This document shows, in pieces, positions 1-64,000 of a stretch of DNA of 64,000 bases (positions are counted from its first letter, which is position 1; each line of letters begins with the position of its first letter). Both the position numbers and the translations under genes were made by a program. The DNA is from an uncultured Rivularia sp. (GTDB lineage: Bacteria > Cyanobacteriota > Cyanobacteriia > Cyanobacteriales > Nostocaceae), in the NCBI GenBank assembly GCA_963665115.1, contig OY762007.1, forward strand, positions 6,016,001-6,080,000, read 5' to 3'. The notes beneath the pieces are model-generated. The model made no database searches. It was given only the letters and a program-made list of their open reading frames with translations, and was not told the DNA's origin.

Positions 1-2926
1 GTCTGGTTTACTTTTCATAGCTTGCGTCCAAACACCATTGAAATAAGCCAAACCATTGCGAAATAATTCTTCGGATTTGATAACTGCTTCAACATCTTGC
101 TTGGTTAGTTTTTTTCGCTTTATCATTCCTTTTTCAAAAACTTGTCTATTGAAGCGCGTTACTAATGCCGAACAAATTAATTGGACTAAAAAAGGTTGAC
201 AATTAGTAAGATAAATAATCTCGTTTACTGCTTCTGGTGTATATTCAACAGGTATGGCATTTTCTATTAGTTGACGTGCTGCATTTGGGGAAATAAAACT
301 TACTAAAATTGGTTGAACGCTATCAAAGAAAGGATTCCAGTAATTGCGATTCATTTCCTCTAGAGTATGCAATCCAGCAAATGCCATAATAAACCATTCG
401 TAAGTGTAAAAAATACCGCGCCAAAATCCGATTAATTGAGATTGCAGCTTGTTGGCTTCCAGCATTTCCTCAATTATTTCAAACTCATCTATAGTAATGA
501 TAAATTTTCGTCCGTCGCGTACTTTATCAACTTGATTAAGAAAACGCTTGAAAGCATTATAGGGATTATGCGAGGTGAAATTTTCTTCTTGTGGTTTATT
601 TAATTTGGAAGATAATTCTTCTAAGCTGTAGTAGATTTCTTCAGCAAGTAAAAAAAGTAATTCTCCGGTGTTACTAACATCTCCCACCAATTGCATATTG
701 AAATCTACAAAGATTGTTTTTGATAAAAACTCAGTTGGTATTGAATGAAAATAATTTCCTAAGTTTTGCAAGATAGAAGATTTACCCATGCGTCGATGCC
801 CGTAAAGAACTATCGAAGAACATTGTCCCTGGTTTATCCCAAATTTCTTTTAGCCTTTGCATGATATCTTCACGTCCCACAAACAGTTCTCCTGTCACTG
901 GATTACCTACTACATAAGGATTAGGAATAGGGTTGTAGAGTTCACCTCGTCCCGCTTTACCAGCTTCTTCGCTTACGAGATTGCGCCACTGTTTGTTAAT
1001 GCGATTGAGAATATGTTTTTCTGGGACTAAGATTTCATGCTTAATGTATAATTCTAAGTTATTGATGTTTTCAAGAGCGCGAAGAAGTGCAGCTTGTTTA
1101 TTAGACCAAATAATTGCATTAAAATATTTATAAATATCTTTTTTGATTGCTTGTAAGCGATTTAAAGCAATAATTACCTCTGGTCTAATTGCATTTTCAG
1201 TAGAACTATCTTCTAAAGTTTCATCATATAAAGCTAACTGATTAATTTCTCTATAAGATAAGAACTTTGCCATTACTGAAAATGAATGCTCAATTTCATA
1301 TCCACCAGAATAGTCAGTTAAATTAGCATAAATATGACGATAACTAGATAAATCAAAATCTTCACTATTAATAGCTTTGCGATTCAATAGCTCGTGAAGC
1401 ATTCCTGCAAAATTAGTAATTGGTGTTTTTTGATGGTTACGCAGGTAAAAAGTTAAACGATAAATTAAACGCTCTATCAAAGAGCTAGTTAAATCTAAAG
1501 TACAATCTATTCTTGTTCCATTAAGTTCGCTAAGTAAGAGATTTTTAACCGTTGGTAGTTGCTTCCAATCTTCTTTGCTTACAGGTGCTGCAACATATGC
1601 ATTTCCAATCTCCATTGTCAATATAGTATACAAGCAGTGTAGGGGGGATACGTGTTTGTGGATGTAGGATTTAAGAGCTTGTTGTGCAATCCAAGCTTGA
1701 AAGGGATTGCAAGCTAAATTAGCTATCAAACGCAGCCCCTGAGCTTCATTCAGTTTTAATTGCTTGACAATATTACTTCGGGTACCGGGTAATGGAAAGA
1801 TTAATAATTCATCCCATTGCGAAGGATGATTTGCTTGTTTTAACCAGCCGTAGAGTGCGATCGCGCATTCAATTAAGTAAAAGTGAATGCGTAATGCAAA
1901 AACACTACCTATTGTTATAGTCAACAACCCTATACTCGAACTATCTTGCTGCAATCGTGCGGCTATACCAAGCAATACACATATTATTAATCCATCAACT
2001 ACACCTCTAGCATTACTAACTGCTGCACCAACTGTTCCGCTAGCAGCTATCCCAACCGCTAAATTAAATAGTAGAACGGTTTGTTGTATATCTCCATTGC
2101 TAGATAGTAAATTGAAAATGATACTTATTATAAATCCAGTAATTACACCAATTATTATACCGACAGCAATTCCAGCAATTCCTCCAATAGCTATACTGAC
2201 TATTATGCCAACTATCAAACTAGATATAATCAAAAAATGATTGCTGGTAATAGTTGTTGATAAAACAGCAATTTCTTTGTGCAATAAGCCATAAGAAAAA
2301 AAAGATATTATACCGACTAATCCACTAAGAATAATTCCCTTAAATAAACTTTTTTGAATGCTAACCCAAATGCCAACTATAACAGCAACTACTCCACTAA
2401 TTAATAAGGCATTTTCTGTACTAATAAATTGAAACTTTTCGTCCAAGCCTACAACCACACCGAATGATGCACCTAATATCACGCTATTCGACATCCCAAC
2501 CACTATACTTGCAGCCATGCATCTGGCGATATTAACTAGCAAGCCATAAAGAACGAAAAAAATGGAGAACATTATTGCACCTAATACTACACCAGTCGTG
2601 CTGCCAGATGCCCATCCCAACCAATTAATATTTTCAGAAGTAATCCAAGAGATTATTATTAATACTGGAAGATTGAGAATAACTGATATAAGAAGACTCG
2701 CACCCGTCATTGTAAAACAAAGGTTACGGTAATCAGCTTTGTGCAGAAGGCGAAGAAACTTTAATCCAGAATTCGCATGATAAAATTCATTATCAATTTG
2801 ATAGAGGTAGTATTTGAGTGTAGTTGGACGAAAATAAACCCAGTAAGCTAATAATAGATAATGCCGTAAGCTTAATAGATTAAAATCTTCGGGTAAGTCA
2901 CTAAAATAATAGGGAAAATGAGGCAT
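1..2926 (-). CDS. Multi-TM membrane protein with C-terminal AAA/STAND-type P-loop ATPase; frameshift at ~828; runs off the window start
   Basis: ORF 782..2926 has many hydrophobic helices, then NPYVVGNPV..FVGREDI. Removing one C at 827-829 continues the frame as ..SIVLYGHRRMGKSSIL (Walker A) and later IITIDEFE (Walker B) down to position 1. Confidence 0.8.
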
Positions 2927-2928
2927 TA

Positions 2929-3918
2929 CTATTGTTCATTGTTTTGAGCTAAATAATTGTATAAAGATGCTGCTTCTTCCTGTAATCTAGCCGGGTGACA
3001 CTTACTTTTATTCAATAATTCTTTAATTTGGCTTTCGGTAAATTTAATTTTATTACCTTGCAAACGGTGAATTAAAAAATCACGAGCATCTTTTTTTGAA
3101 AAAGCTTTTACCTCCATTTCTTTAAAAATATTATAAATAGGTGATGGTTTGTTTTCAGAATCAGGAAACAATTGACTTAAAGAAGAACGACTGGCTGTAA
3201 CTAAAGTCAATGGTGCATTATCGGCACCAGCCAAACCTCGTAATAAGCGTAATGCGTAATTAGAAAATTCGGTAAATACCTCAAATTCATCTAAACATAA
3301 AATATAGCTTTTACCATCTAACTTTCTTCTTAAGTCAAAACCAGAAGTATCATTAATATCTATTTTTAGATTCAGTTTATTACACAATGTTTGATAGAAA
3401 AACTTATCATCTGGAAATAACTGTAAATCTAAATAAATGAAATTTTGTTTTTTTGAACCTAAAACACGGTGTTTTCCTAAATTACAAATTTTATATAAAA
3501 TTGATGATTTACCAATTTCTGATTCACCGACAAGTGAAATACTTCTACCAAAACTGATTTCTTCAAACAAATTATTTAATAACTCTTTACGGTTAAAGAA
3601 ACGATTTCCATTTTCAATACAACCGACATCACCAAATGGCGGTAAATCATAATTTTTCAGTATTAGTGATGTAATGTTATCTCTTTTTGTAGTGCTATTT
3701 TCCCAGTCAACAAGCTTTTTCCAATCTAAGCCTAGAGCCTCATTACAAATGTTTTGAAAATTTTCTACACTAATTATTTCTTGTCGCCAAAATCTTTTTA
3801 GTGTTGTTTCTCCAACATTAGCTTTATTGTATAAATAACTAGAATATTTTGTCCATCCTTGGCTTCTTCTTTTGTTATCAGCAATTTCTATACCTGCTGT
3901 AGATGCTTTCAAACCCAT
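2929..3918 (-). CDS. N-terminal HTH-like domain plus AAA/STAND-like ATPase
   Basis: N-terminus has ANVGETTLKRFW..ENFQNICNEALGLDW, typical of cyanobacterial NACHT/AAA proteins. Walker A GESEIGKS, Walker B LCLDEFE. Confidence 0.8.
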   Translation of the reverse strand: MGLKASTAGIEIADNKRRSQGWTKYSSYLYNKANVGETTLKRFWRQEIISVENFQNICNEALGLDWKKLVDWENSTTKRDNITSLILKNYDLPPFGDVGCIENGNRFFNRKELLNNLFEEISFGRSISLVGESEIGKSSILYKICNLGKHRVLGSKKQNFIYLDLQLFPDDKFFYQTLCNKLNLKIDINDTSGFDLRRKLDGKSYILCLDEFEVFTEFSNYALRLLRGLAGADNAPLTLVTASRSSLSQLFPDSENKPSPIYNIFKEMEVKAFSKKDARDFLIHRLQGNKIKFTESQIKELLNKSKCHPARLQEEAASLYNYLAQNNEQ

Positions 3919-4262
3919 GATAATTAATCCATATCTTATTGACTATCTATATTTTTGTATGAAGCCATGTTAGAAAGGGAGAACGATACATTTAGTAATT
4001 AAAGTTATTTATAAGTTAAAAATAGAAAACCTTTTTAAAATAATTTTATTTTTCTTTATCTAGTAAAAGGTTTTCAGTCGTGCCTCAGATTGTGGTTAGC
4101 ATTTGCTATGTAAATTAATTTCTTAAGAATATCATAAGATAATTGATAACCTTTATTTAAACCAATCATAACGTTTCTTGTCCATACAACTTTTGTAACT
4201 AATCTAAATGTTAAACGAATCATTGTATGTTATTAGCTCTGCTTTATATCAGTAGAAACAGT

Positions 4263-4297
4263 GGTGAACCATTAGTGGACTAATAAGGTGAACCATT
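4263..4297. promoter_or_regulatory. Direct repeats GGTGAACCATT (4263, 4287) with a degenerate middle copy; putative operator
   Basis: Exact 11-bp repeat 24 bp apart, with AGTGGACTAAT in between, in the divergent intergenic region. Confidence 0.4.
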
Positions 4298-4418
4298 TTG
4301 TTTTTCATAATGTGTAATTCTGGTAAACGGTTGATGCAAATTATGCGAATATTGACCGTATATAAGGATTTAATACGCCGTAACTGTCTAATAATTAATT
4401 ATTCAAAGGTTCAAGCCT

Positions 4419-7400
4419 ATGTTGTTAAAAGATAAATTTTGCCCAATTGCTAGATTTGAAAATCTCAACGAAGACTCTCAATCTGTTTTAGAGGAAGCGA
4501 TTGTCAACGCACAAAGTTATTTAAGTAAATTTGCAGGAAGTAACGTTTTCTTGCAAAAGATAACCGATGTTTTTGGTAGTAGCTTTGATGCTGATAAATT
4601 AAGTTATTTCCGTCAAAGTTGGCTAAATGGTGATTTTGAAACGCTTCCAGAAATTGAAGTTCGCTCCCAGGAAGATTTGGGTGGTGCTAATGGAGCGTTT
4701 GCTGCATCTACTAATAAGATTTATTTGGCTAAGGAGTATATTGCACAGAATAGTTTTAATTCTGGAGCAACAGTTGATGTATTTTTAGAGGAAATTGGTC
4801 ATTTTGTTGATGCTAATATAAATCAAATTGATACTGTTGGTGATGAAGGGGAGATTTTTTCTGCATTAGTTCAAGGTGTAAAGCTAAATGAAGCAACACT
4901 TAAATTATTGAAAGCAGATAATGATATTAACGTAGTCAATTTAGATAATCAAAAAATAAAAATTGAACAAGATACTGATAATGGTTCTACTACGGATGAT
5001 ACGAATTCAAATCCTAATGATTCCATATCTACACTTATTGACGATAAATCGATAGATAAAATTAAGGAATCTTTTTCCGATATTGAACAAAATATTAACA
5101 ATCAGATATTTCCTAATAGTATTCCTCTAATTGGAGATATTTTCAATGATGATAACAATCCATTGAACTTTATTAAAGAAATTCAAGAAGCTATCCTTAA
5201 TAATGTTAATCAGCTTAAAGAACTTAATCAATTAGGAACAGATGCTGGTGTAGAAGAAATTCAGCAAGCTCTTCAGAAAGCTCTTACTGATGCATTAGGT
5301 ACAGATGGACTTAATATTCTTAAAGAAATTAATAGAGTTACTAGTAACCTTGATGAAGATGAAATTAAATTTAGTCTAAAACTAAGCGATGAAAAATCTA
5401 TTGAGGATAGACCCTCTTGCAGTAGATATAGGTGTACCTTTCTTAGGGCTTAAGGTTGGAGAAGGTAAAGAAAGTCAACTTAAAGTTGGTTTGAATTATG
5501 ATTTCAATTTTACCTTTGGTATCAATAAAACGACGGGAGAATTTATATTTGAAACTCCAGATGAGGAAGACTTAAAAGTTAATTTAGAAGCATCAATTCC
5601 TGATTTAGAATTTGAAGGTCAATTAGGATTCCTTAACGTTATCGCAGCAGATGAAGATGCAGACGAAAATCCTGACAACGATAGTCAAGATGTAGATGGA
5701 GATGGCACAGAACCGAGCAGTATAAAACTTGGCTTTTCTGCCGATTTAGAAAATGGAAAGCCAATTGATATAAAGCCTATAGAAGATGTAGTTAACATTA
5801 ACCTGGAATTAGCAACTAATATTGCCGCTCAAGAAACATTACCATCGCTTAGTACAGATTTAAATTTAAAGTGGAATGGTTTTTTAGATAAAGCAAATCC
5901 AGAGCTTTCTTTCAATAATGTGCAAATTGATTTGGGTTCATTTGCTAGTACTTTGACGGGTCCTGTTTTTAAAGCAATAAATAAAGTAGCTGCACCTATT
6001 ACAGAAGTGACCGATCTGATTACTAAAGAATTATCTATAATTCAAACTTCGCTTCTTGATTTTGCGAGTGGAATACAGTCAGCAGAAATAGATCCAAATA
6101 CAAAGGATTTTATCGAAGCTCTTAACCAATTTATTGAATTAGCTGAACTGGGTGAAAAGTTTGAAGGTAATGGTAGGATTAATCTGGGTGGTTTTAAGGT
6201 AGATGGCATTAACGTTGGTAGTAGTAAAGATTTAAGTAATACGGAAATTGGCGAACTTACAAAAACAAATAAGACTCCTTCAAATCAAGTTTCGGAAATA
6301 ACCAGCGAATTTAAAACAGTTATCGAAAGTCCTAAAATAAGTATTCCTCTATTAGAAAATCCTGAGCAAGAAGTATTTAACTTACTTCTAAATAAAGATG
6401 AAGATGAAGAAAAAGATCAAGATAAAAATATTGATCTTTTCGAGCTTAACTTAGGGAAATTAGGATTGGGCTTTAATGAATCAACTCCACCAATTCCAGT
6501 TTTTGGTCCTGTAACTGTGGCAGTAGGAGCGAGTGCAGAAGCTGCTGCAAATCTCAACTTCGGTATAGATACGGGTGGTTTGTATCTTTCTTCAAAAGTT
6601 CCAGAAGATAGTGATAAAGAAGGAGTACTTCCACCAGATAAGTCTTTTGTTGCAGGTGCGGGAGCAGGAATTACAGCAATTGCAGAAATAAATCTGGGTT
6701 TTGCTAGCGGGGGTCCTTTCGGTGGTATTAACGGCTACCTTCTATTGGATTTGGAAAAAAACAAAACTTACATTTCCAATTTACAAGACCCTGAGTGTAA
6801 ATTTCTACTCAATGGTGGTTTAGATGCAATATTTGGAGTTAGGTTCAAAATAAATTTTTTGTTTTTTAGTTACACAAAGCGAATTACGCTTATTCGAGAA
6901 ACGATAGCTGATTTTAGTACTAGCCCTTGTTATGATTTCAGCAAAGATAAAAATGGGCTTGCAGAAACAGAAGAAGACGGTATTCTTTATTTGAGTGTAG
7001 GCAATAGAGATAATCAACTTAAAGATACCGAAAATATTACGAAACCAGATGATTTTCTTACAGTTGTAAATTCTGGTGGTGTTTCTGGTGATGAAACTTT
7101 AATTGTCAGAGGTTACAGCGCCGCTGATGAATATGAGAATATTAATCAAATTATAGGTATAGCTGGTGAGGGGGATGACGTTATTGAATTGGGTTCTGGT
7201 GTTTTATCACCAGCTTCTCTTGAAGGAGGAAAGGGAGACGACGAACTCCGAGGAGGTAGCGGAAATGACACATTGAAGGGAGACGGAGGTGCGGATGGTC
7301 TTCATGGTGGTGTAGGTGATGATGAATTGTACGGTGGTAAAGGTGAAGACTTCCTCTCTGGAGAAAAAGGTAATGATACTCTTGATGGTGGTGAAGATTT

Positions 7401-9993
7401 TGACTCCGTAAGTTATGCTGAAGCCCCAGGTGCAATAAACTTTAATCTTTCAAGTGGTGATTTAGTTGTAGGAGATGATGGATACGGTGGTAAAGATACG
7501 CTTATTGACATTGAACAAATTGAAGGTTCAAAGCACAATGACATAATTACTGGTAAAGATATAGAAAATTCTGGGGATATTCCTGGAGATATACTAGATG
7601 GGTTAGAAGGAGATGATACTCTTGTAGGTTTAAAAGGAGACGACCTGTTAATTGGAGGTGCAGGTGCTGATAGGTTAGATGGTGGAGAAGGCAACGACGC
7701 TGTTAGCTATCTTGATTCCACAGCCCCTGTAAATATAAATTTGGAAACAGGAGGGAAAGTTGAAAGCCCTGGTAGCGACGCAGATGGTGATGTACTAATT
7801 AAGATTGAAAGTATCCAAGCTACCGCATATGACGATATTTTGATTGGTAATGATTTAGATAATATATTTTTCAGTTCTGAAGGTGATGATACCTTAAGCG
7901 GAGGGGCTGGTAATGACACCTTAAGCGGAGGTGGAGTCCGAGATTTTTCACCAAACCCAAATCTATCACCAGGAGAAGATTTATTATCTTATAGAACTTC
8001 GCCTAATGGAGTGGAAGTAAGTCTTAAAAATGGTAAAGCAGAAAATGATGGTTATGGAAATAAGGATACGTTAGAAAAAGCATTTGAGAAACGACCTGGA
8101 AAAGAATTTAATGAGGATGGTACACCCAACTCAGAATATAGCTCATTTGAAAATCTAGAAGGTTCTGAATACAGCGATATTCTGCTTGAAGGTGATGTCG
8201 GGAATAACAAAATCGAAGGCTTAAACGGCGATGATATTCTCAAAGGCGACCAAGGTGACGATACCTTAATTGGTGGTGCGGGTGCTGATAACTTAGACGG
8301 TGGTGGTGGTTTTGACTGGGCTGACTATAGTGAATCACTGGAAGCTGTAATCGTAAACCTTGATGAGAATTTTGGTGAAGGTGGTCACGCTCTTGGGGAT
8401 ACTTTTGAAAAGAAAGGTGATATTTCAACAGTTGAGAACTTACTCGGCTCCGATTTTGCAGATAATTTAGTTGCAGATAACGGGGATAACAATATTAATC
8501 CCGGATTGGGGAATGGTACTGATGAAATTGATGGACTTGACGGGAGCGATCGCCTTATTATCGACTACTCCCGCGATGATGTCGGTACGGGAGTTAGAGG
8601 TGGTTATAATTTGGGTTCTGCTGCAAGTGGTTTCCTTTCCCGCAACATCAATGATAATACCCGTATAAAAGATGCCGTTTCCTTTAAAGATATCGAAGAA
8701 ATTAAAATTATCGGCACAATTAAAAATGATGAAATATACGGTGGTGCAGGCGACGACGTTATTTTAACAGGTGCCGGAAATGACATCATATATGGTGGTA
8801 AAGGAAGAAATAATATTCGAGCTGGTGATGGGGATGATGTAGTTGTCGATCAAACAAATTTTTCACGTCAGTTAGGCGGTTTTGATATTATTAGTAATAA
8901 TAATTCTATCTTATTAGATGGAGGCAGAGGAATTGATACTCTTTCTGTTGATTTATCTAATAATTCTGATGAAATTATTCTTGAAAGCACTAATACCTTA
9001 GTAGAAAATCCCAATCAATTACTTTCTTTATCTGACGGTTCCGCAATTTCTAATTTTGAAATATTTAAAGATATTAGAACAGGTGGTGGTAACGATATAC
9101 TTACTCAACTTGGCAGAATAGATAACGAATTTAATTCTGGTTTAGGTTCAGACATTATCAATCCAGGCTTAGGTTTCGATAAAGTCGATGGAGGTAATAG
9201 CAATTTTACTATTCCTTTAGCAAGTTCATTTCTTTCAAATAATAACTTCAGCAGCGATTTACTAATTTTAGATTATTCCATCGAAGATACAGGTACTGGC
9301 GTACATTTTTTCAAAGATATTCCCAATGCAGAAAGTATTGAAAAACGGGAAGATTCTAATATTGATTTAGATAATAATACACTTCCTGCTCTTGCCAAAG
9401 AGAATGGCTCATCTGGTGGTTTTTATGCTAGAGCGACAGCAGATAACACAGATATTTTAGACCAAGTTGAATTTAGCAATTTTGAACGCTTCAATATTAC
9501 TGGAACTAGTAAAAGTGACAGTATGCTTGGAGGAGATAAGGATGATGTTTTAATTGGTAATGATGGCGATGACATCCTAATTGGCAATTATGGTAGCGAT
9601 GTTTTAGAAGGTGGAAATGGGGATGATATTCTTGTTGATACAAGAAAAAAAGATATAAATAAGTCATATGAAGAAATTGATACTCTAACGGGTGGAGCAG
9701 GAGCAGATCAGTTTTGGTTAGGAAACAATTGGCTTGGTTATAGGAATGATTACGATTTTTCATTAGAAGATAACAAATATACAGTTATAACTGATTTCAA
9801 CCCAGATGAAGGGGATGTGATTCATTTGTATAGTTGTGGCGACAACAATGATTATACGGTAGATTCATCATTTATCTATCTATACGAAAATCGTGTTGCT
9901 AAAATTGAGGGCGTTACTGACTTAAATTTGAAGGAAGATTATTTTAATTTCGTTTATTCTGAAGATACTAAATGTCCAACGATATTAGAATAA
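4419..9993 (+). CDS. Giant RTX/hemolysin-type Ca-binding repeat surface protein (~1850 aa); frameshift at ~5405
   Basis: ORFs 4419..5453 and 5389..9993 join if one G is removed. Many GGxGxDxL nonapeptides. The N-terminal LEEIGH domain is common in cyanobacterial exoproteins. C-terminal DTLTGGAGADQF..ITDFNP T1SS-type tail. Confidence 0.85.
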
Positions 9994-10139
9994 TTTTCAA
10001 ATCATAATTGGTGAGTAAGGGAACATATTAATTTGGTAAATAATATTTTACTCACCTAATTAATAGCAATTTTATAACTAGTATCAATCGGTAGAGATAT
10101 CGCTTTCTTCAACAAAACATAAAATACAAGAGTAAAATC

Positions 10140-12527
10140 ATGGCATTTGAAGTCAAACAAAATAATATTGCTAACGACTTACTAGAAAGCCTTTTAGGTA
10201 ACACTTCTGGATTAAGTAACCCTAAAATCAAATTAACAGGAGATGCTAGAGCTTTTGGTACATTTCAAGAAGACCCTTTTGGTTTAGATTCTGGAGTAGT
10301 TTTAAGTACCGGAAATGTAGAAGAATTGCCCAGTAAAAATACATCTGATGGTGGATTTTCTCCAGGTGTCAGCGTTCCTCTTGAATTTAAAAAATTACCA
10401 GGTCAAGTTGGTAGCACTGGAGTTTTTGTTGCAGAACTCTCGGATATTGATTTTGATATAAATTCCATCACTTTTGCTGACAGTGGTAGCGGAATCGGTG
10501 GTCTTGAAGGACGTTGGAGTGGTTTTGATTTAGATGCTATCGTCATCAGCGATAAGTTAATTAATTTAGCCACAGAGGCAGAGGTTGATTCTTTAACAGC
10601 TTTAAATGTATTTGATTTTAGTCCTGCAAAAACTACATTTGAAGCCGGAAGCCAGCGTCCACCAAGCGACCCACAGCTTAATGGTACGATAAATAGCAAT
10701 TTTATTAATAACCAATTTGCAACCTTAGAAAGTTTTGATTCAACCGATCGTTTCAGGGGAGTAACTTTAGGTGATGGAGGAAAGATTGGATTTGATTTAA
10801 AAAAAAGTATTTCCCAATCAGAGCGTCCGCTTTACCTATATGTTGGAGAACATTCCAATACGGGTGAAAGCCCAGGTGGTGAAATCACCGTTTCCAACCG
10901 ACCTATTAATGGTTTTAGCGACCTCAACACAGATTTCGGTTTACCCGGTATAGAGAATGACTCAATCTCCATCGAGATTGAATTCGATGCAGACGAAACG
11001 GCAGAACAACTATACTTTCAATTTGCCTTTGGTTCTGAAGAATTCGCCGAATACGCAGGTCTATTCAACGATAATTTCAGCTTGAAATTAAATGGTTTTA
11101 ACTTAGCAAGATTAAACGACGGTTCTGCTGTAACCATTAACAATATTTCTTCTAATCCTTTTGATACCGATAATCCCGATTATATTTACAATCCCGTTGA
11201 TGAAGGAGTAGCCAGTAGCGAAACTAAATTAGACGGATATACAAAGCCATTAACTTTTGTCGGTTCGTTATTAAAAAATGCTAAAAATACCTTAGAAATT
11301 AATATTGAAGATGCACGAGATGGTTTACTTGATTCTGCTGTCTTTATAAAAGGTGGTACATTGGGTACGGTTAAACCTCCTCCCATCAATTTAGATGACG
11401 GTGAAAGTGATAGTAATGACACTCTTCCTATACCTCCTACAGATAGTGATAGCGTTGAAAATACTAACGGTAGTGATAGTAATGATGCTAATACAAATGG
11501 AAGTAGTGATAGTTCTTCCGCTCTTAATCCCACACCAAATGACTTAGTATTTCTTCAAGGTAATGGTTCGGAAACTCAACTTAAATTTACCTTAACAGAA
11601 AGTAATGCTGATTTTGTTAATGAACTAGGGGTTTTCGTCGCTGATAATGATGAAGGAGAAGTCAACGGTATTTCTCCAGGTGACTCTAATTATCTAAAAA
11701 CAGTTCTCGAACAAGGAAAAGTAGTTTTTTCTGCTTTATCTAATAATCAATTTCCCGATTTACGAGTTCCAAGAAACTTAAATTTAGATACTGGAAAATA
11801 TTTAGGTTTTTACTTAGTTCAAAATAGTACTTCAGACCAAGTTTTAAATAATTTAAATACTGAAAAACCAACAGCTAACGTATTTTTTACTACAGAAAAA
11901 GCAAATGCTGATAACTTAGACCATTCACAAATATCCAAACTAAGTGATGATGTTTTAAGTATCGCTTGGGAAGAAATTCACGGTAGTGGCGATACTGATT
12001 TTAACGACATGGTAGTAGAAATAGAAGCAAACAATGAAATACCTGCTATAGGAAATATTTTACAAGGTGCTTTTGAAAAAGAAATAATCGATTTAACTCA
12101 ACAACAAGGAAGCCTGTTAGCAGGAACTTTTAAAGTAGAAAGCGAAGCAGCTTTTGATAATGTAGCAGGTTTATATAAAATAGCAGATGAAAATGGAACA
12201 GTTATTGATAGTTTAACTGGTGAAGCGATTTCTCCTGGTGAATCTGGTTATACTCAAGCCGCACTTCAAAGCAGTATTGTAGAATTTGACCGGAATGAAA
12301 CTGAAACAGTAACTCTTGAAGGAGGAGCGTATTATGCACCATATATATTAGCAGATGGCGAACAAAACGATGCTTATTTCCCATATTTAGAAGCGAATTC
12401 GGATGGTTTAGATCATCTCCGTTTGCTAGGAGACAACACATTTGCTTTTGAAGACTTACCTAATATTGGTGATAGTGATTATAATGACATGATATTTTCT
12501 ATTGATATAGTGACTCTGATGATATAA
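10140..12527 (+). CDS. Secreted/surface protein, choice-of-anchor-L-like N-terminus plus DUF4114-like C-terminal domains
   Basis: GVVLSTG, FGSEEF..FND and DSAVFI motifs; C-terminal WEEIHGSGDTDFNDMV and FEDLPNIGDSDYNDMI. Confidence 0.7.
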   Translation: MAFEVKQNNIANDLLESLLGNTSGLSNPKIKLTGDARAFGTFQEDPFGLDSGVVLSTGNVEELPSKNTSDGGFSPGVSVPLEFKKLPGQVGSTGVFVAELSDIDFDINSITFADSGSGIGGLEGRWSGFDLDAIVISDKLINLATEAEVDSLTALNVFDFSPAKTTFEAGSQRPPSDPQLNGTINSNFINNQFATLESFDSTDRFRGVTLGDGGKIGFDLKKSISQSERPLYLYVGEHSNTGESPGGEITVSNRPINGFSDLNTDFGLPGIENDSISIEIEFDADETAEQLYFQFAFGSEEFAEYAGLFNDNFSLKLNGFNLARLNDGSAVTINNISSNPFDTDNPDYIYNPVDEGVASSETKLDGYTKPLTFVGSLLKNAKNTLEINIEDARDGLLDSAVFIKGGTLGTVKPPPINLDDGESDSNDTLPIPPTDSDSVENTNGSDSNDANTNGSSDSSSALNPTPNDLVFLQGNGSETQLKFTLTESNADFVNELGVFVADNDEGEVNGISPGDSNYLKTVLEQGKVVFSALSNNQFPDLRVPRNLNLDTGKYLGFYLVQNSTSDQVLNNLNTEKPTANVFFTTEKANADNLDHSQISKLSDDVLSIAWEEIHGSGDTDFNDMVVEIEANNEIPAIGNILQGAFEKEIIDLTQQQGSLLAGTFKVESEAAFDNVAGLYKIADENGTVIDSLTGEAISPGESGYTQAALQSSIVEFDRNETETVTLEGGAYYAPYILADGEQNDAYFPYLEANSDGLDHLRLLGDNTFAFEDLPNIGDSDYNDMIFSIDIVTLMI

Positions 12528-12731
12528 CAGTTTTATAAAATTGGTAAAACGCAGTTAACCAGATTTGAATAATTTAAAAAATATAAAATGATGAGTTTGT
12601 AGGCTTACATTGTAGAACATTTCGTTATAAAGCCTTATTTTCCTTCGTTCCACGTTGTGGAATAAATATAACATACCAGATGGGGGTTGCCCGAATAAAA
12701 ACGGCATCATAACGTAAACTCCTGCCATTTG

Positions 12732-13079
12732 TCAGGTGCTTGTATGGAGAAGCTTTGATTCAATAAGAATATTTCGATTTGAATAAGCATACTTAATATT
12801 TAATTCATGAAGAATGGAAAGTAACTGCTCTTCTACAGAAATAACTTTTTTTGGAACTCTCATACCAATATGCTCAAGCATTCTGGGTTTAATTTTAATC
12901 CATTCTATGCTTGTGTAAGGATAAAGGCATTCATCAGACCAATCACCTAAATAACCTACTTCTTCGTCAAATGTCTCAGGATATTCTGGTTGATTAAATA
13001 TTTTCAATTGATAAGCAGGTGTCATAGGCAGCTTGGTTTTTACTGCTTCTATGAATTCTAGCCATTTTTCATGTTTCAT
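12732..13079 (-). CDS. Hypothetical protein (DUF6678-like)
   Basis: 115-aa ORF with GDW...PY.SIEWIKIKP motif. Confidence 0.55.
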   Translation of the reverse strand: MKHEKWLEFIEAVKTKLPMTPAYQLKIFNQPEYPETFDEEVGYLGDWSDECLYPYTSIEWIKIKPRMLEHIGMRVPKKVISVEEQLLSILHELNIKYAYSNRNILIESKLLHTST

Positions 13080-13297
13080 TTTTTATGGTTAGCTAGCTAG
13101 TCGTGAAAATCGTACAAATCCTTCTTACTCAGAAAACTCAGCACGATTAAACCCTTCTCTAAGACAATTTGTAAGCTGCTTATAAAAAGATGCTTGCAAA
13201 ACCGAGAGTTTATTTTTTACAGTATATGCTCTGCGTTCTGGAAAAAGTGGTTATCCAAAAAAAATTGAGTAAATCCTCTTTTCACAAAATATTAATG

Positions 13298-13564
13298 CTA
13301 TCGAGATTTTTGTTTTGTACGTTTTTGATTGCTAGCCAAATTAGCATGATATAAATCAATTGCTCGATGATGAGCAATTGGGTCTTGATGATTATGAAAC
13401 CAATCTTGAATAAGTTCTAAATTATATCGAATACAACGACTGTTCAATTTCACCCAATGGGTTCCTTCAATCCATGTTCCATCTAAACGATATTTTTTCA
13501 GTGTAGAAAAGCTCATGTTTAGAATCTCTGATGCTTGTTGCTTTGTCACAAACTGGAACACCAT
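13298..13564 (-). CDS. Excisionase-like winged-HTH DNA-binding protein
   Basis: 88 aa: FVTKQQASEILNMSFSTLKKYR..WIEGTHW..IRYNLELIQDW; GGAG RBS upstream. Confidence 0.7.
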   Translation of the reverse strand: MVFQFVTKQQASEILNMSFSTLKKYRLDGTWIEGTHWVKLNSRCIRYNLELIQDWFHNHQDPIAHHRAIDLYHANLASNQKRTKQKSR

Positions 13565-13651
13565 AGCTTACTCCCCTAAAATATATTCTTTGCTTTCTTA
13601 TAACCAAAGCATAAGTAGATAATATACTGAGAACTTTAATTTTTATTTATA

Positions 13652-13691
13652 TATCACTATAGTGATAAGAGTTTTTATGACTATAGTAATA
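13652..13691. promoter_or_regulatory. Pair of palindromic operator-like sites TATCACTATAGTGATA / TATGACTATAGTAATA
   Basis: Perfect 16-bp palindrome at 13652-13667 and a near copy 24 bp downstream, between xis and the transfer operon. Related sites at 28754 and 46174. Confidence 0.6.
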
Positions 13692-13823
13692 ATCCTCTTT
13701 ACGTCACAAGGAAAGCATTTAAAGTGGATATTTAATAGAAAATAACTTTAATAGTTTAGAAGGCTAACTTCTACAACATATTCAAAAAATTAAAAGAGGC
13801 ATAGCTGCGAATGTATATAGCTA

Positions 13824-14853
13824 TTGGATAAAACTATGAGCAAGTTAATCGATAACTGTTTCATTACAGACCCATTAGACTTGAATTACATTTCCCATGT
13901 CGTAAACCAAGTATTAGAATCAAAACATCACTTAGCCGATATAAAGGATTTACAAGCATCTTTAAAGGAAGTGAGTTTACAACATGGTCAAGAAATACAA
14001 ATGAATCTAGTCTTTGAAGAAAATCAACTGAGTGGATTCAACTTTTCTGTCACCAACGACTCTAGCAAAACGACAGCTAATATTCCTTTCAAGCAGCAGC
14101 AAAGCAATATCTCTTCAGAAAAGGGAGATATAATTTCTGGTAAGCAAACTATTTCTTCTGTTGTGACACAACCAGAAAATAACATAACAGTTTCTTCTCC
14201 ATCATCTCAAAAGATAACTATTACACCGGGGTTACAAGTAGAAGACCAACACATTATCAATCCGGAACAACCGGAAAATCAAACAATCCTCAAATCGTCT
14301 TTTTCAGTCAAAGAAAATATCAATCCAGACTTAATAAATATTGCCAATCAATTAGCGAATCAACAAGAAGTTAATGGATTGTTATTAACTGGATTACCTC
14401 TAAAATCAAGTATTAATTTAAAAGGTGCTTTACAACAAGAGGAACAACTAGATGTTCAAACTGCTGGATTAGCAATACTCAAACGCTTTGAGCAAGTTTT
14501 ACCGCAAGAATTCATCGAGCTAAAAGCAGGTGAAGCTCCCAAAGCTTTTAATTGGAAAGACCCCAGAGTCAAATAAACAATATCGCTTTTGTTTTGAAGC
14601 AGCTAAAACTGATTTAGATGGAAATGTTTTAATTCCTGCTTCTTTGAAGGGGTTTGATACAAAATCTGTAGAAACTGAACAACAAGTATTTGCTGCGACT
14701 CTAATAGATTCTAAATATAACCGTTGGAGTATTGAGCAATGTGATTTTAATAAAAATCAGATTCAATCTTTAAAGAAAGCATCACAATCCACACTCCCCA
14801 ATCATTCAACCGCATCATTGGATGCGGTTAATGATTTTTCTTATGAAATATAA
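13824..14853 (+). CDS. Hypothetical protein at the head of the transfer operon; frameshift at ~14562
   Basis: ORFs 13824..14576 and 14530..14853 join as WKDPESNKQYRF if one C of CCCC is removed. Confidence 0.65.
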
Positions 14854-14880
14854 AATTTTTCAATCTCTTACTAATTAACT

Positions 14881-15537
14881 ATGTACAGCAAAGAGAAATA
14901 TGCTTCGAGAAATGAGTTGTACGAACACTACAAGTTAAAGACTGCTGCTGCTAATATTTATTATTCTGGTGTTTTGAGCTTAGTCACAAACTTTGTATGG
15001 ACTAAAACAGATACTAGATTAAGCTTAGTTTTAGGATTTGGTTTAATTTATTTAACTGTAAAAGAACCACTTCTAATTTCAATTATCTTATCTATCAGTT
15101 TATTCTTCTACTGTTTGAATAGGATAATTAAACTAATACCTTGGCTCCACAAAATAGTTAACGCTAAAATTAGTTTTTGGCACATAGCAGGGTTAATTAT
15201 TGCATTAACTGCAACACTTACAATATTTGAATTACCAGCGCACGCAATCTTCTTGAGTGGATTAGAAGAATTTCTAGCAGGAATTGCAGAAGAAAGTTCT
15301 GTAGGAGGAGCAAGCACAATATCACCAGAAGCAATAACTTTAGTATTCAACGCAATTCGTGGAGTCTTTCTGCTATTGGTTGGAGTTGCAGCATTATTTG
15401 CTTATAACCAAGCACAGCAAGGGAACGACTGGCGACCAATTGCAACTCAAGCAGGTTTAGCAATTGGAATTATCCTCACAATCGATGTTATTACATTTCT
15501 ATTTATTGGTGATGGAACTGGAACTGCTGGAGGGTGA
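14881..15537 (+). CDS. VirB2/pilin-like membrane protein
   Basis: AHA processing-like site followed by two TM helices with a QQGNDWRP loop; lies before the VirB3/VirB4-like genes. Confidence 0.6.
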   Translation: MYSKEKYASRNELYEHYKLKTAAANIYYSGVLSLVTNFVWTKTDTRLSLVLGFGLIYLTVKEPLLISIILSISLFFYCLNRIIKLIPWLHKIVNAKISFWHIAGLIIALTATLTIFELPAHAIFLSGLEEFLAGIAEESSVGGASTISPEAITLVFNAIRGVFLLLVGVAALFAYNQAQQGNDWRPIATQAGLAIGIILTIDVITFLFIGDGTGTAGG

Positions 15538-15627
15538 TAGGAGTGAGGGAGGCAGGGTATGAAAGAGTGAGGGAGGGAGAGAGGGAGAGAGCGAGGGAAA
15601 ATAATACGTAATAAAAAAAATAGTTGA

Positions 15628-15969
15628 ATGAATTGGGACAAAGAGCCAATTAAAGTAAATAAAATAATTGGAAAACAAGCGGGCTTAGGTCCAATCCCAG
15701 CTAATCAAATTTTGCCTTGGTTCGCGATTATTACAATTACCTATTTCATTTTTGATGGATTACTTAGTTGGGGAATACCCAAGGTCGCAGTTATCAGTTT
15801 TTGGTTAATTTTGAGTTGGTGGTTCGTAACGGGAAAAGACCCAGATAAATATATTAATCTTTTTCGTAAACCCAAAGGTAGCAACTGGGTTATCGGTGGT
15901 GCAATTTATATATCTCCTTTACTTTCTCGGAATATCAGAAAGCAACTAAAGAAGCATAAACGCGGATGA
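15628..15969 (+). CDS. VirB3-like membrane protein
   Basis: 113 aa with two TM segments; overlaps the start of the VirB4-like gene. Confidence 0.6.
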   Translation: MNWDKEPIKVNKIIGKQAGLGPIPANQILPWFAIITITYFIFDGLLSWGIPKVAVISFWLILSWWFVTGKDPDKYINLFRKPKGSNWVIGGAIYISPLLSRNIRKQLKKHKRG

Positions 15970-18841
15970 AAGCTCATATTCAAACGATAAATTCTATCGA
16001 CCAAAACAATGAAAAATCGCAATACCTCCCTTTTGAAAACGAACTCGACCTCTGCTGCATGGTTCGCATCGAAAGAGACAATCGCAAAGTAGGAGCGTTT
16101 CTACTCAATCAAGGCGATATTAAAGACGAAAACCAATTCCAAGTTGTTTTCGGTTTCCAAGTCAAAGGTATCCACAATCAACTTTATCCAGAAGAAGTAA
16201 CATCAATATCGGCTTCCATTTCCGAGGCTATGAAATCTATCCTTCCGGGAGAAAAATGTACTTTTCTTCTAGGACGTTATTCGGATGACTCTCTAAGACA
16301 AGAACATCTCAATAATCTTGCTCAAAATTGTTCGTTAAAACTACCAGCTATCCTAACTCGTAACGAACAAGCAAGAGTACAAGAATTAAATCGTAGAGGA
16401 GCAAGGTCAACTTGGCAACAAATTGTATTCTGTACTTGGACTGCGGGTACTTTTGGAGACAATAAAACTGACCCTCTGTCTAAACTAATATACTATTCGG
16501 GGAAAGCAGGACGTTTTTTCTTGGATAACGTTACCGGACGTATTTCACAAAGACAAGAGCAACTTCTCAATATCTTATTGATGAAAGCCTACACCCAAGG
16601 ATTTATTCAGTGGGAAATGCTGTTTAATACAAAGGCTGGATTAGAACTTTCTCCGCTCAACGATACACAATTATGGTCGTGGTTGTGGAAAAGATTTAAT
16701 AAATACGAAGCACCACCGATTCCTCAGTTACTAGTTATTTCAGAAGATAAAGATAGCGGTATTAAATTAACGGAAATCCAAAATTCTCTCAAACATTCCA
16801 CAACTATCTTGATTTCTGGAGAAAAAGGTAGAAGTTCTTGTCCCGAACACCGTCAATGTACGAACCGCGTTTATGTTAAAGATAAAGTTTGCGGTGTCTT
16901 GACGATGACTGATACTGTTATTGCGTGGCTTAATGCAAAAGAACAAATTTCATGGATGTGGAAAGTTTTGAGCGAAAATCATGTCCGAAATACCGAAGCA
17001 TGGGTAGAAATTTCAGCAGCGAACCGATATCTAACCCAAGACAATTTACACCGTCAAGCAAAGCAAACCAAAGCTGCTAGAGAACGAGCATTATTTAAGG
17101 GAACTGGCAGGGATGTAGGTGCTGAAATCAAGCAGGAAGAAAGCTTTGATGCACAAAAGAAACTATATAAAGGTGCTGTTCCTCTTAATTGTGCAGTAGT
17201 ATTTTTAGTGTACCGCGAGAATGCAGAGAGCTTAGACCTTGCTTGTAACCTGCTATGCAATAGTTTCGGTACAGAAGACAGTAGTCCGAGAAAGAAACAT
17301 CGCTTCTCAAATCTGGTTAGAAACTTTACCAATAACCTGGCGAAGAATTTTACATTCGAGTTCAATTCTCAGCGAACGACGACTGGTATTAGAAAGTGAA
17401 ACAGTCGCAGGTGTTTTACCGCTAACTCTACCTAAAAAACTTGATGATAGGGGTGTAGAGTTTCTCACCAATCGAGGTGGTAAACCTGTTTGCGTGGATT
17501 TATTTACCCATACCCAACATGCATTAATTACGGGTAAAACAGGTTCTGGTAAATCAGTATTGCTATGGCGATTTATGCTTGATGCATTATCCCAGGGGAT
17601 ACCAGTGGTTGGCATGGATATACCCGCAGCCGATGGAGAAAGTTCTTTTAAGACAGCTATTGATTTATTAGGGGATGCAGGTGCTTACTTTGATTTATCC
17701 CGCGCTTCTAATAACCTAATGGAACCCCCAGATTTACGGGACTTTGACGCAGAAGAACGAGCTTCGCGGATGAAATCATGGCGTTCGTTTATACGTAATG
17801 CTTTGAGTGTTATCGTTATGGGACGCTTAGATGCTCCCCATTTAGCACAACGAGTAGATGCAATTCTGATGCAAGCACTAGATGTGTTTCTAAGTGACCC
17901 CTGACATTATCGAGCGCTATAATTTGGCTTTTTCTAAAGGTTGGAAATCTCCCGAATGGCAGGATATTCCAACATTAAAGGATTTTTCAAGATTCTGTTC
18001 CATTGCGCGACTTAATATTCAAAAACCAGAAGCCATTGACCATCAAGCAATAAACCAAATCACTAGCCAAATTGCCGCACTGTTAGTAAGTCCTTTAGGT
18101 ACAGCCATAGGTAAACCAAGCAGTTTTTCACCAGAACCAATGGTCAAATTCTATGCTTTGACAGGTTTGAGTAACGACCAGGATTCATACACAATGGCTG
18201 TTGCTGCAAAGGCTGCCTGTTTGAGAGTAGCGCTTTCCCATCTTAAAAGCCTTTTTATCGGCGACGAACTTTCTGTATTGTTCCGCAAAGATGGCTTCAG
18301 CGCAATGGTTGGAGAACTCTGCGCTACAGCAAGGAAAGATGGATTAAGTATAGTTTTATCAAGCCAAGACCCGGATACAATCTGTCAATCATCAGCAGCA
18401 GCGATGATTATGCAGAATATAAGTTACAGAATTACTGGTTGCATTACTTCAAATGCTGTTGCTTCATTTGAGAAGTACTTGTCATATCCGGTTGAAATCA
18501 TTGCTCATAATGCTTCGGAATCGTTCTTTCCCCGTCGTTCTGATTTGTATTCATGTTGGTTAATCGAGAAAGGAGGACGTTTCTGGCAAACCAGATTTTA
18601 TCCGGGAGAAATGGCTTTGGCAGCAATAGCGACCAATCAAGAAGAACGCAGTACTCGTCGAGCAATTTTGTCCCAATACCCCAATACCACTAAAGGACAA
18701 TTACAGGGGTTAGCTGAATTTACCAGGGTTTATGTTTCATCTATTAAGCAAAACAGAGGTTTATCACATATCAATGGAGAAGGTAAAAATGTATCAGAAA
18801 AAGATAAAGTTGAAGACTCGGAAATGCCAACGAATACGTAG
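15966..18841 (+). CDS. virB4: VirB4-family conjugative ATPase, split by two frameshifts (~17272, ~17898)
   Basis: Three consecutive overlapping ORFs. Walker A HALITGKTGSGKS, Walker B FIGDE, and ARKDGLSIVLSSQ. Confidence 0.85.
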
Positions 18842-19721
18842 ATTTCGAGGTAAGAGTAGAGAAGGTAGAAAACAAAAAGCAGAAGCTACAACAAAAAGAA
18901 CCAACTCTTTACGTTTTGCACCCTCTTACTTCTACCTTCTTGTTAGAAGTATTTCAATCATAGGAATAACAGTTACAGCTTTGAATGTGATTAGAGTCAG
19001 TTCATCATTGGCAGCAACTTCAGATATATCTGACAATAATGCTGTTGCTCAAACTCAAGGTACAACATTTAATGAAAATTCATCAAATGAAATTCAAGGA
19101 TTTATTGATGATGTACGTTCTTTTGTTCGCGGTGATTTTTTCGGTAACATCAAACAGCTCGTTCAAAATTCAATCGGTTCGGTTGATATCCCCGATTTAG
19201 GTCAAGTCGTAAACCAAATTATGAGAGGTTCGCTTCCCCAAGATGGAGTTACATCTAATAGATTAGAAAACAATCTTCCTAATTCCTATGCGATTCGCCA
19301 AGATTTAGCTAATCAAAGCGAAAGAGTAGGAGCAGTTGAAGTTTCACAGAGTAAAACTCTTTCTAAGAATGCTCAACAACAATCTTTTGAAACTCTTGAA
19401 TTAAGCGCTAATTCTGAAATTGAATCAACTCAAATGTCAGATGATTCTCAAAATACCGATACTTCGCAGCAAATTCTTCAGAACATCTCTCAACAGTTGA
19501 AAAATAATGCTACTATTTCCAATCTTCAATATCAGGAAGCTTCACAAGCAAGATTTGATAGGGCTTTGGGACTAAATTTGACTGCTCAAGTTGCAAAAGA
19601 ACTTAATGCTGCTAACATTGGCGATCGCCAATCTCAAATTTCTACTGGAAATCGTGCTGTATCGCAAGGTTCTCTGCTGATGATGCCAGGAGGTGCCGTC
19701 TTAGGAAGAGTGAGGGAGTGA
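18732..19721 (+). CDS. VirB5-like T4SS protein (start uncertain)
   Basis: Signal-like hydrophobic stretch, Q/N-rich helical body with TSQQILQ; lies between VirB4 and VirB6-like genes. Confidence 0.5.
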   Translation: MFHLLSKTEVYHISMEKVKMYQKKIKLKTRKCQRIRRFRGKSREGRKQKAEATTKRTNSLRFAPSYFYLLVRSISIIGITVTALNVIRVSSSLAATSDISDNNAVAQTQGTTFNENSSNEIQGFIDDVRSFVRGDFFGNIKQLVQNSIGSVDIPDLGQVVNQIMRGSLPQDGVTSNRLENNLPNSYAIRQDLANQSERVGAVEVSQSKTLSKNAQQQSFETLELSANSEIESTQMSDDSQNTDTSQQILQNISQQLKNNATISNLQYQEASQARFDRALGLNLTAQVAKELNAANIGDRQSQISTGNRAVSQGSLLMMPGGAVLGRVRE

Positions 19722-19789
19722 GAGGGGGAGGGAGTGAGGGAATCAATTAATTGTGATTGATAATAATCTATTTTGAGGAAGTATTCATC

Positions 19790-20971
19790 ATGCAAATTAG
19801 TAATTTTATAGTACCATCCCACTATTGCACGTCAGCTTATTCCCATTTCACTTCTCTCCTTTCCTCACACTTTCTCTCACTCACTCACTCTCTCCCTCTC
19901 TCACTCCTTGCCCAAGCGGATAACTATTCTGACTCGGCTGTTGGAATTAGTTTAATCAGAAGCAGCATTCAACTGAGTCAACAAACCGTTGAATCTTGGA
20001 ATAAAGTTTGGGGAGACGTGGTTAACCCGTCGGGTGCATTATGGGCAGGTTTATGTAATTTAGGTACAACATTAGCAGCATTAAGTATCATCATTCTCGC
20101 CATAAAGATGGCTGCTGATTATCAAGAAAAGCGGTTTTTATGGTCGGAATTAGCTGCATCTGTTATCTACCCGTTGGTAATCGCTCTTTTTCTCGGAAGT
20201 AACGGTTATTTACTTTCCCAAACCGTGCTTATTATTAGAAATATTGGTCATCAACAAGTTGTCAGTGTTCTTGATATTCAACTAGCAGATACGACTTTTA
20301 AAAGTGCAATATCTAATGTTACCTTAACCCAAAATGTTAAAACGAGCGTGTCTACAATTTATGCTGAATGTCAGGGGAAAACTGGTAAACCTCTTACAGA
20401 TTGTCTCCAAGAAAAAAGACCAATTGTAGAAGAAATTCTTGAAACAGCAGAGCAACAAAATAATGCACCATTAGAACAAGCACGACAAGCTGTTGCTGAA
20501 TTAAAAGATTTTGTACAAAACCCTGGGACAGTTTTTAATGCTTCTATTTCCCTTATACTAGTAACTTTTTTATATGCTCTTCAATGGGCTTTTGTCAATA
20601 TTTTAGAAGCTGCATTAATGATGACTGCAACATTTGCACCAATTGCTTTAGGGTTAAGTTTATTACCTTTAGGGTCAAAACCAATATGGGCTTGGGCTAG
20701 CGGTTTTGTATCTTTATTTGGAGTCCAATTGGGATATAACATTGTGGTGGGTTTAGCTGCAACTGTAATTGTTTCTGCTGGGGCACAAAGCGTTTCCGAT
20801 TTAGCATTTTTAGCATTTATCAGTATCTTTGCTCCTGCACTTGCACTGTTGATTGCAGGTGGTGGAGGAATTGCACTTTATACAGGTATTAATAGTAGAG
20901 TTCCAGCACTTGTAAATGCAGCATTTGATGGAGTAGTAGCGGTAGCAACAGGTTTTGTAGGAAAGGTGTAA
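19790..20971 (+). CDS. VirB6-like polytopic membrane protein
   Basis: Multiple TM helices with TATFAPIALGLSLLP; ATG at 19790 follows GAGGA. Confidence 0.7.
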   Translation: MQISNFIVPSHYCTSAYSHFTSLLSSHFLSLTHSLPLSLLAQADNYSDSAVGISLIRSSIQLSQQTVESWNKVWGDVVNPSGALWAGLCNLGTTLAALSIIILAIKMAADYQEKRFLWSELAASVIYPLVIALFLGSNGYLLSQTVLIIRNIGHQQVVSVLDIQLADTTFKSAISNVTLTQNVKTSVSTIYAECQGKTGKPLTDCLQEKRPIVEEILETAEQQNNAPLEQARQAVAELKDFVQNPGTVFNASISLILVTFLYALQWAFVNILEAALMMTATFAPIALGLSLLPLGSKPIWAWASGFVSLFGVQLGYNIVVGLAATVIVSAGAQSVSDLAFLAFISIFAPALALLIAGGGGIALYTGINSRVPALVNAAFDGVVAVATGFVGKV

Positions 20972-20974
20972 TAG

Positions 20975-21730
20975 ATGCTTAAGTCTTTGAGAAAAATTCG
21001 ACGACCTAACTTGTTAATCGATTCCAAAGATATACTTCCTTTATGCTTTGTCGGGCTAACAACATTTAGCTTGATAAGTTTTTTGTTTTTACTGTTTTTA
21101 AGTTTTAAAGTTAATCAACTTACTGCTAGAAAAACAACGTTTGTACAATTAGTTAATGGTCGCGCTCTAGTTATGTCGGAGCAACACTATTTATATCGTC
21201 ATCCAGAAGTTATAAAAAATACTGTTAGACAATGGGCTAATTTAACTTTTAATTGGGATGGTATTATTCCAGGAACAAAAGAATTAGATAAAGGAAGAAA
21301 TATAGGTAAAGGTAAACGTGTTACTACAAATGCTTATATTGCTTCGTTTTTAATTCAATCGGGTAAAAAAGGATTTCGTAATGCTGTACTCGAAGAACTT
21401 GCTTCTATTACACCTGCTCGCGTATTCAAAGGTCAAGTTCGTTCCAAAATAATTATTTCCTATTTATCGGCTCCTAGACAAGTAAAAATGGGCGAATGGG
21501 AAGTAGATATGGTGGCAACAAGGGTGTTAGTAAACTTACCTGGTGGTGCTGATGAAGAAATCAATTTCAACCGCACTTTTAGATTAAAAGCAGTTGATAT
21601 TCCTTCTCCACAATCGAATGATAGTTCTGCATTAGAACAGCAATTATATGAGATTAGAAGTGCAGGCTTGGAGATAGTTAAGATTTCTGAGTTTACGGGA
21701 GGGGTAAGGAGTGAGGGAGGGAGAGAGTGA
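20975..21730 (+). CDS. VirB8-like protein
   Basis: Single N-terminal TM; C-terminal WEVDMVATR..FNRTF NTF2-like pattern; operon position. Confidence 0.6.
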   Translation: MLKSLRKIRRPNLLIDSKDILPLCFVGLTTFSLISFLFLLFLSFKVNQLTARKTTFVQLVNGRALVMSEQHYLYRHPEVIKNTVRQWANLTFNWDGIIPGTKELDKGRNIGKGKRVTTNAYIASFLIQSGKKGFRNAVLEELASITPARVFKGQVRSKIIISYLSAPRQVKMGEWEVDMVATRVLVNLPGGADEEINFNRTFRLKAVDIPSPQSNDSSALEQQLYEIRSAGLEIVKISEFTGGVRSEGGRE

Positions 21731-21761
21731 GGGAAGAGAAAATAATACATAGTCATTTTAT

Positions 21762-23507
21762 ATGAACACTAATCAAGAAAACCATCAAAACGAATTACTT
21801 GATGATGAATTAACTCCAGAGGAGGAATTGGAAATATCGGGATATCAACCCGAACAAGTAGCTTTGATTGACCAAGAGTTTTTAATTGAGCGAGATAACG
21901 AACAAGCAGAACCCCAATCGGGAAGCGAAAATCCTTTAATCAGATTTGCAATCGCGTCTGCGGTAGTCGGTGGTGTTATGGGGTTTGGTTGGATGATTTG
22001 GTCAATCTTCTTTTCTCCTAAACCAGTTGTTAAAGCTCCGGCACAAAAACCCACATCAAAAGTTTTCGAGAAGGAAGAAAGCTCGGAAGCAGCACGTCTT
22101 AAAGCTGAATTAGCTCTGAGGAACCAAGCAAGTCGGAATGTCGAACAACCTCCCGTACAAACTCTACCTTCACCAAAATCAAAGCCTAGTAAACCCGTAA
22201 GAACAGCTCGCAAACCAAAACGGAGTAAACCCAGAATCATCCGAGAAAAAGTCCCATCACCACCAAGAATAATCCGGGAAACAGTACCATCACCACCGAG
22301 AATAATCCGAGAAAAAGTGCCATCCCCACCGAAAATTATTCGAGAAACAGTACCAGACAAGACACAACCAAAGAATACAGTTGTTATTCCTTCTGTAGCA
22401 CCAAGGACAGTTGAAAAAATAGACCCATTCGAGCGTTGGAATCAACTTGCAACTTTGGGACAACAAACAACATCAGTGAGTAACAAAAATTGGACACAAG
22501 ATAATCAAACATTTGAACAAGCACAGTCATTACCAGATCAACCATTTTCTGAATTATCAGAAAGTAAAAATACGCCAACGAAATTAGAAAATGATTCATC
22601 TCCAATCCAAATTACAAATGCTTCTAATGAGGCGCAAGATAAAGATAGAGCTATTTCAACAGTTCCAATTAGTAGCTCAAGCAATAATTTAAATAGAAAC
22701 CATTTGGAGAATCAAACACCAGGGGAATTAGGTATTTTAAATCGAACTCCTCCTAATTTGCAGCAAGAAACTATTACTGCTTCCAATTCTCCAATTCAAG
22801 TGCAAATAGGGACAAGTGCAGAAGCATCTGTTTTAGTACCAATAATTTGGAATGAGGAAGATAACAATCAGGAACGCTTTGCTGTTGAACTACAAGAAGA
22901 CGTTTTATCTATGGATAAACGTATAGCATTAGCAAAAGGAACTATTCTAATTACAGAAATACATTCAGTTTATAAAATTAATAAGCTTGTTAAGCAAAGT
23001 GTTGTTGCAGTTGTTTATAAAGATTCTGCTGGTAGAATCCAACAAAAAAAAATACCCAAAAATACGATTTTAGTTCGAGGAGAAAAGAACAAACCCTTAC
23101 TTGCAAAATCTATTTCTGATAAAGGTAAAGAACAAGATAAACAAGATATTTTAATCGGATTGTTAGGAGCAGCAGGTCGTGCTGGGGAAGTATTTAATCA
23201 AAATCAAAACCAATCTTCGACGGTCATTTCTAATAATGGTTTTAGTAGCCAGACATTTAACACTAAAGCTAGAAAACCAAATCTTTTAGCCGCAGCTGTA
23301 GAAGGATTTTTCAAACCCATGTCACAACGTTTAAGCCAACGTGCCAATAAAGCGTCTAACGAAATTATGAATCGTCCCGATGTTGCTGTTGTACCTGCGG
23401 GGACGAAGGTTTCGGTTGTTTTTAGTAACTTCTTTGAGGTAGGAGGGGAGGAGTGGGGGAGTGGGGGAGTGGGGGATGAATCAGTGAACCATCCTTCTAC
23501 CTTCTAA
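21762..23507 (+). CDS. VirB10/TrbI-like protein
   Basis: TM helix, proline-rich linker, C-terminal beta domain (IALAKGTILI, VVPAGTKVSV). Confidence 0.75.
   Translation: MNTNQENHQNELLDDELTPEEELEISGYQPEQVALIDQEFLIERDNEQAEPQSGSENPLIRFAIASAVVGGVMGFGWMIWSIFFSPKPVVKAPAQKPTSKVFEKEESSEAARLKAELALRNQASRNVEQPPVQTLPSPKSKPSKPVRTARKPKRSKPRIIREKVPSPPRIIRETVPSPPRIIREKVPSPPKIIRETVPDKTQPKNTVVIPSVAPRTVEKIDPFERWNQLATLGQQTTSVSNKNWTQDNQTFEQAQSLPDQPFSELSESKNTPTKLENDSSPIQITNASNEAQDKDRAISTVPISSSSNNLNRNHLENQTPGELGILNRTPPNLQQETITASNSPIQVQIGTSAEASVLVPIIWNEEDNNQERFAVELQEDVLSMDKRIALAKGTILITEIHSVYKINKLVKQSVVAVVYKDSAGRIQQKKIPKNTILVRGEKNKPLLAKSISDKGKEQDKQDILIGLLGAAGRAGEVFNQNQNQSSTVISNNGFSSQTFNTKARKPNLLAAAVEGFFKPMSQRLSQRANKASNEIMNRPDVAVVPAGTKVSVVFSNFFEVGGEEWGSGGVGDESVNHPSTF
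22230..22355 (+). repeat. Coding tandem repeat, 30-bp unit (PRIIRE[K/T]VPSP) x4
   Basis: Visible in both the DNA and the VirB10-like translation. Confidence 0.85.
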
Positions 23508-23579
23508 TTATTTACTTCTGTAACTCCTGCTCCCCCACTCTCCCACTCTCCCCCTCCCCCACTCCTTTTTAAGACGGAT

Positions 23580-24326
23580 ATGAAAAAACCAACAATGACA
23601 GCTTTCGGAATATTTACTATACTCCTGACAACTCCGACTCCATCCTATGCCGAATCAGCGATATTAACAGTCAATGCGAACCAAGCTAGAGGTTTAGACT
23701 CAAAAGCTATTGATGTAAAAGTTTGGACTGGTCGAGCAACTGCGATTGATTTTTCAAAAGTTAACGAACGCATTACTCAAATTTTTCTAGCAGACCCGAC
23801 TCACTTTACTTATGCTACCGATACACCTTTAGATAGCGGTCAAGGCACAACTATCTTCTTACGTAAAATACAGCCTCTAAAATTTCCTAATTTGACAACA
23901 ACGAATGTTACAAATTTATTCGTTAAGACTAGAGCTAGTGACGGTAAATTTCATTTATACACTTTTAACTTACTTCATAGTAATAGCTCACCTGCTTACA
24001 GTGGCTTAAGCATATCCAATCAAACTCCAAACCCATTGAGGGGGGAGCCTACTTTACAAGTAGGTTCTTTTAGGAAAGCGACAATTAGCGATATTGAACG
24101 TGGTTTGGTTTCTGCTATTCGTAAGGGTTATACTCCACCATCTGACCCAGCTGTTACTAAAGTTAGAGAATTTATTGCATTGGCTCGAAATACCTCAGAT
24201 AAATCTTTGGTTGAAATTGCTCAAAATACAAAAGTTAGTTTACCTTTATTAGCTGAATTAGGATTATTAGGAATTGAAGATAGTTTAAAACAACCTTTAC
24301 CCAAACAACCTCAATCAAAAAATTAA
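23580..24326 (+). CDS. VirB9-like secreted T4SS protein
   Basis: Signal peptide (PSYA), beta-rich N-terminal domain, follows VirB10-like gene. Confidence 0.55.
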   Translation: MKKPTMTAFGIFTILLTTPTPSYAESAILTVNANQARGLDSKAIDVKVWTGRATAIDFSKVNERITQIFLADPTHFTYATDTPLDSGQGTTIFLRKIQPLKFPNLTTTNVTNLFVKTRASDGKFHLYTFNLLHSNSSPAYSGLSISNQTPNPLRGEPTLQVGSFRKATISDIERGLVSAIRKGYTPPSDPAVTKVREFIALARNTSDKSLVEIAQNTKVSLPLLAELGLLGIEDSLKQPLPKQPQSKN

Positions 24327-24354
24327 TTTCAAAATTTATATTAATGACAATTAA

Positions 24355-25269
24355 GTGAACCAGTATTATACTGCAATATTTTATCCGCGTTTAATACTTA
24401 AATTTATTGCGGAGAATCCTACACCAAATTTTAAGAAACATTCTCATATAATTGATAGTAATCAAGCCAATTTACCAAACAAAGAAACAAATGACAGTAA
24501 CTATGTTTTAAACAAAATATTTTATATATTGATTTGTATAAATTTATTTATCTCTATTTGTTTTTATTTCCTTGGTTTATATCCCCTTTGGCTAATTGTT
24601 GCTGTATGGGCTTCTATCAATTTAGGCTGCTCATGTTTTATATCCAACTTACGTAAACAATCAAGCAAGAAAAATATTCCTAGTTCTATTCAACTAAAAA
24701 CGAATAAAGAAAATAAAATAGTAATGCATCTACCAAAGCGTGAAGCAAAACTACATCGTTGGCTGAATGGAAAAGTATTACAACCACTAGGTAAGAGTGA
24801 TGCTCAGAGTGGTGTTTCTGAAAAAACTTTTTATCAAATTACTAAGCGCTTCTTTCCAAATATTGTTCAAGGAGTAGCATTTCATAACCCAAAATTCTCC
24901 CACCCTTACTCAGCGGATTTCTTAATAGTACATACAAGCGGTTTAAGCATCGATATAGAAATTGACGAACCATATGTAGGTAATACTAAAGAACCACATC
25001 ATTGTATTGACCAAGGAAAAGACACGATTAGAAATCAATTTTTTACTAATAATAATTGGGTGGTGATTCGTTTTAGTGAGAAGCAAGCTGTTAAATATCC
25101 GTATCGTTGTTGCAAAGTGATAGCTCAAGTTATTGCTAGAGTTTCAGGTGATTTTACTTTCTTGAGTCAGTTAAATAATGTACCATCATTACCACCCGAA
25201 CCCATGTGGACTGTAAAGCAAGCGAAGAAGTGGGTAAAGGACAATTATCGAAAAACTTATTTACAATAA
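24355..25269 (+). CDS. Membrane-anchored DUF559/Vsr-like PD-(D/E)xK nuclease
   Basis: Two TM helices, then YSADF..IDIEIDEPY..HH..D..RN..F...NWVVIRFSE. Confidence 0.7.
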   Translation: MNQYYTAIFYPRLILKFIAENPTPNFKKHSHIIDSNQANLPNKETNDSNYVLNKIFYILICINLFISICFYFLGLYPLWLIVAVWASINLGCSCFISNLRKQSSKKNIPSSIQLKTNKENKIVMHLPKREAKLHRWLNGKVLQPLGKSDAQSGVSEKTFYQITKRFFPNIVQGVAFHNPKFSHPYSADFLIVHTSGLSIDIEIDEPYVGNTKEPHHCIDQGKDTIRNQFFTNNNWVVIRFSEKQAVKYPYRCCKVIAQVIARVSGDFTFLSQLNNVPSLPPEPMWTVKQAKKWVKDNYRKTYLQ

Positions 25270-25303
25270 ATACGATAAAATTTTTTTAACATGAAATAGA
25301 ATC

Positions 25304-25687
25304 CTAATCCCACCAAGCAAATAAATATTCTGAGGATACTTCTATTTCATCACATCCTTGTACAAACTTTATAAATTCTCCTGCAAAATCTAAATCTTTA
25401 ACTCCAACAACTTTTATCGCGTCAATAACTACATCTGAACTTTGGTTTTTAAAACCTACTTCGTCAAATGTTGCCACTGCTCTCATTTCAACACAACGTT
25501 TACCAAACTTAATGAATTTACCTATGGTGGGTGATCCATTGAAATATTTATCCTCTCTTGTGTAACCTTTATTAAGTAATTGTTCTAATACATCTAAAGA
25601 CAAATGACTAAATTTAATTGCATTGGGAGTGTATTCCGTGATTGTTTTACCTAAAATCTGTTCTAAACCTTCGGTATTTTTGCTCAT
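25304..25687 (-). CDS. Hypothetical protein
   Basis: 127-aa ORF with FNGSPT motif and C-terminal AWWD. Confidence 0.6.
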   Translation of the reverse strand: MSKNTEGLEQILGKTITEYTPNAIKFSHLSLDVLEQLLNKGYTREDKYFNGSPTIGKFIKFGKRCVEMRAVATFDEVGFKNQSSDVVIDAIKVVGVKDLDFAGEFIKFVQGCDEIEVSSEYLFAWWD

Positions 25688-25741
25688 TATTACTTATTAG
25701 ATTGAAACCGTATTTTCTCTTGTTACGAGCATACACTAATT

Positions 25742-27325
25742 ATGAATTTAAATGATTTACCATTACTATTTGACAGTAAGCAAGGTGTTGTTGCAATAGA
25801 AAGCCCTATTACTGAAAGATTTAAAATACTAGAGTTTGTTCATGAATTAGCCCAAAAACTTTGCTTACCATTATATTTTTGGAATGAGGGCTATTCTCAG
25901 TTACAACTGTTCAATAATAATCAACAACTTATATCTACTAAACATCAATGTTTTTCGGGATTAAATTGGTTATTACAACATTCTGATATAACAGGAATAT
26001 TCCTGGTTGAAGGAGTAATTTCACCTGATACTAAAACAGGTAAATTGTCTGGGCAAACAGAGATGATGCTAAGTAATTTAGTTTATGATTTAGCTTCAAA
26101 TCCTGTGCAAAAATTTCTCGTATGTATGGAAAGTTATGTTGAACTTCCTCACTCGCTAGCACCTTTAATTCCAACATTAATTAATCCATTACCTAATCCG
26201 TCAAATATTAAAACCCTTATTCAAAACTTTTGTAGTGATAAATTTTCTACAACTAATATCAACACAAGTCAATATGAAACTTTAGTCCGTACTTGTTTGG
26301 GTTTACCGCTTGGTGAATTAGAAATGTTATTGAAACGTTTATCTAGATTTACTTATACTTTAGAAGAATTAATTGATGGAGTATTGGATTATAAGAAGAG
26401 TAAGCTAAAAGGTCAGGGTGTGGAGTTTATAAGCGAACCAGATGTACCGAATGCTGCTGGTTTAGATTTACTGTCAGAAATTTTAGAACGTGCTGCGGTA
26501 CTACTAAAACCAGAAGCACAACAACATAACCTTAGCTTTCCAAAAGGTATGATTCTTTGGGGACCACCAGGAACGGGTAAATCTTTGAGTGCTAAATTAG
26601 CAGCCAAGAAAATGGGTGTACCAATGGTTGCTGCTGACTGGGCTGGGTTAAGAGGTACTACCGCATACGAATCAAGGAAGAATTTACGAGAGTTTTTACA
26701 ATTTTGTGATGCTAATGGAGAACACGGTTTAGTTCTCTACTTTGATGACTTCGAGAAGGGATTCGCTGGTTTCGATTCTGACAATGATGGTGGTGTGTCG
26801 CGTCAATTAGCCGGGAAGTTATTGACGTGGATGCAAGAACGAACTTCTCAGGTTTTGGTTATGGCTACCGTTAACAGATTGGAGTTTTTACCTCCGGAAT
26901 TGGTACGTCGTTTTAACGAAATTATTTTCGTAGACCTACCTCATGCTGGAGCGAGGTATGAGATATTCAAATTGCACCTAGCTAAATATTTCCCAGGGCT
27001 GGATTTTTGTGAAAAAGATTGGTTACGCTTGTTAAGAGAGACGAAGCTACTTACTCCGGCTGAAATCGCGTTGATGGTTAGAAAAACGGCTGAGGAAGTA
27101 TTTTATCGAAATACTCAAAAGTTTCTTACTTCTGAACTTGCAAAACAACCTTTAGATGTCAGTGTAAGAGACTTTTTAGAAACGCGATCGCAATTTACCC
27201 CCAGCATGATTCGGGAAGAAGATAAAATTGTGGAGATTCGTAATAAAGCTGCTTACGCTCGTCCGGCTGCATCACCAGATACAAGTAGGTGGGCTAAAGA
27301 ACCGGAGGTTTTATTTGGCAGTTGA
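25742..27325 (+). CDS. AAA+ ATPase (Ycf46-like)
   Basis: PKGMILWGPPGTGKS, LYFDDFEK, LLTWMQE, ATVNRLEFLPPELVRRF. Confidence 0.85.
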   Translation: MNLNDLPLLFDSKQGVVAIESPITERFKILEFVHELAQKLCLPLYFWNEGYSQLQLFNNNQQLISTKHQCFSGLNWLLQHSDITGIFLVEGVISPDTKTGKLSGQTEMMLSNLVYDLASNPVQKFLVCMESYVELPHSLAPLIPTLINPLPNPSNIKTLIQNFCSDKFSTTNINTSQYETLVRTCLGLPLGELEMLLKRLSRFTYTLEELIDGVLDYKKSKLKGQGVEFISEPDVPNAAGLDLLSEILERAAVLLKPEAQQHNLSFPKGMILWGPPGTGKSLSAKLAAKKMGVPMVAADWAGLRGTTAYESRKNLREFLQFCDANGEHGLVLYFDDFEKGFAGFDSDNDGGVSRQLAGKLLTWMQERTSQVLVMATVNRLEFLPPELVRRFNEIIFVDLPHAGARYEIFKLHLAKYFPGLDFCEKDWLRLLRETKLLTPAEIALMVRKTAEEVFYRNTQKFLTSELAKQPLDVSVRDFLETRSQFTPSMIREEDKIVEIRNKAAYARPAASPDTSRWAKEPEVLFGS

Positions 27326-27940
27326 AAAGTATCAAGTGGAATACTTTTAAGTTCAGCATCCACTTGTTGCAAACAAGCTAGTTTTACTATTGAGTATTTT
27401 CTCTTACCGTTTCTACATCTAAATCGAGAGATTCTGCAATTTGTTCAATACTTAAACCTAGCTTAATTAGTTTAGGAATTGTCTCCAGCTTATTTTTGAG
27501 AATTCCTTCCTCTACTCCTTCTTGATAAACTTTACTTTTCTTCAAAGAATCTAAGTTCAACATAGTTGTCAATTTCCTGCATACTCAAACTCGAATGATA
27601 CTTGTCCGGCTGCATCACCAGATACAAGTAGGTGGGCTAAAGAACCGGAGGTTTTGCTTGACTGTCGAAAAGTATCAAGTGAAATACTCTTAAGTTCAAC
27701 ACCTACTTGTTGCAATCAAGCTAGTTTTACTATTGAGTATTTTCTCTTACCGTTTCTACATCTAAATCGAGAGATTCTGCAATTTGTTCAGCAGTTAGCC
27801 CTAGTCTTATTAGTCTGGGAATAGTTTTTAATTTTGTCTCCAGGGAGCCTTCTTCTTTTGCTTCTTGATAAACTTTACTTTTCTTTAAAGAATCTAAGTT
27901 CAACATAGTCTCTATTTCCTCCACGCTCAAACTTGAAAAT
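27261..27940. repeat. Diverged tandem duplication, 343-bp unit
   Basis: GTCCGGCTGCATCACCAGATACAAGTAGGTGGGCTAAAGAACCGGAGGTTT starts at both 27261 and 27604. Each unit carries an Rpn C-terminus. Confidence 0.9.
27387..27572 (-). CDS. Stand-alone Rpn C-terminal (RpnS-like) peptide
   Basis: MLNLDSLKKSKVYQE..EQIAESLDLDVETVRENTQ, paralogous to the tail of the adjacent Rpn gene. Confidence 0.6.
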   Translation of the reverse strand: MTTMLNLDSLKKSKVYQEGVEEGILKNKLETIPKLIKLGLSIEQIAESLDLDVETVRENTQ

Positions 27941-28565
27941 TTGTCAATCACCCTCCGGGTTCGCCAGTCGCTACAACGGGGGGAACCCCCGCAACGCGCA
28001 GGCTCACCACTGCCTTTATAAATTCTAAGACTTTTTCCTCCAAAGTGGCATCGGTTAGCTCTTGTCGAGCTTGACTCATCAACTGTCTTGCAAATTCACC
28101 AGTTTTTTCTTGGCTTTTATTCTCGACTATTAAGCGCATAACTCCCACCGACAGCGATGTTTCTGAAGTTTTCGATAATTCATCAAGATAAAAACGACGT
28201 AGATGCGGTAACAAGAAATTTAAGTATCCAGGGAAATTCCCCTCACTACTTTTTGCATCATAGATAACTATGGCATACCATTCTTCGTTTCTTGGTTGGT
28301 ACTGGGTTAAATAAAGAATAATTTCAGCAGCAAGTTGATTGTAAAAATTATCATCTTTGTAGGAATGAGCCTCTAAAAAATAAATTGGTTCCGAAGGGTA
28401 ATTTTCGGGAGTTAAAAGTAAGCCATCTAAACGAAAACCCCTTTGTTTGATTTCTGGTGCGCTGAATTTATAGACGCTTGGGTCTTTCTCTGGTTGACCA
28501 ATTAATTCAAAGAATAATTCAGGTATTTCCTTGAATACTTCGTAGAAAAGCGGGTCGGCAGTCAT
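27730..28565 (-). pseudogene. Rpn family (DUF2887, PD-(D/E)xK) nuclease interrupted by a 56-bp insertion
   Basis: MTADPLFYEVF..EIKQRGFRLDG..IYFLE. Removing 27953-28008 restores FIKAVVIDKFSS. Confidence 0.8.
27948..28008. mobile_element. Small GC-rich insertion with 5-bp TCACC direct repeats
   Basis: TCACC at 27948-27952 and 28004-28008 flank a 51-bp GC-rich, self-complementary core. Confidence 0.75.
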
Positions 28566-28753
28566 GCACTTTTTACTGGTTACATTATCAATGTTATTAG
28601 TCTACAACGTTTTGTTTTCTATGTTAGTAATAATGTACTTAGCAACGCCAGAATTTTTTAAGCCTACTTATAGTTTCTTAAGTTAGTTGCAGTTACAGAT
28701 TATTTTATTGAAGGGAGATTCTCTTCATTAATCACAATAAATATTATTAACAG

Positions 28754-28769
28754 TATCACTATTGTCATA
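28754..28769. promoter_or_regulatory. Operator-like site TATCACTATTGTCATA
   Basis: 14/16 match to the 13652 palindrome; upstream of the 28849-VirD4 unit. Confidence 0.5.
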
Positions 28770-28848
28770 AACATATTTACGTCAATAGTAAATCACTTTT
28801 ATGCAGAAAATTGATTAAAAATAAGAAATAATATATCAACACAGATGA

Positions 28849-30009
28849 ATGAAGATTGGTCAATTTATCACTTTAAAAGCTATCCCCGTTCTCGCCGCTT
28901 CCATTAGTATCTACTCAAGTTCAACTTTTGCACAAAGTCAAACTAATTTACCTACCCGTATGATTTCTTCAGAGGGAGATAAACAAGTATTAATACCTGA
29001 CTGGCAAAGGATTTCATTTAACAATATGCCACCAATAAAAGAAAGTGGTTCAATAAAAGCGAACGGATTATTTCGTGAATGGAATGCGGGAGATACTCCA
29101 GATAGATATTTAACTTTAGGTGATATTGATGAATCCTTAAAACCCCAATTATTTAGCCTTAGTAATATTACAAGTGTTTCCAATGATTCCAATTTAAACA
29201 CTTCTAACTTAGAATATTTTCCATTATTAGGAGAACAAACAATTCAATATTTAGCAGAAGTAGTACCAAATTTAGGGCAAACTAATACGGATGAAATATC
29301 ACCCATCGCTGCGCTTTTAAAAGCCGAATCTCCTCAAACTAATACCAACACAAATCTATCAAATCTTTTATCCCAAAATCCAACTTTAGGAAAGCTAAAA
29401 CTCAATCAAATAGACTTATCAACATACACAATTTCTGATATTCCTAACCTTGATGCAGTACAGCTATCTAATTTTAAGGCTTGGGAAAATAGTTTGATTA
29501 AAGACATTCCGGGATTAAACGCTGTAGCTTTAGCTTCTTTCCCCCTTCCCTTAACAGAAGTAGGTAATAAAGTTGCCAGAATTGATTTTGTCTGGGGTCG
29601 TGCAGAAAAGCGCCGTCAACGCACGGTATCTGGTTCGGATGTAGCGGGCTTTTCTGTGCCATGTGAAGGGGAAGATTGTCCACATATTGAACTTGATGAT
29701 TTAGAAAATTCAGGACGTAACATAAGAAGCAAATTTGAAGGACGTTCTTGGATTAGCGGAAAATATCAAAAAGTAGAAGGTGGTTGGGGTTGTTTAAAAT
29801 CGGTAAATGCAGGCAAGGAACCCACTGGAAGATTGCCGTTTGGAAGCGCTTTTAAAGTAGTAGTTATGGAGCCATCGGAGACGACCGATACAGTTGATAC
29901 AGCTTTATTCTTTCGCTTCAAAAATGTCTGTGGAGCAACACCATATTTTATTGGTCCGGTTCCTTTTTTAAATTACGAAGTTAATGCGCCTATTTTCGTT
30001 GGAGACTGA
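28849..30009 (+). CDS. Secreted conjugation-associated protein with Cys-containing C-terminal domain
   Basis: Signal peptide (TFA), DIPNL/DIPGL repeats; upstream of VirD4. Confidence 0.65.
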   Translation: MKIGQFITLKAIPVLAASISIYSSSTFAQSQTNLPTRMISSEGDKQVLIPDWQRISFNNMPPIKESGSIKANGLFREWNAGDTPDRYLTLGDIDESLKPQLFSLSNITSVSNDSNLNTSNLEYFPLLGEQTIQYLAEVVPNLGQTNTDEISPIAALLKAESPQTNTNTNLSNLLSQNPTLGKLKLNQIDLSTYTISDIPNLDAVQLSNFKAWENSLIKDIPGLNAVALASFPLPLTEVGNKVARIDFVWGRAEKRRQRTVSGSDVAGFSVPCEGEDCPHIELDDLENSGRNIRSKFEGRSWISGKYQKVEGGWGCLKSVNAGKEPTGRLPFGSAFKVVVMEPSETTDTVDTALFFRFKNVCGATPYFIGPVPFLNYEVNAPIFVGD

Positions 30010-30085
30010 GTGAGGAGTGGGGGAGGGAGAGAGTGAGGGAGTGAGGGAGTGAGGGATAAATTTTTATAATAATCAGGAGCAGGAT

Positions 30086-30202
30086 ATGAATAGTCGTTTT
30101 TCTTCCAAAATTGTACGCTTTCTTATCTATTTTAATTTCAGTTTTGGAGTTTTATTACTAATAGCGACCTTATTTTTGAAAGATTGGAATAAGCATTTTT
30201 AA
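30086..30202 (+). CDS. Small 38-aa single-TM protein, not in the ORF track
   Basis: MNSRFSSKIVRFLIYFNFSFGVLLLIATLFLKDWNKHF, preceded by AGGAGCAGGA and ending 20 bp before virD4. Confidence 0.5.
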   Translation: MNSRFSSKIVRFLIYFNFSFGVLLLIATLFLKDWNKHF

Positions 30203-30222
30203 TCAAAATAAAAATATTCTAG

Positions 30223-32046
30223 ATGAAGCAAGATTTTTTATTATCTGAAAATATCACTAATCAAACTGTCATTGAGCAAAAATCAGATGGAATAAAATCA
30301 AGTTTTGATATTAATGGACTTATTAAAACTTTCGCCAATCCCGAAGGTTTAGCAATGATAGGAATTTTAGTATTCTTATTTATATTAAGTCAATTTTCTA
30401 GTGGTAAAAAAGGTCAGATTTCTACGGGAAGAGTAGTAGGAAGAGGAGAAAAATTAGCAGCAACAAACCTTGCTTTTAAACAAATTGAAGAACGCAAGCA
30501 CAATAAGGTAACTTTTTGGTGTGGTTCGCCTCGCTATTGGTTTTCTGGTAAATTCAGAAAATTTGGTACATCACTTCAAACCTTCCTTGGAGCATCACCA
30601 ACTGTTTGGATTCCCCATGCGGAACGTTCTACTCTTGTTCTTGGCGCTCCTGGCTCTGGTAAAACTTTCGGCACGATTGACCGCATGGCAGAAAGTTGCA
30701 TGATGCAAGGTTTTCCCCTAATTGTCTACGACAAAAAAGGCGACCAAATGAAATTACTCGCACCACTCGCAGCACGCTATGGTTACGATGTGCGAATATT
30801 TGCTCCTGGTGAACCGTACAGCGAAGTAATCAACCCGCTTGATTTCATGGAGAACCAAGAAGATGCGGTGAGTGCAGGACAAATTGCTCAAGTGATAAAT
30901 GCAAATGCTGGTGGTAGCGGTAAAGGTGATGAGTTTTTCTCAAAAGCTGCTGATTTACTAGCTAAAGCATTAATCCAATTAGCCAAAGGTAGCGATTGCC
31001 CGGATTTAGCAACCGTTTACTGCATTCAATCAGTTGATGATTTTATCAACAAATTACACGCAGCAGTACAAGCAGGTACGGTTTCTCGTTGGGTTGCTGC
31101 TTCGTTTCAGCAGTACTTAAAAGCTAAAGACAGTGAGAAAACTATTGCTAGTATCGACACAACCACAGTGGGAATATTTTCCGCTTTTATCCAGAGGTCG
31201 CTTCTTTCTTCTTTTATTGGTAAAAGCACAATTTCTACCAAACTCTCAGGAAAACAAATTCTTATTTTCAAACTGGATGACCCCAGACGTGATGTGGTAG
31301 GACCATTGCTTGCAGCTGCACTTCATATGACAATTGTCAGCAATTTGTGTACCCCTCGATGCGACCCACTAGGAATATTTATCGATGAACTACCATCGCT
31401 GTATCTAAAAGCATTACCCCAATGGATTAACGAGTACAGAAGTAACGGAGCTTGTTTTGTATTAGGTGTTCAATCTTTAGAACAACTGGCTAATACATAT
31501 GGTGAAAACTTAGCAGCTGCGATAACTAGCGCTTGCAGTACAAAAGTTCTCTACAACCCAGCAAATTACTCAACTGCGGATAAGTTTTCTCAATCCTTCG
31601 GACACAAGGAATTTATTGTCAAAAATAAATCTATCAGTGATTCCAAGGAAGGACGAACGGTAACTTGGACGGATAATTTACAAACAATGCCGATTCTTAC
31701 CCCGGATGAAATTATGCGCTTCCCACAAGGAAAATGCGTGATTACCAATCCCGGTTATACATCCGGAGCAGAAGGTTCAATTCCCTATCCTTTAACTATC
31801 CCCATTCCTAAGTCAGATATACAGCGAATAAATAGAAGCGAGCAACTTTGGTCCGAGCAAGTTTATCCAAGATTACTTGTGCGCTCCCCCATTGGTGATG
31901 TTAATCAATTAGATGAAGCTATAGATATGAGGAAACAGATTGCAGAGCAACTTTTAAACGGTGGGGAACATTCGACTGCTTCTGTAAATCAATTAGAAAG
32001 CAAAGAAATAGAATTAGTTAGTCCTCATAGTAATGAGGTTTGGTAG
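30223..32046 (+). CDS. virD4: Type IV coupling protein (VirD4/TraG family)
   Basis: N-terminal TM, GAPGSGKT, YDKKG, INPLD, IFIDELPSL, RSNG..LGVQSLEQL..YG. Confidence 0.9.
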   Translation: MKQDFLLSENITNQTVIEQKSDGIKSSFDINGLIKTFANPEGLAMIGILVFLFILSQFSSGKKGQISTGRVVGRGEKLAATNLAFKQIEERKHNKVTFWCGSPRYWFSGKFRKFGTSLQTFLGASPTVWIPHAERSTLVLGAPGSGKTFGTIDRMAESCMMQGFPLIVYDKKGDQMKLLAPLAARYGYDVRIFAPGEPYSEVINPLDFMENQEDAVSAGQIAQVINANAGGSGKGDEFFSKAADLLAKALIQLAKGSDCPDLATVYCIQSVDDFINKLHAAVQAGTVSRWVAASFQQYLKAKDSEKTIASIDTTTVGIFSAFIQRSLLSSFIGKSTISTKLSGKQILIFKLDDPRRDVVGPLLAAALHMTIVSNLCTPRCDPLGIFIDELPSLYLKALPQWINEYRSNGACFVLGVQSLEQLANTYGENLAAAITSACSTKVLYNPANYSTADKFSQSFGHKEFIVKNKSISDSKEGRTVTWTDNLQTMPILTPDEIMRFPQGKCVITNPGYTSGAEGSIPYPLTIPIPKSDIQRINRSEQLWSEQVYPRLLVRSPIGDVNQLDEAIDMRKQIAEQLLNGGEHSTASVNQLESKEIELVSPHSNEVW

Positions 32047-32747
32047 AGAAAAAACTCTATTTTTGTCATTGAGAAGTCGAATACAGTTAATATATAGCAA
32101 GTAGCTAGATAATTAATATCGCTAAAAACGCCGTAAAAGGCTAAAAATTGACTTATTATCACAGTATTTATAACTATTGTGCAACTTTATTAACTGTCAC
32201 CGAAGTATTTTGTATTACTATTCTCTTGAATTCAAAATTATATAAGCATAGTTATAAAAATTTCTCTATAAAGGAATTATTCTCAGTATATACCTTGTTT
32301 TTATCCAGTTAAAGAAAAAATCCACATAACAAATTACTTATCTCTTGATTACTCTTATTTTGTCAAAGATTTGACGACTTATAACAGTCACTTATCTTAT
32401 TTTTCTACTTACATAGAATTTGAATATTTTCAATATAGTTTGTATATCAAATAATACATCCGATTAAGATTTTCTTTGTATCAATAAAAACGTTTCGACT
32501 ACACAATTTTAAAATAACTTGATTGATTAATTTTTGTCGTATTTTTTTGTATCACTTATGATGGGTAAGAACATCGAATCCCGGACAAATTAGAGTTTCG
32601 TAAAACGCCAAATTTATTCAAGGAATAAGAATTATTTATTCATCAAAGTGCATCGATAATCATCAGTTAATCAAGAAGTTTATCTGGATAAAACTTTGAT
32701 ATTTCTCTCCTAAATCCACGTTGTTAAATAACTAATTGAGGTCAATG

Positions 32748-32971
32748 CGAAGGAAGAGGGAAGAGGGAAGAAGGAAGAAGTTTTTAGTTTTGGAATCTGA
32801 TTGAACTCCTTCCAAATTTTAGCCGCTGTAAACGATGGGGCTTGCAACCTTCCGGAAAAGTTAGAAGAATCGCCAACTTCCTTCTTAGAGGTCGTTCGCG
32901 TAGCGTCTGTGCTAGGAGAAAGACTTTTGGTCAAGATATATAGTGGTGGCAATTTAATATATTGCCACTAT
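32748..32971. repeat. MITE-like repeat: GGAAGAG heptamer run, core and terminal hairpin
   Basis: (GGAAGAG)n at ~32750-32780; TAGTGG(TGG)CAAT..ATTGCCACTA stem at 32941-32970; GC higher than the flanks. Confidence 0.4.
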
Positions 32972-33044
32972 TGTTGAAACCATTATATGGAGGGCGCGTT
33001 TTTCCATCACTACGACTTATGGTGGACTATTCGCGTAAATAAAA

Positions 33045-33425
33045 ATGACAAATTCGAGTCAACTATTCTCTAAAAAATATCTTCAAGATGGAGATTTTTT
33101 AGTAGCTATTGAGCGCATAAAAATAAAGCACAAATTATTTAGAGTAGTTGCTTATAAATTAGCAACTGGGGAAACTGCTATTACAACTCGACAAATGGCA
33201 GTTTCTGTTAAAAAACCATGCTACACGGCTCGTCAATTCATGCGGAAGATGGGAGTTGAGCCAGTTCGAGTTCAAATGCCCAATCGCTCGGTTACAGATA
33301 TGATTTCCATTTCAATTGTCATGGCTTTCTGGAAATCTCTCAACGAAGAGGGTGAGGGGAATCCACTTACCAAAATAGGTCAAAAATATTTGGACAAATA
33401 TTTAACCGAATCTGAAGTCAGTTAG
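33045..33425 (+). CDS. Hypothetical, probable DNA-binding protein
   Basis: 126-aa ORF with YKLATGETAITTRQMA, reminiscent of phage antirepressor-type N-termini. Confidence 0.6.
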   Translation: MTNSSQLFSKKYLQDGDFLVAIERIKIKHKLFRVVAYKLATGETAITTRQMAVSVKKPCYTARQFMRKMGVEPVRVQMPNRSVTDMISISIVMAFWKSLNEEGEGNPLTKIGQKYLDKYLTESEVS

Positions 33426-33547
33426 AGAGGAGGAGGGGAAGAGGAGGGAGGGAGTGAGAGAGTGAGGGAGGGAGGGAGGGAGGAGTGACAATTGTGATGA
33501 CAATTTTTTGACTTCTGGCTTCAAGCAAACTAAGCAAATCTAGTTAT

Positions 33548-34471
33548 ATGGTACTTCAAAAACAGCCAAATGCTATCTCAGATGGCATTCACAAGAGTGT
33601 GGAAACAAACGGTTTTTATCAAATACCTAATTCAATGGCTATCAAAGCTATTCGTGGGAAACTTACTGCTGCTGATTGGGCTTTATGGTCTTATTTACAA
33701 ATGATAGACCCTTTTGGAGACAAGATGATTGAATTACCAAAAATTCCAGAAATAGCTGAAGCTATAGGAATAAGCTCGCGACAAATCAAACGCTCTCTTT
33801 CGCGTTTGGAAGAATTAGAGCTTTATGTTTGGGAACCGATTTTAGTTCGCGGTCAAAATTTAGCTGGTAAAAAAGCGAAAGAACTTTGTCAACAGAAAAG
33901 AATAAATAAATCCTCTGAAAAAAATAAAATGACAGATTTGTCCGACTCTGGACAATCCTGTCCAAATGATGACAGAATTGTCCAAACCATGACAGATTTG
34001 TCAAAAAATGGACAGAATTGTCCAAATCGAGAGCCAGAACCCTTGCCTAGCAATGGTTCTAAATCCCCTCAGACTTATTCAGACTTTATACAGACTCTCT
34101 CAGAAGGCGAGAGAGAGAATTTTCTGGAATTTTCAAAAAAGAAAGCAGCTTTATTACCCAAACCTCCGCAACTACCTATCAAGTGGATTGAAGCTAACTT
34201 TGAAGATTTACATTGCCAATGGTTGGACACGAAGAAGCAAAATTGTAAATATAACTTCGAGGCTTACAGCGAATCGCAGCACCAAATGTGGTACGGACAA
34301 CTGCAAGTTGTTGTGGAAGGAGCAATCAAGCTCGGTGATGACAAGAATTTGCAGCTATTTTTCAAAGATGATTTTTACAAATGCTGGTTTAATTGGGCGA
34401 AATCAACCCGTGCAGATGTCCGCGAACTTTTAGCAAATAGTCCAATACTGCAACAGAAGAATTATGAGTGA
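33548..34471 (+). CDS. Replication initiator-like HTH protein with internal iterons
   Basis: HTH IPEIAEAIGISSRQIKRSLSRLEE; overlaps the dnaB start; central 20-bp repeats. Confidence 0.7.
   Translation: MVLQKQPNAISDGIHKSVETNGFYQIPNSMAIKAIRGKLTAADWALWSYLQMIDPFGDKMIELPKIPEIAEAIGISSRQIKRSLSRLEELELYVWEPILVRGQNLAGKKAKELCQQKRINKSSEKNKMTDLSDSGQSCPNDDRIVQTMTDLSKNGQNCPNREPEPLPSNGSKSPQTYSDFIQTLSEGERENFLEFSKKKAALLPKPPQLPIKWIEANFEDLHCQWLDTKKQNCKYNFEAYSESQHQMWYGQLQVVVEGAIKLGDDKNLQLFFKDDFYKCWFNWAKSTRADVRELLANSPILQQKNYE
33929..34027. repeat. Five palindromic iterons GACA-N4-TGTC with exact 20-bp period; putative origin
   Basis: Copies start at 33931, 33951, 33971, 33991 and 34011; an A-rich tract precedes them. 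Confidence 0.85.
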
Positions 34472-35810
34472 AAATCTAAGTTTTGTTAGTAGCGACAAAA
34501 TACCTCCTCAAAATATCGAAGCGGAGGAAGCGATTTTGGGTGGTATACTGCTTGACCCCGGAGCGATTGCTAGGGTTAAAGACATTCTTGTTGCAAAAGC
34601 TTTTTACATCAGCGCCCATCGGGATATTTATATCGCTGCCCTAGAACTTCATGGCAAAGGTAATCCCACGGATTTACTTGCAGTTATTAATTGGCTATCT
34701 GACCATAATCAACTTGCAAAAATCGGTGGTAGGAATAAATTAGCGTCCCTTGTAGACCGGACTGTATCGGCAGTTAACATCGATGCCTTAGCGCAATTGG
34801 TGATGGATAAATACTACCGAAGGCAATTGATTCATGTAAGCGGCGAAATTTTCGAGTTGGCGCACGACCAAACTCAAGAGATAGGTAAACAGTTAGAAAC
34901 AGCATTTTCAAAGGTTTTAGAGGTAAATAACAGCGCTATCGCGTCACAATCAGAGCCAACCTCATTGTCGTCTATCCTGATGAATGCTTTTGAACGAATC
35001 GAATCAAGAAATATCGGTACAAGGTCATCCGGGATAACAACTGGGTTTTGTAACCTAAATGCAATGCTAGGAGGATTAAAACCAGAAAAACTTATAACAA
35101 TCGCCGGTCGTCCGGCAATGGGCAAATCATCATTTTTAGGCAATTTAGCTTTTAACATTTCATCGCTAGAATCACTGCCAACCGTAATTTTTAGTCTTGA
35201 GATGGGTAGGGAAGAATGGGGTGATAGATTTTTATCTCAAGATGTTTCTATCGAATCGATTCATCTGCAAAATGGTTCTATTAGTAAATCTCAATGGCAT
35301 CCTTTAGCGAAATCGATTAGTAAGTTAAGCGAACTGCCTATTTACATTGACGATTCGCCTGTATTAACAGTTAATTTGATTCGTTCCAAAGTTAAACAAC
35401 TTATTGCTAAATACAGTCGCATTGGTATGGTTGGAATTGACTATTTGCAATTAATGGAAGGAACGGATGGTGATAATTATAATTTAGCTTTTCAAATAGG
35501 AAAAATTACCCGAGGGTTAAAACAATTAGCACGCGAATGTAACACTACTGTTGTCATATTGTCACAGTTAAATCGTGGTGTAGAAAGTCGAAATATCAAA
35601 CGTCCTGTGATGTCAGACTTAAGAGAATCTGGGCGAATTGAAGAAGATTCGGATTTAGTTTTACTCCTTTACCGTGATGAATATTACCACCCCGATACGG
35701 TTGATAGAGGTATTGCAGAAATAATTGTTGCTAAAAATAGAGGCGGACCAACAGGAACTATAAAACTGCTATTTGACGCACAATTTACTTGTTTTAAAAA
35801 TTTGGCTTGA
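34464..35810 (+). CDS. dnaB: Replicative DNA helicase (element-encoded)
   Basis: PPQNIEAEEAILG, AGRPAMGKS, FSLEM, IDYLQL, LSQLNR, SDLRESGRIEEDSD, AKNRGGPTG. Confidence 0.95.
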   Translation: MSENLSFVSSDKIPPQNIEAEEAILGGILLDPGAIARVKDILVAKAFYISAHRDIYIAALELHGKGNPTDLLAVINWLSDHNQLAKIGGRNKLASLVDRTVSAVNIDALAQLVMDKYYRRQLIHVSGEIFELAHDQTQEIGKQLETAFSKVLEVNNSAIASQSEPTSLSSILMNAFERIESRNIGTRSSGITTGFCNLNAMLGGLKPEKLITIAGRPAMGKSSFLGNLAFNISSLESLPTVIFSLEMGREEWGDRFLSQDVSIESIHLQNGSISKSQWHPLAKSISKLSELPIYIDDSPVLTVNLIRSKVKQLIAKYSRIGMVGIDYLQLMEGTDGDNYNLAFQIGKITRGLKQLARECNTTVVILSQLNRGVESRNIKRPVMSDLRESGRIEEDSDLVLLLYRDEYYHPDTVDRGIAEIIVAKNRGGPTGTIKLLFDAQFTCFKNLA

Positions 35811-35821
35811 GGAAGTGAAAA

Positions 35822-36120
35822 ATGAAGATGCTTTTTGATGTAGAACAATACAAGCAACCCAAAAAACAAAGTTATACAGGCGATTGGAATGGTGTTAGAT
35901 ATGACCCCACCTGGGATGAACCCGATGACATACCTGAGTTAAAAAACGAAGTTTCCACACCTGTGGAAGTTTTACAAGAAAAAGAAGAAATACCTCATCA
36001 TACTTCCTTAAACTGCTCGCGGGTAGTACGTAAGAAAAAATCTTCCGATTGCTGGTACACACCACCCTATATCCTTGAATTAGTAGTTCAGGTGCTTGGA
36101 GAAATAGACCTAGACCCTTC
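35822..36120 (+). pseudogene. Truncated phage-type DNA N6-adenine methyltransferase
   Basis: SDCWYTPPYILELVVQVLGEIDLDP, after which similarity stops; the catalytic NPPY motif is absent. Confidence 0.65.
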
Positions 36121-36857
36121 TCAAACCTATGCTCAAGGAAGCTTTAGCAGAATTTGATGCGCCAACAGGAAAGGTAAATGCCAACTTAATCGGTTACGAG
36201 TGTTTTCCTGAAGGTGGTGGAATTTATGCCATGTATTGCAAAAATACGGGTGAAGCAATAAGACGCAAAGTCATCGGTTTGGTGATGTTGGGATATCGAA
36301 ATGCCTCTGCAATCATATCTCGGCGCGGTATTTTGAATCGGGGTAAAACTGCTACATTGGGTATGGCTAAGATGGTAGAAAAAGTTATTGAAGGTACATC
36401 AGGGTTAGAAGCACAAGAATTGATTGAAGCGATTGTAGCTGCTGGTGATGAACCGAAGCCACAACATTTTTACCATCTATATAGTTCTAGTAATCTTCGA
36501 GATACTCAAATTGAAAAGATTATATCTGTTGTAAATTCTTCTAGAGCAGAATATGCGATTGCGCTTGTGAATTGGTTAAAAGAGGTACTGCCGAATAACA
36601 ATGAATTGGATGAATTAATTATCTGTGGTGGTACGGCTGATTATTTGCGAGAAGAGTTAGACGCAGTTTTTCCAACAATACCTATAGTTTGGCATGGAAA
36701 TGTGAACATTCCGCAAACACTTAACGAACAATGGTTGGGGAATCGTTTAGCTGATGTATGGGCGCTTTCGGTTTACCACGGTATTAAAGTTAGAGCAGTT
36801 ATGAGAGAGGTGATGAGTGGGAAAGGAGGAGAAAGCAAAGGGTTAAAAGATGGTTAG
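36121..36857 (+). pseudogene. N-terminally truncated ParM/StbA actin-like ATPase
   Basis: Contains FPEGGG, VMLGYRNAS and IICGGTA but lacks the N-terminal D-x-G phosphate-1 loop. Confidence 0.7.
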
Positions 36858-37318
36858 AAAAAAGGACTTCACATGGCGGTATCAGCCACCTCTGGATTCA
36901 GATAGAGCGACAATGCTTAGCTATATTCAAAATGAAGGGCCTACATCCATTTCAAAATAAAACCGTAATGATAATGACTGCTCTAAATGCATATTACATG
37001 GCTTTAGCACTGTACAGCGAAGGTAGTTATTCTCGCGAAACTTTGGAATTGATATTTCTGGATTCGGTAAAGGCGATCGCAAATCATCTTCAGTACGTCA
37101 GCATTGCGATAAAAGTAGACGAACACGCAGTTACAGATGTTTTATGCACTGTATTTGGAGGATTAGAGACAAGAAAAACTCAAAAAGATACGCCATTACA
37201 ATATAGTACACAATTACCACCATCAGACCAAAATGAAGAATCATCTGATTTAAATTTACAAGCATGGAATTTAGCAGGAATGACAACAGATAGCGAAACC
37301 TTTAACCCCGGAAATTGA
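36850..37318 (+). CDS. Hypothetical, possibly ParR-like partner; frameshift at ~36938
   Basis: ATG at 36850 (MVRKKDFTWRYQP..) joins ORF 36932..37318 if one G is removed; directly follows ParM. Confidence 0.55.
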
Positions 37319-37320
37319 TT

Positions 37321-38040
37321 ATGGCAAGAATACATTTAGTTGATGGTGAAAAGGGAGGAGTCGGGAAGTCGCTGTTTACCCGCGTTATGGTGCAGTATGC
37401 AATTGACCATAAATTGGAACATACTTTGGTGGATGCAGATATAACGAATCAAGATGTGAAACGCTTCTATGATTATGCTGTTGATGCTGAATTTAGTGAA
37501 GCTGTAAACAAAGGGGATAAAGCCGACATAATTTTTGAATTAGCTAGGAAAAAACCCGTTATAGTTAATCTTCCCGCGAATGTATTTCCAAAAGTTAATA
37601 ATTGGATAAAAAACGGACGTTTATTGGAAGTTGCAGATAAATACGGTGTAGATATTTGTAAGTGGTTTGTCTGTGATGGTGGTTTTGAATCTATAGATTT
37701 ATTCAAACAATCCATAAAATTGTACAAAGATAAAATGCTTCATGTGTTTGTCAAGAATTTAGGTAAAACAGATGATTGGAGTTTTTTAAAGGATAACCCG
37801 TCCTTTAAAGAGTTGTGTAAAAAGCATGAAAAGACTTTAAAAATAATTGAATTTCCGCTTCTGTATCCGGGAGATAGATATTTTATCGACTCTAATAAGT
37901 TTCGGTTTGATGCAAAAGAAATTGAAGAAATAATGCCTATAATGTCACAGCAAAGATTATTTACTTTTTTAAGCGAATCAAATCAAGCTATTGAAAGTAC
38001 TCAAAGGTGGAAAAAAAGGCAGATGGCAGAAGGTAAATAA
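37321..38040 (+). CDS. MobD-like / ParA-type P-loop protein
   Basis: MARIHLVDGEKGGVGKS, VDAD..N.DV, VIVNLPA. Confidence 0.7.
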   Translation: MARIHLVDGEKGGVGKSLFTRVMVQYAIDHKLEHTLVDADITNQDVKRFYDYAVDAEFSEAVNKGDKADIIFELARKKPVIVNLPANVFPKVNNWIKNGRLLEVADKYGVDICKWFVCDGGFESIDLFKQSIKLYKDKMLHVFVKNLGKTDDWSFLKDNPSFKELCKKHEKTLKIIEFPLLYPGDRYFIDSNKFRFDAKEIEEIMPIMSQQRLFTFLSESNQAIESTQRWKKRQMAEGK

Positions 38041-38154
38041 AGAGTGAGGGAGTGAGAGAGTGAGGGAGTGAGGGAGAGGTAATTGAATGGAGTTTTAATG
38101 GAGTTTTAGACCCTCCTGTCTCAATAAAAATTACTCATACATGAGGTAAGTAAT

Positions 38155-39153
38155 ATGAATTACGACCTTCAAATTTTATACGAAACCAATCAAGCTTTTA
38201 ACTGCGATGTAGTCACTGCTGATGAAGAGAAATATATGGGAAGACTATATATTCTTACTACAGACGATACTACCTTGAAAAATTTAGGAATTAAAGAAGA
38301 ATGGTACCTTGCTCACGAAGAAGCTGATGTATTAGTTAGCGGACATATTAATAGTGATGGTAAGTGGAGTTTATCAACCTGGAGAAATTTAGAACCAAGT
38401 TTTGAATATACAACTCGTAACAAAATATTTGACCAAGTGTTTAGTCCTGAATATGTTTGGAAACTAATGCATTTTCGTGAAGAAAATATCATAAGCATAT
38501 CTCAAAAAACAAGTATTCCTGACAGCTTTAATGATAGTGATGATAATAATTCAAATGGAATGAATAGAAAATATTTAGGTATTATGCCAGGACAACTAAA
38601 CATTACTACAGAGAATTTGAATATATTACAGGGTTTAATTATGCATTCATATGATTCTTCATCAGTTAATTTAGAGCAAGATTTAGAAACCGAGATTATT
38701 TCTGTATATAACGAGCAAGAATCAGCAATAAAAAGCACAAACATAAATGAAATTATGAACCACTTTCAACGAGAATATGCTCCTTTATTAGATGAAAAGG
38801 AATTATTTCATGCTCAGATAGATTTAACCGAAAGAATCATGGATGAATATGAGAAACGCCAAAAAGACGAGTTTGTCTTTACACCTTTAGGAATTGTCAC
38901 AATAAATGCCGAAGAAAGTTGTTGCAGTTTAAAAGATTCAGAAGATGGTCATACTATATTTACTGCGACTTTTGATGCTGATATTATTCACGGATTAAAT
39001 GATACTGATGCTCTTAAGATTGAAATGATTTTACATCAGTTTGATAGAGAAGATTTTCGACGAGCGAGAAGTATGCTTCAAGAAGAAAAGTTAATTCATC
39101 AAGAAAACGGTTCCCAACTCAACCGAAATGCAGGAATAGATTATGATTTATAG
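38155..39153 (+). CDS. Hypothetical acidic protein
   Basis: 332-aa ORF with GAGG RBS. Confidence 0.7.
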   Translation: MNYDLQILYETNQAFNCDVVTADEEKYMGRLYILTTDDTTLKNLGIKEEWYLAHEEADVLVSGHINSDGKWSLSTWRNLEPSFEYTTRNKIFDQVFSPEYVWKLMHFREENIISISQKTSIPDSFNDSDDNNSNGMNRKYLGIMPGQLNITTENLNILQGLIMHSYDSSSVNLEQDLETEIISVYNEQESAIKSTNINEIMNHFQREYAPLLDEKELFHAQIDLTERIMDEYEKRQKDEFVFTPLGIVTINAEESCCSLKDSEDGHTIFTATFDADIIHGLNDTDALKIEMILHQFDREDFRRARSMLQEEKLIHQENGSQLNRNAGIDYDL

Positions 39154-39808
39154 TTTACGAAAAGCGAAAAATGAAAGTTATCTGAATAAGTTACTTGAAG
39201 GAAAAGATGCGGACTTTCAAAGAAGAGTTTTAGCTGTAGCTGTTGAACATGGGTTATCTACAAGTGACCCTTTATTTCTAATAATGATTTCCACTGGTCA
39301 ACTTCAAGTTTTGTTGGAAGATAAACCGAGTGAATTAGACCAATTATTTAAACGTTGGTCGGAAGCAATTTACGAACATTTGGAGAAAGCAAAGCGTACT
39401 GCTGTAAGTGGTCAGGAAGTGGAAATCCGTTCGATGGTAAACCGGCTTATTAAGCATTGTGAGTCGAAAGAGAGAAGCCGTTTAGTAGTAATGTTACCAG
39501 CGATAGGGCTAATAATAGCAGCAATTGGGTTTGGTGTTTTGACTGGGTTATCTGTTCCGGTATGGCTGGCTGGTGGTTATGCGTCTGGAAAGCCGAAGTT
39601 ATTAACAGTTGAACAAGTTGAAAGTTTACGGTGGTTAAAAAGTTCTCAAGGTCGCTTAGCAAGGAATATTGTTACTTGGAATTCTGAAAGTTTGAGCAAT
39701 TTAAATTGCACTAATAATCCGGAGCAAAGGGCTGTAGTTAATAATGCTAAAGGCAAACATATTACTCGTAAAAGTGATTATTGTTTATTGCGGGTTAAAT
39801 CACCTTAA
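39143..39808 (+). CDS. DUF6753-like membrane protein
   Basis: GL..SDPLFL.M..TGQLQVLLE..P, one TM helix, and LRWLKSSQGRLA. Confidence 0.6.
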   Translation: MIYSLRKAKNESYLNKLLEGKDADFQRRVLAVAVEHGLSTSDPLFLIMISTGQLQVLLEDKPSELDQLFKRWSEAIYEHLEKAKRTAVSGQEVEIRSMVNRLIKHCESKERSRLVVMLPAIGLIIAAIGFGVLTGLSVPVWLAGGYASGKPKLLTVEQVESLRWLKSSQGRLARNIVTWNSESLSNLNCTNNPEQRAVVNNAKGKHITRKSDYCLLRVKSP

Positions 39809-39849
39809 CTCAATAAAATGCTGGTTTTAATCAATATATTTCGGAGGAA

Positions 39850-40651
39850 ATGATGGAAGAATTAACTTGTTACTATAATCAACAAGAATATTGTCAACTA
39901 CCAGAAAATAAACAATTAGATACTAATTCGCCACTCATTTATAAAGACAGTAATTTTAAAAATATCGATAAAATTCGTGCAGTTGTTGTTGAAGACCAAG
40001 AACTAATAGTTATCGGTATCAAGAAAGCATTAGAGCAATATGAAAACATTGAAATTGTTGGAGATGCTTTTAATGCAAAACACGGTTTGACGCTGTTAAA
40101 TAACCTAAAACCTAAAATTGCCATTGTTGATATTTGTTTACCGGATTTTGATGGGATTCAACTAACCAGAGAAATCAAAAGAAAACATTCAGGGGTAAAA
40201 GTCATAATCCTAACTTCGCACTCAGACAGAGAAACTGTGTTGAAAGCATTTGCTGCGGGTGCTACTTCTTATTGCATGAAAGATATTAAATTTGCAAAAT
40301 TAATCGAAGCGATATATCTTACCTGCCTTGGCTACAACTGGATAGACCCCGGCTGTTACCCATTTTGTACTCCAGCAAGCTCAGAAAAATCCCATATGTT
40401 TCAACCGGGATGGTTCCAGAAGTTATGACGATTTAGATGAAGAAATGCTTGACCTGTACACTCTGACAGGCAGGGAATTGCAGATATTAGACCTAATTGT
40501 GAATGGGAATACTAATGCGGCGATCGCCAATCAACTTCATATCACAATCGGAACCGTGAAAAGCCACGTTCGCAATATTCTCAACAAAATTGGTGCAGAA
40601 GACCGTACTCAAGCAGCTGTTCATGCTTTGCGTTACGGCTTAGTGGATTGA
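39850..40651 (+). CDS. NarL/LuxR-family response regulator; frameshift at ~40348
   Basis: REC domain (VVEDQ, IVDI.LP..DG, LTS, MKD) joins the LuxR HTH (LTGRELQIL..TVKSHVRNILNK) if one C is removed. Confidence 0.85.
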
Positions 40652-40680
40652 AAAAATTATTACAACAAATGAGGTAAATT

Positions 40681-41550
40681 ATGGCTCAGTTTGATTTGAA
40701 TAATATCCTACAGCAAATAGAACAAGAAATTGAAATCGATGCCCAAGGTCGTGGGAAAGCTAGCATCCGGGCTACCGCTAGATTAGCTGGTGTAAGCGAT
40801 ATGGCATTAAGAAAAGCTTTTACCAGTGCGAACCTAGAGCCAAATGAATTAGCGAAAAAGCTTATAGGTCAAGGTTTTGATGCTGCGAACCTTCAGGATT
40901 GGTCTACATATAGAATACCTGACATTGCCATTTCTACAATTTTAGAATATTACGCTTTCGATGCCCGCAGGTATTGCACGGAACAAGCCAGGTTGACATA
41001 TAAAGCTTTCGCCACCGTTGGAATTCGTAGTTGGATACAGCAAATTAAAAATTGGCAGCAATCCAAACAAGAAGTTGTTTCAGACCAGCCTAGTGTAAAA
41101 GATATTTCGGAAGCAATTTCATCAGTTTTCTGCTTAGGAACAATTAACCCGAATCTCGTACAGGGTTTAATTGCCAATGAAATAGGTAAAGCATATCCTC
41201 ACCTCAAAGCCCAAATGGAGGCTGTAAAGCAATTGCTACCAACTCCTGTTGAAGATGAGTTAGTCACTGTTACTAACCTTGCCAAACTGTATATGGAGCA
41301 TGGAGGTAAAAAATTGAATCAAAATAATAGCAGCCAAAGTAATGCAAAGCTTATGAATAAAATTTTGATAAACAAGGGGATGCAATTCAAAAATCCTAAT
41401 TCCGATGCGAAAAAGAATGGACAACCTTTATATTTACCAACTGAGTTAGGTAAGCAGTATAGTAAAGTCATATTACAAGAAGCAAATAGAAGCAATAAAA
41501 CAATTCAACAATTGCGGTGGTTTCCGGCGGTTTTGGGTTTGATTGATTAG
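40681..41550 (+). CDS. Phage antirepressor-like DNA-binding protein
   Basis: SIRATARLAGVS, ILEYYAFDA, GIRSWI, and C-terminal PTELGKQYS..QLRW. Confidence 0.6.
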   Translation: MAQFDLNNILQQIEQEIEIDAQGRGKASIRATARLAGVSDMALRKAFTSANLEPNELAKKLIGQGFDAANLQDWSTYRIPDIAISTILEYYAFDARRYCTEQARLTYKAFATVGIRSWIQQIKNWQQSKQEVVSDQPSVKDISEAISSVFCLGTINPNLVQGLIANEIGKAYPHLKAQMEAVKQLLPTPVEDELVTVTNLAKLYMEHGGKKLNQNNSSQSNAKLMNKILINKGMQFKNPNSDAKKNGQPLYLPTELGKQYSKVILQEANRSNKTIQQLRWFPAVLGLID

Positions 41551-41639
41551 ATATTACATACTTCTGATGCCATAAATTCCGTATACTCTTTTCCTTTCCT
41601 TCCCTCTCTCCCTCTCTCACTCCCTCCCTCGATTAATGC

Positions 41640-44600
41640 TTACCCTTGCTGTAAACCTTTCTGCTCTTGGAAAGCACCATGCTCAAAACTTTTCTTCTCA
41701 TCCTCTGTAAAATTGCATACTAAAACTGGTTTTCCTCTTTGTGCCTTGTATAAAGTCCCGCGATGATTTTCCTTCTCATCAACAATCCGCAGCATTTCTG
41801 AAGGTATATGGTGAATAACTCGATATTTACCATCCCCAAAAGTTGCTGTTTGTATTTCCTCATCAGCATTCGCGGGATTTTCTTTTAAACTCGCAAGAGC
41901 CTGTTTTAACATCTGCTTTTCCCATTCTTCGCGTTTTACTGATACGGAAGTTTCTGGAAGAGGTAAAGGAGATAAATTTGAATTATTTTCTTTGGAGGCT
42001 GCTATGTGTGTATTATTCTCAACAGAATTTGTTTCATGAATCGCTTTAACTTCAACTTGTTGAGTTTTTGACTCCTTTATTTGATTTTTATTGCCGATTT
42101 CATTAATCAACTCTCGTAATTCATTCAACTCAATTGCGATAAATTTAGTTCTTTGTCCATTTTGTAACTGGTCGTATTCTAGAGGGAAATTTAATGTATC
42201 TTTGATTCTAGCTGCTGTTTTCTGTTCTGAAACCTTTGTAGGAACAGTAACACAAAAATAAAGTTCTTCAATATTGTCCTTGTTAGCGATACCAATCAAG
42301 CTTTCAACACCAAATTTTTTATCAATCTCCTCAGATAGTTTCTGAAAAACTTCTGGTTCTATATTTTTTTCTTTCAAAAAAGATTCAAAATATTCATTTT
42401 TTATAGGTAATACACCTAAAGATGCTTCCGAGTCATGCAATAAACCTTTGTTCTCTTTCTCGTGATAAATTTCATTGAGAATTTGTTTTAATTCATCTAA
42501 TAAACTTTTTTTATTGTCTGTAACTAGAGGTTCTTCTTTTATCCAAGTTTGAGGATATTGGATTGTTTGGGGGTCAACTTTTATATGAGCAATAGTAGCA
42601 GGTGATGATTCAAGCTTTCCTTCAAACTTAAATCCTTCGATTTGAATACCTCTTGAATTCAATTTTTCACTTAATACTTTGAATGATTCTTTATCAATTA
42701 CTCCCAAAGGTTTATCATCAACTAAAGCAATGGGTTTAACGGAAGAACCAACATTAGAAAGTTTAATTTTTACTATGCCTTGCTCTCCATTCCATTCTCT
42801 TGAAACTGCATCATATTTTTTCAACTGTCCCACTTTCAATTGATTACCTTTGGTACTTGTGATAACAACCGATGCGCTTGGTGGAGAAGTGATTTCTGCA
42901 CTAAAAGAAGTACCGATAGGTAACTGTGCTGATTCGCTACGAAATACCCCCAATTTTTTATCTTCAGCTACTAACCAACGTTTATTTTGTGTTGGATTAG
43001 CAGGGGTCGGGTGCTTGTTCGATAGTACATTCAACTTTTTCACCTACCCATTTACGTCCCAAATGTTCGTTACAGGGTTTATGGGTTCCCACAACTGCGA
43101 ATTCAGTAAATTGCAGTTTTTCTAATCTTCCAATTATTTCTTCTCCAAATACAGCGAATGCAGCTGATGTTTTGTTAAATCCATATTTTGCATCATCTTT
43201 GCTCGTTGTTGAAATCTGCCACATTGCAGCTGCAACTGCTTCTTTTTCTGAGTCAGGAATAGTTTCACGAGTTGTAGTTGCGAATTCTTTTACTTGTTTG
43301 AAAGCTGCTCTAACTTGACTTGATGTCAATCCAGGTTCAATTTTTTTGGTTAAATTTTTGAATTCGGTGAATGGTTTAATACGACCTTGAAATTGCTCTA
43401 AAGAAGTTTCTGAAATATAACCTAAGTGTTTGCGCTGTTGCTGACCGTTGGTTTTTACCTTCGGTTTTCCGCGTTCGTCGAGTACAGGTGCTATAGCTAT
43501 CCATTTGTTATCGACTTTATTGAAGTGATTTTTATTTTCTATTAATGAAATATTAAGTTTTCGATTCTCAAAGATATTTGGATGTTTTTTCTGAGATAAA
43601 CCAACAATTTCTATTTGAAGACCTTTAGGATTAATTGCAACAATTTTTAAACCTGGTGCTTGTTTAACTTCTTTACTAATTTGAATTGCACGACGAATCA
43701 ATGAATCGTATATTTTCTTTATATTAACTGCTTTTTGTTTCTGTGCGGGTGTAAATTCAACTCCATTAAAAAAGTTTTGAAACTGTTGGGTTGAACGCGG
43801 TACAATTGCGCTTTGTGCGAATGCTTCATTGGTTATACTCGCCATTTTATCGATAGCGGAGTGACCTTTGACATTCATTGTCTTTTTAGTATAAATTTCA
43901 TTATTATTTCTATCTTCAACCCACGGAGCAATATCAAAGCTTTTGATAATGTTATTACAGGCATTTACTATTTTTGGGTCGGAGCGATTAGCACTTTTAC
44001 CTCTATCAACTTCGATTTGTAGCTGTCCTCCTAAAGTTCCTACAACATCGTGATAAAATTTACCAATTTTTTCTAAAATATGTTCAATTTTTGATTCGGG
44101 GATTCGAGGTAGACTTTTATTGTGTTGTGGTAGTTTATTTATTTCAGTTTTATTTTGAGCTTCTGGTTGACACAACTGTGCTAATTCAACTATTTGCGTT
44201 CGGAGATTTTCTGGATATTGAATTGGGTGAGTGTGATGGTTTTCGGCTTTTAAAATTTCTACTGCTGCACAAGAAATATCTTTAATGAATTTCTGGGCTT
44301 CTTTCGGTGGAATTGAGATACATTCATTTTCAAGAGCAATTCCTTTCATGCATAAATTAGCAACTATGCCAATTTTATTCTCCATCGCATCTAACGCTAT
44401 TTGCTCAAAAGAACCCTTATATGCTTTTTTCTCTGGCTTAACTATTTCGGAATAACGGTTTTCTTTTAGTTGCTTCTGTTTAATTTCTGCTGTCGTGTGA
44501 GGGAAGTCAGATGATAAGGCGATCGCCATTCTATCTCCGTCACAATCGGATAGCGAATGCTTTAATCCTTGGGGTGACATTTTTATCGTGCCAATATCGT

Positions 44601-46086
44601 GCGGTTCGTTTGGTAAATGACGATTGATATAAACGTCCACCGTGTTGGAATTAGCAGTGGGACCGCGATAAACGGTTAAGGAAGCACCATCTGGGAATTT
44701 AGGGTAACAAACTTCATTTTTCTCTAAATCATGACAAGTTTGCGCCATTGCTGAATCAAATTTGATAAATCTTCCTGTAGCGCAATCCATATACTGTTGT
44801 TTCAAGTGTTCTTGAAGTTTATCTATGATTTTGGGATGCTCCAATAATTGACAATGTTCTTTCAAATCTGCTTTGAGAATGCGATATATCAAGTTTTGCT
44901 CGCAATCATTTGACAAAAACATATCATCAATTAGATTTTCAATATCTCCTAAATCAAAGCTTTCAAAATCAATCAAATCTTCAGATTCTGTCTGAGCTTG
45001 TATTTGATGTTTACATTTAGCATCTATTGAATCGATATAGTCTTGAGCGATTTTTCTGGGGTCATTAGCCATATCTTTGAGTTCTTCCAAACGTCTTTGC
45101 AATCGTGGAAGAACATCACCTTCTACTCCTCTAGGAAAAGAATTCCAAAATTGAGCGCCCGTGGAAGTGATACCGTGATATGCATTGGTCTTGTTTCCAA
45201 TTCCCATCTTCATTAGGTATTCCCCAGGTTTTAGAGGAGTGGGGGAGGGGGTGATGGGGGGAGTGGGGGAATGGGAGAGTGAGGGAGTGAGGGAAGTGGG
45301 AGTGAGGGATTGGTCTACAACAATATTCGTTCTTTCTGTACCTGCTGTATACTCTCGTTCATTCCCTCTCTCTCTCCCTCCCTCCCTCTCTCGCTCTTTC
45401 CCCCTCTCTCCCGCTCTCCCACTCCCCCACTCCTCTTTCTGTACTCGTCCTTTGAGTTGTTCGCTCGAAATTACCAAATCATATCCATTCCCTACCTGAC
45501 TTAAATCCCGTGGCGCAAATGTACCTTTTCCCAATTGCCAAGTTTTATTAATGTCATTATTTTGGTTAAGCCCAGCACGTCTTTCTTTGATACCAAACCG
45601 AGTTTGAAATGGTGTTTCTGGCTCATTACCTAAAGACTTATGTAATACAGCATCTATTTTCCCATCACCATCACCAACTAACTTAATTGCTTCAGAATTT
45701 GGCATCACCCCACCATTCTCACCAGTGTCAGCATCCACAACTAAAACTCGTAAATTTTCTCGTTCAGAAAAACTTTGACAGGGTGTAAACATATTGGAAC
45801 CATATGCAGCACCGAAGTGGGGTTCGTCAAAAATCTTTTCTCGCAATTCCTCATCCATAAAGTAGAAGCGATTATCGGCTGCAAATTGCAGTGTTAATCC
45901 TTCTGTTGTAAATTGTTTGAGGTCTTCTTCTGTTGATAATCCCTGATATACTATTCCCAACTTGAAAGTAGAACTTTGAGCAAAGTATTCTGCCAAGCAG
46001 TGTTCAATTGTTTCTGTAATTGGTTCTCCGTCCGCGATAATTGGTTTACCCGTTTTTGTGCAGAAGTGGGAGAGGGTAATTGCCAT
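41640..46086 (-). CDS. Single-subunit two-barrel RNA polymerase (cellular RdRP/YonO-like), ~1481 aa; frameshift at ~43004
   Basis: Motifs in RdRP order: GDGDGKI, PFQTRFG, LGKGTF, VYRGP, SDCDGDR (44533-44547), IGIVAN, QIEVDRGKS. ORFs 42997..46086 and 41640..43043 join as APDPANPT. Confidence 0.8.
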
Positions 46087-46149
46087 AACCTTCTATGCCT
46101 CAATTCATCAAGTTACCTTCAAATCTAGTTTTTACGGATTGATGCATAG

Positions 46150-46189
46150 TAGTTCTTTAGTGAAGAATATTTCTATCACTAAAGTAGTA
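46150..46189. promoter_or_regulatory. Operator-like pair (TAGTTCTTTAGTGAAG / TATCACTAAAGTAGTA) upstream of the RNAP gene
   Basis: Similar to the 13652 palindrome and has the same 24-bp spacing. Confidence 0.45.
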
Positions 46190-46263
46190 TTTTTGTTCTT
46201 AAAGCCTTAGTTTTTGTTTACTATGGGGATTAAGTAACAAACATTCTTTGAGGATATTGAGTT

Positions 46264-46518
46264 ATGGATAGTGCGAAAAAAGTAGTATTACAACCGAATG
46301 TTTGGGATACAGATAATTTGGGAGATTTAGTTGCCGAAGGGGTTTTGGGCAGTGATGATTTGTCTTTACACGGTGTTGTTCAAGCGCAGAATGAAGAATA
46401 CGAGCGTAAGGAGCGAGAATGGCAAGAAGAAAATGAAAAATATTTAAACTCTATTGATTGGGAAAGTAAAGCAGTTAAGTATGAACCAACAAAGGAAGAA
46501 GAGGAGGAAGTTTTTTAA
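46264..46518 (+). CDS. Small acidic hypothetical protein
   Basis: 84 aa, GAGGA RBS, divergent from the RNAP gene. Confidence 0.65.
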   Translation: MDSAKKVVLQPNVWDTDNLGDLVAEGVLGSDDLSLHGVVQAQNEEYERKEREWQEENEKYLNSIDWESKAVKYEPTKEEEEEVF

Positions 46519-46642
46519 GAATATAGACAAATTTCAACGAAAAAATATCAAGAGTATTTGGTCTTGGCTTGCTTTTTAGCTTGCATACTACAAAGAAAGC
46601 TAAAGCTTATTTTCAGTACTTGATAAGAAGTAATAACTTAAG

Positions 46643-46664
46643 AAAAAATCCCCCATCGGGGGAA
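46643..46664 (-). terminator. Intrinsic terminator
   Basis: On the minus strand TCCCCC-GAT-GGGGGA followed by T6, ~20 bp after the stop at 46684. Confidence 0.7.
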
Positions 46665-46683
46665 ATGTTATTTAAAATCAGCA

Positions 46684-46947
46684 CTACTGCACGGTGATTG
46701 CACGTACCAAAATACTCATTACCTCTCCTGGATTAGAAGTTGGTAACAACGGAGTCCAATCCCGTACATTTGCATAGCCAAGTTGATGTAAAACCTGAAT
46801 TGTCGCTATTACTGCTTTACGGGAGCCAGTTAGTATATGCTTGATTCTTTCTGGTTCCGGAGGTTGAGATATTATAGGCTGAGGACTCACAATAGCTTTT
46901 TGTTGATTTCTCGCATCACTCAGAAAATTTCGATACTCTGATTTCAT
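46684..46947 (-). CDS. Small hypothetical protein
   Basis: 87 aa, IKHILTGS..LHQLGYA..DW.P pattern seen in cyanobacterial small proteins. Confidence 0.7.
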   Translation of the reverse strand: MKSEYRNFLSDARNQQKAIVSPQPIISQPPEPERIKHILTGSRKAVIATIQVLHQLGYANVRDWTPLLPTSNPGEVMSILVRAITVQ

Positions 46948-46983
46948 TATTTATTCACCGCTATTACGATTTCATTTTTGACT

Positions 46984-46995
46984 CCCCGTGAGGGG
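46984..46995. promoter_or_regulatory. Mini-hairpin CCCC-GTGA-GGGG (putative template-strand promoter)
   Basis: 37 bp upstream of the start at 46947; same architecture as 48620 and 49347. Confidence 0.6.
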
Positions 46996-47100
46996 TTTTA
47001 CTAGCTGCAAGTATTCAGTTTCGAGGCAATTATTTGTCCTGAAATAAAGTCGAAACGAACCGTCCCCGTATTGCTTTAATCCTTGTTCACAGAAATGAAT

Positions 47101-47241
47101 TTATTGTCTTTGAAGCCATTGAATAATGCTTTCGTAATTATCAGTTAAGAAAAGTGCAGGAAAATAAATTCGTCCGGTTTTAACTCCAGTTTTTGGGTGA
47201 GTAAATATTTGAAATTGCGGCTCGCTTAAAACTTCAGCCAT
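47101..47241 (-). CDS. Small hypothetical protein (probable start MAEVLSEP; possibly truncated)
   Basis: QFQIFTHPKTGVKTGRIYFPALFL. Confidence 0.5.
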   Translation of the reverse strand: MAEVLSEPQFQIFTHPKTGVKTGRIYFPALFLTDNYESIIQWLQRQ

Positions 47242-47329
47242 TACTATTACTTTGTGAAAATACTTTGAATAATTTTGAAAGCTTGTGATAGATAAATTGA
47301 AGTACCTTGACACAAGATTTCCTAAAAGA

Positions 47330-48082
47330 TTAATTAGATAGTGACTCGGAATATTTCACGAAATTCGAGATTTTCCAGTTCAAACCATGCACTTTATCAG
47401 CAATATTTGGCTTAGAAGAATTGCCATCACATAGCATACAAAATTCACATTTTATAATGTCATTTTCAGTGTGACGACAAAGGATTTCGTTATCACTTAA
47501 AGGTGCATCGGGAGCCATAATCCTAAAAGTTCTCCAGCCTTTACTTTGAGCAATACGAGCTTCCGATTCGCTTTGTACTGAAGCCATCAAATATGTTTGC
47601 CAGCGTTTGTCGCAGTCATTGCGAAACCATTGATGTGTGTAGCCAGTATATCCAACAGATGCAGAAATAATCGGTTCCCAGACATCGAATGGTACTGCTG
47701 TAGGGTCGCCATATGAACCAATTCTGATAGGATAACGATAATACTTTAAAAGTTCTATTTCATTTTTGCTGAGTTTTGAGTAAGTACCTGCTACATATTT
47801 TCGGTACATATTATTTATTGGAGCGAGATTGACATAGCAGCTTCCTGTTTTGCTCAATTTTAAACTACAAGAGCCACAAATACCTCGATCCAAACCTTGC
47901 TTTGCAGCAAAAGTGGGAACGAATTCTTGTTGTAAAACCCAGCTTTGAATCATCCTTCCGGTTTTGCGATTTGAACTAGGAGAAACAAAGCCTGTCAAAA
48001 TCAGAACTATAGGAGAACCGTCAATTAAAGATGCCCCTTCCCAAACTATATAACTATTTTTCAACATATTAATAGCGGACAA
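47330..48082 (-). CDS. Cys-rich phage-type protein, possible Fe-S / radical-SAM-like
   Basis: NRKTG, ICGSC..SCYV, IRIGSYGDP, GYTHQW, MASV, and C-terminal C..CxxCxxC. Confidence 0.6.
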   Translation of the reverse strand: MSAINMLKNSYIVWEGASLIDGSPIVLILTGFVSPSSNRKTGRMIQSWVLQQEFVPTFAAKQGLDRGICGSCSLKLSKTGSCYVNLAPINNMYRKYVAGTYSKLSKNEIELLKYYRYPIRIGSYGDPTAVPFDVWEPIISASVGYTGYTHQWFRNDCDKRWQTYLMASVQSESEARIAQSKGWRTFRIMAPDAPLSDNEILCRHTENDIIKCEFCMLCDGNSSKPNIADKVHGLNWKISNFVKYSESLSN

Positions 48083-48150
48083 ATATTTTGATTTTTCTGA
48101 AGCGAAAAGTATTTGAAATGATGATGTATGTGAAATAATCTACGACACCA

Positions 48151-48182
48151 AAAAGGGGAATAAAATCAACTTTATTCCCCTT
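48151..48182 (-). terminator. Intrinsic terminator
   Basis: On the minus strand AGGGGAATAAA-loop-TTTATTCCCCT followed by a T-tract, after the stop at 48207. Confidence 0.75.
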
Positions 48183-48206
48183 GAATTCTGGTTTATAATT
48201 TCAGTA

Positions 48207-48584
48207 TTAATTCTCGGCTTTCATTTGAGGATTAACACTTGCATTTACCCTCTGGGCATATTCCCTCCTGCGCTGCCAAGATAATTCGTTTAGTACTACT
48301 AAATCTTCCTTAGTTTTACCAAATTTACGATTAGCGAATTCAAGCAGTTGTTCAAGGGAATAGCGCTTTTCTTCTACTTTTCCAAAATCAGTTGCGAAGC
48401 GCTCTTTAAATACATCCCAATTAAAGTTTTGAAAACTGTTTTTAGCAAGAAGTCCGCATAAAGACCGTATGGAATAGTAGACTTTAGAGTAAAGTCTTTC
48501 TGAGTAATCGCTAACTGAATACTCGCCTAAAACGGAATCATCGATTGCTTGAAAGTTTGGTGCAGAGGATTTACGTGTAGCCAT
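48207..48584 (-). CDS. Hypothetical protein
   Basis: 125 aa, AGGAG RBS. Confidence 0.75.
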   Translation of the reverse strand: MATRKSSAPNFQAIDDSVLGEYSVSDYSERLYSKVYYSIRSLCGLLAKNSFQNFNWDVFKERFATDFGKVEEKRYSLEQLLEFANRKFGKTKEDLVVLNELSWQRRREYAQRVNASVNPQMKAEN

Positions 48585-48619
48585 AAGACAGATATCTCCT
48601 AAATTTTCATTGCTCTATT

Positions 48620-48631
48620 GGGCGTAAGCCC
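48620..48631. promoter_or_regulatory. Mini-hairpin GGGC-GTAA-GCCC (putative template-strand promoter)
   Basis: 36 bp upstream of the start at 48584. Confidence 0.6.
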
Positions 48632-48671
48632 TCTTTCTATTGGATTATTTCAGTACGTTAAGTTTCGGTAA

Positions 48672-48917
48672 TCAGCACCAAGATGAATCGTGATAATCTG
48701 CCATTAAATCCTTGATTTCACAGTTGTGCTGATAATCAATTTCTAACTGTTGAAAGTCTGTATCTAATGCTAGATTTTTCAATTCTTGTATCATTTCTTT
48801 AACATGATTTTCATCACTGATACCTGAGTAGTAAACTTTGATAAATTTGTCAGCTTTAGTCATGAATTGTTCTAGATTTGTGACGAAACCCTGTTCTGTT
48901 TCAATTGCTTGAATCAT
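48672..48917 (-). CDS. Hypothetical protein
   Basis: 81 aa, AGGAG RBS. Confidence 0.65.
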   Translation of the reverse strand: MIQAIETEQGFVTNLEQFMTKADKFIKVYYSGISDENHVKEMIQELKNLALDTDFQQLEIDYQHNCEIKDLMADYHDSSWC

Positions 48918-48947
48918 GATTTTCTCCTATAAACTATTTGAAGCGAT

Positions 48948-49310
48948 TTAGTATTCGTTTGGAAGCATGAGGACTTTTTCAACCAGATAGAGCTTGATAT
49001 GATTCAATGGAAAATCTGTATATTCAATTTCTTGCCGTAATACTTCTTGATTCGTATCCCATTCGCATATCAAAATTCCGGAATTATCTTGAACTTGTAA
49101 ATGCCAAATTTGAAATTCTCGGAGTTTTGGATTCGATAGGAATTGTTTCGTTTGATGTGAAGCGATTGCATCTAATAACCAATAGCAGTTAGCTTCTTGC
49201 GCTAGGTATTGGATTCCTTCAGTGTATTTTAAGCCGAGCCAGTGTTTGTAGAGAGTGACTGAACCATAAAATTGTTTTAGCTCGATGGTTATTTCTTGTG
49301 AAGTTTTCAT
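48948..49310 (-). CDS. DUF6876-like protein
   Basis: YTEGIQYLA..CYWLLDAIAS..FQIW..Q.I.YTDFP..LMLPNEY. Confidence 0.75.
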   Translation of the reverse strand: MKTSQEITIELKQFYGSVTLYKHWLGLKYTEGIQYLAQEANCYWLLDAIASHQTKQFLSNPKLREFQIWHLQVQDNSGILICEWDTNQEVLRQEIEYTDFPLNHIKLYLVEKVLMLPNEY

Positions 49311-49346
49311 TTTTTCAAAATCATTTTACGAACTTCACAACTTCAT

Positions 49347-49358
49347 CGGCGTGAGCCG
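49347..49358. promoter_or_regulatory. Mini-hairpin CGGC-GTGA-GCCG (putative template-strand promoter)
   Basis: 37 bp upstream of the start at 49310. Confidence 0.6.
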
Positions 49359-49749
49359 TAAAACGATAACTGCTGATAATAGATGCCAGCAGTTAAAAGA
49401 TTTTAAAAATCTTTTATGAAAACATTTTTTTTATTTAATATATTTTTTTATAAACTAAAATAAATTTCGATGGCTATAGATAGTTAAATGATGATGTTTT
49501 GTCAGATAGAGACTTTTTTCTCATCGTGGTAGTTCAATACCTTTAATTATATTTTCGGACGATTTTGAACGTACAAATTTTATCAATTATTTATCTCAAA
49601 ATCCAAAATTATTGAATGACTACGACCAAAAAGTTATACATCAAGATATTAGCGAGAAAGATTCTAAAGTGGTAAATTTCTGCTATCGAGTCAAACATTT
49701 GTACGAGCAATGGAAAATAACATGAATCTTACACGTACCTAATTTCATA

Positions 49750-49878
49750 TTACTCAAGCTCGTCGGGAAAAAACGCTGCGTCTGCTGTTTCCACTGTACT
49801 TACAACTAAGGCTCTATCCAGAAATTCATTACGACGTTCCCAAGATGTTTCAGCTATTAGCAAGCAACCATGACAAGC
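49750..49878 (-). pseudogene. 3' remnant of a DUF1998 (DISARM DrmB-like) gene
   Basis: Translates as ACHGCLLIAETSWERRNEFLDRALVVSTVETADAAFFPDELE*. Confidence 0.7.
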
Positions 49879-49957
49879 ACAACTCTTCAATAAATTTTAC
49901 TTACCTCCAATTTAATTATGGATAATGCCTCATGATTAATTTTGAAGTAAAGTTAGA

Positions 49958-50181
49958 TGAGAAGGGAGAAGGAAGAGGGCAGAGGGCAGAAGGGAACCCT
50001 ATAAGTAAATTTAAGGGTTTCAAACAAGGACACCTTTTTTCTTGTACTACGTATCCCGAAAAAAATATTGTGAGTTTTGTCACAAATAAATAATGGTGCC
50101 TTTTAACCCGATAACAGAGGGCGAAAAACTATTTATTATTTATTCCTTCTGCCTACTGCCTACTTCCCTCTGCCTTTCCTT
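49958..50181. mobile_element. MITE-like element with inverted heptamer (GGCAGAG-type) repeat ends
   Basis: GGAAGAGGGCAGAGGGCAGAAGG on the left and CCTTCTGCCTACTGCCTACTTCCCTCTGCCTT on the right. Confidence 0.5.
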
Positions 50182-50406
50182 GGTAACGTTTGATAAACTT
50201 GAGTAAACTTTTAGCTAGCTAAAGCTAACTTTTAATAATTTTTGCTTCTATAGATAGATATACTGTCCGACCCTAGACTAAAGAATATAAGTATACTGAA
50301 CTTTAGTTAGATTTAACTGATGAACATTTTTAATATTTTTATGTTCAGAAGTTCATGCAAATAACTTTCATTAATCTGAATAAAATTATTAGTAGGTGTA
50401 TATACA

Positions 50407-50708
50407 ATGCCAACTCTAACTAATGAGCCTCATAACGATATCGTTTACTCCTTAATCAAGAAAGCAAAGCATTCCAAAATACCTAGAGATATCAGCTACT
50501 ATAGTCAAGATTTCGACGGTAAAATAATAGAAAAAAACGAATTGATATTTTGCAATATACGATGGATCAAGGTTACTTGAAATGTGAAATGGTAAATGAA
50601 CCTAGCGCTTTTGAAGAAGGGAATGAAGCGCCGTTTGCTGTTTGCAAAAATGCACAAATTACTCGAGAAGAATTAAACCTATTGAGATCTGATTTCTTCA
50701 GGGTATAG
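50407..50708 (+). pseudogene. Small hypothetical gene with a frameshift near 50548
   Basis: MPTLTNEPHND..KNELI continues in another frame as LQYTMDQGYLKCE..NAQITREELNLLRSDFFRV*; AGGT RBS. Confidence 0.5.
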
Positions 50709-50714
50709 TCTTGC

Positions 50715-50886
50715 AAGAAGTAAGAAGTAAGAAGTAAGAAGTAAGAAGTAGTACCATTCCCGTTCAAGGTAGAGGATTCAAATAATAAGATAGATAACGC
50801 GGGTTTTTATTCGTCTTTAAAAAACGAGGCTTCGTACATGAACGAGCGGGCAATATTTCTTACTTTTTACTTTTTACTTCTTACTT
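50715..50886. repeat. (AAGAAGT)x5 and inverted (ACTT[C/T]TT)x4 heptamer arrays around a ~110-bp core
   Basis: Seen directly at 50715-50749 and 50856-50886. Confidence 0.7.
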
Positions 50887-50922
50887 AAGCCCAGAGGGCT
50901 TTGGGTTTAGGAGAAAAAACAT

Positions 50923-52503
50923 TCAACTAAACATCAAATCCAAAAACGATATACTTTTAAATTCCTTTCTTAAAGTATGACTTTCACCTACCTGAGTGGG
51001 TGGGACAAAAGTATATCCGGATGGTATTAAAAAATCATATTCTTGTGCTAATTGCTTTGCTTTTTCTGAAGCTTGATATCCTGGTGGTAATTTCCGTTTG
51101 TGACATTGCCTTAAATGAGGACTAATACTTGCTATTGCTCTAGATATATTATCCGGATTACCAAAGTTTTCATCAAAATCCCTATCATACTTGATACGAG
51201 AAACGTATTGAATACGATGTCTATTAATTGATGATGATTTTCCGAATCCGGTTCCAGAAGTCGGCGATAAAGATGGTTTTCTTAATACTTTTCTCGCAAC
51301 TAAAATATCACGGTATGCGATTGTAGTAAGAAATTTAAGAATTTTAACTTCTGCATCAAAATCGGGATAATTCCCCATTATTTCCACGTTTCGCTGCTTG
51401 GCATTAATTTTACCGACAACAACTAAGCAGTTATTTGGATTATCATCAATATATGCAAGAACTATTTTAATTAAGCATAGCAAACCACTATTATCTTGAG
51501 GATAGAAAATAATTTCTTCTAAACCGTTTTTATTAACGATAATACTGGTGGGTTGATGTATTGAAAATTCTCTGTTAACTACAGCTTCTGCCAACACCTT
51601 TGGGCAATTATCAAATGCTGTTTGACTAGGTATATTGCATAAGCTGGATACAGTAATTGTATATAATTTATGGTTGAGTTCATCACTATCATCAATAATT
51701 TTATCCCACCTATCACCATTAAGCAAATAGGCATATGCGGGTATGTTTCGCACCAAACTAGTTAACAAAACAAGTTGACTATTCGTATTAACTTTGAATT
51801 CTTGCCATATTAGATTATCTTCAATTAGTGCAATTGGAAGTTCTAATTTTTTAGTTTCTATAAAATGATTTTTAACTAAGTGCATCGTATCGCATACAAT
51901 AGAAGCGGGAGCTTCATATTCTATGTATGTTTGAATTAATGAAGATAGTTTATCTAATTTATTGATAGGAATATTAGCTTCATGAGTTAATTTTAATTTT
52001 ATCTCTTTTTTCAACTTATTTAATCTGTTTCTATATAACCATTTTGTAGCCTGAATGTAGCTGATTGAATGAGTTTGTGAATATACCATCCAATCATTCA
52101 TCAACTTACACCATTTCTGTACTTCAATTTTGCTCATAAGCCGATACCTATGTAAATTTGCTCCTGATTGAATATATAAATTAAGTTCTTTTTGTTGACG
52201 AAGGATGTCTAACCATTTTTGGACAAAATCACGATTTTCTTTTTTACTTACGTTAAATATTAAATCAAAGAAAAATAAATCAGTATTTTTATCTTTCAAT
52301 TTATGATATGAGTCTAGTAAAAATAAAGCCCAACATATCATTCCATAGGGTGTATCCTCTATGCCAAAGCTAACTTTCCCATAAGGACTTTTCCATTTAT
52401 TAATTAGTTCAAGAAATTCTTTCTTCTTAATTTCTGTGTATGCTAAGACAGCTAGTTCCTTATTTTCATTTGAAATTATTCTTGGAACTATCTTGATTTT
52501 CAT
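50923..52503 (-). CDS. Hypothetical protein
   Basis: 526 aa, GGAGG RBS; C-terminal SPHLRQCHKRKL..GYTFVPP..VG. Confidence 0.75.
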   Translation of the reverse strand: MKIKIVPRIISNENKELAVLAYTEIKKKEFLELINKWKSPYGKVSFGIEDTPYGMICWALFLLDSYHKLKDKNTDLFFFDLIFNVSKKENRDFVQKWLDILRQQKELNLYIQSGANLHRYRLMSKIEVQKWCKLMNDWMVYSQTHSISYIQATKWLYRNRLNKLKKEIKLKLTHEANIPINKLDKLSSLIQTYIEYEAPASIVCDTMHLVKNHFIETKKLELPIALIEDNLIWQEFKVNTNSQLVLLTSLVRNIPAYAYLLNGDRWDKIIDDSDELNHKLYTITVSSLCNIPSQTAFDNCPKVLAEAVVNREFSIHQPTSIIVNKNGLEEIIFYPQDNSGLLCLIKIVLAYIDDNPNNCLVVVGKINAKQRNVEIMGNYPDFDAEVKILKFLTTIAYRDILVARKVLRKPSLSPTSGTGFGKSSSINRHRIQYVSRIKYDRDFDENFGNPDNISRAIASISPHLRQCHKRKLPPGYQASEKAKQLAQEYDFLIPSGYTFVPPTQVGESHTLRKEFKSISFLDLMFS

Positions 52504-52870
52504 CGCTATCTATTTTCCTCCAAGTTTATAAACACCCTGCTTGCCAGTGTATTTATTTGGCAATAGTTATAGAAGATTGTTTTGTAAGAATAAAACTTAT
52601 ATATTACATAAGCTTTGACAAAGATTCAATTTAAACAGCTATATTTATTTATACTTTTGTAAAGAAGAATTAAAAGTATTTGATAACAATTCCTGTTATG
52701 ATTTTTTAGGTAGAAGTGAAAAATTTGAAAAGCAACGTAGGTTATAAATATAGTCTACTACCTACCTTTGGTACCAGTATCGACTCGTTAAGATATCAGT
52801 AATTGTGATATTTGGTACATCGACAGCTTTTAAAAATATCATCGATTAACTTAGATAATGTTCATTAGCT

Positions 52871-55015
52871 ATGCAGCATTTAGTTACTATCGCTCGCCAA
52901 ATGCATTTTGGCAACAAATCCGATATATTCGGGGTTTTTAAGAGAAATCGCAATCGAATTTTACCATTTACACTCAGCCTGTTGTTTGCATTGATTTTAG
53001 GATGCCAAACTCTAGGAACTCAGGTAAAAACTACTGAAATATTGTGGGATACCTACGGGATACCGCATATTTATGGTCAAGATGTAAAGAGTGCGTTCCG
53101 TGCTTTTGGATGGGCACAAATGCAAAGCCACGGTAATTTACTTTTACGTCTCTACGGACAAGCAAGAGGACGTGCAGCCGAATACTGGGGAGAGGACTAT
53201 ATAGATTCAGACCGATGGGTATTGACAATGGGAGTACCCGAACGCGCTCGCGTTTGGTATGAAGCACAAGATGCATCTTTCCGTAGTTATTTAGATGCTT
53301 TTGCAAATGGTATCAATACTTACGTTAAATCAAATCCAGATGCAATTGATGATGAGGTTGAAATTGTTCTGCCAGTTAGAGGAGAAGATATACTCGCTCA
53401 TCTACAAAGAGTACTCAACTTTACATTTGTAGTCAGTCCAGAACAAGTTGCGGGTATGAGTAACGATGAATCAAAAGCTGGTTCTAATGGGTGGGCGATC
53501 GCACCTTCTCGTTCGGCATCTGGAAATGCTATGCTGCTGGCAAATCCTCACCTTCTTTGGTCGGATTTATTTTTATGGTACGAAGCTCAAATTACTGCAC
53601 CGGGAATCGACGCTTATGGAGCATCGCTTGTGGGGATTCCTGTTTTAAATATTGCTTTCAACGATAATTTGGGTTGGACTCATACCGTTAACACTCATGA
53701 TGGGTGGGATGCGTATCAACTAGAGTTAGCTGGTGATGGCTATCGTTTTGATGGTAAAGTTCGTCCCTTTGAAACGAGAACTGTTTCCTTGAAAGTAAAA
53801 CAAAACGATGGGACACTAAGCGAAAAACCATTGGTAGTCAAAAGCTCTGTTCACGGACCTGTTGTGTCAGAGAAAGATGGTAAAGCTACTGCACTGCGTG
53901 TTGTCGGTCTAGACCAACCAGGAGTATTGTCACAGTGGTGGGATATGGCGCGATCGCAAAATTTGGCAGAGTTTGAAAAAGCCCTCAAACGTTTGCAGCT
54001 ACCTATGTTTACGGTGATGTATGCTGACCGAGAAGGGCATATTATGCACTTATTTAACGGACAAGTTCCAGTACGCGAACAAGGGGATTGGAAATATTGG
54101 CGAGGTCAAATTCCTGGGAACACATCAAAAACTCTATGGACGAAAACTCATCCTTATGAGGATTTACCTCGGATTATTGACCCGGATAGTGGTTGGTTAC
54201 AAAATGCCAATGACCCACCTTGGACAACAACTTTTCCAGCCGCTATAAAAGCAGATAAATATCCGTCTTATATGGCACCAAATTTTATGGATTTCCGAGC
54301 GCAAAGTTCTGCTTCAATGTTAGCTGAAGATGAAAAAATAACCTTTGATGAAATGGTTAAGTACAAGCATTCAACAGACATGGAGTTTGCACAACGGATT
54401 CTAGATGATTTAATTCCAGCGGCGCGAGAGTATGGTGGTGAATTAGCTCAACTTGCAGCCACTGTCTTAGAAAAGTGGGATAGACAAGCGAATGCAGATA
54501 GTCGGGGAGCGGTATTGTTTGCTTACTGGGCACAAGAACTAGATTTTGATGAAGCCTTTAGTAAACCCTGGACGAAAGACTCACCATTGACTACACCCGA
54601 TGGATTAGCTAATTCTAAGAGTGCAGTCGCATTATTGGAAGCAGCAGCAACAAAGGTAGAAAAAGTTTATGGAAAATTAGATGTTGCTTGGGGAGAAGTT
54701 TTCCGGTTGAAACATAGGAATGTGAATTTACCAGGTAATGGGGGCGATGGAGACTTAGGAATTTTCCGAGTTGTCAACTTTGCTCCCTCAGAAAATGGTC
54801 GATTTCAACCCGTCGCTGGCGATTCTTATGTTGCTGCGATTGAGTTTTCTAAACCTGCCAAGGCAATGGCGCTTATGAGTTATGGTAATTCATCTCAACC
54901 AGGCTCGCGTCATTCTGTTGACCAGTTACAACTTTTTGCTCAAAAAAAGTTACGTCCGGTATGGCGTACTAAAAAGGATATTGAGGCTAATTTAGAATCT
55001 CGTAAAGTATTTTAA
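52871..55015 (+). CDS. Ntn-hydrolase acylase (penicillin acylase / PvdQ / AHL-acylase family)
   Basis: WDTYGIPHIYG, catalytic GSNGWAIAP, LLANPHL, GWTHTVN, QNAN; signal-like N-terminus. Confidence 0.92.
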   Translation: MQHLVTIARQMHFGNKSDIFGVFKRNRNRILPFTLSLLFALILGCQTLGTQVKTTEILWDTYGIPHIYGQDVKSAFRAFGWAQMQSHGNLLLRLYGQARGRAAEYWGEDYIDSDRWVLTMGVPERARVWYEAQDASFRSYLDAFANGINTYVKSNPDAIDDEVEIVLPVRGEDILAHLQRVLNFTFVVSPEQVAGMSNDESKAGSNGWAIAPSRSASGNAMLLANPHLLWSDLFLWYEAQITAPGIDAYGASLVGIPVLNIAFNDNLGWTHTVNTHDGWDAYQLELAGDGYRFDGKVRPFETRTVSLKVKQNDGTLSEKPLVVKSSVHGPVVSEKDGKATALRVVGLDQPGVLSQWWDMARSQNLAEFEKALKRLQLPMFTVMYADREGHIMHLFNGQVPVREQGDWKYWRGQIPGNTSKTLWTKTHPYEDLPRIIDPDSGWLQNANDPPWTTTFPAAIKADKYPSYMAPNFMDFRAQSSASMLAEDEKITFDEMVKYKHSTDMEFAQRILDDLIPAAREYGGELAQLAATVLEKWDRQANADSRGAVLFAYWAQELDFDEAFSKPWTKDSPLTTPDGLANSKSAVALLEAAATKVEKVYGKLDVAWGEVFRLKHRNVNLPGNGGDGDLGIFRVVNFAPSENGRFQPVAGDSYVAAIEFSKPAKAMALMSYGNSSQPGSRHSVDQLQLFAQKKLRPVWRTKKDIEANLESRKVF

Positions 55016-55037
55016 GAGTTTAATGTAGAGGCAGGCT

Positions 55038-55751
55038 TTGAAATCTATGTTCAGCCTGCCCCTGTATTTAAGAGTATCTCGGACGCACGGGGATATGGTG
55101 AAGATTTTATCAGGGATGTTTTTTGGATTTATATTGATTTGCTTTTCATCCGTTGCTGTAGCATCAGAGAAATTGCAAACGGAAATAACACAAGAAGATT
55201 TACGAATAATAGACAAGCTAGTACAAATTGCCCAAAAGAACTCTCATGAGGTGAGAAAGGCGAAACATGAAATGGGATTGGATGCTTTTACTGATACTAT
55301 CAGTATAGAATTATCACCATCTCAAAGTAGAACAAGTTACAGAACACCAGATTTTTCATCTGAAGAGGAACGAAGTTTTTCTATTAGTTTGAGCATAGAA
55401 CCGATTAAAATCTTTACTGCTATAGATAAAATGCCTGTTATGAAGGCTCGTTTGCGAGAAACTAAACGGCAAACTCGTTTGAAAGTAATGAAACAATATT
55501 TTGCTTACTTACAAGCACGTCAAGCCAGCAAAATCGCCGCTTATCAGATGCAAAAATTTCAGGAGCGCGAACGCATTGCCAGTAATGTTTCTTTAGGAAG
55601 TTCTCAGCAGTTAGATAATGCTGACTATGTTGCAGTAGCTACGGATATGTTAAATAAAAATATGCAAGAAAAACTCGCTTTAGAAGAATTGGCTGAAGTG
55701 GTTGGTTTATCTGCTCAAAAGATAGAAAATATTCTTAATAACCAAGATTAA
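55038..55751 (+). CDS. Secreted helical protein, short TolC/outer-membrane-efflux-like (start uncertain)
   Basis: Signal peptide (AVA), LVQIAQKNS..V.KA, and V.KQYFAYLQA coiled-coil pattern. Confidence 0.5.
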   Translation: MKSMFSLPLYLRVSRTHGDMVKILSGMFFGFILICFSSVAVASEKLQTEITQEDLRIIDKLVQIAQKNSHEVRKAKHEMGLDAFTDTISIELSPSQSRTSYRTPDFSSEEERSFSISLSIEPIKIFTAIDKMPVMKARLRETKRQTRLKVMKQYFAYLQARQASKIAAYQMQKFQERERIASNVSLGSSQQLDNADYVAVATDMLNKNMQEKLALEELAEVVGLSAQKIENILNNQD

Positions 55752-55863
55752 ATGGGGCGTTTACGAATAAAAATATAGCTAAATATTACAAAGCTATAAA
55801 AGGCATTTCAGGTTTCACCTTTATTAGGTCTTTACTTAATGTAGTCAACTTGCGCTTAGCTAA

Positions 55864-56628
55864 TTATGCATAAGTTATTGTCTTCAAGTATTTAGCTAAA
55901 TTTTCAAGTAAAAGTGATTGGGCTGAGTGTATAAAAAAGTGGTCTCCAGAAAATAATTGCAATTGGAACGAATTTTGTGTTTGCTCGCGCCACCCTCCTA
56001 GTTCTTGTAAAGTTACTTCTTGGTCTTCTAATCCACCAAAAGCAGTGATTGGAAATTCAAATGATGGCTTTTGAGTGTAAACGTAGGTTTCTAAAACTGC
56101 AAAATCAGCCCTTAGAATAGGGGCAAGTATTTGCATCAATTCGGTATTTTCCAACACTGAAGCAGGTGTACCGTTTAGACGGCGAAGCTCTTGAAAGAAC
56201 TCAGCTTCTGGGAGTGCGTGGATAGGTGGTTTTGGTGACGGAATTTGAGGAGCGCGACTAGCAGAAACAAATAGTCGGATTGGCTTTTTAGCATATTCTT
56301 TACGAAGATGGCGAGCAAGTTCAAAACTGACTAATCCACCCATACTATGACCGAAAAAAGCGAATGGTTTATCTAAATATGGGAGGAAAATCGGAGCAAT
56401 CGCGTTAACTAAAGCTTCCATTCGCGTAAATGGAGATGATTTCATCTGTATTCCCCGTCCTGGAAGTTCTACAGGACAAATTTCGATATTTTTAGGTAAA
56501 CTCTCAGCCCATGTACGAAAAACTAAAGAGCTACCACCTGCATAGGGAAAACAAAATAACCTCAAGGAGGCTTGAGGTGATGGTTTTGGACAGGTAATAT
56601 AGGAATTGAACTGACGTATGGTTTTCAT
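55864..56628 (-). CDS. Type II thioesterase
   Basis: LFCFPYAGG, ELPGRG, GHSMG, LRADF, GDHFF. Confidence 0.95.
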   Translation of the reverse strand: MKTIRQFNSYITCPKPSPQASLRLFCFPYAGGSSLVFRTWAESLPKNIEICPVELPGRGIQMKSSPFTRMEALVNAIAPIFLPYLDKPFAFFGHSMGGLVSFELARHLRKEYAKKPIRLFVSASRAPQIPSPKPPIHALPEAEFFQELRRLNGTPASVLENTELMQILAPILRADFAVLETYVYTQKPSFEFPITAFGGLEDQEVTLQELGGWREQTQNSFQLQLFSGDHFFIHSAQSLLLENLAKYLKTITYA

Positions 56629-56858
56629 CCTTTCTAAGTACTAATGGGAGCAATCGTTACAGACCGGCGGGGTTTGCTGTTCGCTTCACTAAGGTTAGCT
56701 GTAAAAGTCTTTTGGTGAGGATAGGGAACAGGGAACAGGGAACAGGTCTGCATGTGAAAATTATAAAATTGGTCGAGGCTCAAAACCCTCGTCACTCCCT
56801 ACTCCCTATATTTCTCAAAATTGAGGATTGTGACTATTCGTAAAAAAATACGGAAAAT

Positions 56859-57083
56859 TTAACTGCTAGATGCTGTTTCCTCCATTTTTTTTCGGAGACT
56901 TAGCGGTCTCATGTCAGTCCAGACTTCTTTTATGTAATCTAAACATTCTTGTTTGAGTCCATTTTTTCCAGCATCTTTCCAACCAAGCGGATTATCACGC
57001 TCCGATGGCCAAATGGAATACTGTTCTTCATGATTAAATACAACTTTGTAAATTGTTGTGTCTTCTTTATCATCTTGATACAT
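56859..57083 (-). CDS. mbtH: MbtH-like protein
   Basis: [28 protein letters not shown]. Confidence 0.95.
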
Positions 57084-57133
57084 AATTAACCTCTTGATAT
57101 TTAACTAGTACGTGAAGGTAGAAAGAAGTAAAA

Positions 57134-57460
57134 TTACTGTTCGACTGGCTCTAAATGTCCTTGACCGTTCAAAGTCACTAAGTCAATATCTGCAATACAT
57201 CTGACTTTTTCATAGTCTAGTGTCAAATTACCAACTAAGTGAACTTTTCCCGTTTGATTATCGAAGTCAGCTTCATTTAATACAGATGCTTCCAGGTCGA
57301 GCCTTACACCTAAATCGGTACCTCCTTGTGTATTTGTAAATTTGATATGTACATACCCTCTGTCAATGCTTTCTTTAAGTGTTGTAGCTGTTTTTTCAGG
57401 TCGCAAACTTGCTTCAATTGGATGTTCCCCTTCTGACAATCTTTGTACTAATTCGTTCAT
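57134..57460 (-). CDS. NRPS-associated small protein (MbtH-associated family)
   Basis: MNELVQRLS..YVHIKFT.T.GGT.LG..G.LTLDY..VRC.ADIDL; AGGAG RBS before 57460. Confidence 0.75.
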   Translation of the reverse strand: MNELVQRLSEGEHPIEASLRPEKTATTLKESIDRGYVHIKFTNTQGGTDLGVRLDLEASVLNEADFDNQTGKVHLVGNLTLDYEKVRCIADIDLVTLNGQGHLEPVEQ

Positions 57461-57482
57461 GGAAATGTCTCCTAATTCAGAA

Positions 57483-57812
57483 TTATTTTTCGGAAGAACT
57501 TTCAGATGCTTGTACTTGTACTGCTTCATAAACAGGAATCTCGAATTCAAGAGTTTTCTGACAAAACTCTTTCCATTCAGGTGTTACATTATCAAAGATA
57601 ATATTCTCGTCTTTGTAGATTCCATCTGTAACTACGTAGTTTTCTTGTAAATATAAAAAATCATCATCCGTTAACACTCTTTTAACTTCTACCTCATTAC
57701 CATCTATCTCTTGTCTTTCTTTTCTTGCATTTTCTAAATTCTCTGTCCATTGCTCAAATTGACGTAGTTTTTTGATTGAATATGCTTTGCAGTATTTTCC
57801 CATTGTTGCCAT
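57483..57812 (-). CDS. NRPS-cluster-associated hypothetical protein
   Basis: MATMGKYCKAY..LYLQENYVVTDGI..IIFD..PEWK.FC; GAGG RBS. Confidence 0.75.
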   Translation of the reverse strand: MATMGKYCKAYSIKKLRQFEQWTENLENARKERQEIDGNEVEVKRVLTDDDFLYLQENYVVTDGIYKDENIIFDNVTPEWKEFCQKTLEFEIPVYEAVQVQASESSSEK

Positions 57813-58291
57813 TTCATCACCTCTATAAGTTATAAAAAACAATCATTATTTTCAACTTAGAACACAGTTTAAAAAAGTTACGAAGCTATTTTTTAATATA
57901 ACTCATAATCTGTATTATTAAGATTGTAGTTTCATGCAATTATTAAATAGTAAAAATGATAATCTAAATTAAATATTTTAGGCATAAACATAATACAATA
58001 AAAATATAGTCCATAATATATTCTTCCTTATAAGAATATTAATAAATAATTTTATATGTGATTTTAAAATTATCTTTATTAACTTTATAAATTTAATAAT
58101 AAATGACAATATACAAGAATAATATTATCGATTTGCATGATGTTCATACTATAAAAATAACAAAACTAAATTTATTAGTTCAACTGAGCCGACAAGCGAT
58201 GGTTGTCATTGATTTTAATGTTGACACAGACTCTGTTTATACTGTTAGTAGAGTCAGATATATTGGTAATAAGATGTTATTAAGAAGAAAA

Positions 58292-59632
58292 TTATTCGCT
58301 ACTACTAAGCTGTGAATATGCAACATCATGATCGGGTACAATTCTCTCCAAATTCCGCAACAGAGGAACATAAAACCCAATTAATCCTACCAGAAACATA
58401 CACACCGCACACATTACATACAACAGCGCTATCCCCGCCCCAGCACCAGTACCAAATATTTCTCCAAAAATACCTACTAGATAACCACCTTCAGTTAATG
58501 CCGGTGTGAAAACCCTATCTGCCAAAGGTCCAGCTATTAAATAAGCAAATGCTGAAGCAAATTGTAAAGCTAATGAATTCATTGCAAAAACCCTTCCCTG
58601 TATATTGGGAGCAACTTTTGCTAACCAAATTGCTTTATCTGAACTACCATTCAAAGGAAAATTAAAAGAAGAACAAAACTGCGAGGGAATCCAGATCCAA
58701 GCTGTTCGACCTAGACCAAAAACGATTTTACTTAAACCCGCACCAATCATTCCTAATAAAATACCTTTAATTTTACGTTTAAAGCCGCCCCAGGTACTAA
58801 TAATGATTGCACCTGTTACGCCACCAAAACCTGCCGCAGAGGCTAAACTACCCAATACCAAAGTATCATTTCCTGTTCGTGATAAAATCATTGGTGCATA
58901 TAGGGAATTCCCAATATCATGAGCAAACCAGAATAAAAAAGTAAATACTAACAGAGCTAACAAGCTTTTGCGAGCGAGAATATAGCGCAAACCAAATTTC
59001 AAATCCTGCCAAATAGGGCTTGGATTCTCATGCTCATTAGTTTGTGTTGGTTTCGGGATGCGTACAAACAATAAACTACTTATAGCGATCGCAAAAGTGG
59101 AAATATCAATCATCCAAATCCCTAATAACCCAATTACTTTATAAAAATACCCAGCTAAAGCAGGTGCGATAATATCACTTCCATAACTTAATAAAAATTC
59201 TAGACTACTGGCACGAGTATAGTGTTGTTTTGGCACTAACAACGATACTGATGCTGAGTATGCTAAAAACTGAAGTTGAGTAAAAACGCTGACAATGGCG
59301 CTAGTTAAGTAAAGATGCCAAATTTGGAGATAATTAGTTAGATACAGGAACATGATAATTAATGTTGCTATTAACGCAACCGTATCACCCACCATAAAAA
59401 GTAATTTCCGATTAAAACGGTCTACAATTGCTCCGCTTAGAGGAGCGATCGCCATGCTTGCCAGTGTACTAAAAAAACCTATTAGGGTAAGGGTTGTTGC
59501 CTTACCTGTAAATTCCCAGGCCCAAATTGCGATGGCAAAACGGCTCATATTGCTACCGATGCTAGAAACTAGCTGTCCTGCCCATAGAATAAAGAAGTTA
59601 CGCATACTGGTGGGATTATTTTGATTATTCAT
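58292..59632 (-). CDS. MFS transporter (macrolide-efflux/DHA3-like)
   Basis: FFILWAGQLVS..G, GAIVDRFNRK, QGRVFA; about 12 TM helices. Confidence 0.9.
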   Translation of the reverse strand: MNNQNNPTSMRNFFILWAGQLVSSIGSNMSRFAIAIWAWEFTGKATTLTLIGFFSTLASMAIAPLSGAIVDRFNRKLLFMVGDTVALIATLIIMFLYLTNYLQIWHLYLTSAIVSVFTQLQFLAYSASVSLLVPKQHYTRASSLEFLLSYGSDIIAPALAGYFYKVIGLLGIWMIDISTFAIAISSLLFVRIPKPTQTNEHENPSPIWQDLKFGLRYILARKSLLALLVFTFLFWFAHDIGNSLYAPMILSRTGNDTLVLGSLASAAGFGGVTGAIIISTWGGFKRKIKGILLGMIGAGLSKIVFGLGRTAWIWIPSQFCSSFNFPLNGSSDKAIWLAKVAPNIQGRVFAMNSLALQFASAFAYLIAGPLADRVFTPALTEGGYLVGIFGEIFGTGAGAGIALLYVMCAVCMFLVGLIGFYVPLLRNLERIVPDHDVAYSQLSSSE

Positions 59633-59728
59633 TCAGTTAGGTTCTTTCATTTTTTACAGAGACATTCTGACTGCTTCTTAATTGCAAAATTCGCATAAGT
59701 TCTGTTCCAATACCTTTTATAAAGAAGG

Positions 59729-61144
59729 TCAACTTTTTACAAGAACAGGTAGAAAACCTGCTTCTCGAAGTTCCCCAATACTTTCTTTTACTGCCCCAAT
59801 TACATAACTAATATCTTCATTTGTGTGAGCGGTAGATAAATAACCACCTGCTCGAAGTAGATACACTCCTTTGCTCAGTAGGTAATAGCGTAACAAGTCC
59901 ATACTCTGTGAAGTCGCAGAACTTTCCTCGGATGTAGAACTTTCCTCCGAAGCAAGACCGAAAAGTGAACCAAAATTAGCCATTCGTATAGGTAATTCTT
60001 CTTTCTCAAAGCAAACATTCAGTGCTGTGACAAACTCGGATGTGCGTTGATTCAATTGGTTCTGAAGGCTTTCTCCCTGAATCTTTAGGTATTTGAGAAC
60101 AGCCCGTGCAGCTGACATTGCTAAAGGATGTTTACAAAAAGTACCTGCAAAGAATGTTGTTTTAGCATTCGGGGAAGAATCATCTCCATAATTCCACATT
60201 CCACCATCGATGGCATCCATATAACTTGCTTTACCAGCAATAATTCCAATGGGCATACCACCGCCAACAATCTTTCCATAGGTGGCTATATCGGCTTTAA
60301 TTCCAAACCACGCTTGTGCACCACCAGGATGAATACGAAATCCAGTTACCATTTCGTCACAAATCAATGCAATCCCTGCTTGTTCAGTTAATTGGCGCAA
60401 TTGCTGAAGAAATATTTTGGGTTGTAAATCAGGTCGCATGGTTTGCACTGGTACAACTAAAACAGCTGCTAATTCTTGTTCATGGGCTTGAATAATGCTG
60501 AGTGATTGGGGATTGCCATAATCTAGGACTAAAACGTCTTCTGCAATATTTGCCGGAATCCCTGGAGCAATTGGTACTGTGCCCAGATTTTGACCTATTT
60601 TCTCTAATTTTACTAAAGTCCCATCAGAATGACCGTGATAAGAACCTGCAAACAACGCTATCTTATTTCTACCCGTGACTGTTCGTGCTAAACGTATCGC
60701 AGTCATGACTGCTTCTGTACCTGTATTGCTAAAGGTAACTCGCTCCATTCCTGTAAATTCGCAAATTAACTCAGCCACTTCACCCGCCATATCTGATTGT
60801 GGACCAAGTTGTATACCTTTTTCTAATTGCTCTTGTAGAACTTCTTTGATAAAAGGTGGATTATGCCCAAACAAATTAACACCCAATCCCATCATCAGAT
60901 CTATATATTCGTTCCCATCCACATCCCATATCCGTGAACCTAGAGAACCTTTGGCCACAATAGGATAAAATATTTCCTTAAATGGTAAATTAAAACCTGC
61001 TGATACTCTATGATCGGCTAGAACCGGACGATATTGTTGTGTAAGGTGTTTTGATTTTTTTGTTTTTTGAATGTAAGCTGCAATAAATTTCTCCATATAC
61101 TTGTGGGAAGTTTGGTTTGGTTTATCTTTGATGTTATTTTGCAT
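59729..61144 (-). CDS. Class III (GSA-like) PLP aminotransferase
   Basis: WDVDGNEYID, NTGTEA, YHG, DEMVTGFR, TYGKIVGGG, AGTF. Confidence 0.92.
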   Translation of the reverse strand: MQNNIKDKPNQTSHKYMEKFIAAYIQKTKKSKHLTQQYRPVLADHRVSAGFNLPFKEIFYPIVAKGSLGSRIWDVDGNEYIDLMMGLGVNLFGHNPPFIKEVLQEQLEKGIQLGPQSDMAGEVAELICEFTGMERVTFSNTGTEAVMTAIRLARTVTGRNKIALFAGSYHGHSDGTLVKLEKIGQNLGTVPIAPGIPANIAEDVLVLDYGNPQSLSIIQAHEQELAAVLVVPVQTMRPDLQPKIFLQQLRQLTEQAGIALICDEMVTGFRIHPGGAQAWFGIKADIATYGKIVGGGMPIGIIAGKASYMDAIDGGMWNYGDDSSPNAKTTFFAGTFCKHPLAMSAARAVLKYLKIQGESLQNQLNQRTSEFVTALNVCFEKEELPIRMANFGSLFGLASEESSTSEESSATSQSMDLLRYYLLSKGVYLLRAGGYLSTAHTNEDISYVIGAVKESIGELREAGFLPVLVKS

Positions 61145-61165
61145 TTTTGTAAACTAATAAAGCAT

Positions 61166-64000
61166 TTACTGGGGGGGATTAAAAAAGCCGCTTTGAATCA
61201 AGTAAGAAAAATAAGTACTAAGTAACTTTGCATCTACTGGTGGACAAACAATGGAAGTATCTACAAGTCCATCGGTTGTATTCTGACAATCAAACTTTAA
61301 TTCTGCTGAGTTAGAATTCTGTTCTGAAGACTCTTGTTTGAGGGCATCTTCAGTCTCTTTATTAGCAAAAAAAGGTATCAATGGGTACAACGGATTGTCC
61401 AGAGAAGTTTCAGAAGCATTGATAAGTTCTGTTTGCCATTGATTGTAAGACATGGGCACGAACGAGTAGCCAAACTCACGTATCCATTTAAAAAGCTCTG
61501 AGGAGCCGATAGGTTGGTGATTCGATAAATGAAAGATTTTATTAAAGCATTGTCTCTGGCTTGATAAATGAATTAAAGCTTTGCTCACATAGTCTACAGG
61601 AGTCATGTCAACAGTAGTCTTTACATCTGGTACGCACTTCATTTGTATAAAGCCTTTGAGCATTCTATACAAACGGTCGCTTGTGTTACAAACACCTGTT
61701 TTACTGTGTCCCGATACACGTCCCTAGCCTGTAAATAGAAACAGGAATACCTCGATTGTATGCAGTAGAAACTAATTTTTCGGCAACCCATTTAGTTTGA
61801 GCATAGCCACCAGAAGGAATTTGACTATGACTAAAGTTATGCAATTCTTGAATTTTTTTGACTTGTGCATGCCCTTCGGAAGACAATACACTCAATGTTG
61901 AGATGTAATGTACGGGTTTAACTTTAATTTTACTAGCTAATCTTAAGATTTCTTGCGTTCCCAGGACATTAGTTGCTTTCAAGGCAGAATACGAATAAAC
62001 AAGATTAATTGCCGCAGCGTTGTGATAAATGACATCAATTTTCTGAGCCATCAGTTTAAATTGTTGCTCAGAAAGACCTAATAACGGCTTAGATAAGTCT
62101 CCAATCACTGGAATGATGCGGTTGCTTAAAGATTCATCCCAAATCAAATTAGATTCAAGATGTTTTTGCAACTTTTTCTTCCCTGATTCAGCATTGGCAG
62201 CACGTATTAAGCAATAAATATTAGCATTAGTTTCTTGTAAAAGTTCATATAGTAAAAATGCTCCAACAAACCCTGTTGCTCCAGTCAAGAATATATGAGA
62301 TGGCTGATTTGGATACTCAAAAGATGTTTCAGCACGGATTGTAGAATCTAGTACAGCTTCAGCATTTAAAACTTCAAGTGTGATTTTGCTTGCCGCAATA
62401 GAAGTTTGGGTTTGAGCAGTTGATGGGATTTTACTTAAAGCTGAAGGATGTTCCTCAGTTCTAAAAGACTGACAATGGACGATGATTTCCCGCAGCCCCT
62501 TAATGAAACTTTCAGCTAGACGCTCAATGGTAGCTCGGTGATGAATTGCCTTGCTATATGTCCAATTTATCTGTAATTGACCTCCTGTGACAATCCCATT
62601 AACATCAAGTAAATAGCTTCGGTTAGACAGCAAGCTACGTTCTGTTTCTGTAGATTCTGGGGCTGGTATAAATAAAGATGAATCCCCGAATAACTGGTCA
62701 GACTGACCCAAATAATTAAATCTAATTTCTGAAGAAGGTATGCAATCTCGTAAAGTCGCAGCTTCTTCACCACCGAGATAGCGCAGTAAACCATAGCCTA
62801 TTCCACGATTCGGAATACTCCGAAGCTGAGTTTTAATAGTTTCTAAAGCAGATTCTATGCCATTTGTCTCTCTAATATCTAAGAATACCGGAAAAATAGT
62901 ACTAAACCAACCCAAAGTTCGGGATAAGTCTACATCATCGAAGATTTCTTCCCTTCCATGACCTTCCAAATCAACCACTAGTGAGCGCACACCAATCCAC
63001 TTTTCAACAGCTTGTATCAGTATTGTGAGTAGAACATCGTTAATTTGAGTCCGATAAGTTGCTGACACTTCTTGTAATAAAGCTTGAGTTTCTTGTTGAC
63101 TCAAAGCCATCGATATAGTTTCAGCTAAAGCTACAGTGTTATCGCCATCAGGAAAGTCTAAGGGTAATTGGACACTTTGTCGAGGAATCTTAGTTAACCA
63201 GTAATTTAGTTCTTGTGGTATTACTTGAGACTGGGTATATTCTTGCAGTCGTTGTGCCCAATGTTTGAATGAAGTGGTTTTAGGAGGCAGTGCGATCGCC
63301 TTTCCTTGACTAATCTGTTGGTAAGCAGTTTGTAAGTCTTCTAACAAAACCCGCCAAGATATGCCATCGACGACCAAATGGTGAATAATAATTAACAGGC
63401 GTTGAGACTTACCAGTGCCTAAATCAAATAGAGCAACTCGTAGCAGAGGACCATTACTTAAGTTCAGGCTCCTATGGAGTGTAGTGGCTGTGTTAGAAAT
63501 GGCTGACTTTTGCTTGAGCTCTGACATGGTTGATAAATCAAGCAAGGTAAATGGTACAACTTCATCAAAGTCAGTATTAACCTGCTGAGTGTCTGTTCCC
63601 TGATAATCATAACGCAGGCGCAGAGCATCGTGATGCTTTAACAATTGCTTTACTGCTTGTGCCAATAAGAGCGGTGAGAGAGCTTGTCGAACTTCCAGCA
63701 AAACTGCTTGATTCCAGTGATGCATCTGGGGAAAATTCTGTTCAAAGAACCAGCGTTGAATAGGGGTAAGAGGAACTGAACCTGTTACTAGCCCTTGTTC
63801 AGCTTGAATCACTTTATTACTTCCCGCAACCTCAGCTAGTCCGGCAATGGTTTGGTGTTCAAAAAACTGCTTGGGTGTCAGTCGCAAACCAGCCTGGTTA
63901 GCTTTGGCGATAATCTGCATACTAAGAATAGAATCTCCGCCCAACTCAAAAAAATTATTATAAATTCCTACCCGTTCGAGTTTAAGAATTTTAGCCCATA
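61166..64000 (-). CDS. NRPS C-terminus: PCP - epimerization - thioester reductase; frameshift at ~61723; starts outside the window
   Basis: FFELGGDSI; E-domain motifs PIQRWF, HHLVVDGISW, EGHGRE, RTLGWF, FNYLGQ; R-domain motifs TGATGFVG and GYAQTKW. Removing one base gives YRLGRVSGHSKTG, joining ORF 61166..61672. Confidence 0.9.

Follow-up and report, generated by a model that had tools for sequence, protein, structure and literature searches.

A predicted single-chain two-barrel polymerase of cyanobacterial conjugative elements and its acidic partner gene

The window analysed here (64,000 nucleotides of contig OY762007.1, from an uncultured Rivularia sp.) carries a gene for a predicted single-chain two-barrel polymerase of the QDE-1/YonO type. 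The gene is a real and probably intact member of its predicted family, which appears to be the one already in print as 'YonO-like family IV'. New here are a small acidic partner gene, head to head with the polymerase gene, and a quantified tie to conjugation, which the family is supported as tracking across cyanobacterial genomes and plasmids. As for its role, the best reading, which we hold tentatively, is a co-transferred priming polymerase that would depend on a single-stranded template.

Reading frame and predicted polymerase core

As assembled, the locus is spanned by two minus-strand open reading frames, 42997-46086 (1029 aa) and 41640-43043. Full-length homologues (1452-1478 aa) cover both, with the frame change at 43000-43016 in all five tested; once one base is removed, the gene occupies 41640-46086 on the minus strand and has 1481 codons plus a stop. 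A preliminary description of this DNA had proposed just such a protein of about 1481 aa, repaired near 43004, and the extra base can now be placed at 43003: it is kept in run X1 and omitted in runs X2, X3 and X22. Three runs of the same organism contain the stretch. The X2 contig across 39500-45310 shows zero substitutions relative to the window and just two gaps: one falls on 43003, the other on 40347, an extra base that splits a response regulator. X1 has both bases. X2 and X3 also omit 17898 and 36937, and X1 carries two further insertions absent from the window. Because these single-base differences come without substitutions, we take them as read errors, and the polymerase gene is therefore probably whole and intact in this organism; a genuine difference between samples at 43003 is still conceivable. 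The RNA run X22 contains a relative about 91% identical, in the form of contigs, which by themselves are no sign of transcription.

That this copy is instead a pseudogene, with a real frameshift inside a decaying element, seems very improbable. Retention of the base in X1 would fit, as would the failure to find a relaxase or integrase in the element and the presence in all runs of a break in VirB4 and a shortened ParM gene. Against this, X2 and X3 lack base 43003, without any substitution across the long pieces that are listed, and also lack the extra bases at 40347, 17898 and 36937, which is the pattern of single-base error. Differences between the window polymerase and a relative number 182, 120 and 423 at codon positions 1, 2 and 3 (994 codons), as under purifying selection.

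The features of the gene and its predicted core are:

43003, without strand: extra base that splits the polymerase gene in the assembly
43645..46086, minus strand: polymerase core, residues 1-814, predicted two-barrel fold (from profile, AlphaFold model, Foldseek and motifs)
45655-45675, minus strand: GDGDGKI, located, like the motifs below, in the translation
45592-45612, minus strand: PFQTRFG
45523-45534, minus strand: LGKG
44659-44673, minus strand: VYRGP
44533-44547, minus strand: DCDGD
44356-44373, minus strand: IGIVAN
43993-44010, minus strand: VDRGKS

All the motifs named in the preliminary description were thus found where it had located them and in the order it gave. The first barrel region holds D139, R163 and K187, and the second holds R474, P476 and D514-C-D516-G-D518; a low-complexity insert occupies residues 218-280. 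Of 89 homologues, 82 have DxDGD; the seven exceptions are incomplete proteins that align over 11-44% of the query. In the alignment of relatives, D139, R163, K187 and R474 occur in 34 of 35 rows, and P476, D514, D516 and D518 in all 35. The residues described as common to all two-barrel polymerases are, in QDE-1 numbering, D709, R738, K743, R962, P964, D1007, D1009 and D1011 (alignment in PMC2919709). All eight are matched in the family when mapped by motif to that published alignment, and they suggest that the enzyme is catalytically active.

The AlphaFold model of residues 1-814 has a pLDDT of 82.2 and a pTM of 0.79, with pLDDT 92-98 around residues 501-530, which include DxDGD (514-518); together with the fold match described next, this would place DxDGD where the two barrels meet. 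In the Foldseek comparison suggested earlier, QDE-1 (2j7n, TM 0.46) and maize RDR2 (7w82) ranked first, both at E 7.4e-10, followed by the phage enzymes P74 gp62 (1e-8), gp64 (4e-7) and phi14:2 (2e-4). TM-scores are modest, 0.46 at most. Cellular RNA polymerase subunits give local matches only, at about 1e-2 and far below QDE-1, and isolated DPBB domains also match weakly. Several QDE-1 entries in the PDB are titled as complexes with DNA templates.

Profile comparison points the same way. When five YonO-like phage proteins are combined into a profile, it matches the family with probability 92.3 (E 5.6e-7); the match spans 171 columns, in the region of R-P and DxDGD, and scores 58.7 against 17.3 for the reversed control and 11.5-21.9 for 20 shuffles; YonO alone against the family profile is not significant (probability 1.0). 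Sequence searches of the PDB with the window polymerase gave nothing significant (Pol IV subunit 1 at E 1.5), and a Pfam search gave no match, PF05183 (RdRP) included. Pfam RdRP matches do occur in three of the 35 aligned relative cores (best 2.5e-6); one relative scored 22.1, against a gathering cut-off of 23.8, and PF05183 is found on 16% of one Atlas cluster. Fold match, phage profile match and conserved residues agree, and support the earlier reading of the protein as a QDE-1/YonO-type two-barrel polymerase.

The likeness has limits on both sides. To QDE-1 and RDR2, the best fold matches, identity is 11-12% and TM 0.37-0.46, and the window polymerase differs in being borne by a bacterial mobile element and in having extra beta repeats and a C-terminal domain. 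With YonO of SPbeta, P23-45 gp64, P74-26 gp62 and phi14:2 gp66 it shares a single chain and the same motif order, and it matches the fold of the solved phage enzymes; it exceeds YonO (839 aa) in length by about 640 residues, however, and those are phage transcription enzymes, whereas the present family stands in a conjugative context.

Family IV was described by Ruprich-Robert and Thuriaux in 2010 with an example from Cyanothece ATCC 51142 (PMC2919709). Both motif blocks printed there resemble, by eye, our alignment rows around GD-G, Q-R, KGT, R-P--N and D-DGD; the rows compared (P0075-P0085) match the window polymerase at E<1e-110, and membership of the window polymerase in that family appears likely on this basis. 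Passages of PMC2919709 that treat the family place it in 'main genomes', call the role of the cyanobacterial enzymes an enigma and make no mention of conjugation, an export tail or a partner. A section of PMC3417536 (Aravind 2012) places such enzymes in selfish elements, with RNase H in cyanobacterial versions, and proposes a primase role; the cyanobacterial group is also mentioned in part of PMC7824862. The remark in the preliminary description that similar proteins had been noted computationally is borne out by PMC2919709 and PMC3417536.

Conjugation genes across the family and in this element

The polymerase family comprises 586 clusters at 50% identity (E <=0.001). It is found on 96 of 72,556 plasmids, which MOB-suite classes as conjugative (43), mobilizable (16) or non-mobilizable (37), and the 60 that are listed of these 96 are all cyanobacterial. 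At least 47 of these 60 are also among the 60 listed of the 127 plasmids with VirB4. In contrast to the phage RNA polymerases, there is no match among 50,697 phage records, and a pattern search of IMG/VR, a weak one, gave no confirmed family member.

Among 301 cyanobacterial genomes, scored with at most two or three candidates each, 39 have a polymerase match and 38 a cyanobacterial VirB4; 26 have both, 13 the polymerase only and 12 VirB4 only, a co-occurrence that is overstated because kin are not independent. Where the polymerase match is strong (E<1e-50), VirB4 is present in 26 of 28 genomes, and 11 of the 13 polymerase-only genomes have weak matches, several of them to a shorter subfamily. 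The taxonomic family of the window's organism (36 genomes) divides into 18 with both, two with the polymerase only, five with VirB4 only and 11 with neither.

This genome itself holds four copies of the polymerase, the other three 33-42% identical to that in the window; of these, the one at 1.73 Mb is truncated to 860 aa. All four adjoin genes for VirB4, coupling protein, AAA, ParM, ParA-like and DUF6753 proteins. A fifth transfer cluster (7.64-7.65 Mb) has no polymerase; with that cluster and 12 of the 38 VirB4 genomes lacking a match, the polymerase is dispensable for the transfer system.

Accessory domains occur in 11 of the 49 long relatives: SLOG (5), DUF4326 (3), NADAR (2), RNase H-like (2), helicase (1) and Prim-Pol (1, in relative P0132). 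Part of the link to transfer may already have been published: Iyer and Aravind (2012) reportedly covers the cyanobacterial proteins, their accessory domains and their place in mobile elements. Our literature search, with that paper and Iyer 2003 outside its scope, found no functional study of the family and no link to conjugation.

The SLOG, NADAR and DUF4326 fusions suggest an alternative, in which the enzyme would be an RNA-dependent RNA polymerase, or would make a signalling or defence RNA within the element's conflict arsenal. The nearest folds are indeed RNAi RdRPs, and RNA amplification is left open in the discussion of these enzymes in PMC2919709. We give this alternative little credence: the six annotated plasmid loci show no conserved nuclease, Argonaute or array, save a type III CRISPR locus in one (L004), and the genes that recur beside the polymerase serve transfer and partition.

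Around the polymerase in the window lie the following features:

14881..24326, plus strand: cyanobacterial mating-pair cluster (from annotation and comparison with sister elements)
15966-18841, plus strand: VirB4, in pieces, within the mating-pair cluster
21762-23507, plus strand: VirB10/TrbI-like protein, within the mating-pair cluster
25742..27325, plus strand: AAA ATPase, shared by all four of the genome's elements that carry the polymerase (annotation)
30223..32046, plus strand: type IV coupling protein, TrwB/TraG-D (annotation)
33548..35810, plus strand: HTH protein and DnaB helicase (annotation)
36129..39808, plus strand: ParM-like (5' part missing), ParA-like and DUF6753 proteins (annotation)
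46684..49310, minus strand: small-gene cassette with DUF6876 at its end, which shares 77-88% identity with its other copies in the genome

Further genes of the mating-pair cluster presumably encode VirB6, VirB8 and VirB9, names that we assign from position. VirB4, the coupling protein and core transfer genes are of MPF_C type: VirB4, the VirB10-like protein and the coupling protein match counterparts on plasmids of Nostoc PCC 7120. As set out in the relevant part of PMC4027160, MPF_C is defined by eight profiles near VirB4, with no polymerase among them; this 2014 survey found no experimental study of cyanobacterial conjugation. Two further loci, the 5.92 Mb element and plasmid locus L003, likewise have the DUF6876 cassette next to their polymerase.

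The present element differs from MPF_C systems in that searches for a relaxase (four queries) and an integrase (three queries) found neither in it; a MobV relaxase is present in all three sister elements. No tRNA was found at the putative element ends. VirB4 is broken near 17270, where no indel is listed in any of the three runs, nor does any run show an indel at the ParM-like gene that lacks its 5' part. Thus, the link to conjugative elements made in the preliminary description stands across genomes and plasmids and only in part for the surrounding element, which has a broken VirB4 and no detected relaxase or integrase. The element looks immobile, and this copy is probably no longer transferable; its polymerase could act only through the machinery of a sister element, or would be a recent relic.

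In each of the other three copies, the polymerase directly follows the ParM, ParA-like and DUF6753 trio. We therefore also considered a vegetative role, in which the enzyme would stay in the donor, without export, and would prime or support replication there, be it of the plasmid or of the excised circle. The DnaB and HTH proteins of this element and the Prim-Pol fusion in a relative would suit such a role. We regard it as improbable in view of the co-occurrence with VirB4 and of a bias in the C-terminal tail, described next.

C-terminal half, tail and acidic partner

The remaining features of the polymerase gene and its upstream side are:

42500..43645, minus strand: three homologous beta-rich repeats of about 90 aa each, with a helical bundle after the first (from profile comparison and the model of relative L010)
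41640..41933, minus strand: C-terminal domain of about 85 aa and a 12-residue tail ending KGLQQG, seen in family members only
46087..46263, without strand: shared intergenic region with an imperfect palindrome (hairpin z about -4.5 to -5)
46264..46518, plus strand: small acidic partner gene encoding 84 aa (net charge -14, motif like EELLSEGxxxxDDL), head to head with the polymerase

The repeats are mutually homologous with probabilities of 93-99, in iterated alignments that may share rows, and in relative L010 they are well predicted (pLDDT 88.5). They have no match in Pfam or the PDB and no usable one in the Atlas. An assignment to HIRAN (PF08797-type, single-strand-binding) was rejected, as the scores of 8.4-12.9 lie within the shuffle range for a narrow template of 14 sequences.

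Acidic or arginine-type tails can serve as type IV export signals. The domain of about 85 aa is absent from other element proteins, and so only the last residues could be a common signal. Among 87 long polymerase representatives (members >=1100 aa among 141 new ids, some of them perhaps cut by contig ends), 12 end in ER and 30 in R, compared with 14 and 300 of 3848 genome ORFs. In this genome, ER ends four of 123 element ORFs, two of which are polymerases, and 12 of 5542 ORFs outside the elements. Relaxase C-terminal ends include RGIEQ, QELEL and HEMEP; an acidic tail is present on several relaxases and absent from one (L003). From this compositional bias we regard the polymerase tail as a candidate export signal.

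Of the 40 polymerase ORFs whose surroundings were inspected, 23 face a related small gene head to head; the remaining 17 loci have no ORF there or an unrelated one. Eleven partners are short with an EELLSEGxxxxDDL-like motif, 11 have an NPDG-type motif, and one (L015) carries both, which links the two kinds. The partners are net acidic in 22 of the 23 cases, and the gap to the polymerase is <=64 bases in 16. The clade of the window's partner joins the others through the aligned motif only (15-30% identity).

Two candidate nucleic-acid signals were tried and rejected. The intergenic hairpin, as a conserved single-strand promoter, is strong here (z -5.1), but in six relatives it is absent or has z of -0.4 to -1.8. 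The purine-rich 8-nt repeats, as signals of the polymerase, number 511 genome-wide and 0-1 per sister element.

Proposed role

Conjugation delivers a single strand. In the reading that we tentatively favour, the polymerase would be exported through the type IV system with the transferred strand, as its tail suggests, and in the recipient would lay RNA on the incoming single strand, which would prime second-strand synthesis. Use of a single-stranded template is suggested by the likeness to QDE-1 and by the needs of conjugation. In the donor, the acidic partner would act as a template-mimic inhibitor or as a chaperone that quiets the polymerase. A priming role fits best because the tie to VirB4, the relaxase-like tail and the RNase H and helicase fusions all suit an incoming single strand; the rank of QDE-1 and RDR2 above the phage enzymes in the predicted fold comparison may also be counted in its favour.

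Primases sent with conjugative plasmids are an established feature, and TraC of RP4 and SogL of R64 do the job proposed here: they pass into the recipient and prime the incoming strand there (in the account given in part of PMC5512222). They are, however, Toprim enzymes of unrelated fold, and transfer and priming are shown for them and proposed for the window polymerase.

Several points count against a priming role. The polymerase in the window ends in KGLQQG rather than ER, and the L003 relaxase lacks the acidic tail. The repeats have no match to the single-strand-binding HIRAN profile. About 800 residues with a large helical region would seem to exceed what a primase needs, and with a Prim-Pol fused to the relative P0132, a second primase might seem superfluous. 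The transfer system also does without the polymerase in some genomes, and 13 of the 39 genomes with a polymerase match lack VirB4. By analogy, YonO and the P23-45 RNA polymerases, which are gene transcriptases, would also speak against it.

The main and close rival, which we think possible if somewhat doubtful, builds on that analogy: a YonO-like DNA-dependent transcriptase for the genes of the element. Its targets would be the transfer operon, while still in the donor, or genes for early establishment once the DNA has entered the recipient, and the acidic partner would be a specificity factor or an inhibitor. YonO is a processive DNA-dependent RNA polymerase for late phage genes, as stated in part of PMC5467207, and the P23-45 enzymes use their own promoter motifs, according to a section of 10.1101/2022.12.01.518664. 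Both the fold matches to phage single-chain enzymes (E 1e-8 to 2e-4) and the profile match to YonO-like phage proteins would be expected of such an enzyme, and in three loci the small-gene cassette adjoins the polymerase. QDE-1 and RDR2 nevertheless outscore the phage enzymes, the 8-nt repeats seen before element genes occur genome-wide and are scarce in sister elements, and the tail bias, like the fusions to RNase H and helicase, suits transfer better. One transferred enzyme could also both prime and transcribe.

The fullest version of the proposal, rather unlikely as a whole, is that these elements inject a QDE-1-like two-barrel polymerase together with their DNA to prime or transcribe the single strand, and that a dedicated head-to-head acidic inhibitor silences it in the donor. 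If true, a two-barrel enzyme would here serve as a transferred primase; it would also be a bacterial equivalent of the enzyme from which RNA-silencing polymerases descend, and half of a new polymerase-inhibitor pair. Because the predicted fold is closer to eukaryotic RNAi polymerases than to the solved phage enzymes, its activity would bear on the origin of RNA silencing, and a single-chain polymerase with a natural inhibitor could serve as a tool. With the tie to the transfer system, the candidate export tail and the partner, the role of the polymerase and cyanobacterial conjugation itself become testable in Nostoc PCC 7120, which has family members on plasmid alpha (WP_010999746.1, with partner WP_010999747.1) and plasmid beta (WP_010993977.1).

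Transfer clusters and relatives of the polymerase

The same contig (G000:C1) contains four further transfer clusters, at 1.72-1.76, 4.23-4.27, 5.88-5.92 and 7.64-7.65 Mb, and a polymerase is found together with the relaxase MobV in three of them. An unnamed protein that ends in LER is encoded directly before the AAA ATPase at two places on this contig (G000:C1, 5904441-5905823 and 4248903-4249853) and at L003 (3091-4560), a locus carrying a polymerase relative; this protein is a candidate for a further export substrate.

In one relative of the polymerase, P0132, Prim-Pol and PriCT-2 domains are fused ahead of the two-barrel core. Two other loci carry members of a shorter subfamily (~790-900 aa):

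L005, 7858-10224: short-subfamily polymerase, 1.7 kb behind a long member
L038, 865-3471: short-subfamily polymerase

One member of this subfamily gives a direct Pfam RdRP match, and weak matches of the same shorter kind are present in genomes without VirB4.

Cassette and repeats within the element

Features of the element in the window

13298-13564: small gene, left end
15531-45442: purine-rich 8-nt tandem repeats, GGGAGTGA-like, 11 sites
27258-27900: 300-nt repeat in two copies that are 86% alike to each other; the stretch overlaps the AAA ATPase gene at its end
46684-49404: five or six small genes forming a cassette, DUF6876 among them
50923-52503, minus strand: 526-aa protein, right end

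The DUF6876 cassette, beside the polymerase gene, has 77-88% identity to copies at three further genomic sites, whereas the polymerases are only 33-42% alike; the cassette seems to be independently mobile. The 8-nt repeats are placed between element genes and also within the polymerase gene, where an inverted pair (45233-45436) gives rise to a disordered insert in the protein. Their sites number 511 across the genome, versus 0-1 in each sister element.

Element ends and flanking regions

The left-end gene product is presumably excisionase-like. Its homologue at 5.884 Mb adjoins a weak integrase match, unlike the window gene, near which no integrase match was found. At the right end, the 526-aa protein had no match in a Pfam search; its gene is adjoined by an inverted 7-nt repeat pair (50718-50886) that has five other sites in the genome.

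Two regions flank the element:

1-12527: genes for STAND ATPases and for large proteins with calcium-binding repeats, some of them broken into two frames
52871-64000: peptide synthetase cluster, read from translations

The latter includes a penicillin amidase, along with genes that we take to encode a thioesterase, an MbtH-like protein, a transporter, an aminotransferase and the end of a synthetase.
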